A stretch of 32,000 nucleotides of DNA, taken from contig NZ_VMQO03000002.1 in assembly GCF_009805595.3 (NCBI RefSeq), forward strand, positions 31,039-63,038. Direction: 5' to 3'. The notes beneath the pieces are model-generated. The model did not search any database, was not told where the DNA came from, and saw nothing but the letters and a program-made list of their open reading frames with translations. Every line of letters begins with the position of its first letter. Within the stretch, counting starts at the first letter, position 1. The position numbers and the translations under genes are program-made. Origin of the DNA: Candidatus Tremblayella phenacoccinincola (GTDB taxonomy: Bacteria; Pseudomonadota; Gammaproteobacteria; Burkholderiales; Burkholderiaceae). This document shows, piece by piece, positions 1 through 32,000 of this stretch.

Positions 1-460
1 GCTTGGTTCAAACCCGGGTGGGTGGTCAGAATACGTCTTAGATAAAATAGGAAAACAAGGTTCAATCATAGCCTGTGATATTCTACCTATGAATAAACTA
101 AAAGGAACATATTTTATACAAGGTAACTGCTTTGCTAAAAATACTCTAGAAATGCTATACCTAAAAACAAAAGGTTCCAAAGTTAATGTTATATTATCAG
201 ATATGGCTCCAGCTATTACGGGCATCTCTTCTATTGATATTCCTAACTCTATAGAACTTATAAAGCTATCTCTAAAAATATGTTTAGCTATTCTAAAACC
301 AGGAGGTAGTCTTCTAGTAAAAGCTTTTCAAGGAGAAAGGTTTGCTAGTCTATATAATAAGCTAAGAACTATATTTAATAAGGTTAAGCTATGTAAACCA
401 AAGGCTTCTCATTATTATTCAAGAGAGGTTTATGTTGTAGCTAAAGGACTAGCTGTATAG
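1..460 (+). CDS. rlmE: 23S rRNA U2552 2'-O-methyltransferase RlmE (FtsJ), 5' end outside window
   Basis: The frame of ORF 89..460 stays open back to position 2. Upstream translation is LGSNPGGWSEYVLDKIGKQGSIIACDILPM; downstream motifs are SDMAP, KPGGSLLVKAFQG and SREVYVVAKG. All are colinear with E. coli RlmE as I recall it. Confidence 0.9.
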   Translation, partial: LGSNPGGWSEYVLDKIGKQGSIIACDILPMNKLKGTYFIQGNCFAKNTLEMLYLKTKGSKVNVILSDMAPAITGISSIDIPNSIELIKLSLKICLAILKPGGSLLVKAFQGERFASLYNKLRTIFNKVKLCKPKASHYYSREVYVVAKGLAV

Positions 461-468
461 GTTTATAG
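458..468 (+). repeat. Spacer motif TAGGTTTATAG, copy 1 (includes the rlmE TAG stop)
   Basis: Exact 11-mer repeated at 1043-1053. The core TAGGTTTA recurs in several other spacers. Confidence 0.6.
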
Positions 469-535
469 ATACATTCTTTATTGTACTAAGGAACTGTTGT
501 TAGAGACTCTAGAGGGAGAAGTACTTCTAGCATAT

Positions 536-618
536 ACCGAGGTGGCGGAATAGGTAGTCGCGTTACTTTGAGGTGGTAATGCTTTATAAGCATACGGGTT
601 CAAGCCCCGTCCTCGGTA
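536..618 (+). tRNA. leuU: tRNA-Leu(GAG), class II, no encoded CCA
   Basis: Hand-folded cloverleaf. Acceptor ACCGAGG/CCTCGGT. D arm GCGG-AATAGGTAG-TCGC. Anticodon arm TTACT-TTGAGGT-GGTAA, anticodon GAG at 570-572 with U33 and G37. Long variable arm. T arm ACGGG-TTCAAGC-CCCGT. Discriminator A618. The layout closely matches E. coli leuU. Confidence 0.9.
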
Positions 619-646
619 TTATATAATAAACATAATACACATCTAA

Positions 647-721
647 AGCGGAGTGGAGCAGTTTTGGTAGCTCATCGGGCTCATAACCCGAAGGTCGTTG
701 GTTCAACTCCAACCTCCGCAA
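647..721 (+). tRNA. metY: Initiator tRNA-fMet(CAU), no encoded CCA
   Basis: Almost colinear with E. coli tRNA-fMet. A1 x A72 mismatch at the acceptor end and an A11:T24 pair. Anticodon arm TCGGG-CTCATAA-CCCGA has three consecutive G:C pairs (initiator signature). Anticodon CAT at 682-684. T arm GTTGG-TTCAACT-CCAAC. Confidence 0.9.
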
Positions 722-975
722 CTACAGCTAACTTCCCTTCCTAGCTAGGAGCTCTTGGTTTATTAGGAGAAGGTAGGAGAGGAGAGAGTTAACAGCTATA
801 GCTATTAAAGAGCTTCTCTCTCCCCTCTCTTATATATACTTCTACTTCTAACTAACCTTCTCCTCTTCTCTCCTTTCCCTTTCCTTATTCTTATCCACCT
901 TTCTCCTCTCCTTTCTCCCCCCAGGCTTCCCCCTCAACACATCCAAACATTCCTCTCCTTTCATACCGCTAACTA
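722..975. repeat. C/T-rich spacer repeat module A (GA/CT hairpin, AAAGAGCT, TATATATAC, CTAACTAAC, long polypyrimidine tract)
   Basis: GA arm 775-788 pairs with CT arm 816-830. The loop holds the palindrome AGCTATAGCT (794-803). AAAGAGCT is at 807-814, TATATATAC at 831-839 and CTAACTAAC at 848-856. Positions 841-960 are 54 C and 2 G out of 120 nt by hand count. CCCCCCAG is at 917-924 and CAACACATC at 935-943. The same anchors occur in spacers B and C. Confidence 0.75.
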
Positions 976-1042
976 TAGTTCCAATAGCTACAGCAGCTAT
1001 AATAGATTCTAGAGACAGTATGTATGGTAGTTTAACACATAT

Positions 1043-1053
1043 TAGGTTTATAG
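1043..1053 (+). repeat. Spacer motif TAGGTTTATAG, copy 2
   Basis: Exact 11-mer also present at 458-468. The flanking ACATATTAG...GTTTAT resembles 1181-1202. Confidence 0.6.
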
Positions 1054-1188
1054 TTCTAGAAGGCTAGGTATTTAGAACGCAATAAGCCTTTTGTCTTTAT
1101 TACTGAACATATAGAAAGTAACCAACCTTTTGTTTCTATTGGATCTGTATCTTTTGAGGCTATATAGCTATGGTTTAAGGACATATTA

Positions 1189-1200
1189 GCTTTAGGTTTA
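1189..1200 (+). repeat. Spacer motif GCTTTAGGTTTA, copy 1
   Basis: Exact 12-mer repeated at 4789-4800. A 10/12 copy, GCTTTAGGTT, lies at 7498-7507. Confidence 0.6.
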
Positions 1201-1239
1201 TTTAGCATATAATATAATAACTATTAACTAAACTGCACT

Positions 1240-1244
1240 AAGGA
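1240..1244 (+). promoter_or_regulatory. Possible Shine-Dalgarno (AAGGA) for pnp
   Basis: AAGGA lies 7 nt upstream of the TTG start at 1252. Confidence 0.4.
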
Positions 1245-1251
1245 TATTATA

Positions 1252-3366
1252 TTGTTAAACCCAACAAAACATAGCTTTAAATATGGTAAACATACTGTAA
1301 CTATCGAAACCGGTGTAATAGCTAGACAGGCAGATACTTCAGCATTAGTTAATATGAACGAAACAATCGTTTTAGTAACTGCTGTATATTCTAAACAAAT
1401 AAAGCAACCTCAGGCTCTCTTTCCTTTAACTGTGAACTATCAAGAGCGAACATATGCAGCTGGTCGTATTCCAAGTGGTTTTTATAGAAGAGAAGGACGT
1501 CCTAGTGAATCTGAAATACTAATATCTCGCTTAATAGATAGACCTATTCGTCCTTTATTTCCAGATAGCTTCCTAAATGAAGTTCAAATATTTGCTACAG
1601 TATTATCTTTAAACCCTCAAGTTACTACTGATATAGTATCTTTAATAGGTGTGTCAGTAGTTCTTAGCTTATCAGAACTTCCATTTAATGGACCATTTGG
1701 AGTTGCAAGAGTTTGCTATGTTAATGACAAATATCTATTAAGTTCTGATATTACTGGCCAAACAGCAAGCAGCTTAGACTTAATAGTTGTTGGTAGTTCT
1801 AATTCAATACTTATGGTCGAATCTCAAACAAAGCTTTTAAATGAACAACAAGTACTAGAGGCTATTCTATTTGGTTACAAAGAACAGCAAAAAGTAGTTA
1901 ATAATATTAACGAACTAACTAAAAGACCATGTAATAAAAGCTGTATTCATAAAAACTATAGTTCTAATATAGAATACATATTCCTAAAAGCTAAAGTAAC
2001 AAAACTAGCAGAACCTCGCATATTTGAAGCTTATCAAAATACAAACAAGAAGGAACGCTTTTCTTCAATAGAACTAATTAAGCTTGATATCTTAAATAGT
2101 ATAACTGACTCTAGAATACCTAGTATAATTCTTAGCTTAGAAAGGAATATTATGAGTAGCTATCTCTTAAAAAAAGGAATACGTATTGACGGTCGTAATA
2201 AAAAAGCTATTCGTAATTTAAACATTCGTATTGGCTTTTTACCTAGGACGCATGGATCTGCTTTATTTACTAGAGGAGAGACTCAAGCTTTAGTTACCGT
2301 TACTTTAGGGAATCAACGAAATGCTCAAAATGTAGACGAACTAAAAGGCGAACGCATAGATCGATTTCTTTTTCATTATAACTTTCCTCCGTTTTGTGTT
2401 GGAGAAGTTGGCATAATTGGTAGTCCAAAACGACGTGAGGTTGGTCATGGTTGGTTGGCAAAAAGGAGCTTACTACCTATTATACCTGAAGACAACATAT
2501 TTCCATATACAGTTAGAATTGTATCAGAAATAACTGAGTCTAATGGGTCTTCTTCTATGGCTTCAGTATGCGGAGCATCCTTAGCTTTAATGGACGCAGG
2601 GGTTCCTATATGTTTTCCAATAGCTGGTATTTCTATAGGTCTAATAAAAGAAACCAATAACTATTTATTACTCTCCGATATTATAGGTGATGAAGACCAT
2701 TTAGGAGATATGGACTTAAAAGCTTCAGGTACAAAGGCTGGTATGACTGCTATTCAAATGGATATAAAAATACAAGAGCCTGTATATAAAACCATTATAG
2801 ACCTAGCCTTAAAACAAGCTAGATCTTCTATATATTTTATATTAGACATAATGAACAAATCTATTAGCTCTTCTAGAAAAACTATAGGTAAATATGCTCC
2901 AAAGTTATACACAATCAATATAAGTCCTGATAAAATTAAAAGTGTTGTTGGAAAAGGAGGTTCAATAATAAAGTCTTTAATAGAAGAAACTAATACTAAT
3001 ATAGATATTTCAGATGCTGGCATGATTACTATATACTCTTCTAATGATAATATGGCGAACATTGCCTTAAATAAAATAAAAGAAATTACTTCTGATATCA
3101 AAATAGGAAACACCTACTCAAGTAAAGTTATTCGTATTGTCGAGTTCGGAGTTTATGTTATATATTGTGGTTATAAAGAAGGTTTAGTTCATATTTCACA
3201 TATAGCTAATAGATATATATCTAAGGTTTCTGATCATTTAACCATAGGCCAAGAAGTACTAGTTAAAGTTCTAGACATAGATCGTTTTGGCAAAGTAAAG
3301 CTAAGCATAAAAGAAGCAAGTAACCCTGCAATAAGTAACATTTCTAATAAGCTTAAGCCTAAATGA
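1252..3366 (+). CDS. pnp: Polyribonucleotide nucleotidyltransferase (PNPase), TTG start
   Basis: 704-aa ORF. The N-terminus MLNPTKHSFKYGKHTVTIETG and the motif LTVNYQERTYAAGRIPSGFYRREGRPSE are colinear with E. coli PNPase. Two RNase PH-like halves are followed by KH (VVGKGGSIIKSLIEETN) and S1 (VEFGVYV...GLVHISHIA) regions. E. coli pnp also uses a UUG start. Confidence 0.95.
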   Translation: MLNPTKHSFKYGKHTVTIETGVIARQADTSALVNMNETIVLVTAVYSKQIKQPQALFPLTVNYQERTYAAGRIPSGFYRREGRPSESEILISRLIDRPIRPLFPDSFLNEVQIFATVLSLNPQVTTDIVSLIGVSVVLSLSELPFNGPFGVARVCYVNDKYLLSSDITGQTASSLDLIVVGSSNSILMVESQTKLLNEQQVLEAILFGYKEQQKVVNNINELTKRPCNKSCIHKNYSSNIEYIFLKAKVTKLAEPRIFEAYQNTNKKERFSSIELIKLDILNSITDSRIPSIILSLERNIMSSYLLKKGIRIDGRNKKAIRNLNIRIGFLPRTHGSALFTRGETQALVTVTLGNQRNAQNVDELKGERIDRFLFHYNFPPFCVGEVGIIGSPKRREVGHGWLAKRSLLPIIPEDNIFPYTVRIVSEITESNGSSSMASVCGASLALMDAGVPICFPIAGISIGLIKETNNYLLLSDIIGDEDHLGDMDLKASGTKAGMTAIQMDIKIQEPVYKTIIDLALKQARSSIYFILDIMNKSISSSRKTIGKYAPKLYTINISPDKIKSVVGKGGSIIKSLIEETNTNIDISDAGMITIYSSNDNMANIALNKIKEITSDIKIGNTYSSKVIRIVEFGVYVIYCGYKEGLVHISHIANRYISKVSDHLTIGQEVLVKVLDIDRFGKVKLSIKEASNPAISNISNKLKPK

Positions 3367-3371
3367 CGTTA

Positions 3372-3501
3372 CAATAGGGGTTTCCTCAGAGTCTACCGAA
3401 GTGGCGAAATGGGTAAACGCAGTTAACTCAAAGCTAACCACCTTGTAGGTTTATCGGTTCAAATCCGATCTTCGGTAGTTCTTAACATACACCCCCTATT
3501 G
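3372..3501. repeat. 9-bp perfect inverted repeat bracketing tRNA-Leu(CAA)
   Basis: CAATAGGGG (3372-3380) is the exact reverse complement of CCCCTATTG (3493-3501). The arms lie 14 nt upstream of the tRNA 5' end and 15 nt downstream of its 3' end. Confidence 0.7.
3395..3477 (+). tRNA. tRNA-Leu(CAA), class II, no encoded CCA
   Basis: Acceptor ACCGAAG/CTTCGGT. D arm GCGA-AATGGGTAA-ACGC. Anticodon arm GTTAA-CTCAAAG-CTAAC, anticodon CAA at 3429-3431, with an A31 x C39 mismatch. Long variable arm. T arm ATCGG-TTCAAAT-CCGAT. Discriminator A3477. Confidence 0.85.
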
Positions 3502-3564
3502 AATATACAATTGCTGTTAAATATAAAGACATTATAGAGAATACAAAAGCGAATAAACTCTCCT

Positions 3565-4146
3565 ATGAAATATAACATACTTCCTAAAAGCTACAATAAA
3601 GTTCATATCATTGGTGGAAAGCTTAAAAAAGCTAAACTAAATATAAGCAATGACTACAACTTAAGACCTACTTCTAATAGAGTTAGAAAAGCTATTTTTA
3701 GTTGGTTAGATCCCTTAGCAAAAGGTTATTATTGTTTAGACTGCTTTGCTGGAAGTGGTGTTTTAGGAATAGAAGCTATCTCAAGATATTCGTTAAATGT
3801 TACATTCTTGGAAATAAACAATAACTTCTTCAATAGTTTGATAAAAAACATAAATAGGCTAAAGCTAAATAATATAAGCTTAGTTAATATAAATGCTTTA
3901 GAATGGTTAAATAATATTAACAAACCTAAACCTTTTGATCTAGTTTTCATTGATCCTCCATTTTTCAGAGGAATGATAGCTAAAACCATAAACCTACTAG
4001 AAAGCCTTAATTACTTATCTCATAAGTCTATAATATACATAGAGTCTGAAATAGGTCAATCAAACTATAAAGTTCCCAAAAGCTGGTTAATATACAAAGC
4101 TAAAGACTCAAATAATCTATCATATAAACTGTATATAAGAAGCTAA
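3565..4146 (+). CDS. rsmD: 16S rRNA m2G966 methyltransferase RsmD
   Basis: 193 aa. The motifs LRPTSNRVRKAIFSWL, CLDCFAGSGVLGIEAISRY, VFIDPPFFRGMIAKTINLLE and IIYIESE are colinear with E. coli RsmD as I recall it. Confidence 0.85.
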   Translation: MKYNILPKSYNKVHIIGGKLKKAKLNISNDYNLRPTSNRVRKAIFSWLDPLAKGYYCLDCFAGSGVLGIEAISRYSLNVTFLEINNNFFNSLIKNINRLKLNNISLVNINALEWLNNINKPKPFDLVFIDPPFFRGMIAKTINLLESLNYLSHKSIIYIESEIGQSNYKVPKSWLIYKAKDSNNLSYKLYIRS

Positions 4147-4173
4147 GGCTCCCGCATTCTGCTAGATTAGTGA

Positions 4174-4686
4174 CTACATTAAACAGCTAGTCTTATTCAA
4201 TATTATATTATAGGGTTTTTTATTAACGTTAATTATCTTATTAAGCACCTTAAGATACAGCTTATTTCTTTCTTTTATTACAGAATCTAATATCTTATAT
4301 AGGCTTATCCTAATAACTAATGTTAAAGGTCTTTGTTTAGCTACTACCCTTTTAGATTGTTCTTTAATACCTATCTTAACCCATAAGACAATATTAGAAT
4401 CTAATAGGCTCTTACATATATCTATATGGACAACAGATCCACCTCCAGTAGCTAATATAATGTTAGTTTTTATTAGCATAGTTCCAATTAGGCTTTCTTC
4501 TTTTATTCTAAATGATAGTTCTCCCTCTAAATAATAAGTTAAGTCAATAGATGCTTTATATTTAGCTTCTACTTTTATATCTGAATCAATATAAAACAGG
4601 TTTAGATGTCTAGCTAAGAAGTTACCTATCGTAGTTTTTCCAGAACCCATTAAACCTACTAAAGCTATGCTTATTATTTCTTTCAT
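4174..4686 (-). CDS. aroK: Shikimate kinase
   Basis: 170 aa. Contains the P-loop LVGLMGSGKTTIGNFLA, the DSD motif (YIDSDIKVE) and ILATGGGSV, the typical AroK layout. Confidence 0.85.
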   Translation of the reverse strand: MKEIISIALVGLMGSGKTTIGNFLARHLNLFYIDSDIKVEAKYKASIDLTYYLEGELSFRIKEESLIGTMLIKTNIILATGGGSVVHIDICKSLLDSNIVLWVKIGIKEQSKRVVAKQRPLTLVIRISLYKILDSVIKERNKLYLKVLNKIINVNKKPYNIILNKTSCLM

Positions 4687-4788
4687 TTAGCTATATAGTG
4701 TTTATCTAATAAAGAAGTCTAAAAGAGCTAAAGAAGCTAGTATTTAGGAACATTCTAGGTTTAACTACTAGCTACTCTACTTTTAAAT

Positions 4789-4823
4789 GCTTTAGGTTTA
4801 GGTGAAGAGGAGAGGGAGAGTTA
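4789..4823. repeat. GCTTTAGGTTTA copy 2 followed by an inverted-orientation GA tract abutting the tsaB stop
   Basis: The 12-mer at 4789-4800 equals 1189-1200. GGTGAAGAGGAGAGGGAGAG (4801-4820) is the purine-strand version of the C/T modules. GAGAGTTA also occurs at 784-791. Confidence 0.6.
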
Positions 4824-5549
4824 GGGCCCTTTGTTCTTTGAGGTTAAAATATAACTAATACAATATTCCTTCCTATAGATATCAAATACGTATTTTGGAG
4901 AAACTTGCTCAGATGATAGCTTTTCACCTTTGATAGCTTTATGAATACCTATTGGTAACATACTTTTAGCTGTTAATAATATGGGCTTTTTTATAGTTAT
5001 AGTTCTTAGTTCAAGGTTATCATCCAAATAAAACAATAAGTCAATATTACTAACTATTACATATTCTTTATATTGTTCTAGTTCTATAGATAGTTTCTTA
5101 AAGATGAGTCTAAGTCTATTTGGGTTAGTTCTTCTAAACCAGGTTATTAAACCAATATTGGGTTTATGGTAGTTTGTTAGATATGCTTCTTCATTAGCTT
5201 TTATAACTAATAGTATTTTGGGTTTAACAGAGAACCAGGGTTGAACAACAGCTTCTAATGTAGATATGTTAACTAAGGGTAGGTTTGTATAGATAGATAA
5301 GCCTTGAGATAAAGATATTCCTATCCGTATGCCAGTGTAGCTACCATAATTATTACTAAAAGAAAGGTATTTAATATCAGTTAATGAAAGGCCTACTTCT
5401 AACAAAGCGCTATCTATAATAGGTATAGCTAAATGAGGTTGTTTATATGGGGCTTTTGATAGGTATTCACTAATTATAACATTATTAATGGATAATGCGA
5501 CAGAACAGAATATATTAGTTGTGTTAATAGCTAATAGACGTATATGCAA
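4821..5549 (-). CDS. tsaB: tRNA t6A37 biosynthesis protein TsaB (YeaZ)
   Basis: 242 aa. The N-terminal half LAINTT...CSVAL...GLSLTDIKYLSFSNNYGSYTGIRIGISLSQGLS matches the TsaB motif of E. coli (SLTDI...GPGSFTGVRIGIGIAQGLA). Confidence 0.8.
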   Translation of the reverse strand: MHIRLLAINTTNIFCSVALSINNVIISEYLSKAPYKQPHLAIPIIDSALLEVGLSLTDIKYLSFSNNYGSYTGIRIGISLSQGLSIYTNLPLVNISTLEAVVQPWFSVKPKILLVIKANEEAYLTNYHKPNIGLITWFRRTNPNRLRLIFKKLSIELEQYKEYVIVSNIDLLFYLDDNLELRTITIKKPILLTAKSMLPIGIHKAIKGEKLSSEQVSPKYVFDIYRKEYCISYILTSKNKGP

Positions 5550-5635
5550 GGGAGAAGAACCGTAAATACAGTTAAGTTAGTAGTTGGTTCTTGGTTCTGC
5601 TAATACTTTAGTATATGGTTTAGGTTAGACATAAG

Positions 5636-5880
5636 CTTTCCCCCCAGTTAAGACCAACACATCATAACACAGATTCAAAGAGCTATCCTCTCCTTCCCCC
5701 ATATATACCTACCGCATCTGTCTCATACTCTGGTTTTAATCCTTCAACAGCTTATTGATTAACCGGACAACCAGTAGGTCTTTCCCCCTTTCTAGTTCAT
5801 ATTATTAACACTTCCTCCTTCTCCTTAAACACTAACTAACCCCCTCCCCCCCCCTTCCTTCCTTTCCTTTAGTCTCAACC
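5636..5880. repeat. C/T-rich spacer repeat module B (overlaps the rpsU 3' end)
   Basis: CCCCCCAG at 5640-5647, CAACACATC at 5655-5663, AAAGAGCT at 5677-5684, ATATATAC at 5701-5708 and CTAACTAAC at 5832-5840. The C5-T-C9 run is at 5840-5854 and is followed by a CT tract. The order and spacing of AAAGAGCT to ATATATAC (24 nt) match module A (25 nt). Confidence 0.75.
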
Positions 5881-6059
5881 ACCCTCCTGAAATACTTCTT
5901 TGCTGATGATGCTTTCTTTCTTTTCCGTTCAGAGGTTGGCTTTTCATAAAATAACCTAGAACGCACTTCACTTAGTAAACCGCTACGCTCAACCATCCTC
6001 TTGAACCGACGTATGGCTATTTCAAATGGTTCGGCTTCTTTAATAAAAACAATACACAT
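5832..6059 (-). CDS. rpsU: 30S ribosomal protein S21 with a low-complexity C-terminal tail
   Basis: 75 aa. [41 protein letters not shown] is the conserved S21 core. The last ~12 aa ([12 protein letters not shown]) are read from the polypurine repeat. Confidence 0.9.
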
Positions 6060-6063
6060 AAAT

Positions 6064-6069
6064 TCTCCT
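6064..6069 (-). promoter_or_regulatory. Shine-Dalgarno AGGAGA for rpsU
   Basis: The minus strand reads AGGAGA-ATTT-ATG, with the ATG at 6059-6057. Confidence 0.5.
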
Positions 6070-6164
6070 ATACTATACGGGGGTTCATGTTGATATCTTT
6101 ATTTAAATACAGCTATTGGTAACAGGTAATTCTTGGTAAGATGAAGCTGTTGAACCGACAAATA

Positions 6165-6335
6165 AGACAAGAGAACCTCTCCTTCCTTCTCTTTAAGTTC
6201 TAACTAAGAACTCCCCCTCTCAACACTCTCTCCTCTCTCCCTTCCTTTTTCCTATCTCTATATATACCTCTCAAACGTACCTCCACATCATTCCTCCTCC
6301 TCCTCCCCCCCCCTACCCCCAAACGCTAGAAGACC
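6165..6335. repeat. C/T-rich spacer repeat module C
   Basis: CTAACTAAG at 6200-6208, CCCCCTCTCAACAC at 6213-6226, TATATATAC at 6259-6267, (CCT)4 at 6293-6304 and C9-TA-C5 at 6305-6320. Positions 6171-6330 are 71 C and 7 G out of 160 nt by hand count. Confidence 0.75.
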
Positions 6336-6397
6336 CATAATATCTTATCCTCACTACCATTCAAGCCTTCAAGTAACAACCTAAACCTAGGAACAAC

Positions 6398-7492
6398 TTA
6401 GGAACAACAAACCCCAACACTTCGACTTGTCAATAAAAGCTTTTCCAATGAAGAAGCGCTCATTGTTAATATTAATGCTTGTCCTAAGTCTTTAACTAAA
6501 ACAATGTTGCAGGAACGCACCAAAGAGTTAGTATTCTTCTTATCAACACTAATAGTTTTTAGGTAAGTCTCTACTTTCAACCCACTAGGCACAGATATAG
6601 GCAAACGACAGATGGATAACAAACGTATCAACCTACGCTGAACACTTAAATCAATTAACCCTAATCTAAAAGAGATGTCAGAAGCAATCACCATTCCACA
6701 GCTAACTGCCTCTCCATGTAACCACTTTTGATACGAAAGGTAAGATTCTATTGCATGTCCAAAAGTATGTCCAAAGTTTAAAACAGAACGCACACCAGCT
6801 TCTCGAGAATCTGTTGCTGTTACGTTTAACTTAAGCAAGCAAGCATGTTTAATCATGCTTATTACAACACTCAGTTTACGCTTCAATATCTTAAACATCA
6901 TTTTCTCAAGCCATTTAAAAAAGTCCCCATCAAGCGCAACACTTATCTTAATAATCTCTGACAAGCCTGAGTGCCATTCTCGTTGAGATAAAGAGCTTAG
7001 GTTCGAAATATCTAATATTACTCTGTCTGGCAAATGTATTGTCCCAACAAGGTTCTTTCCAAGTGCGGTGTTCAGTCCATTCTTTCCTCCAAAAGCTGAG
7101 TCTACTTGAGCTAAAAGAGTTGTTGGGATGTGTATTAATTTAACACTTCGCATATAGCAGGATGCAATAAACCCCGAAATGTCACCAACCACTCCACCTC
7201 CAAAAGAAGCAACCTTCGAGTCTCTGCTTAGTTCCTCATACAAAAGAACTTTGAGTATACCGATGAAAAACCTTAACCGCTTATAACGTTCTCCAATTCC
7301 AATAATGACCTTTGTTACTTTAAGACTATTCTTATTTCTTTTGAAGCTTCGTAATCGCTTGAGCCTACATAAACTAGCAACTGAACTATTAGTGATTAGC
7401 ACCAAGCTCTTGATGTTTTCATACGCTATAAAATCCCAATGCTTCTGAGACTGCATGCCTACATATCGAATGTTTCTTTTAGAAAAGCTCAT
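6398..7492 (-). CDS. aroB: 3-dehydroquinate synthase
   Basis: 364 aa. Contains FGGGVVGDISGFIA, IHIPTTLLAQVDSAFGGKNGLN, GKNLVGT and NFGHTFGHAIE...WLHGEAVSCGM, the AroB nucleotide- and metal-binding motifs. Confidence 0.9.
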   Translation of the reverse strand: MSFSKRNIRYVGMQSQKHWDFIAYENIKSLVLITNSSVASLCRLKRLRSFKRNKNSLKVTKVIIGIGERYKRLRFFIGILKVLLYEELSRDSKVASFGGGVVGDISGFIASCYMRSVKLIHIPTTLLAQVDSAFGGKNGLNTALGKNLVGTIHLPDRVILDISNLSSLSQREWHSGLSEIIKISVALDGDFFKWLEKMMFKILKRKLSVVISMIKHACLLKLNVTATDSREAGVRSVLNFGHTFGHAIESYLSYQKWLHGEAVSCGMVIASDISFRLGLIDLSVQRRLIRLLSICRLPISVPSGLKVETYLKTISVDKKNTNSLVRSCNIVLVKDLGQALILTMSASSLEKLLLTSRSVGVCCS

Positions 7493-7634
7493 AACAGGCT
7501 TTAGGTTGGTTTGTTATTGAAAGAAGAATGTTAAGTGAGAACTTCTCACTAAATAATATGTACACAAGAATGGGTTTCGGAATGTTGAGTTATTTAATGA
7601 GGTTTGGTGTGGTGTACTGGCATCTAGGCAGTTA

Positions 7635-7985
7635 TCATATTAGCTCCACCATACTAACAACTGCTTTATCACCTTTGCGTATGTGTGATTTAATAATGTG
7701 GCAGTAACCTCCCTTTGTTTGAAGATACCTGGGTCCTAGAATGTTAAAGACTTTCCTAACGCATCTTTCATTATTTAATTGTTCCATCACTGACCTAATG
7801 TTAGCTACTGTTTTCTTTTTGCCTTGAGTAATTATTGGTTCAATGATTTTCCTAAGGCTTTTTGCTTTTACAAAACAAGTGCATATACGTTCCCTTGTTA
7901 TAAGCGAATGTGCTAAGCTTTTAAACATCGATTGCCTATGGCTGCTCTTTCTATTCAGTTTTTTTAAGGATAGGTTGTGTTTCAT
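7635..7985 (-). CDS. rplQ: 50S ribosomal protein L17
   Basis: 116 aa. LNRKSSHRQSMFKSLAHSL...IIEPIIT...GGYCHIIK matches L17. The position after rpoA also fits. Confidence 0.9.
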   Translation of the reverse strand: MKHNLSLKKLNRKSSHRQSMFKSLAHSLITRERICTCFVKAKSLRKIIEPIITQGKKKTVANIRSVMEQLNNERCVRKVFNILGPRYLQTKGGYCHIIKSHIRKGDKAVVSMVELI

Positions 7986-7986
7986 C

Positions 7987-8658
7987 TTAGACAGAAAGTA
8001 ATGAGAACTGAGACTTTAGGATATGTATCGACTGTCTTAGTGCTTCTATCGGAGTAACTGAACCATTTGTTTCAATGTTTAGAATTAGTCTCTCAGAGTT
8101 ATAGTTAATGAGGCTGACAGAATAGCTAACGTTTTTAACTGGAGAATAAAAAGCATCCATAATTAGTTTACCATTATTCCAACATAACCCATTGCTTTTA
8201 GGAACATAGCCCCAGCCTTTCTGTATTTTAAGATATGCACTCAACCTTCCTGAGTCCAAATGGCATATTATATGGTTGGGGTTAACTATCTGACATCTGT
8301 AGTCCGTTTGAATATCTCTAGCATATACTGTTCCTGGATTTGTTTTACGTAGAGTGAGAGTTAGTGAAGCAATATGTACGTCCAACTTAAAAACAACATT
8401 CCTTATATTTAATGCTAACTGCAAAGAATCCTCTGCTATACCGGTAACTGAAGAGAATTCATTTGAAGAACCAACTATCTCAACTTCTGTAACAGCAGTC
8501 CCACATATTGAAGACAGCAAAGTACGTCTGAATGCGCAACCTAGAGTATCACCATAGCCTCTATCAAGAGCTTCTATTGAGAACTGAGACACATTACAGC
8601 CTCGTGCAACAATGGATCTTATTTGAGGTATCAGCATTCTAGCACCCATATAGTTCAA
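7987..8658 (-). CDS. rpoA: RNA polymerase alpha subunit, N-terminal domain only (no linker or alpha-CTD)
   Basis: 223 aa. GYGDTLGCAFRRTLLSSICGTAVTEVEI, GWGYVP, DAFYSPV and LNIETNGSVTPIEAL align with E. coli alpha residues ~1-233. The stop at 7987-7989 lies 1 nt from the rplQ ATG at 7985. Alternative starts are at 8649 and 8637. Confidence 0.85.
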   Translation of the reverse strand: MNYMGARMLIPQIRSIVARGCNVSQFSIEALDRGYGDTLGCAFRRTLLSSICGTAVTEVEIVGSSNEFSSVTGIAEDSLQLALNIRNVVFKLDVHIASLTLTLRKTNPGTVYARDIQTDYRCQIVNPNHIICHLDSGRLSAYLKIQKGWGYVPKSNGLCWNNGKLIMDAFYSPVKNVSYSVSLINYNSERLILNIETNGSVTPIEALRQSIHILKSQFSLLSV

Positions 8659-9253
8659 TGATTAGTCTTTCGTTTAGCTCTATTGGAATCTCTTTGCGTG
8701 TTGGCTTTTGTTTAAATGTTCCTTCCATTTTAAAATGATCTACATTCAACCAACATGGAACTTTCTGATGTATCCTGATGGCATTTGTTATTCTGAGTTG
8801 GGTTTTTGACTTATCGTGGATTTTAATTGAATCTGCTGGCTTAACTAAAAATGAAGGAATGTTCACTACTCTGTTGTTTACCAAGATGGACCTATGTGCT
8901 ATTAGTTGACGTGCTTCAGCTCTTGTTACACTAAAACCCATTCTGTACACAATATTGTCTAACCTAGCTTCTAAAGTCTGTAGTAGAAGGGTTCCTATTT
9001 CAGAATTAGCTTTATAAACACTTCGTAGATAAATTAGGAACTGCCTTTCTGTAATTCCATAGATTCGTTTAGCTTTTTGCTTTTCACGGAGTTGAATTCC
9101 ATAGTTGGATACCTTCAGTACATGCTTACTCTGTTGTCCTGGTTTAGTTCTAGACTTACACTTCTCCTCAAACGAACGAATACCACTTTTTAGGAAGAGG
9201 TCACAGCCTTCTCTTCTGGAAAGCTTTTGTTTAGGTCCTATATATTTAGACAT
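8639..9253 (-). CDS. rpsD: 30S ribosomal protein S4
   Basis: 204 aa. MSKYIGPKQKLSRREG, YGIQLREKQKAKRIYG and the S4 domain RLDNIVYRMGF...RQLIAHRSILVN. Confidence 0.93.
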   Translation of the reverse strand: MSKYIGPKQKLSRREGCDLFLKSGIRSFEEKCKSRTKPGQQSKHVLKVSNYGIQLREKQKAKRIYGITERQFLIYLRSVYKANSEIGTLLLQTLEARLDNIVYRMGFSVTRAEARQLIAHRSILVNNRVVNIPSFLVKPADSIKIHDKSKTQLRITNAIRIHQKVPCWLNVDHFKMEGTFKQKPTRKEIPIELNERLIIELYGC

Positions 9254-9282
9254 TGGTATCTTCCTCCTTTTTAGGTTGTATA

Positions 9283-9672
9283 TTAAACTCTTCTACGCTT
9301 TGAGGAACGGCAACCATTATGAGGTATGGACGTGATATCTTCTAAAGAGACTATCTTGATGCCTGAGCTGTATAATGCTCTAATGGCAGACTCTCTTCCA
9401 GTGCCTGGTCCGTTTACTTTTACTTTTAACGTTTTCATTCCATATCCTACAGCTATTTTACCTACGGTTTCAGCAGTTACCTGTGCGGAAAACGGAGTTG
9501 ACTTTTTGGATCCCTTAAAGCCATGTTTACCTGAAGCTGACCAAAACAGAACATCTCCATCTTTTGAAGTAATGGTTATGATAGTGTTGTTAAAGGTAGC
9601 ATGGATATACGCAATACCATCCAGGTTCTTACTGTTAGTGGAACTTAGCTGTTTATCTTTTGTTTTGTACAT
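9283..9672 (-). CDS. rpsK: 30S ribosomal protein S11
   Basis: 129 aa. [30 protein letters not shown]...[14 protein letters not shown]...[13 protein letters not shown]. Confidence 0.95.
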
Positions 9673-9686
9673 TGGCTGTAAATTCC

Positions 9687-10040
9687 TTAGTTGTTGGATG
9701 TTTTGCTTTTCTTTCTAGTCTTGGCATTTGTTCTCGTTCTTTGTCCTCTAGTTGGGAGCTTCTTCCTATGACGTATGCCTCTGTAGCAGCTAATGTTAAC
9801 TAGCCGCTTAATGTTTAAAGATACCAAACGTTTAAGATCACCTTCTACTAAAAGTTTGTTCACTGCTTCTTTTAGATCCACCAGCTTACTTTCGCTTAAG
9901 CTAGATATTTTGCAGTTAGGATCAATGCCAGTGACAGAACAGACTCTTCTCGATAAGCTTCTTCCAATACCATATATATATGTTAGGCCAACCTCTACAG
10001 ATTTGTTACTTGGTATGTTAACTCCAATAAGCCTAGCCAC
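9687..10040 (-). CDS. rpsM: 30S ribosomal protein S13
   Basis: 117 aa. [10 protein letters not shown]...[12 protein letters not shown]...[25 protein letters not shown]. Confidence 0.95.
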
Positions 10041-10157
10041 TTATCCCTGCCTCTGTTTATGCTTTGGGTTAGAACTACATAAAACCCTAACAACACCTTT
10101 TCTCCTTACCACTCTACACAGCTTACATATTACTTTAACTGATGCTGACACTTTCAT
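10041..10157 (-). CDS. rpmJ: 50S ribosomal protein L36 (absent from the supplied ORF track)
   Basis: Hand translation of the minus strand from the ATG at 10157 gives [38 protein letters not shown], then TAA at 10043-10041. This has the canonical L36 length, the C-x2-C ... C pattern and the NPKHKQRQG tail. It sits between infA and rpsM as expected. Confidence 0.9.
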
Positions 10158-10380
10158 GGTTAGGTTTAGTTCTGAATATTATTCTAGCTCTCAAAGGGTC
10201 ATACGGACTAACCTCAACAGTCACCATATCTCCAGGTAAGATCTTAATAAAATGTATCCTCATCTTTCCAGAAACGTAAGCTAAAACCACATGACTATTC
10301 TCCAACCTAACTCTGAAGTTGGTGTTTGAAAGGTTTTCGATCACTTCTCCGTGCATCTGAACATGTTTGGTTTTTGGCAT
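10135..10380 (-). CDS. infA: Translation initiation factor IF-1
   Basis: 81 aa. [53 protein letters not shown] matches IF-1. An ~11-aa C-terminal extension overlaps the rpmJ start by 23 nt. Confidence 0.92.
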
Positions 10381-10394
10381 ACACTCCTCATATA

Positions 10395-11543
10395 TTAACA
10401 GGTTTTAAAGAACTTGTTGAAACGTATGAAGTTAGCATAGAACTTCAATTGTTCTGTTAGAACCAAAGTTGTAGTTATTAGGGAAATAGACGTGAACTCA
10501 TTTAGTACAAGGACCTGCTTAGTAAATAAAGATAATAGTCTAATAACAGCACAACCTAAAACTATACACAGAGACTTAGTAATGATTAATTCCCTAAATA
10601 AATAGTTTAAGCGTTCCTTAGTATTTAACCCAGGTCTAAGACTATCAATAAACGTTGCACTTCTTTTCATGTATCTTGAAACATTGTTAGCCTTCACATC
10701 CCATCTTGTGAATATAACGCAAAAGTAGAACATTAAACTAACATGGAACAAGACCTCACAGACTGCCTCAATGGCTTTAATAAGTTCCTGAATGCACAAC
10801 CATTTATAAAGCGGAACACAAGCTACACATATCTTCTCAAAGAAGTTAACCTGAAGTGTTGACGTAACACAGGCTAGTGTTAAAGGAAAAAGGATTACTG
10901 GAACCAAACTAACAGAAAAGCAAGAGGAGTATATTCTGTCAGTCTTTTGACACCAGAATGTTAGTCTTTGTGATGCAAGCTCTGTTAAAACGCTAAAGTA
11001 AAACAGCAGGCTAAGGTCAGTTAGTAACAAGAAGCTAGGGGTTGGGGTCTTATCAATGGTTGTTTTCAGTATAAGCAACAACCTAGGAACATATGTTAAT
11101 AGCCTAAACAGAATAATTAAAGAAGCTCCACTACCAATGCCAGACATGCTTATATGCTCAGTCAACCACATTAGAACCATTGAACCAACCGTTAACAAAC
11201 CCACTAAACCCACAATGCCCACATATGGGTATCCAAATAAGGGTGTGAAATAATGCATACTAACTGCAGACTCAATAGATGTGAAAAGTAGTGTTAGTAG
11301 CCTAGCTAGCAATATATAAACGCTAGTTAGTAAAGAGGTTTCAGGGTTTGGCTTTAACAAGAATGTTAAAAAGACTTTCATAAGCAACTGCAAAGTCATT
11401 AACGGTGTTAACCTGATTGAGCTGGAATGTGCTTCTTTTGAAGGATAGCTTAGGGGAATGGGTATGTACATAATTAAGCGGCATATGAAAAGCATAACGA
11501 ATGTTTTAAGAAGACGTTTCATCGAGTAATTACTGTAGTTCAT
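10395..11543 (-). CDS. secY: Preprotein translocase SecY, shortened and highly divergent
   Basis: 382 aa and multi-pass hydrophobic. [27 protein letters not shown] resembles E. coli [44 protein letters not shown] resembles VPGIRPGEQTAKYI. The rplO-secY-infA position is syntenic. Confidence 0.75.
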
Positions 11544-11566
11544 GGGTCAGACACATGTAGATTCTC

Positions 11567-11914
11567 TTACCCTTGGCTATATATTCTGATGACTTTAGCA
11601 TTATTTCCAACCAAGTTAAAGCGGTTCAATAGTAGGTTTGAAACTGTGCCATAGAAAAGGTCTACTTTTAATACTTTGTTATAACTCAGACTAACAATAT
11701 GGTTTCTTTTATATCTTGTGAACCCAAGCTTTGGAACTCTTCTTTGAATTGGAGTTTGTCCGCCTTCAAAGCTTGGTTTAACTGCGCCTCCTGTTCTAGA
11801 TCTTTGACCCTTGTGGCCTCTACCTGATGTTTTCCCTTTCTTAGAACCCAACCCCCGACCAACCCTAACATTTTGTTTGTAACGTGCATTTGGGATTAGC
11901 TCATTTAGTTTCAT
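11567..11914 (-). CDS. rplO: 50S ribosomal protein L15 (short, 115 aa)
   Basis: MKLNELIP...[26 protein letters not shown]...[17 protein letters not shown]. Confidence 0.9.
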
Positions 11915-12116
11915 TTCCTTCGGGGTGTTTAATGTTGAGGGTTTTTATCAAATATGGAACTTTCTTAATCAAACCTACGGTGAATCTATTATTCGGTACA
12001 ACTCTGAAGGACCAAAGCTTACGCAGGCCTAAAGACCTAATGTATGTTCTATGCTTACTGCTAACTGAAATTAAGCTCCTTACTAACTGCACCAAGATCT
12101 TCTTATTTGTTGTCAT
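11901..12116 (-). CDS. rpmD: 50S ribosomal protein L30
   Basis: 71 aa. [28 protein letters not shown]...[10 protein letters not shown] matches L30. The position between rpsE and rplO also fits. Confidence 0.85.
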
Positions 12117-12601
12117 TGGCTTTTGAATGGAGAAATGCCTCTTTTACGAAATATGTAGTTCAAGCTGTTCAGACTCATTAGACCATCTAATACTGCTGGA
12201 ATAACATTGAACGGATTATTGGAGCCATGACATTTAGCGACCACATGGTTAATACCTGCTACACTAAACACAGACCTTACATGGTTACTCGCTATGATTC
12301 CTCTACCTTTTATTGAAGGAATTAATATAACAGTAGCAGCTCCGAATTTACCAACGGCTTTGTGAGCGATTGTATCTTCCAACATTGAAACTTTGATGAC
12401 ATTTCTTTTAGCATTGTTAACAGCTTTTTGTACGGCTAACGACGTTTCTCTTGACTTACCTTTACCAACACCAAGGTTACCACAACCGTCACCAACTACA
12501 ACTAAAGCTGTGAAGCTAAATATACGTCCGCCTTTCACTACCTTCGTAACTCTATTGATGGTAATTAACCTTTCAAACACCAGTTCTAATGGCTTATGCA
12601 T
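12113..12601 (-). CDS. rpsE: 30S ribosomal protein S5
   Basis: 162 aa. INRVTKVVKGGRIFSFTALVVVGDGCGNLGVGKGKSRE...AVQKA...GRGIIA. Confidence 0.95.
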   Translation of the reverse strand: MHKPLELVFERLITINRVTKVVKGGRIFSFTALVVVGDGCGNLGVGKGKSRETSLAVQKAVNNAKRNVIKVSMLEDTIAHKAVGKFGAATVILIPSIKGRGIIASNHVRSVFSVAGINHVVAKCHGSNNPFNVIPAVLDGLMSLNSLNYIFRKRGISPFKSQ

Positions 12602-12624
12602 TTTAGTATATGGGCTTATGGGTT

Positions 12625-12650
12625 TATGTATATTGTCTATGTATATTGTC
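12625..12650. repeat. Perfect 13-nt tandem duplication (TATGTATATTGTC x2)
   Basis: 12625-12637 equals 12638-12650. It lies in the 48-nt rplR-rpsE spacer, and its last base is part of the rplR stop codon. Confidence 0.85.
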
Positions 12651-13012
12651 TAAAACTGAAGACCATAGCACCTTGCTGACTCGGCCATGCTCTGTATTAA
12701 GCCATGGTATTGAAACCCAGATCTATCGAAAACAACCTTATTAACGCCAATGGAAACAGACTTTACAGCTATTAGTTTACCTATCAATGAGGCACCAAAC
12801 TTGTTCTTTCTTAGTCTGAAGTCTATATATTTGAATGTTGCTATAGTAGAAACACCAGTAACTATGTGATTACCTTCTTCTGAAATGACATACGCATAAA
12901 GATGTGTATTTGTTTTATATACTACCAACCTAAATAAGCCTATCTTTTTAAGCTTAGCTCTTGTTCTTTTAGCTTTTGTTTTTACTAGCCTCTTTACGTT
13001 TAAGTGCTTCAT
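12650..13012 (-). CDS. rplR: 50S ribosomal protein L18
   Basis: 120 aa. RLVVYKTNTHLYAYVISEEGNHIV...FDRSGFQYHGLIQSMAESARCYGLQF. Confidence 0.92.
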   Translation of the reverse strand: MKHLNVKRLVKTKAKRTRAKLKKIGLFRLVVYKTNTHLYAYVISEEGNHIVTGVSTIATFKYIDFRLRKNKFGASLIGKLIAVKSVSIGVNKVVFDRSGFQYHGLIQSMAESARCYGLQF

Positions 13013-13545
13013 TTCTTTTTTGTCCTCTCTTTCAAATTAACCGTCTCGTTAATAAACCTTATTCCTTTGCCTTTGTATGGTTCGATTGGATGGAAACTCT
13101 TTATTTCTGCTGAGACTTGTCCAACCAGCTGTTTATCCACTCCAAACACTTCCAGCTCATTAGGTGATATAAGATGAAGTTTAACGTTCCTATTCACACA
13201 ATAGATAATAGGATGGGAGAACCCTAACGACAAGGTTAACATATTATTTCTAATTGATGCTCGAAAGCCAACACCGTTTAAAACTAAGACCTTTCTAAAA
13301 CCTACGGTAACCCCTGAAACCATATTCGAGATTAGTGCTCGAACAGTTCCTTGTATTGCAGAGGTTCTTTGATTGCTAAAGAATGGAATTACCTTTAGTA
13401 TTGTTTGGTGGAGTTTAAGTTTTATTACCGAAGGCACATTTAATGTAAGAGATCCGAGTGGACCGGTTACCTGAAATGGTTCTCCAACATTCACTTGCAC
13501 ATTGTTTAATGGTATGGGTTTTCTACCGATACGTGAGCTTTTCAT
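13009..13545 (-). CDS. rplF: 50S ribosomal protein L6
   Basis: 178 aa. SRIGRKPIPL...GVGFRA...LGFSHPI...IEPYKGKGIRF. Confidence 0.93.
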   Translation of the reverse strand: MKSSRIGRKPIPLNNVQVNVGEPFQVTGPLGSLTLNVPSVIKLKLHQTILKVIPFFSNQRTSAIQGTVRALISNMVSGVTVGFRKVLVLNGVGFRASIRNNMLTLSLGFSHPIIYCVNRNVKLHLISPNELEVFGVDKQLVGQVSAEIKSFHPIEPYKGKGIRFINETVNLKERTKKK

Positions 13546-13549
13546 ATTG

Positions 13550-13945
13550 CTATGAAATATGACATATCACTTCTCCTCCTACATTAAGTTTCTTCGCCAG
13601 CTTATCAGTGATTGTACCTTTGGAAGTAGCGAGGATAGTTATTCCAAGGCCATTCAGATGAGGTTTTATATTGGTGTGTTTATTGTATATTCTCAGTCCG
13701 GGTTTGGATATTTGGTTTATGCAACTAATAACAGGCTTTTCGTCCATATATTTTAGCAATATGTTTAGCTTTAAATACCTCTTGCTAGAGCTACATACAA
13801 AGAATGTTTTTATGTAACCTTCTCTTTTTAAAACTCTTACTATGGAACATACGGCTTCTGAAAATGGAACAACCACCTGAACCTTCTTTGTAGCTTGTGC
13901 GTTCCTGATGTTCGTTAAAAGGCTTGCAACGGAATCTCTGTTCAT
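13550..13945 (-). CDS. rpsH: 30S ribosomal protein S8
   Basis: 131 aa. D.VASLLTNIRNAQ...VLKREGYI...ISKPGLRIY...GLGITILATSKG...GGEVICHI. Confidence 0.93.
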   Translation of the reverse strand: MNRDSVASLLTNIRNAQATKKVQVVVPFSEAVCSIVRVLKREGYIKTFFVCSSSKRYLKLNILLKYMDEKPVISCINQISKPGLRIYNKHTNIKPHLNGLGITILATSKGTITDKLAKKLNVGGEVICHIS

Positions 13946-13950
13946 CTTCG

Positions 13951-14256
13951 CTACCAGCTCGAAAGTGAAAGACCGGGTATTTCACCGTTAAAAGCAAGCT
14001 CTCTAATACACATTCGAGCAAGCCCAAAACACCTGAATACGCCTCTTGCTCGACCTGTAACAACACAACGGCTTCTTCTTCTTACATCGCTTGAGTCTCT
14101 TGGTAACTTATGGAGCTTTGTACGTATGCATTGCTTTTCGGATGTGCTCACTGTGGAGCACCTAAGTAGGTTTTTTAGCAAGTTACGATAAGCGAAATGT
14201 TTTACTCTCAGCGTAGCCCGTTTCTTTTCTCTTTCTATTACAGAAGCCTTAGCCAT
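13951..14256 (-). CDS. rpsN: 30S ribosomal protein S14 (long form)
   Basis: 101 aa. MAKASVIEREKKR...LPRDSS.VRRRSRC..TGRARGVFR.FGLARMCIRELAFNGEIPGL..SSW. Confidence 0.93.
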   Translation of the reverse strand: MAKASVIEREKKRATLRVKHFAYRNLLKNLLRCSTVSTSEKQCIRTKLHKLPRDSSDVRRRSRCVVTGRARGVFRCFGLARMCIRELAFNGEIPGLSLSSW

Positions 14257-14857
14257 GTTCGGTGTCCTTAAATGGAAAGTTAAAGAGGGTTAACAAGTGT
14301 TTTGCTCGTTCTTGGGATTTGGTATTCGTTACTATGCAGATGTTCATTCCGCTGTCTACGTTACCTTCTGCATAATTGAATTCAGGGAAAACCATCTGAT
14401 CTAATATACCTATGTTCAAGTTACCGAACGAATCGAAGGACTTAGTTGGTATTCCTCTAAAGTCTCTTAGTCTTGGTAATGAAATGTTAACTAGCTTATT
14501 TAAGAAGTCAAACATCCGTTCATTTCTGATAGTTACTTTTAGACCGACTGCGTCTCCTTGCTTAATCTTAAAGTTGGCAATTGCCTTAGAGGCCTTTGTA
14601 ACTACAGGCTTTTGTCCTGAGATATTGGCTAAGCTCTCTGCTAGCTTTTCTATCTTTATTCTTTCAGAAATAGCTTTACCAAGCCCCACAGTTAAAACAA
14701 CTTTAACTAACCTAGGCACTTCCATAAATGAGTTGGTTTTAAACCTCTTGGTCAATTCAGAAGTGGTTGAACCTAAGTAATGTGATAAATATCTGAAGTT
14801 GTAATTCATGTTCTTAGCGCTTAACTTCGATATGGTTTCTTGTTTTGGGTTTAGCAT
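14249..14857 (-). CDS. rplE: 50S ribosomal protein L5 with N-terminal extension (alternative start 14809)
   Basis: 202 aa. FMEVPRLVKVVLTVGLG...GQKPVVTKASKAIANFKIKQG..VGLKVT.R...DFRG matches L5. The start overlaps the rplN stop as TAATG. The canonical L5 N-terminus aligns from MNYNFRY, the internal ATG at 14809. Confidence 0.9.
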   Translation of the reverse strand: MLNPKQETISKLSAKNMNYNFRYLSHYLGSTTSELTKRFKTNSFMEVPRLVKVVLTVGLGKAISERIKIEKLAESLANISGQKPVVTKASKAIANFKIKQGDAVGLKVTIRNERMFDFLNKLVNISLPRLRDFRGIPTKSFDSFGNLNIGILDQMVFPEFNYAEGNVDSGMNICIVTNTKSQERAKHLLTLFNFPFKDTEHG

Positions 14858-15225
14858 TACAGAACCTCCTGTGCTAAAGAAATTACTTTAACAAAGCTCA
14901 AGTCTTTAAGTTCTCTTGCCACAGGCCCAAAGATTCTACTTCCGATAGGTTCATATTTGCAATTCAACAAGACAACAGAATTATCATCAAACCTAATAAT
15001 TGAACCATCAGCTCTATATAAACCCTTTTTCGTCCTAACAATCAGCGCACTATGGACTTCCCCTTTTTTAACCTTTCCCTTTGGAACTGCTTCTTTAATA
15101 CTTACTTTTATTATACATCCGATGTTAGCGTATCTTCGCTTTGAACCTCCCAACACTTTAATACAGGCTACCGCTTTAGCTCCTGAGTTATCAGTAACGT
15201 TTAATATAGACTCTGTTTGTATCAT
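14857..15225 (-). CDS. rplN: 50S ribosomal protein L14
   Basis: 122 aa. [17 protein letters not shown]...[38 protein letters not shown]. Confidence 0.96.
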
Positions 15226-15234
15226 ATTCTTGAA

Positions 15235-15471
15235 TCAGCTGTTAAAAGCAAACAACGCCGTCCATGACTTAGTTTTAGATATAGGCTTAACATTCACTAT
15301 ATGAACTATCTCTCCAACCTTAAACATATTGTTTTCGTCATGCACTTGAAGCCTTTTCTTTTTGGAAACATATTTATTGTACAGACTGTGTTTGTGTTTA
15401 GAGTTGACTGTCACGGTAATGGTTTTGTTACTCTTTCTTGAACTAACCACAGCTTTTATTGTATGTGCCAT
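15235..15471 (-). CDS. rpsQ: 30S ribosomal protein S17
   Basis: 78 aa. VVSSRKSNKTITVTV...HSLYNKYV.KKKRLQVHDENN..KVGE.V.I....PISKTKSW. Confidence 0.9.
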   Translation of the reverse strand: MAHTIKAVVSSRKSNKTITVTVNSKHKHSLYNKYVSKKKRLQVHDENNMFKVGEIVHIVNVKPISKTKSWTALFAFNS

Positions 15472-15683
15472 GTTGTATTTCCTTTTAGTGTTAAACGACG
15501 TAATAAGTTGTTCAATAGGTTTAACCTAACATCCGAACTTCCAACTGTTTGAGCTTGCACCTGTTTAGTCTTAAATGCTTTGGTTCTGACTTTGGATGTT
15601 AACAGAAGACTCACTAGCTTATTGAGTTCTTGCTTCAACGTACGTACACAGTAGGAAAGAGTTCCAGAATAAACGCAGTTCAT
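15456..15683 (-). CDS. rpmC: 50S ribosomal protein L29 (divergent)
   Basis: 75-aa ORF in the syntenic slot between rplP and rpsQ. Only a weak helical L29-like pattern is visible (LKQELNKL ... LRRL), so the call rests mainly on position. Confidence 0.65.
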   Translation of the reverse strand: MNCVYSGTLSYCVRTLKQELNKLVSLLLTSKVRTKAFKTKQVQAQTVGSSDVRLNLLNNLLRRLTLKGNTTWHIQ

Positions 15684-16091
15684 CTAAGCCCTACATACAA
15701 ACATCGTCTTTAGGGGTAACTTAGCAGCGGCTAGTTTTAATGCTTTCCTGGCCGCAGTTGGTTCCGTACCGCATATTTCATACAATACTTTCCCGGGTTG
15801 TGCTACAAATACATAGTGTTCAGGATTACCTTTGCCATTGCCCATTCTAACTTCAGCTGGCTTTTTTGTAATTGGTTTATCAGGAAATACTCGGATTAAT
15901 ACTTTGCCACCTCTCTTCAGATGATGTGTAATAGACCGTCTTGCTGCTTCTATTTGTTTAGAAGTTATTCTACCTCTTGATACTGACTTCAAACCAAACT
16001 CACCAAATGAAACATTGTTTCCGCTTTGAGCTATACCTTTATTTCGACCCTTTTTGTCTTTACGGAACTTTCTTTTCCTAGGCTGTAACAT
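15684..16091 (-). CDS. rplP: 50S ribosomal protein L16
   Basis: The canonical N-terminus [19 protein letters not shown] starts at the ATG at 16091 (CAT at 16089-16091 verified). The ORF-track start at 16181 lies inside rpsC and is rejected. The gene overlaps the rpsC stop by 14 nt. Confidence 0.92.
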
Positions 16092-16725
16092 AAGACCAAA
16101 CCTTAAGGTTACCCTTGTATATCCATACCTTAACACCAATAGTACCGTATGTTGTTTTGGCATTGGACGTTGAATAATCAATATCAGCGTTCAGAGTCTG
16201 AAGTGGTATTTTACCTTCCTTATACCACTCTTTACGCGCTATTTCAGCACCACCTAGACGTCCAGCACACATTACTTTTATGCCTAGCGCACCTTGACGT
16301 ATGGAACCACTAACAACTCGTTTAATGATTCGTTTAAATGATACTCTTTTTTCTAGCTGTTCTGCTATGCCTTCAGCAACTAGACTAGCATCAAGCTCTG
16401 GCTTTGATATTTCTTCTACTGATATATTTACTGGAACTTGCACCAGGTGTTTAACCTCGGACTTTAAAGTATCGATATCCCCACCTTTCTTGCCAATGAT
16501 AGTACCAGGCTTAGAGCTATGCACAATTATCTTTATGTTCTTAGGAAACCTTTCAATCATGACCCTTCCTACAGATGTTCTCCTAAACTTATCTTTTAAG
16601 ACCCGCCTTAACTTAATGTCCTCCTTTAGAAAAGATGGAAAAGTATAGCTATTCGCATACCATCTGGAATACCAATTAAATCTAGCACACACCCTAAATA
16701 TGTTAGGATTAACTTTTTGCCCCAT
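16078..16725 (-). CDS. rpsC: 30S ribosomal protein S3
   Basis: 215 aa. [11 protein letters not shown]...KH domain...[12 protein letters not shown]...[29 protein letters not shown]. Confidence 0.95.
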
Positions 16726-16731
16726 ATATCA

Positions 16732-17070
16732 TCAGCTAATCTCAAAGATAATAGAAACATGGCAGCTTTGCTTTTCTAGGTAGTTTATCCTGCCTTTTGC
16801 CCTAGGCCATGGTTTTAACCTGGAAGAAGCCTTATCAACACTAATAGTTTTAATCTTCAGGTTTGTAACGTTGGTATTGTGGCTGTACTTTATGGCCTGA
16901 ACTGCGGATTGAATCAGTCTCTTAAGTAAGCAGGCAGCTTTTCTCTTGTGAAAAGATAATAGCTCTGTGGTCTTGGAAGCTGGTACATTGTTGAATTCCC
17001 TACTTAATGACCTAACCTTTTGTGCTGACATTTGGATACACCTGTATATTACTTTTGTATTCATGCTCAT
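16732..17070 (-). CDS. rplV: 50S ribosomal protein L22
   Basis: 112 aa. MSAQKVRSLSREF... and ...PRAKGRINYLEKQSCHVSII match L22. The position between rpsS and rpsC also fits. Confidence 0.88.
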   Translation of the reverse strand: MSMNTKVIYRCIQMSAQKVRSLSREFNNVPASKTTELLSFHKRKAACLLKRLIQSAVQAIKYSHNTNVTNLKIKTISVDKASSRLKPWPRAKGRINYLEKQSCHVSIIFEIS

Positions 17071-17109
17071 TTGTTTTATTGGGGTTGGAGTTAAAGAACA
17101 TTGTTTCCG

Positions 17110-17412
17110 TTACTTTTTCAACCTATCATGTCTCTCCTTGTTCCTTGGTTGCTTTTCCTTAGAATGTCCGTGAAATGTTCGGGTTGGTGCAAACTCTCCT
17201 AACTTATGGCCAACCATTTCTTCAAGTATTTGAATAGGAATATGTAGCTTACCATTGTGGACAAGAACAGTTAAACCAACGAATTCAGGAATAATCACAG
17301 ACTGTCTAGACCAGGTCTTAACCCTTTCTTTTAACTTAAGCTTTAAGATTCGGTTAACTCTATTTAGAAGCGAAGGTGAACAGAATGGACCCTTGGATAT
17401 CGAACGAGTCAT
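17110..17412 (-). CDS. rpsS: 30S ribosomal protein S19
   Basis: 100 aa. TRSISKGPF....LL........KTWSR.S.IIPEFVGLTVLVHNGK.HIPI.I.EEMVGHKLGEFAPTRTF.GH. Confidence 0.95.
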   Translation of the reverse strand: MTRSISKGPFCSPSLLNRVNRILKLKLKERVKTWSRQSVIIPEFVGLTVLVHNGKLHIPIQILEEMVGHKLGEFAPTRTFHGHSKEKQPRNKERHDRLKK

Positions 17413-17413
17413 A

Positions 17414-18169
17414 TTACCTCCTTTTGTTTATGATAAGCTTGTCAGTTTGCTTGTTGTTTCTAGTTTTAAAACCTTTAGTTGGGGTACCCCAAGGACTTAC
17501 AGGATGTCGTCCAGCGGTTGTTTTACCTTCACCTCCACCATGAGGATGATCAATTGGGTTCATTGCTACACCACGAACTGTTGGTCTTATTCCCAACCAT
17601 CTTCTCTTACCTGCTTTTTCAAGACTAGATAAGTTGTGTTTAATATTACCTACGATACCAACAGTTGCTCGACACTCTTTGTTTATTAGCCTCACTTCTC
17701 CTGACTTTAACCTAATCTGTGTGTAATGGCTAGTGTTTGAAAGAATAGTCGCGTATGAGCCAGCAGACCTAGAAAGCTTTGCGCCATTAGCTGGAGTTAA
17801 TTCGATACAATGCACGTTTGTTCCTGAATATATGAGACCGATTGGCAAGCTGTTACCAACCTGAACAGGTACACATCTACCAGATACAATGACGCTTCCA
17901 ATGGCTAAGCTGTTTGGGGCAATGATGTAGCGCCTTTCTCCATCTGTATATAGAATTAGTGATATGTTAGCGCTTCTATTAGGATCGTATTCAGTTTTTT
18001 CTACCTTCCCTAAAATGTAGTCTTTGTTTCTATAGAAGTCTATTGACCTATAGCTTCTTTTGTGACCACAGCCTCTGTGTCTAACTGTGATCGTGCCAAT
18101 GTTATTACGTCCTGAACACTTGCTTTCCGTTCTTAGTAGTTTTGGGTAAGGAATATTCTTGATCAGCAT
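17414..18169 (-). CDS. rplB: 50S ribosomal protein L2 (N-terminally shortened)
   Basis: 251 aa. GRNN.G.ITVRHRG.GHKR.YR.IDF.R.K...G.V...[24 protein letters not shown] and [18 protein letters not shown] match L2. Confidence 0.96.
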
Positions 18170-18462
18170 TCATAGTCTCTTGGTAAGAAGTTATATAAAC
18201 GAATGTATGCTTTCTTCATTATCTTTTTCCTTAAGAGCTTTTGATGTGTGTTCTTGTTCTTAAGTCTCCGTTTGTGAGTTGGCACATTAAGCGAGTTGAT
18301 ACTGACTTTGAAATGTATTGGATCGAGTGCTAAATGTAGTGCTTCTTTAAGTTTATGGTTGGTTGCTTTTTTGCTAACATCAAGTACAAAGTAACTGCTG
18401 TTTAATTTATTCGTAAGCTTTCGGTTCTTTATTATTGTGTATTGGGTGGGAGTTTTCATCAA
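18163..18462 (-). CDS. rplW: 50S ribosomal protein L23 (divergent)
   Basis: 99 aa in the syntenic slot between rplD and rplB. The KKAYIRL motif is near the C-terminus, as in L23. Confidence 0.8.
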
Positions 18463-19091
18463 AGAGATTCCTGAAGCTTGAGGATGCCTTTTAGAGTGAA
18501 GAAGGCATTGTTGAACAGAAGCAGGTTGTATGGGTTAACTTCAGCATACGTCATAGTTGATATTCCTCTGACATTCCGAAGGGCTAAAAACAACTCAACA
18601 CACATTTCTGACTTTTCAACAACGACTAATGATGGAGTCTTTTGTAGATGTTTATTCGAGTTTAGGAATAGCCCAGCTTTAGTTGAAAGAGCTAGAACTT
18701 CATTTACAACGTAGAGCTTATCTTTTGTCACGAACTCAGAGAGTATGTATTGTAGCGCTTTCTTGTATACTTTCTTGTTAATCTTAACTGAATAGTTTTT
18801 ATACAAGGAACTTGGAAAAGCTCTACCTCCACCTCTCCATATAGGACTAGAAGACATGCCTGCCCTCGCTCGTCCTGAACCTTTTTGGACCCAAGGCTTC
18901 CTGGTGCTGTGTTTCACACTGGCTCTGTTTTTCTGAACGCTTTGTGCTATCCTTGAGTTAGAGCGATAGGAGGTAACAACTTGGTGTATTAAAGGTTTGT
19001 TTGGCTTTAATAAAAATATAGAATCACTTAAGATTACAGAACCAGCATAGTTTAACCCACAATCAAAGACTAATATATTTAACCTCATCAC
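18459..19091 (-). CDS. rplD: 50S ribosomal protein L4 (GTG at 19091 or ATG at 19088)
   Basis: 210 aa. KPW.QKGSGRARAG..SSPIWRGGGRAFP matches L4. The start overlaps the rplC TGA stop. Confidence 0.92.
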   Translation of the reverse strand: MMRLNILVFDCGLNYAGSVILSDSIFLLKPNKPLIHQVVTSYRSNSRIAQSVQKNRASVKHSTRKPWVQKGSGRARAGMSSSPIWRGGGRAFPSSLYKNYSVKINKKVYKKALQYILSEFVTKDKLYVVNEVLALSTKAGLFLNSNKHLQKTPSLVVVEKSEMCVELFLALRNVRGISTMTYAEVNPYNLLLFNNAFFTLKGILKLQESL

Positions 19092-19711
19092 ACCAACCTC
19101 ATTGAAAGCCTGCTGCCTTTGAAACCTGGAACGGCACCCTTCACTAGAACAAAACCTAGTGTTCTAGATACATAACAGATCTCTAAGTTTTTAACGGTAA
19201 CTAAGTTTGTACCCAAATGACCTGGCATCTTTTTTCTTTTAAATACTTTACCTGGACTTTGGTTCATTCCTGTAGAACCAGGGACATTATGTGATTTAGA
19301 GTTTCCATGTGTTGCTCTACCAGAATTGAAGTTATATCGTTTAATTGTTCCAGCAAAGCCTTTTCCAATGCAGCGTCCTTTAACATTTATCTTTCTGCCA
19401 ACGTACAAAGCTTTGCTCAGTGGGAAACCTTCATTGTTAAACAAGTCCTTACATAGCTCTTTGAGTGCTTTAGATACTTTTAAGGTATTTCCTAAACAAC
19501 AGTTGTATTTTAGGTATTGTCCTAACTGAGCTCTATTCATTCTAGGCTTTGTTCTTTCAGAGAATATGAGGTGAACCTTCTGTTCAGTTGGGTTTCTCTG
19601 AGATAGAAAGTTACCTGAAGTGTTTAATATTGAAGCTGGAATTACTTCGCCGTCCTTTTTATATATACGGGTCATACCTAACTTAACGCAGGGTAAATAC
19701 AGAGCTTCCAT
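19088..19711 (-). CDS. rplC: 50S ribosomal protein L3
   Basis: 207 aa. GKGFAGTIKRYNF..GRATHGNSKSHN.PGSTG..Q.PGKVFK.KKMPGHLG. Confidence 0.95.
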   Translation of the reverse strand: MEALYLPCVKLGMTRIYKKDGEVIPASILNTSGNFLSQRNPTEQKVHLIFSERTKPRMNRAQLGQYLKYNCCLGNTLKVSKALKELCKDLFNNEGFPLSKALYVGRKINVKGRCIGKGFAGTIKRYNFNSGRATHGNSKSHNVPGSTGMNQSPGKVFKRKKMPGHLGTNLVTVKNLEICYVSRTLGFVLVKGAVPGFKGSRLSMRLV

Positions 19712-19724
19712 AGGTTTGCCAAGG

Positions 19725-20045
19725 TTAAAGTTTAACGCTAATGTGTATTTCAGCTGGGATGACCATTCTCATCAAAAACTCAACAGTGTTAATGGTTGGC
19801 TGTGTTATCAAAAGTAGTCTCTTGTGGGTTCGGATTTCTAGTTGGTCTCTTGCTTTTTTGTCGATATGCGGAGACCTAAGAACAGTAATCTTTTGTATTT
19901 TTCTAGGTAGTGGAATCGGACCGCTTAACTGTGAGCCAGTCTTTACGACCATATTAACAACTTGTTTTATATATTTACCTATAAGACTCCGATTAAATGA
20001 TTTAACCTTTATTCTAATATTACTAGGAGTCGTTCCAATATTCAT
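19725..20045 (-). CDS. rpsJ: 30S ribosomal protein S10
   Basis: 106 aa. IRIK.KSF....I......V.......G....GPIPLP.K....TVLRSPH.DKKARDQ.EIRTHKRL. matches S10. It abuts tuf with no spacer. Confidence 0.95.
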   Translation of the reverse strand: MNIGTTPSNIRIKVKSFNRSLIGKYIKQVVNMVVKTGSQLSGPIPLPRKIQKITVLRSPHIDKKARDQLEIRTHKRLLLITQPTINTVEFLMRMVIPAEIHISVKL

Positions 20046-21236
20046 TTACTTTATGACTTTTGTGACTAAACCTGCCCCAATAGTCTTACCTCCTTCTCTA
20101 ACTGCAAAACGTAGACCTTCTTCCATAGCAATAGGGGCAATAAGAGTAACGATTATGTGGACGTTATCGCCTGGCATTACCATCTCAACTCCTTCTGGAA
20201 GCTCTATAGTTCCAGTGACATCAGTGGTCCGAAAGTAAAACTGAGGTTTGTAGTTGCTATAAAACGGTGTGTGTCTCCCCCCTTCTCCTTTATTTAAAAT
20301 ATACACTTCAGCTGAAAAGCTAATGTGGGGAGTTATTGTTCCTGGTTTAGATAACACCTGTCCTCGTTCTACATCTTCGCGTTTAACGCCTCTGAGTAAG
20401 ATACCAACATTATCCCCTGCTTGGCCTAGGTCTAAAAGCTTTCGAAACATCTCAACTCCAGTACAAATAGTTTTTATCGTGCTTCTTAGACCAACTATTT
20501 CTACTTCTTCTCCAGGTTTAACTGTGCCTCTTTCCACTCTACCAGTCACAACCGTGCCTCGACCAGATATAGAAAATACATCTTCTACTGGCATTAGGAA
20601 TGGTTTATCAATTGGTCTTTTAGGTTCTGGAATATAATTATCCAATGCTTCAGCAAGCTTCAGTATGGAACCTTCTCCTAATTCACCTTTGTCTCCATCC
20701 AAAGCTAACTTAGCAGAGCCTCTGATTATGGGAACTGATTCGCCTGGAAACCCGTATTTTGACAATAACTCTCTAACTTCCATTTCCACTAATTCCAATA
20801 GCTCTTCATCAGTAACAGTATCACATTTGTTTAAATATACAATGATGTGAGGCACTCCTACTTGTCTAGCTAAAAGGACATGTTCTCTTGTTTGAGGCAT
20901 AGGTCCATCAACAGCAGAACAGACAAGAACCGCTCCATCCATTTGTGCAGCTCCAGTGATCATATTCTTTATATAATCCGCGTGGCCTGGACAGTCAACG
21001 TGCGCATAGTGTCTGTGTTTAGTTTCATATTCAATATGTGCTGTATTTATAGTAATTCCCCTGGCCCGCTCTTCAGGTGCTGCGTCTATATCTTCGTATC
21101 TCTTTACTTCTCCACCGAACTTGGAGGACAAAACGTTTGTTATTGCAGCTGTAAGTGTAGTCTTTCCATGATCTACGTGACCAATAGTACCAACGTTAAT
21201 ATGCACTTTCTTCCTTTCGAACTTTGGTTTAGCCAT
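20046..21236 (-). CDS. tuf: Elongation factor Tu
   Basis: 396 aa and highly conserved, with [17 protein letters not shown] and NKCD. The motifs [42 protein letters not shown] and [12 protein letters not shown] resemble betaproteobacterial EF-Tu more than E. coli EF-Tu (from memory). Confidence 0.98.
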
Positions 21237-21255
21237 GTTTTTTAAAAGTTAAGGT

Positions 21256-23370
21256 TTAATAAAGGGTTTTAAGTTTAAGCCTCTCAATCATATCTTCTTT
21301 CACTTCATTGTAACATTTAAACTTCATTGAATATGTTGCTCGTCCTTGGGACATTGATCTTAAGGAAGTCGAATAGCCAAACATTGAGGACAATGGAACT
21401 TCAGACTTAACTACTTTTATATTATAGCTGGTTTCACTAGCAGACTGAACTATTCCTCTTCGAGCCAATATGTCCCCTACAATATTTCCAAGGTATTCAT
21501 CAGGAGTTTCGATATCTACCATCATTATTGGTTCTAGTAGAACTGGGTTACAACTAAGTAAAGCTTTTTTACAAGCAATGGCTCCTGCCAACCTAAATGC
21601 ATGTTCACTTGAATCAACTTCATGGTAAGAACCAAACACAAGAGAAGCTTTTACGTCTATGACTTGATAACCAGAAACGACTCCAGCTCTTAGTGTGTCT
21701 TGGATTCCTTTACTGACTGATGATATGTATTCTTTAGGTATAACTCCGCCTTTAATTTGATCTTGGAATTCATAGCCTTTGTTCTTATTCGGTTCGACAA
21801 TGATTACCACATGTCCATACTGACCTCTACCTCCTGACTGCTTAATATATTTACCTTCGACTTTACCACTTTTGTTTTTAATTGTTTCTTTGTATGAGAC
21901 TTGAGGTTTTCCTACTTTAACATTCAATCCAAACTCACGTTTCATACGTTCAACTAAAATCTCCAAGTGAAGTTCACCCATACCTGCTATTATTGTTTGA
22001 CCTGACTCTTTCTCGGTATAGGCTTTGAAGGATGGATCTTCTAGTGTTAAGCGACTTAATGTGGTTCCTAGTTTCTCCTGGTCGCTTTTTGTGTTGGGTT
22101 CTATTGCTTGTGATATTACTGGTGTTGGAACAGCTATTTGCTCTAAGACTATAGGGTTGTTTATATCACTGAGCGTGTCGCCAGTGGAAACAGACTTTAA
22201 CCCAACTACAGCTGCAATATCACCAGGTCTAACCTCGCATATGTCTTCTCTGGAATTAGCATGCATTTGAAGTATTCTACCGATTCTTTCTTTTTTGTTC
22301 TTGGAAGCGTTTAACACAGAATCTCCTGTCCTAACTCTACCAGAATACACTCTCACGAAAGCTAACAAACCAACAAAAGGATCAGACATTATTTTAAATA
22401 CAATGGCTAAGAAGCCTTCATCATCTGATGCTGTCCTGCTAACCATTCTTTTACCAATAGTTGACTCTCCTGTAATTGGAGGAATCTCTAAAGGTGACGG
22501 TAAGAAATCAATAACTGCATCTAGTAGCATTTGGATTCCTTTGTTTTTAAAAGCACTTCCGCATAACATTGGTTGAGACAACCCACTGATGGTTTGTTTT
22601 CTTAATAAGGATATAATATCTTCATTGTTTATGCTATTGCTGTGTGTATCACTATATAAATACTTTTCTAAAAAGCTTTCATCGTATTCTGCTATTGATT
22701 CTATCAGTTTCTTACGCCACTCTTCAGCATTCATTCGAGACATTTCTGGTATTTCTTTGTATTCGAACCTTACGCCTTTTGAAGCTTCATCCCAAACGAC
22801 TGACTTCATTTGTATTAAGTCTATTAAGCCTATGAATTGACCTTCGCTGTACAATGGAAGTGAGATTGGAACTGGATTGGCATTTAGCTTTGATTTAAGC
22901 TGTTGGTATACGTTGTTAAAGCTTGCTCCCTGTCTATCCATCTTGTTAACAAAGCATATTCGAGGCACCTTATGTTTTACAGCTTGACGCCATACTGTCT
23001 CAGATTGAGGCTGAACTCCACCTACTCCACAATAAACCATACACACACCATCAAGCACTCGCATTGAGCGTTCAACTTCGATAGTGAAATCTACGTGGCC
23101 TGGAGTATCAATGATGTTAATACGGTGCAGTTCTTTACAGTCTGTCATGCCAGACCAGAAAGTGGTAGTGGCCGCAGAGGTAATAGTTATGCCTCGCTCT
23201 TGCTCTTGTTCCATCCAGTCCATAGTGGCAGTGCCTTCGTGTACTTCTCCGAGCTTATGGTTAACACCTGTATAATATAAAATCCGTTCAGTAGTAGTGG
23301 TTTTACCAGCATCAATATGTGCGCTGATGCCTATATTTCTACAATGCGTGATTGGTGTATTTCTAGACAT
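21256..23370 (-). CDS. fusA: Elongation factor G
   Basis: 704 aa. [38 protein letters not shown] and a full five-domain length. Confidence 0.98.
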
Positions 23371-23379
23371 CTAATATAG

Positions 23380-23847
23380 CTAGGTCTTAAAATGACTGAA
23401 AGCCTTGTTGACTTCTGCTAACTTATGCATTTCATCTCGGTATTTTATAGCAGTACCTTTTTTGTTTAGCGCATCCATTAGTTCCTTGTATAGTTTTAAG
23501 CTCATTGTTTTTTCACTCCGAATGGTTGCTGCTGCCTTAATCCATCGTAAGGCTAAAGTTGTTCTTCTGGTGTGTTTGACTTCTACTGGAATACGATAGT
23601 TAGCCCCTCCAACTCTTTTACTTTTAACTTCAACTAATGGTTTAATGTTTTCTAAAGCTTGAAGAAAGAGCTCTAAAGACTTCTCCTGTCTAGGATGTAA
23701 CATACTCAAGGTTGAATAAACTATGTTCTCTGCTTTCGGTTTCTTTCCAGACTTCATTATCACGTTTATGAGTTTTGATATTTCTAAGCATCTATATTTA
23801 AAATCTGTGCAGGGTTGAGCTTTATAGGTTTTCTTTTTTCTAGGCAT
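23380..23847 (-). CDS. rpsG: 30S ribosomal protein S7
   Basis: 155 aa. MPRKK...K.G.K..AE.IVY.....I.P..EVKS.RVGGANY.IPVEV...RR..LA.RW. Confidence 0.95.
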   Translation of the reverse strand: MPRKKKTYKAQPCTDFKYRCLEISKLINVIMKSGKKPKAENIVYSTLSMLHPRQEKSLELFLQALENIKPLVEVKSKRVGGANYRIPVEVKHTRRTTLALRWIKAAATIRSEKTMSLKLYKELMDALNKKGTAIKYRDEMHKLAEVNKAFSHFKT

Positions 23848-23863
23848 GTGGGTTTAGTTATGG

Positions 23864-24238
23864 TTAAGGATTATTCTTCTTTGTCCCATATTTAGAACGT
23901 GACCTTTTCCTATCTTTAACGCCCTTTGAATCTAAGTTTCCTCTAATTATATGATAACGAACTCCTGGTAAATCTTTAACACGTCCACCTCTAATTAAAA
24001 CCATTGAATGCTCTTGGAGATTATGTCCTTCTCCACCGATATAAGATATTACTTCAGGACCATTAACAAGCTTTACTTTTGCGACCTTTCTTAAAGCAGA
24101 GTTTGGCTTTTTGGGCGTAGTGGTATACACTTTAGTACACACACCTCTTTTCTGTGGCGAACCTTGTAATGCTGGACTTTTGCTTTTTTTCTTATACGAG
24201 CTTCTACCGTTTCTGACTAATTGGTTTATCGTTGGCAT
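23864..24238 (-). CDS. rpsL: 30S ribosomal protein S12
   Basis: 124 aa. MPTINQLVR...[66 protein letters not shown]. Confidence 0.98.
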
Positions 24239-24243
24239 ATTCG

Positions 24244-27200
24244 TTAGTGGGTTTCCTTTTTGTATTTATGATAGATATAACCTGTTCCAGCTGGCACCAA
24301 CCTACCTACTATAACATTTTCTTTAAGACCTAATAAGTAATCTTGTTCTCCAATACTTGCTGCTTTGGCTAATACTCTTGTAGTCTCTTGAAAAGAAGCA
24401 GCGGATATAAAAGACTCTGTAGATAAAGAAGACTTAGTTATTCCTTGAAGAACGTATTCATAGTTTATTATATTGTGTCCGATGCTCAATAGTTCTTTGT
24501 TTCCTTGAACTATTCTTGATCTTTCAACCTGTTCACCAATATAGAATGAAGAACAGCCTTTGGAGATAACCCTAACAAACCTTAGCATTTGTTTTACAAT
24601 GACCTCTATGTGTTTGCTGTTTATGTTCACTCCTTGTGTTTGATATATGCTTTGTATTTCAGCAGAAATGGAGACCAGCAATACTTCAGACCCAAGGGCT
24701 TTTAAAACTACAAAGGGGTTTATTGAGCCATCAGTCAATGAATCACCTTTTTTAACATACTGTCCATCTTGAACTGTAATTCGATTCTCAGAGTTGAATG
24801 ATAATATTTCAGCTTTTGTGTTATTAGTGTTAATATTGGTAATGACGGCCTTTAGGACAACAGTTGAATCAGCTTTAACGGAAACAAACCCTGGAACCGT
24901 AGTAAGCACTTTTGTGTCCTTTTGTACTCTTGTTTCAAAAGTGTCAGTAATACGCATCAAGCCACCTGTTATGTCTCTGTTCTTTTTAGCGTTAAATGGA
25001 ACATAAGCTACAACCTGTCCAGCCGCTACATATTGTTCGTCCTCCGATATAACAATGGTCCCTGGTAACAATAATAGCTTCCTTGAATAACCGTTTGGAT
25101 TGAGTATTTCAAGTGAAGGTCTTTTTGGTCCCTTTGTATTCTTTATTATATATATAGGCTTTGTCTTTCGAGTCTTAGTGGTTTGGGTCTGAACTGCTTC
25201 ATTATCCACAAAATATCTAAGCTTAACCAAACCATCGAACTCTGCAATGAGTGGTTTATTAAATTGATCCCATGTGTATATAACGTCCTTTCGATCCACA
25301 TATTCGAGCTCTTTGAAAAATACCACAGAACCATACGGAACATAGAAATTACGTTGCACTTCCTTGTTTCTGGTTAGAATTATCAGCTTACCTGTCTTAG
25401 ATATAGCCAACCTTTCCTGAGATCTATTCGACGCTAGTCTAAGCGAACAATGCAGATATATAACACCTTTGCTTTCAGCTTTAACGTTCGACCAAGTTTC
25501 ATATGAAGCCATCCCCCCAACATGAAAAGTTCGCATTGTCAGCTGAGTGCCAGGTTCGCCTATAGATTGAGCAGCAACAACCCCTACTGCCTCCCCAACA
25601 CTAATAGGAATTCCAGAGCTTACATCACATCCATAGCACATAGCACACAGACCATTCCTTGTATTACAAGTTAGTGGAGAGCGAATGTGGAATGTTTCAA
25701 TGTTGGGTTCCATTAAGGTTTCTAACGTAGCCTGCTCAATAAGAGTTCCAGCATCGCATATTACTTCTCCGGTTGTTGTCTTAATTCCAGAAGAGCAGAA
25801 CCTACCAAGAGACCATTTTGATACAAAACCTAACTCATGTTTGTTCTTTAAGGTGTTCAGAGCATTGATACCAGTGTTCGAACCGCAATCCCATTCTGTA
25901 ACTACAATCTTCTGAGCTACATCAACTAGCCTGCGTGTTAAATAGCCTGAGTTAGCTGTTTTAAGCGCTGTGTCGGTTAATCCTTTTCTGGCACCGTGTG
26001 TAGATATGAAGTACTGTAATGTGGTTAACCCTTCTCGAAAGTTTGCAGTAATTGGAGTTTCAAGGATTGAACCGTCTGGTTTTACCATTAATCCTCTCAT
26101 TCCTGTTATTTGTTTTATTTGATCTGTTGAGCCTCTAGAACCTGAGTTAACCATGGCGTATATTGGGTTTGGTTTGTTTGTTTTAGATAGCTCAACCATC
26201 AATGAGTTCTTTACATATTCTGAAGCTTTGGACCATATTTCCATTAGGCTATTATAGCGTTCTAGTTGAGTTGTTAGTCTGTTATTGTATTGCGATTCCT
26301 GGACTTCAACCGCACCCCAAGCGCTTAACGTTATCCCATCTTTCTCTTTTGGTGTAAGCATGTCCTCAATGCTAATTGATATGCCAGATATGGTTGCTAT
26401 GTTAAAACCACATTGCATCAGCTGTTCAATAAAGTTAATGGTGGTCTGTTTAAAGCTCCTGCGGATAGCCGTTTGAACAATGCCTGCTACTTCTTTCGTT
26501 CTTAAAGTCCTGTTTAGCCTATCGAACAAAATGTTTGCAGGTAGAAGTTTGGAGAGTATGGATCTACCGACTGTTGTGGACCAAGCTTTAAAGAAGCTTT
26601 CGAGAAGTCCTCTGTGTTTTATGGTTTCCCTAATTCTAATTCTAATGTAGCAGCCTAGTCCCATAATATCTTTAGCTTGAACATATATAGCTTCGTTGAC
26701 ATCGGAAAGAGGCATTTCTTTTCTAGAAACATTCTTAAGTAGCATTGAACATACGTATAAGCCTAAAACCATATCTTGAGCAGGTAGTATTATAGGACGT
26801 CCATTTGATACTGATGTAAGATTGTTGACTGGAGTGATGAGATGTTTAGCTTCCAATTGAGATTCCAGTGATAACGGCACATGAACTGCCATCTGATCTC
26901 CATCGAAGTCTGCATTAAAAGCAGAGCATACGAGTGGGTTAAGTTGAATTGCATGACCTTCTACTAAAACTGGTTCGAGTGCTTGAATACTAAATCGATG
27001 TAGGGTTGGTGCTCGATTCAGGAGAACATAACGACCCCGGGTTGCTTCATCCAATGCTTTCCAAGTTGCTAAGGTCCTGTTGTCAACTTCCTTCCTTGCA
27101 GCTTTGACATTTGCTGTTAGCCCGAGCCTTCCCAGAACCCCGAAGATAAATGGTTTGAACAACTCTACGGCCATTGCTTTTGGTATTCCACATTGGCGCA

Positions 27201-28305
27201 TTTTAAGGTTAGGTTCTACTGTTATTACTGAACGGCCAGAATAATCAACACGCTTACCTAATAGATTCTGACGAAACCGACCAGCTTTTCCTCTCAGTAA
27301 TTCAGACAAAGATTTTAAAGGCTTCTTGTTCGTGCCAAGTGTTGGGTTGCTTTTCCTGTTGTTATCAATTAAAGCATCAACCGATTCCTGAAGTATACGT
27401 TTCTCATTCTTTAGCATTATTTCAGGAGCTTTTAACTCTATTAACTTCCGCAGGCGGTTGTTTCTGTTTATTACCTTTTTGTATAACTCATTCAGGTCAG
27501 AAGTTACAAGCTTGTTTCCATCCAGAGGTATAATTGGTCTGAGGTCAGGTGGCAGAATTGGGAGAACACTAAGAACCATCCATTCAGGTTTAACGTTTAG
27601 CTTTTTAAATGCCGCTAAGGTTCTCAAGCGGCTCAACATAGGTTTCGTTTTAAACTGTTGGTGATGGGTTTCACTTGCAATGGCTTCTCTAATATTACTC
27701 ATTTCTGATTCTATATCTATTAATCGTAGTAATTTCTTAACACCTTCAGGACCAGTTTCAGCTTTAAAGAAACCACTATGAAGCTTTGTTCTGTATTGAA
27801 ATTCTTCTTCTGAAATGACTGAGCCTAACTTCAAAGAACTACTGCCAGGCTCAGTGACAATGTAAGCGTTCAAATATATTACTTTCTCAGCATCATTTGC
27901 TGTTACGTTAAGAATAGAACTTAGGTTAGAAGGAGATGACTTTAGGAACCACATATGGAAAACAGGAACAACAAGTTCTATATGTCCTAACCTTTCTCTT
28001 CGAGTTTTTGATAGAGTTACTTCAACCCCACACTTCTCACATATTATTCCTCTGTATTTAAAATAGCGATACCTACCACACATACATTCGTAGCTTTTAA
28101 TGGGACCAAAGACCTTACAACAAAACAGACCTTCATATTCAGGCTTCAGGGTACGATAGTTGATGGTGTCAGACGTTTTAACTTCTCCAAATGACCATGC
28201 TCTTATTTTGCTAGGAGACGCTAGACTGATTCTAACGGATTCAAACGTTTTATCATTCTCGACTTGATATAGTGATTTTAAAAGGAATTGTTCAATGCTA
28301 TTCAT
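24244..28305 (-). CDS. rpoC: RNA polymerase beta-prime subunit
   Basis: 1353 aa. Zinc-finger [23 protein letters not shown], catalytic [16 protein letters not shown], and bridge-helix and trigger-loop regions present. Confidence 0.98.
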
Positions 28306-28307
28306 GG

Positions 28308-31300
28308 TTAATCTCCAACATCCAACAGAACACCAAGTGATCTAATTTCCCTTAGCAAAACGTTAAAAGACTCAGGAACACTAGTTCTTAAGATGAAGCT
28401 GTCCTTAATGATGTTCTCATACATTTTAATTCTACCCCAAATGTCATCAGATTTAATGGTTAACATCTCATGCAAAGTATAAGCTGCTCCATAGGCTTCC
28501 AGTGCCCAAACTTCCATCTCTCCAAACCTTTGACCTCCGAACTGGGCCTTTCCACCTAATGGTTGTTGAGTTATTATAGAATATGTGCCAGTAGACCTAG
28601 CATGCATTTTGTCTTCGGCTAGATGATGAAGCTTAAAGTAATACATGGTCCCAACGGTTGCTGGATATTTGAACCGCTTCCCTGTTACTCCATCAATTAG
28701 GAACAGTTGGTTCTTAGCTTGTGTGGTGTCTAACATGTAGGCTGTTTTCAATGGAAAAGCGGTTTCTGAAGTACGCTGAATGTCTTCTTCGTTGGTTCCG
28801 TTAAATATTGGAGTGTCACAAGGAATGCCATTTGTCAAAAGCTTCGCAGTTCTCAAAATGTCACTGGCTACTAAGTTACTAATATTCTTACATTCTTTAG
28901 CTGAGTTAAAGATATGATATAGAACATCTCTAAGTGCAGAAGGCATTTTAATAGAGCTTTTCTTCAAGACTAAGTTGATGCGCGTTCCTGTGGATTTAGA
29001 TGTTAGGCCTAAGTGAGTTTCAAACACTTGTCCAACGTTCATCCTAGAAGGCACTCCTAGAGGATTAAGAATTATATCAACAGCACGACCATCTTTTGTG
29101 TATGGCATATCTCTTACTGGAACAACTTTAGAAACCACACCTTTATTTCCATGCCTCCCTGCCATCTTGTCTCCAGGTTGGAGCGTACGTTTCGTCGCAA
29201 GTAATACTTTTACAACTTTTATAACCCCAGGTGAAAGAGCATAAACACCTGACGCTTTCTCAGTCTTTCTTCTCAGAACCAAATACAGGTCCGTTCTAGC
29301 ATGTTCCATGATTGAGCGCTTTTCTTTGAATGTTATGTGGCACAAACTGTTGTTGGTCTCCATTGTTAACCATACGTACGGGTCTATGGCTTGGAGTATT
29401 TCTACCTTTAGACTGCAACTACAGTTAATGAGAAGCCTCCCAATATATGAAAAGCTGTCTTGTTCAATGGTATGTATTTTGTCTCTCAGCTTGCCATTGA
29501 ACATACTATGATGTTTGCTGTTGTGGTTAGTTGTAGTCTTTGCTTTGAAGGTTTGAGTGCTTATAACAGTACCTTGAACACTTGGAGGAACACGAAGAGA
29601 AATGTCTCTAACCTCAGGTGCTTTCTCACTAAAAATGGCATTCATAAGCTTTTCTTCAGCTGTTAGAATTGCTGTTTCTTTAGGAATCACTTTACCAACC
29701 AGAATATCTCCAGCTTCAACTTGAGAACCAGCTCGTATTATGCCTTCATTGTCCAACTTATTCAACAGTGAATCTGAAAACCCAGGTATTGCATTGGTGG
29801 TTCTTTCTTTTCCAAACTTTGTGGCTTTTACGGTGACTGCGAATTCTTCAAGATGAACCGAAGTAAATATGTCTTTACCAACCAAGGTTTCTGACACTAT
29901 AACTGAATCTTCGAAGTTATAGCCTTTCCAAACCATAAAAGCTACTAATATATTCTTACCCAAGGCCAGCTCACCTTTGCATGTTGAGGTACCATCTGCA
30001 ATAACTTCACCTTTAGCTACTTTGAAACCATAGATAGCTGTAGGTCTAAAACTAGTGTAGGTGTTCTGATTTGTTCTCTCAGCCTTGACCAGCGTATGTA
30101 TCTCAATGTGGCTGCTTTCAGAGTTTATGGTTGGTAAAGACCTGATAATAATTCTAGTTGAATCCGCAAAGGCTATCACACCAGCTTCTTTAGCAACAAC
30201 ACAGGCTTTTGCGTCAATGGCTACAGGTTTCTCCGTTCCAGTGCCAATCAATGGACTTCTGGGGAGAATACAAGGAACTGCTTGGCGTTGCATGTTAGAA
30301 CCCATTAGTGCTCTGTTTGCGTCGTCGTGCTCTAAAAAAGGAATCAATGAAGTGGCAACTGATACTGTTTGTAGCGAACTAGCATCTATATACTGAACGT
30401 CAGCAAGCTTAGCTAGAGTTATGCCCTGTGTTCTTCTGGCTAATACTTTGCTATGGTTTCTTTGATCCAAAGAAGTTATTGTGAAACTCTCTTCTTCAGA
30501 AGCTGTTAGGAATTGAACACTTTTACTTATTCTTTCAGACGTTACCCTTCGATACGGAGCTTGCAAAAACCCATGTTCGTTCACTTGGGCATGGACAGCT
30601 AGAGAACTTATTAAGCCTATGTTCTGGCCCTCTGGGGTTTCAACCGGACAAACTTTGCCATAATAGGTTGGATGTACGTCTCTAACCTCAAACCCTGCAT
30701 GTTCTTTAGTTATTCCGCTTATGCCTATAGAAGTCAGACGTCTTTTATGAGTGACTTCGGACAAAGGGTTAATTTGGTCCAAAAGCTGGGATAAGTGAGA
30801 CGAAGCAAAGAAATCATTGAAAGCTTTGCATATTGGTCTGTAGTTTATGTTAGCAAAGGAAAGGTCACTATTGTTCTTGCAGTTATCTATAATGTTTTTG
30901 ATTGCTTGTTCAACCGCTAAGAAGTTATTCCTGAACAAACTCTCTAATATTTCACCTACACAGCGTATCCTCCTATTACCCAAATGATCTACATCATCGC
31001 CTTCAACTGAATTATTCTTAACGAGCATTAGGTATTTAAATGCTTGAATAAAGTCTTTGACTGATAGGAGGCCTGATCTAGCTACTTTTGTTTGGGGGAA
31101 AGAAAAAGCTCGCAGATTAAAAGCTAAGCGACCGATATTTGATATATGGTACGTACGTTCATCTGTTAGTGTCTTTTTAAAAGCTTCTTTCACTAAGTCT
31201 GGAAATATGGGTTCTCCGGGGTTAATTGCTCTGTATAGTTGTACTTGAGCATCATAAACATCTATTGATTTATCTGCTTTGAGAGTCTCTTTTAAATATT

Positions 31301-32000
31301 TAATGTATGCTTTGGTTCTGAATGGACAATGTATTATTAACTTAGCAATACCAAACTTTCTGAGCTTATTCAAAAGCAACTCGCTAATCTTTCTGGATGG
31401 AATACAGGAGCCTTTAGGTTTTAGAATCAGTAGATACTCTAAACTGGAGAATACTGAATCATTGACTAACGTTTCCTTAATGTTCCTACTGACTAGGCTT
31501 TTTATTTGGTTGTTACATATTATGGTGTGGGTTTTAATAATGATCTTGCTATTTTCATAGATACTAAAAGGAATTGGCTCCCCTTTCAGTTCAATTAAAG
31601 GTAAACCGATTACAACTCCCAAACGTTCCAACTTAACTAAACGCTCAACAAAACCTGGAATGATTTTAGAATGAAGAACACCGAAGCTTTTAAGTAACGT
31701 TGTTGCTGGTAGCTTTTTTCCTTTATCAAAACTTAAATACAGGATGTTACTTCGATTTAGTTCTAACTGAATCCAGACTCCATAAAGCGGAATAACTTTT
31801 ACTGCTACGTTAGGATCTTGTTCTTGGAATAAACCTTGCTTCTTTCGTTCAATATATAAACCAGGTGACCTATGCAACTGTGAAACTACGACTCTGTCCA
31901 CCCCGTTAATCAAGAACGTGCTACTTTGTGTCATTAGTGGAAATTCTCCAATAGCTAACGGATATTCATTCCAACCTTTGTTCTCGCATACAACTCCATT
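28308..32000 (-). CDS. rpoB: RNA polymerase beta subunit, 5' end outside window
   Basis: The frame of ORF 28308..31934 stays open to the window end. Upstream translation NGVVCENKGWNEYPLAIGEFPLMTQSSTFLINGVDRVVVSQLHRSPG aligns near residue ~130 of E. coli beta. C-terminal motifs GGQRFGEMEVWALEAYGAAYTL are present. Confidence 0.97.
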   Translation of the reverse strand, partial: NGVVCENKGWNEYPLAIGEFPLMTQSSTFLINGVDRVVVSQLHRSPGLYIERKKQGLFQEQDPNVAVKVIPLYGVWIQLELNRSNILYLSFDKGKKLPATTLLKSFGVLHSKIIPGFVERLVKLERLGVVIGLPLIELKGEPIPFSIYENSKIIIKTHTIICNNQIKSLVSRNIKETLVNDSVFSSLEYLLILKPKGSCIPSRKISELLLNKLRKFGIAKLIIHCPFRTKAYIKYLKETLKADKSIDVYDAQVQLYRAINPGEPIFPDLVKEAFKKTLTDERTYHISNIGRLAFNLRAFSFPQTKVARSGLLSVKDFIQAFKYLMLVKNNSVEGDDVDHLGNRRIRCVGEILESLFRNNFLAVEQAIKNIIDNCKNNSDLSFANINYRPICKAFNDFFASSHLSQLLDQINPLSEVTHKRRLTSIGISGITKEHAGFEVRDVHPTYYGKVCPVETPEGQNIGLISSLAVHAQVNEHGFLQAPYRRVTSERISKSVQFLTASEEESFTITSLDQRNHSKVLARRTQGITLAKLADVQYIDASSLQTVSVATSLIPFLEHDDANRALMGSNMQRQAVPCILPRSPLIGTGTEKPVAIDAKACVVAKEAGVIAFADSTRIIIRSLPTINSESSHIEIHTLVKAERTNQNTYTSFRPTAIYGFKVAKGEVIADGTSTCKGELALGKNILVAFMVWKGYNFEDSVIVSETLVGKDIFTSVHLEEFAVTVKATKFGKERTTNAIPGFSDSLLNKLDNEGIIRAGSQVEAGDILVGKVIPKETAILTAEEKLMNAIFSEKAPEVRDISLRVPPSVQGTVISTQTFKAKTTTNHNSKHHSMFNGKLRDKIHTIEQDSFSYIGRLLINCSCSLKVEILQAIDPYVWLTMETNNSLCHITFKEKRSIMEHARTDLYLVLRRKTEKASGVYALSPGVIKVVKVLLATKRTLQPGDKMAGRHGNKGVVSKVVPVRDMPYTKDGRAVDIILNPLGVPSRMNVGQVFETHLGLTSKSTGTRINLVLKKSSIKMPSALRDVLYHIFNSAKECKNISNLVASDILRTAKLLTNGIPCDTPIFNGTNEEDIQRTSETAFPLKTAYMLDTTQAKNQLFLIDGVTGKRFKYPATVGTMYYFKLHHLAEDKMHARSTGTYSIITQQPLGGKAQFGGQRFGEMEVWALEAYGAAYTLHEMLTIKSDDIWGRIKMYENIIKDSFILRTSVPESFNVLLREIRSLGVLLDVGD

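Follow-up and report, generated by a model that had tools for sequence, protein, structure and literature searches.

A probable boundary between gamma- and betaproteobacterial gene blocks in the tsaB-rpsU spacer of a Candidatus Tremblaya phenacola genome

Gene content of the window

The window, i.e. the whole 32-kb stretch of DNA that was analysed, consists of a left block of gamma-type genes, reaching from rlmE to tsaB, and a right block that starts with rpsU and aroB and continues as a long beta-type array of ribosomal protein and RNA polymerase genes (Table 1). In brief, the array comprises rplQ, rpoA, rpsD, rpsK, rpsM, rpmJ, infA, secY and the genes of the spc and S10 operons, followed by tuf, fusA, rpsG, rpsL, rpoC and rpoB. 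Gene content is non-redundant within the window: there is a single aroK, of gamma type, and the beta aroK is gone. The place between rplQ and aroB where T. phenacola PAVE has its beta aroK is taken by a 142-nt spacer (7493-7634).

Table 1. Location of genes, tRNAs and spacers in the window
Feature	Coordinates	Strand	Evidence or content
rlmE, 3' part (gene exits the left end of the window)	2..460	+	NCBIfam RlmE, E = 1.5e-48
tRNA-Leu(GAG), counterpart of E. coli leuU	535..619	+	ARAGORN, Rfam
tRNA-Met(CAT), initiator type, counterpart of E. coli metY	647..722	+	ARAGORN, Rfam
Spacer within the gamma block, 529 nt	723..1251		four GA-/CT-rich low-complexity tracts (775-922)
pnp (polynucleotide phosphorylase), gamma-derived	1252..3366	+	PNPase matches; GC3 0.18
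tRNA-Leu(CAA)	3394..3478	+	ARAGORN, Rfam
rsmD (16S rRNA m2G966 methyltransferase), gamma block	3565..4146	+	NCBIfam RsmD
aroK (shikimate kinase), gamma-derived, taken to replace the lost beta copy	4174..4686	-	NCBIfam AroK
tsaB, last gamma-type gene before the boundary	4821..5549	-	NCBIfam TsaB
tsaB-rpsU spacer (junction)	5550..5831		change-point 5640, conserved core 5590-5679, CT-rich tracts
rpsU (S21), 75 aa, first gene with right-block composition	5832..6059	-	NCBIfam S21
rpsU-aroB spacer	6060..6397		three long homopyrimidine tracts
aroB (3-dehydroquinate synthase), beta-derived	6398..7492	-	AroB relatives
Beta-type array, rplQ to rpoB	7635..31934	-	colinear with PPER contig 19 and, in the part compared (rplV to aroB), with PAVE

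The spacers of both blocks share a style of CT- or GA-rich tracts. These are homopyrimidine or homopurine runs of 14-31 nt that contain G+C, and they lie at 775-922 and 4804-4820 in the left block, at 5686-5870 around the junction and at 6176-6314 in the right block. Most are intergenic or at the edge of a spacer (12 of 14), and one extends into the 3' tail of rpsU, where the CT tract encodes a low-complexity protein tail. The original prediction had described the junction spacer as built from a C/T repeat family. We found no long alignable repeats in the window, and the term low-complexity tracts describes these sequences better. In the junction spacer, sigma-70-like sites are no commoner than in shuffled sequence and there are no terminator-like sites. 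Rfam gave no family in the window, junction spacer included, apart from the tRNAs.

Lineage and strain

The window proteins PNPase, AroB and S21 each have a 100% identical NCBI record under Candidatus Tremblaya phenacola, a mealybug symbiont; for PNPase it is KAH0998233.1/WP_159128781.1. Identity to the orthologues of strain PPER (MKGN01 contigs) is 59-93% for amino acids and 76-85% for nucleotides, which rules out PPER as the strain of the window. By these identities we assign the window to Candidatus T. phenacola, as a sister strain of PPER; the original prediction had named T. phenacola PPER as a described case and did not commit itself to it for the window. A scan of a species-representative collection for the spacer motif gave a match in PPER only. 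In gene order the window agrees with PSOL, a published strain whose host is Phenacoccus solenopsis, and an assignment to PSOL would be by gene order only.

The gammaproteobacterial block

The genes rlmE, tRNA-Leu(GAG), initiator tRNA-Met and pnp follow the E. coli order with deletions, so that the enterobacterial synteny predicted for rlmE-leuU-metY-pnp holds once these deletions are allowed for. The tRNA-Leu(GAG) is identical to E. coli leuU at 69 of 88 positions and corresponds to it in relative position. The tRNA-Met(CAT) is identical to metY at 64 of 78 positions, and its anticodon stem-loop, GGGCTCATAACCC, is identical. RlmE shares 42.5% identity with its E. coli counterpart. A search of the spacers for relics of E. 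coli rpsO, truB, rbfA, infB, nusA, rimP, secG, glmM, folP and ftsH gave matches at chance level only (E > 0.09), and the 529-nt spacer shows no remnant of the genes that separate metY from pnp in E. coli.

PNPase is 79% identical to that of PPER. Among its best 120 matches, the named ones from outside T. phenacola belong nearly all to Sodalis, Moranella, Gullanella and other Enterobacterales (55-58% identity), and none is named as betaproteobacterial. The motifs quoted from the window in the original prediction, for PNPase, RsmD, RlmE, EF-Tu and S21, are each present. The PNPase motif had been taken for the E. coli form; it differs from it at three positions (GRIPSGFY in the window, GRIPGSFF in E. 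coli).

TsaB matches its NCBIfam profile with 84.8 bits (cutoff 69.3). Against PDB chains it scores 70-74 bits with one group, presumably the YeaZ proteins of Salmonella, Vibrio and E. coli, and 40 bits with another, presumably that of Pseudomonas. Candidatus Providencia is among the few named organisms in the nearest cluster representatives. AroK scores 96 bits against the E. coli protein and 32 bits against that of T. phenacola PAVE. In the tables of PMC11014885, aroK is labelled gamma in PSOL and PPER, tsaB serves as a PSOL gamma marker, and rsmD, as PSOL peg122, appears in the list of gamma marker proteins. As part of the chimeric genome set out below, the left 5.5 kb, from rlmE through tsaB, very probably descends from a Sodalis-allied enterobacterial co-symbiont.

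The betaproteobacterial block

AroB is 81% identical to that of PPER and 46% to that of T. phenacola PAVE, followed by Oxalobacteraceae and other Burkholderiales at 41-44%. It thus has its relatives in PAVE and the Burkholderiales, as PNPase has in Sodalis-allied bacteria, and the predicted joining of an Enterobacterales-like block to a beta block is borne out on both sides.

The array shares several oddities with PAVE: RpoA is 223 aa long and lacks its C-terminal domain, rplX is missing, and infA follows secY. E. coli instead has a 329-aa RpoA, has rplX, lacks infA after secY and has tusB, not rpoC, before rpsL, in line with the earlier statement that rpoBC is unlinked to the str operon there. 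The E. coli EF-Tu motifs quoted in the original prediction are an exact match as well. The genome of PAVE (CP003982, 171 kb) is colinear with the window from rplV to rplQ and aroB, with infA and rpmJ after secY, and its proteins are 37-72% identical to those of the window. Unlike the window, PAVE retains two beta features, aroK between rplQ and aroB and the his operon that follows aroB. The 21 kb of PAVE that were read contain no gamma block, and the strain is described as non-chimeric (PMC6463088). Searches of the window spacers for relics of the PAVE beta aroK and, including the rpsU-aroB spacer, of hisGBH gave chance-level matches only (E > 0.09), with no hisG or hisB remnant.

It should be noted that the array is placed on the beta side by its synteny, by derived characters in common with PAVE, by AroB and by codon usage rather than by trees. 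Many ribosomal proteins are at least as similar to E. coli as to the fast-evolving PAVE, rpsD for instance with 53% against 46% identity. For ribosomal proteins, a comparison of pairwise identities with E. coli and with PAVE was therefore rejected as a criterion of class; it is uninformative with a reference as divergent as PAVE. In the PSOL table rpsD and rpsC are labelled "gamma" (PMC11014885), which codon usage and synteny in the window do not support. The published "gamma" and "unknown" labels of ribosomal proteins probably arose because PAVE is too divergent for pairwise identity.

The compositional step

Genes of gamma origin have kept a lower GC content and a synonymous codon usage of their own, so that the boundary shows up in the tsaB-rpsU spacer as a step in composition. 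GC is 0.310 over 1252-5549 and 0.382 over 5832-32000; values in 1-kb windows lie at 0.28-0.33 between 1500 and 5000 and at 0.35-0.41 from 5500 on. The best single change-point is at 5640 (2*dLL = 71), with a 2-log-likelihood support interval of 5390-5760, which puts it within the spacer between tsaB and rpsU or in the 5' end of tsaB. This agrees with the original prediction, which had placed the switch in that spacer. The GC contrast given there was real in kind and overstated in size, the step being ~7-8 points and not ~20. Its 60-nt samples gave 0.18 for rsmD and 0.50 for rpoC, which is wrong for the whole genes (0.277 and 0.387); whole-gene GC is 0.275 for aroK, 0.296 for tsaB and 0.321 for pnp.

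The shift persists at synonymous sites, where it had been proposed to look for it. Pooled GC3 rises from 0.196 in the left block to 0.329 in the right. Per gene, the ranges are disjoint (0.15-0.24 in five left genes, 0.26-0.43 in 35 right genes; Mann-Whitney p = 3e-6), with 0.15-0.18 for rlmE, 0.24 for rsmD and 0.21 for tsaB. The log-likelihood ratio (LLR) of codon usage, computed leave-one-out on synonymous codons, is negative in 5/5 left genes, including rlmE (-8.7), rsmD (-9.9) and tsaB (-11.1). It is positive in 35/35 right genes and so in every gene of the array, with +38 for secY and +42 for aroB.

The boundary gene rpsU

The right block by composition begins with rpsU, which has a GC3 of 0.395 and an LLR of +8.3 (+6.1 on the first 61 codons). 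An alternative is that the junction is real and rpsU is gamma too, with the switch in the rpsU-aroB spacer. S21 offers only ~60 informative residues, and it has the FYEKPT motif in common with E. coli. Among its 39 retrieved homologues, few of which are named, the named ones are non-enteric Gammaproteobacteria (Idiomarinaceae, Permianibacter) with 55-60% identity. On the other hand, its identity to E. coli S21 is merely 48%, and the highest-scoring homologues are 70-aa proteins ending in LPKKLY, which we take to be the betaproteobacterial form. GC3 and codon usage of rpsU resemble the right block, and the GC change-point sits to its left. Published pipelines label rpsU as beta in both PSOL and PPER (PMC11014885). 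We regard a gamma origin of rpsU as unlikely and infer a beta ancestry, for which, as for the beta-like S21 of the original prediction, the protein sequence gives weak support.

The junction in strain PPER

The adjacency of tsaB and rpsU is conserved in PPER. As in the window, pnp, rsmD, aroK and tsaB are found together, on PPER contig 22, and rpsU, aroB and the ribosomal array on contig 19. Contig 22 ends in tsaB and contig 19 in rpsU, and the two overlap by 343 bp with 100% identity. In the 343-bp unit the 5' end of tsaB is represented by ~40 nt and the 3' end of rpsU by 36 nt, so that contig 22 holds the whole tsaB with the rpsU tail and contig 19 the whole rpsU with the tsaB head. Since the ends of both genes lie inside one PPER unit, the adjacency is independently supported. 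Over 92 bp, the core of the junction spacer matches PPER with 82.6% identity.

Unlike the window, where the junction spacer occurs once in 32 kb, PPER has the unit as a 100%-identical, three-copy repeat. It stands at six contig ends, and the assembly breaks there. The copies are at tsaB|rpsU-aroB, aroQ|rpsU'-leuC and groEL|hisS, two of the three being gamma|beta boundaries. PPER also has rpsU in duplicate, inside a 745-bp repeat.

Origin of the boundary

The window is very probably a stretch of a chimeric beta/gamma genome, and the tsaB-rpsU spacer the boundary between two ancestries. This reading builds on what the data demonstrate, namely the identity of the organism, the descent of pnp and aroB, the split in composition, the colinearity with PAVE and the tsaB-rpsU adjacency in PPER. 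The history of fusion and later shuffling is taken from the literature, and we infer it for the window on that ground. Two genomes would have become one molecule in an ancestor common to PPER and the strain of the window. Recombination and deletion would then have shuffled the blocks and removed redundant copies. The losses here would be the beta aroK, whose place in PAVE is between rplQ and aroB, and the beta his operon that follows aroB there, with the gamma aroK kept 1.7 kb away. From rpsU or aroB rightwards, the window would represent the ancestral ribosomal protein and RNA polymerase array of the betaproteobacterial Tremblaya.

The gamma genes might alternatively have arrived by piecemeal horizontal transfer, as small fragments inserted singly into the Tremblaya chromosome. 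Outside the rlmE-pnp relic, no left-block gene adjoins that stretch in the E. coli chromosome, and we take the genes of the block to fall into four separate regions of the E. coli map. Because of this scatter, the window alone fits a cut-down fused block or separate insertions. The relic order rlmE, leuU, metY, pnp spans 19 kb of the ancestral gamma chromosome, which fits deletion within a large block and argues against single small insertions. PMC5664097 and PMC11014885 put the gamma genes at ~45-46% of the PPER and PSOL genomes, from a coherent Sodalis-allied lineage, and report whole machineries of one origin with almost no redundancy. We consider piecemeal transfer very unlikely.

Also very unlikely is an assembly artefact, in which Tremblaya and Sodalis-like co-symbionts were misjoined at a shared repeat in the tsaB-rpsU spacer. 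Joins at repeats are where assemblers can err, and the homologous spacer in PPER is just such a repeat. Moreover, TsaB, AroK, AroB and PNPase identical to those of the window were found on no other contig in the assembled-contig collection searched. Against a misjoin stands the independent PPER assembly, with the ends of tsaB and rpsU in one unit, and the published PSOL assembly from long and short reads, which has the same order (PMC11014885). The tract style is common to the spacers on both sides, and the gene content is complementary, with the beta aroK missing and the gamma aroK present. One chimeric genome is also what the literature reports, in PMC11014885 and PMC6463088.

A single ancestry throughout, with the GC step reflecting expression level or selective constraint in a right block made up mostly of highly expressed translation genes, can practically be dismissed, as the original prediction had argued, since the step extends to synonymous sites, to aroB (GC3 0.34) and to secY (0.37), a poorly conserved gene, the left-block genes are equally AT-rich on both strands, and the nearest relatives of pnp and aroB belong to different classes.

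Comparison with known genomes

Read as a boundary within a chimeric genome, the junction is already known, and our finding is a rediscovery of a published chimeric lineage. Two strains have been described as such beta/gamma collages, PPER (Gil et al. 2018, ISME J 12:124, via PMC5664097 and PMC6463088) and PSOL (Bai et al. 2024, PMC11014885), the latter with 221 kb and a GC content of 34.8%. This literature (PMC5664097, PMC6463088 and PMC11014885) covers the fusion itself, the GC and codon signature that the gamma genes have kept, and a gene set without redundancy. The exact gene order is in the PSOL supplementary tables: peg121 pnp, peg122 rsmD, peg123 aroK, peg124 tsaB, peg125 rpsU and peg126 aroB. 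In PSOL the switch from gamma to beta falls between peg124 and peg125, aroK and tsaB being labelled gamma and rpsU and aroB beta (PMC11014885).

The nested symbioses of Pseudococcinae, with Tremblaya princeps and Moranella or other Sodalis-allied bacteria, also combine beta and gamma partners with complementary genes, and the PNPases of Moranella, Gullanella and Doolittlea are among the nearest relatives of the window PNPase (best 120 matches). In these symbioses the genomes are in separate cells and chromosomes, whereas in the window the two ancestries are contiguous.

Several coexisting genome organisations have been reported for PPER, and many repeated sequences are said to favour the alternatives (PMC6463088). 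Based on the PPER copies, we tentatively raise the possibility, which we hold to be less than even, that the junction spacer, with its core at 5590-5679, serves as a substrate for recombination by which blocks are relocated in this lineage. If it does, the three identical copies in PPER imply recent duplication or ongoing gene conversion, and the unit could be the source of the coexisting PPER genome isomers. The beta/gamma boundaries would then themselves be active breakpoints, which goes slightly beyond the published statement on repeats.

As the junction spacer corresponds to a three-copy repeat in PPER, assembly joins at this place in T. phenacola deserve confirmation at read level. Genomes that are chimeric between two classes muddle both taxonomy and assembly quality control, and here the junction and the right organism could be recovered from raw sequence read without tools. 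Chromosomes fused from two proteobacterial classes are a bacterial counterpart of organelle genome fusions.

Gene content and base composition

Features were assigned from an ORF listing, a tRNA scan, an Rfam scan and NCBIfam assignments, as listed in the table. Besides the tRNAs, no Rfam families were found in the window, a search of its spacers detected no pseudogene relics, and promoter-like and terminator-like signals at the tsaB-rpsU junction were not above chance. The rpmJ gene (38 aa; 10041-10157, minus strand) shares 23 nt with the 3' end of infA, likewise in PPER, which together with PSOL makes up the published chimeric strains of T. phenacola.

Features of the window, with positions and strands
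Feature	Position	Strand
rlmE, 3' part	2-460	+
tRNA-Leu(GAG)	535-619	
tRNA-Met, initiator-type	647-722	
pnp	1252-3366	+
tRNA-Leu(CAA)	3394-3478	
rsmD	3565-4146	+
aroK	4174-4686	-
tsaB	4821-5549	-
tsaB-rpsU spacer, 282 nt	5550-5831	
rpsU	5832-6059	-
rpsU-aroB spacer, 338 nt	6060-6397	
aroB	6398-7492	-
Unbroken array: rplQ, rpoA, rpsD, rpsK, rpsM, rpmJ, infA, secY and onwards	7635-31934	-
Array after secY: spc and S10 operon genes, tuf, fusA, rpsG, rpsL, rpoC, rpoB		-

The predicted GC shift between the blocks is real. GC is 0.310 in the left block (1252-5549) and 0.382 in the right block (5832-32000), and the single maximum likelihood change-point lies at 5640 (support 5390-5760; 2*dLL = 71). 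The shift is not lost at synonymous sites: GC3 is 0.15-0.24 in the 5 left genes and 0.26-0.43 in the 35 right ones, two ranges that do not overlap (Mann-Whitney p = 3e-6), and pooled GC3 is 0.196 versus 0.329. When each gene was left out in turn, the log-likelihood ratio for synonymous codon usage (LLR, positive for the right class) placed 5/5 left genes in the left class and 35/35 right genes in the right class; among the latter are secY and aroB, both weakly conserved, rpsD, rpsC and, at the boundary, rpsU (+8.3). Strand does not explain the step, as genes of the left block are AT-rich whichever strand they occupy. The original prediction had the direction of the contrast right but overstated its size from 60-nt samples; whole-gene GC is 0.277, not 0.18, for rsmD and 0.387, not 0.50, for rpoC.

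Origin of the left block

For the PNPase, identity is 100% to an NCBI entry under the name Candidatus Tremblaya phenacola and 79% to the PPER protein. Below T. phenacola, nearly all named sequences among the best 120 matches are from Sodalis, Moranella, Gullanella, Doolittlea and other Enterobacterales (55-58%), and betaproteobacterial PNPases are absent among these 120. AroK reaches 96 bits against its E. coli counterpart versus 32 bits against the betaproteobacterial AroK of the non-chimeric T. phenacola PAVE. Compared with solved structures, TsaB best matches YeaZ chains at 70-74 bits, which we take to be those of Salmonella, Vibrio and E. coli, and further chains, presumably from Pseudomonas, at 40 bits. 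Few of its nearest cluster representatives are named; Ca. Providencia is among them. Composition, relatives and its role as a gamma marker for PSOL (PMC11014885) all mark tsaB as a gammaproteobacterial gene.

In E. coli, one strand carries rlmE, ftsH, folP, glmM, secG, leuU, (yhbX, argG), metY and rimP, with nusA, infB, rbfA, truB, rpsO and pnp after rimP. The window retains rlmE, tRNA-Leu(GAG), the initiator-type tRNA-Met and pnp in the E. coli order and orientation, in agreement with the predicted synteny, and the two tRNAs are 78-82% identical to E. coli leuU and metY. All window peptide motifs quoted in the prediction are present, but the PNPase motif said to match the E. coli form differs from it at three positions.

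TsaB of PPER is annotated with 196 aa (PPER locus L001, 3617-4207); the window frame has 242 aa and a TTG start, and the TsaB model is matched from the first position on. In PPER, the homologous frame also reaches further upstream (tblastn to L001 4327), so the annotated PPER start is probably too far downstream. The beginning of PPER contig 6 (L004 1-141) is 86% identical, in reverse orientation, to window 1147-1285, which spans the sequence just upstream of pnp and the first pnp codons; this is a hint that PPER has a further repeat or breakpoint at the 5' end of pnp.

Origin of the right block

AroB shares 81% identity with its PPER counterpart and 46% with that of PAVE; the next matches, at 41-44%, come from Oxalobacteraceae and other Burkholderiales. 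Where PAVE was compared, the array is colinear with it. PAVE and the window have in common a 223-aa RpoA without the C-terminal domain, the absence of rplX between rplN and rplE, and infA-rpmJ after secY, whereas E. coli has a full-length rpoA, has rplX and lacks infA at that position. RpoA of the window (7987-8658, minus strand) aligns to positions 20-226 of a 320-position model, and the truncation is found in PAVE (223 aa; L003 8366-9037) and PPER (220 aa; L002 8875-9537), compared with 329 aa in E. coli. The direct succession of rplN and rplE without rplX (L24) (14249-15225, minus strand) is likewise shared with PAVE and PPER. E. coli has tusB, not rpoC, upstream of rpsL and rpoBC elsewhere, so that the claim of rpoBC being unlinked to the str operon there holds, and the E. 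coli EF-Tu motifs were quoted exactly.

Since PAVE is so divergent, ribosomal-protein identity to E. coli versus PAVE is uninformative on class, and this applies to the values for rpsD (E. coli 53%, PAVE 46%). The comparison of the array covered E. coli, PAVE and PPER, and most of its genes owe their beta assignment to synteny, derived characters shared with PAVE and codon usage. The PSOL table labels rpsD and rpsC as gamma, with PPER labels 'unknown' and 'beta', respectively (PMC11014885). Both lie inside the array colinear with PAVE and have right-block codon usage (rpsD, 8639-9253, LLR +18.8; rpsC, 16078-16725, LLR +16.5), and the PSOL gamma labels look like noise from single-gene trees.

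L5 of the window has an N-terminal extension of about 24 aa. SecY (10395-11543, minus strand) is highly degenerate, with 76 bits versus a curated cutoff of 253.6, a match of only 68 aa to E. coli SecY (25% identity) and 61% identity to PPER, the lowest in the array.

The gamma/beta junction

In the independent PPER assembly, pnp, rsmD, aroK and tsaB are on contig 22, and rpsU, aroB and the ribosomal array are on contig 19. At their ends, these contigs share a 343-bp overlap (100% identity). This unit comprises about 40 nt of the tsaB 5' end, the spacer and the 36 nt at the 3' end of rpsU, and the gamma/beta adjacency therefore exists within a short-read span. The tsaB-rpsU adjacency is older than the split of PPER and the window strain. 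The beta aroK of PAVE is absent between rplQ and aroB in the window and the gamma aroK is kept, a complementary loss of the kind to be expected within a single genome. CT- or GA-rich tracts of 14-31 nt occur in the left block, the junction and the right block (775-922, 4804-4820, 5686-5870, 6176-6314), 12 of the 14 in or at the edge of spacers, which make up about 5% of the sequence. The tracts are homopurine or homopyrimidine and contain G+C, and GC skew reaches -0.40 at 5501-6500. Judged from sequence, we regard this as a genuine gamma/beta boundary in a chimeric T. phenacola genome; composition, relatives, the PPER unit and the PSOL gene order support the predicted joining of the two blocks on one molecule.

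The ancestry switch very probably falls within 5550-5831. This placement follows from the gamma evidence for tsaB and from the composition and published labels of rpsU, the sequence of which is ambiguous; otherwise, the switch would lie in the rpsU-aroB spacer (6060-6397). The rpsU gene has right-block composition in GC3 and LLR, and is labelled beta in the PSOL and PPER genomes (PMC11014885). S21 is 48% identical to E. coli S21, and the named sequences among 39 retrieved homologues are non-enteric Gammaproteobacteria. Its top-scoring relatives are 70-aa proteins with the C-terminus LPKKLY, presumably the betaproteobacterial form. The predicted beta-like character of S21 is thus backed by composition and published labels, with a class that is ambiguous from the protein itself. 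The rpsU frame extends 15 codons into a homopyrimidine tract (5832-5876, minus strand), which adds a tail. PPER S21 ends at 60 aa, and both proteins are without the usual basic C-terminal third.

The junction repeat in strain PPER

A 24-nt motif taken from the junction spacer was used for a scan, which located the 343-bp unit, 100% identical, at six PPER contig ends (6, 9 and 22 on one side; 1, 14 and 19 on the other). The unit is therefore a three-copy repeat; the window has one copy of this type of element. The repeat is flanked by lpd, trxB and aroQ in contig 6, panB, alaS, groES and groEL in contig 9, hisS, rluD, lysC and proS in contig 14, and rpsU', leuC, leuD, leuB and asd in contig 1. 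PSOL numbering suggests the contig pairs 22-19, 6-1 (peg26 aroQ / peg27 leuC) and 9-14 (peg178 groEL / peg179 hisS). Contigs 1 and 19 share 745 bp including the whole of rpsU, which is duplicated in front of leuC. PPER reportedly fails to assemble even with Nanopore reads, and reportedly has several coexisting organisations, favoured by repeats (PMC6463088).

Relation to known chimeric genomes

PPER has been published as a beta/gamma 'collage': its gamma genes, which number at least 80 (about 46% of the genome), preserve a GC and codon signature of their own and assign it to the Sodalis-allied clade (PMC5664097). The original prediction named this collage and left open whether the window was that organism; the window is T. 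phenacola, of a strain other than PPER: nucleotide identity of 76-85% and protein identity of 59-93% rule out PPER itself. PSOL has been published as a second chimeric genome (221 kb, GC 34.8%), with the order peg121 pnp (gamma), peg122 rsmD, peg123 aroK (gamma), peg124 tsaB (gamma marker), peg125 rpsU (beta) and peg126 aroB (beta) (PMC11014885). The order in the window is exactly this one, so the literature already contains the junction, though it is not singled out there. The beta/gamma fusion, including this gene order, is thus already known, having been published for two strains.

Follow-up and report, generated by a model that had tools for sequence, protein, structure and literature searches.

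The closest described systems to the locus analysed here are the chimeric genomes of "Candidatus Tremblaya phenacola". The genome of strain PSOL (host Phenacoccus solenopsis), a beta/gamma chimera of 221 kb and 34.8% GC, stayed at seven contigs, which is attributed to 'repetitive sequences in the flanks' (PMC11014885, Bai et al. 2024), and in strain PPER repeats are reported to favour coexisting genome arrangements (PMC6463088 and PMC5664097, summarising Gil et al. 2018). For replication and repair, Table S5 lists only ligA, dnaB, dnaE, dnaN and dnaQ, and no recA, mutS or mutL (PMC11014885), the absence of recA and mutS/mutL being taken from this one KEGG-based supplementary table. A second system is Portiera aleyrodidarum (from Bemisia and Singhiella), also a tiny obligate insect symbiont with reduced repair genes (Sloan & Moran 2013; PMC7821994), in which spacers expand in one lineage and not in its sister by low-complexity or tandem sequence confined to non-coding DNA and gene ends (PMC7821994). 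There, instability has been linked to the loss of dnaQ, and the expanded sequences are AT-rich microsatellites, whereas in our case dnaQ is listed and the tracts are homopyrimidine C/T tracts. Third, the junctions of rearrangements in plant mitochondrial genomes reportedly contain 'filler DNA' and short dispersed repeats, and our locus resembles these genomes in having scrambled short shared patches in the spacers of a recombination-shaped, fused genome. Mitochondrial repeats that form isomers are usually at least 50 nt long and near-identical, and repeats of that length and identity are missing here. The Tremblaya authors themselves liken the genome to plant mitochondria (PMC6463088). Finally, the likeness to H-DNA, or triplex-prone homopurine-homopyrimidine tracts, is compositional only.

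The stretch of DNA that we analysed (hereafter the window) spans 32 kb, is AT-rich and is densely packed with genes. Judging from its gene order, it almost certainly belongs to strain PSOL: pnp-rsmD-aroK-tsaB-rpsU-aroB is the published PSOL order (PMC11014885 Tables S2, S5), in which the genes are numbered peg121 (pnp), 122 (rsmD), 123 (aroK), 124 (tsaB), 125 (rpsU) and 126 (aroB). Protein identity to strain PPER was 81% for aroB (contig 19), 78% for pnp and 76% for rlmE, and Pfam supports the names of the genes flanking the spacers. From left to right, the window is organised as follows.

Left end, before tRNA-Leu(GAG): rlmE (partial)
535-619, + strand: tRNA-Leu(GAG), detected by ARAGORN and Rfam, the leuU equivalent, left of spacer A
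647-722, + strand: tRNA-Met(CAU), detected by ARAGORN and Rfam, the metY equivalent, adjoining spacer A on the left
723-1251: spacer A, 529 nt
1252-5549: gamma-derived block between spacers A and B, corresponding to PPER contig 22
1252-3366, + strand: pnp
3394-3478: tRNA-Leu(CAA)
3565-4146, + strand: rsmD
4174-4686, - strand: aroK
4687-4820: aroK-tsaB spacer, 134 nt
4821-5549, - strand: tsaB
5550-5831: spacer B proper, between tsaB and rpsU
5832-6059, - strand: rpsU (ribosomal protein S21, 75 aa), with the Pfam domain at residues 4-57
6060-6397: spacer C, between rpsU and aroB
6398-7492, - strand: aroB (3-dehydroquinate synthase), beta-derived
past aroB to the end of the window, - strand: alpha/spc/S10/str/rpoBC superoperon (ribosomal proteins, rpoBC)

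The original prediction described two compositional blocks with spacer B exactly at their boundary, and three observations bear this out. First, GC content steps up at B, from 27.5-32.5% in the genes on its left to 35-38% in those on its right. Second, the genes on the two sides differ in their affinities. The best pnp matches after PPER were Sodalis, Moranella and Gullanella at 56-58%, that is, Sodalis-allied, the closest matches of rlmE beyond PPER were gamma symbionts, and Table S5 marks aroK and pnp as gamma and marks rpsU and aroB as beta for both PSOL and PPER (PMC11014885). Third, the left block (rlmE, leuU, metY, pnp) keeps the E. coli order, rlmE-ftsH-folP-glmM-secG-leuU-...-metY-rimP-nusA-infB-rbfA-truB-rpsO-pnp, minus deleted protein genes, whereas the right block has secY-infA-rpmJ and rplQ-aroB where E. 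coli has secY-rpmJ and rplQ-yhdN, and so follows a non-enterobacterial order. The ribosomal-protein superoperon of the right block carries the beta label, yet some genes of the same operon are labelled 'gamma' in PSOL (PMC11014885 Table S5). A protein search with rpsU, which is short, gave neither a clear beta nor a clear gamma signal. Thus, gene affinities, gene order and the rise in GC at B together indicate that spacer B is the gamma|beta joint, tsaB|rpsU. The beta/gamma mosaic, the rearrangements driven by repeats and the block boundary are already published, and the boundary is not new. The same tsaB|rpsU joint is found in PPER, where the end of contig 22 (tsaB side) shares 343 nt at 100% identity with contigs 19 and 1 at their starts (rpsU side). 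The joint is therefore older than the PSOL/PPER split, and the two strains are alike in organism group, in their beta/gamma mosaic and in the joint itself.

Spacer B had also been described as a rearranged paralogue of spacer A, built from the same modules in another order. By exact word search, we found the shared words where they had been placed in A and in B, and their positions confirm that the order of the modules differs between the two spacers. The exact words common to A and B are the following.

807 in A, 5677 in B: AAAGAGCT
832 in A, 5701 in B: ATATATAC
848 in A, 5832 in B: CTAACTAACC
916 in A, 5639 in B: TCCCCCCAG
935 in A, 5655 in B: CAACACATC
904 and 951 in A, 5686 in B: TCCTCTCCTT

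The longest exact match between A and B was 10 nt, and the top alignment, 49-57 nt without gaps at ~72% identity (848-904 versus 5832-5888), consists of CTAACTAACC plus a C/T tract. With a simple +2/-3 scoring, the real pair scored 32 and A against reversed, non-complemented B scored 33. With a composition-corrected log-odds matrix and shuffles keeping local composition, the top alignment reached p = 0.025-0.04. A blastn-short search at E <= 1 over ~80 kb of window plus PPER loci returned no A-B match, and the 32-kb window contained no long repeats. One pairwise BLAST run (+1/-1) gave E ~2e-5 for CTAACTAAC plus a C/T tract; this value was set aside, as BLAST statistics presuppose ordinary composition and low-complexity filtering was switched off.

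A weak excess remained in measures that are indifferent to module order. A and B have 8 common 8-mers other than pure CT, that is, purine-containing ones, against ~2.6 expected (p ~0.005-0.01), and the sum of their three best non-overlapping patches gave p ~0.003; the reversed control was no higher than the null. Compared with real-sequence decoys, the A-B word count stood at the ~98th percentile (p = 0.016). Taken one at a time, and with p values uncorrected for segment choice, the module at 807-839 versus 5677-5708 gave p ~0.003 and the CTAACTAAC module p < 0.001, while the CCCCCCAG...CAACACATC module, the weakest match to A, was not significant alone (p ~0.08-0.12). The signal extends beyond the pair. 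Two 8-mers, ATATATAC and CTAACTAA, are common to A, B and C (p ~0.001-0.01), and per base A shares more words with the 134-nt aroK-tsaB spacer than with B. The A-C patch sum was not significant, the reversed control of the B-C patch sum almost equalled the real pair, and the longest exact B-C match, 13 nt, is a C-run. Against shuffled sequence, the patch sum (p ~0.003) and the 8-mer excess exceeded expectation, and the top alignment was only marginal (p ~0.04). Together, these data show that the A-B resemblance is slightly above chance, is not specific to A and B and is nowhere near a paralogous alignment. The term paralogue does not fit a pair with a 10-nt maximum exact match, a top alignment of ~72% over 49-57 nt and an equal reversed control under simple scoring.

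The same numbers bear on the idea that A and B can mediate recombination. As the words shared by A and B are at most 10 nt long when exact, and are otherwise too diverged, they are unfit as substrates for homologous recombination; there is no significant gapped homology between the two spacers and no long repeat in the 32 kb, so this part of the original prediction is not supported. In PPER, contigs 1 and 19 begin with an identical 745-nt segment made up of ~180 nt, the B core, rpsU and the entire spacer upstream of rpsU, past which one contig runs into aroB and the other into leuC. This repeat overlaps contig 22 and indicates that the neighbourhood is prone to rearrangement in the clade; repeats of this type are the ones reported to lie behind the coexisting arrangements of PPER (PMC6463088). 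Spacer A does not resemble it. The PPER 745-nt duplicate, and not the A/B pair, is the real recombination-type repeat at this locus. PPER differs in this respect from our window, in which the region is single-copy and A and B share 8-10-nt words only.

An active direct-repeat pair that excises or reshuffles the 4.8-kb pnp-tsaB block, giving sub-genomic isomers, would fit the fact that pnp-rsmD-aroK-tsaB forms a separate 4.6-kb contig in PPER with its ends within the A and B orthologues, as well as the coexisting, repeat-favoured genome arrangements reported in that strain (PMC6463088) and the seven contigs in which the PSOL assembly stayed through its flanking repetitive sequences (PMC11014885). 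However, here the pnp-tsaB block was assembled contiguously through A and B, the B-side break in PPER is explained by an exact 745-nt repeat unrelated to A, and the end of PPER contig 2 resembles neither that repeat nor the start of contig 22, which itself lacks similarity to the repeat. RecA-type recombination requires a minimum of ~20-30 nt. The exact A-B identity of at most 10 nt lies far under it, and recA is not listed. We consider an active pair very improbable and infer that isomers are absent.

A global affine alignment of 5550-6420 to the PPER orthologue divides spacer B and the end of rpsU into conserved and lineage-specific parts.

5597-5682: ancestral conserved core of B, containing AAAGAG and CCCCAGTTAAGACCAACACATCATAACACAGA (5642-5673, 97% identical to PPER)
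5684-5728, + strand: insertion 1, missing from PPER, beginning with TATCCTCTCCTTCCCCCATATATACCTACCGC; a C/T tract plus ATATATACCTACCGC, that is, the first and second B modules of the original prediction
5751-5820: second conserved block of B, which in PPER takes in the original rpsU stop region
5821-5884, + strand: insertion 2, missing from PPER; a C/T tract, CTAACTAAC and a C/T tract, that is, the third B module

Among the B modules, the piece CCCCAG...CAACACATC is the sole ancestral part. A JGI metagenome search with the conserved B core gave zero matches. The interval first assigned to spacer B, 5636-5880, does contain the words, but it overruns the spacer: position 5880 lies within the rpsU ORF, whose minus-strand end is at 5832. 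According to the PPER alignment, insertion 2 sits within the old 3' end of rpsU. It brings a new stop codon (5832-5834) and an 18-residue S21 tail encoded by a GA tract, S21 being 75 aa long here versus 60 aa in PPER. A filler insertion thus appears to have remodelled the end of an essential ribosomal protein gene, which is a minor new detail.

Spacer A has a different origin. On the basis of E. coli synteny, it is the deletion scar of the gamma-derived genes rimP-nusA-infB-rbfA-truB-rpsO between tRNA-Met and pnp. A tblastn search of the spacer with the E. coli proteins recovered no remnants of these six genes, and no remnant ORFs were present. Around spacer A, PPER matches were limited to the tRNA and the final 90 nt; for the interior (723-1161), neither the 229 nt that follow tRNA-Met on PPER contig 2 nor the start of contig 22 contains a counterpart. 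We distinguished the following parts.

762-792, + strand: purine (GA) tract directly after tRNA-Met, the imperfect inverted partner of the next C/T tract
805-970, + strand: C/T-rich low-complexity core, 81% pyrimidine and 3% G, holding every A module of the original prediction, with AAAGAGCT at 807, TATATATAC at 831, CTAACTAACC at 848, CCCCCCAG at 917 and CAACACATC at 935
1162-1251, + strand: the 90 nt before pnp, conserved at 89-93% identity with PPER and outside the C/T filler

The conserved 90 nt are probably the pnp leader or promoter. The GA/CT pair at 762-837 is the sole inverted repeat of the spacers, and its fold (z = -2.1) is not compelling. Rfam at a permissive threshold returned no family for A and B; the weak MIR529 and Hsp83 'hits' at 762-885 reflect only GA/CT hairpin-like composition and were discarded.

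C/T-rich filler of the same kind is found in other spacers of the window. Spacer C is made up of a part shared with PPER and a part that is lineage-specific.

6074-6165: conserved part of spacer C, the rpsU upstream region, kept in PPER
6171-6330: C/T-rich part of spacer C, lineage-specific versus PPER, with the same word set: CCTCTCCTTCC at 6176, TTCTAACTAA at 6198, CTCAACAC at 6219, TATATATACCT at 6259 and a C-run at 6302

The aroK-tsaB spacer is 134 nt long here versus 15 nt in PPER and contains TAAAGAAGC three times; a GA tract (4800-4826) begins in it and extends 6 nt into tsaB. Between rplR and rpsE, at 12625-12652, lies a perfect 13-nt tandem duplication that is missing from PPER. Throughout, the tracts are 25-85 nt long, with at least 88% pyrimidine on the + strand and ~3-11% G, are richer in G+C than the neighbouring genes, and consist of (CT)n, (CCT)n, C-runs, (TA)n including (TA)4, and (CTAA)2, with local mirror symmetry such as TCCTTTCCCTTTCCT. 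TRF identified units in or beside the spacers (CTCTCTC x5, TCC x5, AACCTAGGAAC x2.3 and TTGGTTC x2.1), with arrays at the following positions.

4710-4739: tandem array
5584-5598: tandem array
6226-6258: tandem array
6292-6306: tandem array
6384-6408: tandem array
12625-12652: tandem array

Eight of the 13 R/Y tracts lie in A, B and C and at the edge of the aroK-tsaB spacer, the other five being short Y tracts within coding sequence, and the PPER loci have far fewer homopurine/homopyrimidine tracts. In the comparison with the sister strain, the C/T modules of A, B and C were not in the PPER orthologues. Since the modules are specific to PSOL and the joint is older, the shared modules cannot be a footprint of the fusion, contrary to the suggestion that they were left by recombination between the blocks. 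By this comparison, the C/T-rich filler would be younger than both the genome fusion and the PSOL/PPER split, insertion here being preferred to deletion in PPER only by parsimony and because of the odd S21 tail. The filler is Portiera-like, lineage-specific low-complexity spacer growth: the features of that system which can be tested were found here, except that dnaQ is retained.

The long Y tracts of A, B and C all lie on the + strand, although pnp is read from the + strand and rpsU and tsaB from the - strand, and cumulative GC skew keeps a single sign across the whole window. That the tracts keep to the + strand whatever the gene direction, under one sign of GC skew, favours a DNA-level, replication-linked process over an RNA or promoter function. 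This bears on the proposal that the words recur in A and B through selection, as functional cis-elements (promoters, terminators, leaders or small RNAs), and not through common descent. In its favour, PPER conservation is strong at 5642-5673 (97%) and 1162-1251 (~90%), and the sequence upstream of tsaB has a 33-nt patch similar to one in front of rpsU (5563-5595 versus 6104-6137). However, these conserved parts differ from the shared C/T modules, and + strand modules beside genes of opposite direction would give RNAs that are pyrimidine-rich once, at pnp, and purine-rich otherwise. Moreover, promoter and terminator scans of A and B were at or below shuffle expectation, no Rfam family was matched, and the single-strand folds of A and B were no better than those of shuffles. 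Selection for such elements is thus hardly a credible source of the shared words.

A different explanation is that a single dispersed unit of ~100 nt, with the structure AAGAG, C/T tract, TATATATAC, TTCTAACTAA, C/T tract, survives in decayed copies as the C/T tracts of A, B (two pieces) and C, in which case A and B would be true, although very degenerate, paralogues. In the PSOL lineage, templated repair or template switching would have pasted such a unit repeatedly into spacers, and slippage would then have made the copies diverge fast. The three-patch A-B sum with its reversed control at null, the two purine-containing 8-mers present in A, B and C, the anchored 57-nt ungapped A-B match at 72%, the common anchors in a three-way alignment of A, B and C, the single strand orientation of all copies and the lineage specificity of every copy versus PPER are all consistent with it. 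However, exact matches do not exceed 10 nt (A-B) and 13 nt (B-C, a C-run), the top single alignment reaches only p ~0.04 after composition correction, A-C is not significant and, for B-C, the reversed control comes close to the real pair. Furthermore, the anchor words (TA)4 and (CTAA)2 are micro-repeats that slippage can make independently, per base A is closer in words to the aroK-tsaB spacer than to B, and the unit has neither terminal inverted repeats nor clear target duplications. In a search for a mobile element (IS, MITE or REP-like), we found no spacer ORF with a family match, no consistent unit ends and no Rfam match. We regard a dispersed unit as unlikely, while keeping it as the main alternative. 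A loose common unit of ~100 nt fits copying as well as it fits convergence.

More doubtful is an extension of this idea in which the homopyrimidine tracts did not arise by random slippage and one degenerate ~100-nt 'filler' unit was inserted repeatedly, always in the same replication orientation, at former break or deletion sites. It is likewise doubtful that these sites were the rimP-rpsO scar, both sides of the B conserved core and the rpsU-aroB spacer, with one insertion having rewritten the S21 C-terminus. Were this true, the tracts would show where double-strand breaks had been repaired in a recA-less genome, and triplex-prone tracts might seed more breakage.

Instead, we lean towards A and B being unrelated, fast-evolving spacers that carry low-complexity filler made by slippage or templated repair, and not recombination repeats; we think this probable, without being confident of it. 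Loss of the gamma-derived rimP-nusA-infB-rbfA-truB-rpsO between tRNA-Met and pnp would have left spacer A, and an ancient abutment of gamma-derived tsaB on beta-derived rpsU would have given spacer B. After the split from PPER, homopyrimidine low-complexity DNA on the + strand may then have been gained in A, B, C and the aroK-tsaB spacer, with the same kind of gain, on a small scale, at the rplR-rpsE junction. We infer that the most likely mechanism is replication slippage, combined with short stretches of templated 'filler' synthesis where forks stall or breaks occur; neither mismatch repair nor recA is listed for the genome. The words common to A and B would be recurrent building blocks in scrambled order, arising independently at several sites. 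The sharing of motifs between A and B does lie somewhat above composition-matched expectation, and, with dnaQ present here and lost in Portiera, the analogy with that symbiont is incomplete.

The A/B resemblance should not be taken as a recombination repeat, and the finding adds one more case of a known kind, in a genome already published. If the filler were a copied unit, it would offer a modest view of how a bacterium lacking almost all repair genes patches its DNA breaks.

The window spans the joint between gamma- and beta-derived DNA in a chimeric Candidatus Tremblaya phenacola genome, almost certainly that of strain PSOL. At the orthologous locus of the sister strain PPER, we found a genuine rearrangement-type repeat, a 745-nt duplicate. 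Three spacers of the window are referred to here:

723-1251, spacer A, from tRNA-Met to pnp
5550-5831, spacer B, from tsaB to rpsU, at the gamma|beta joint
6060-6397, spacer C, between rpsU and aroB

Within spacer B, the element CCCAGTTAAGACCAACACATCATAACACAGAT (5597-5682, core 5642-5673) is 97% identical to PPER. No match to it was found in Rfam or in the JGI metagenome search, and neither a convincing promoter nor a convincing fold could be assigned to it. In PPER, the first 745 nt of contigs 1 and 19 (L008 and L009 9746-10490) are 100% identical and contain the spacer-B core, rpsU and the rpsU upstream spacer, beyond which the two contigs part ways, into leuC or aroB. The final 343 nt of PPER contig 22 (L005 4289-4631), which carries pnp-rsmD-aroK-tsaB, also overlap this repeat. 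At the left edge of the repeat, the N-terminal coding region of the PPER tsaB is replaced, and the gene is called at 196 aa (L005 3617-4290) compared to 242 aa in the window (4821-5549). The gene may therefore be truncated or dying in PPER.

Spacers have also grown in the lineage of the window. First, the 48-nt gap between rplR and rpsE holds a perfect 13-nt tandem duplication (TATGTATATTGTC x2.2, 12625-12652) that is absent from PPER, where the two genes overlap; this is direct evidence for recent slippage-type growth. Second, the aroK-tsaB spacer measures 134 nt in the window (4687-4820) compared to 15 nt in PPER and includes TAAAGAAGC x3, while a GA tract (4800-4826) extends out of it into the 3' end of tsaB. 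This region (4687-4826) also has an exact 12-nt word, GCTTTAGGTTTA, in common with spacer A (at 1189). The rpsU ORF on the minus strand reads through a GA tract (C/T on the plus strand, 5832-5885) to a new TAG stop inside TTAGTTAG, with a predicted 18-residue tail added to its product; S21 is 75 aa long in the window and 60 aa in PPER. Separately, AACCTAGGAAC is repeated in tandem (x2.3, 6384-6408) where the C/T-rich spacer C ends, immediately next to the aroB stop codon.

In spacer A, the 90 nt directly 5' of pnp (1162-1251) match PPER (L005 121-210) at 89-93% identity, although the pnp protein itself is only 78% identical; the rest of the spacer cannot be aligned with PPER. This stretch is probably a conserved leader or promoter of pnp. 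The pnp leader of E. coli serves as an autoregulatory target of RNase III. Right after tRNA-Met lies an imperfect inverted repeat (762-837), made up of purines at 762-792 and pyrimidines at 813-837, with a fold z-score of only -2.1. It caused the sub-threshold Rfam matches to MIR529 and the Hsp83 3' UTR, which we rejected as spurious.

Published origin labels clash within the right-hand operon (7635-31934), where PSOL rpsC, rpsD and secY carry the label "gamma" and their PPER orthologues "beta" or "unknown" (PMC11014885, Table S5). The gene order of this operon (secY-infA-rpmJ, and rpoBC adjoining rpsL) together with its uniform GC content of 38% suggests a single non-enterobacterial origin.

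A third related genome is represented by a 2045-nt Logan contig with mnmG-rlmE (L007, SRR33549362), whose rlmE is 72% identical to that of the window. The contig possibly belongs to a further chimeric Tremblaya lineage, which could act as an outgroup.
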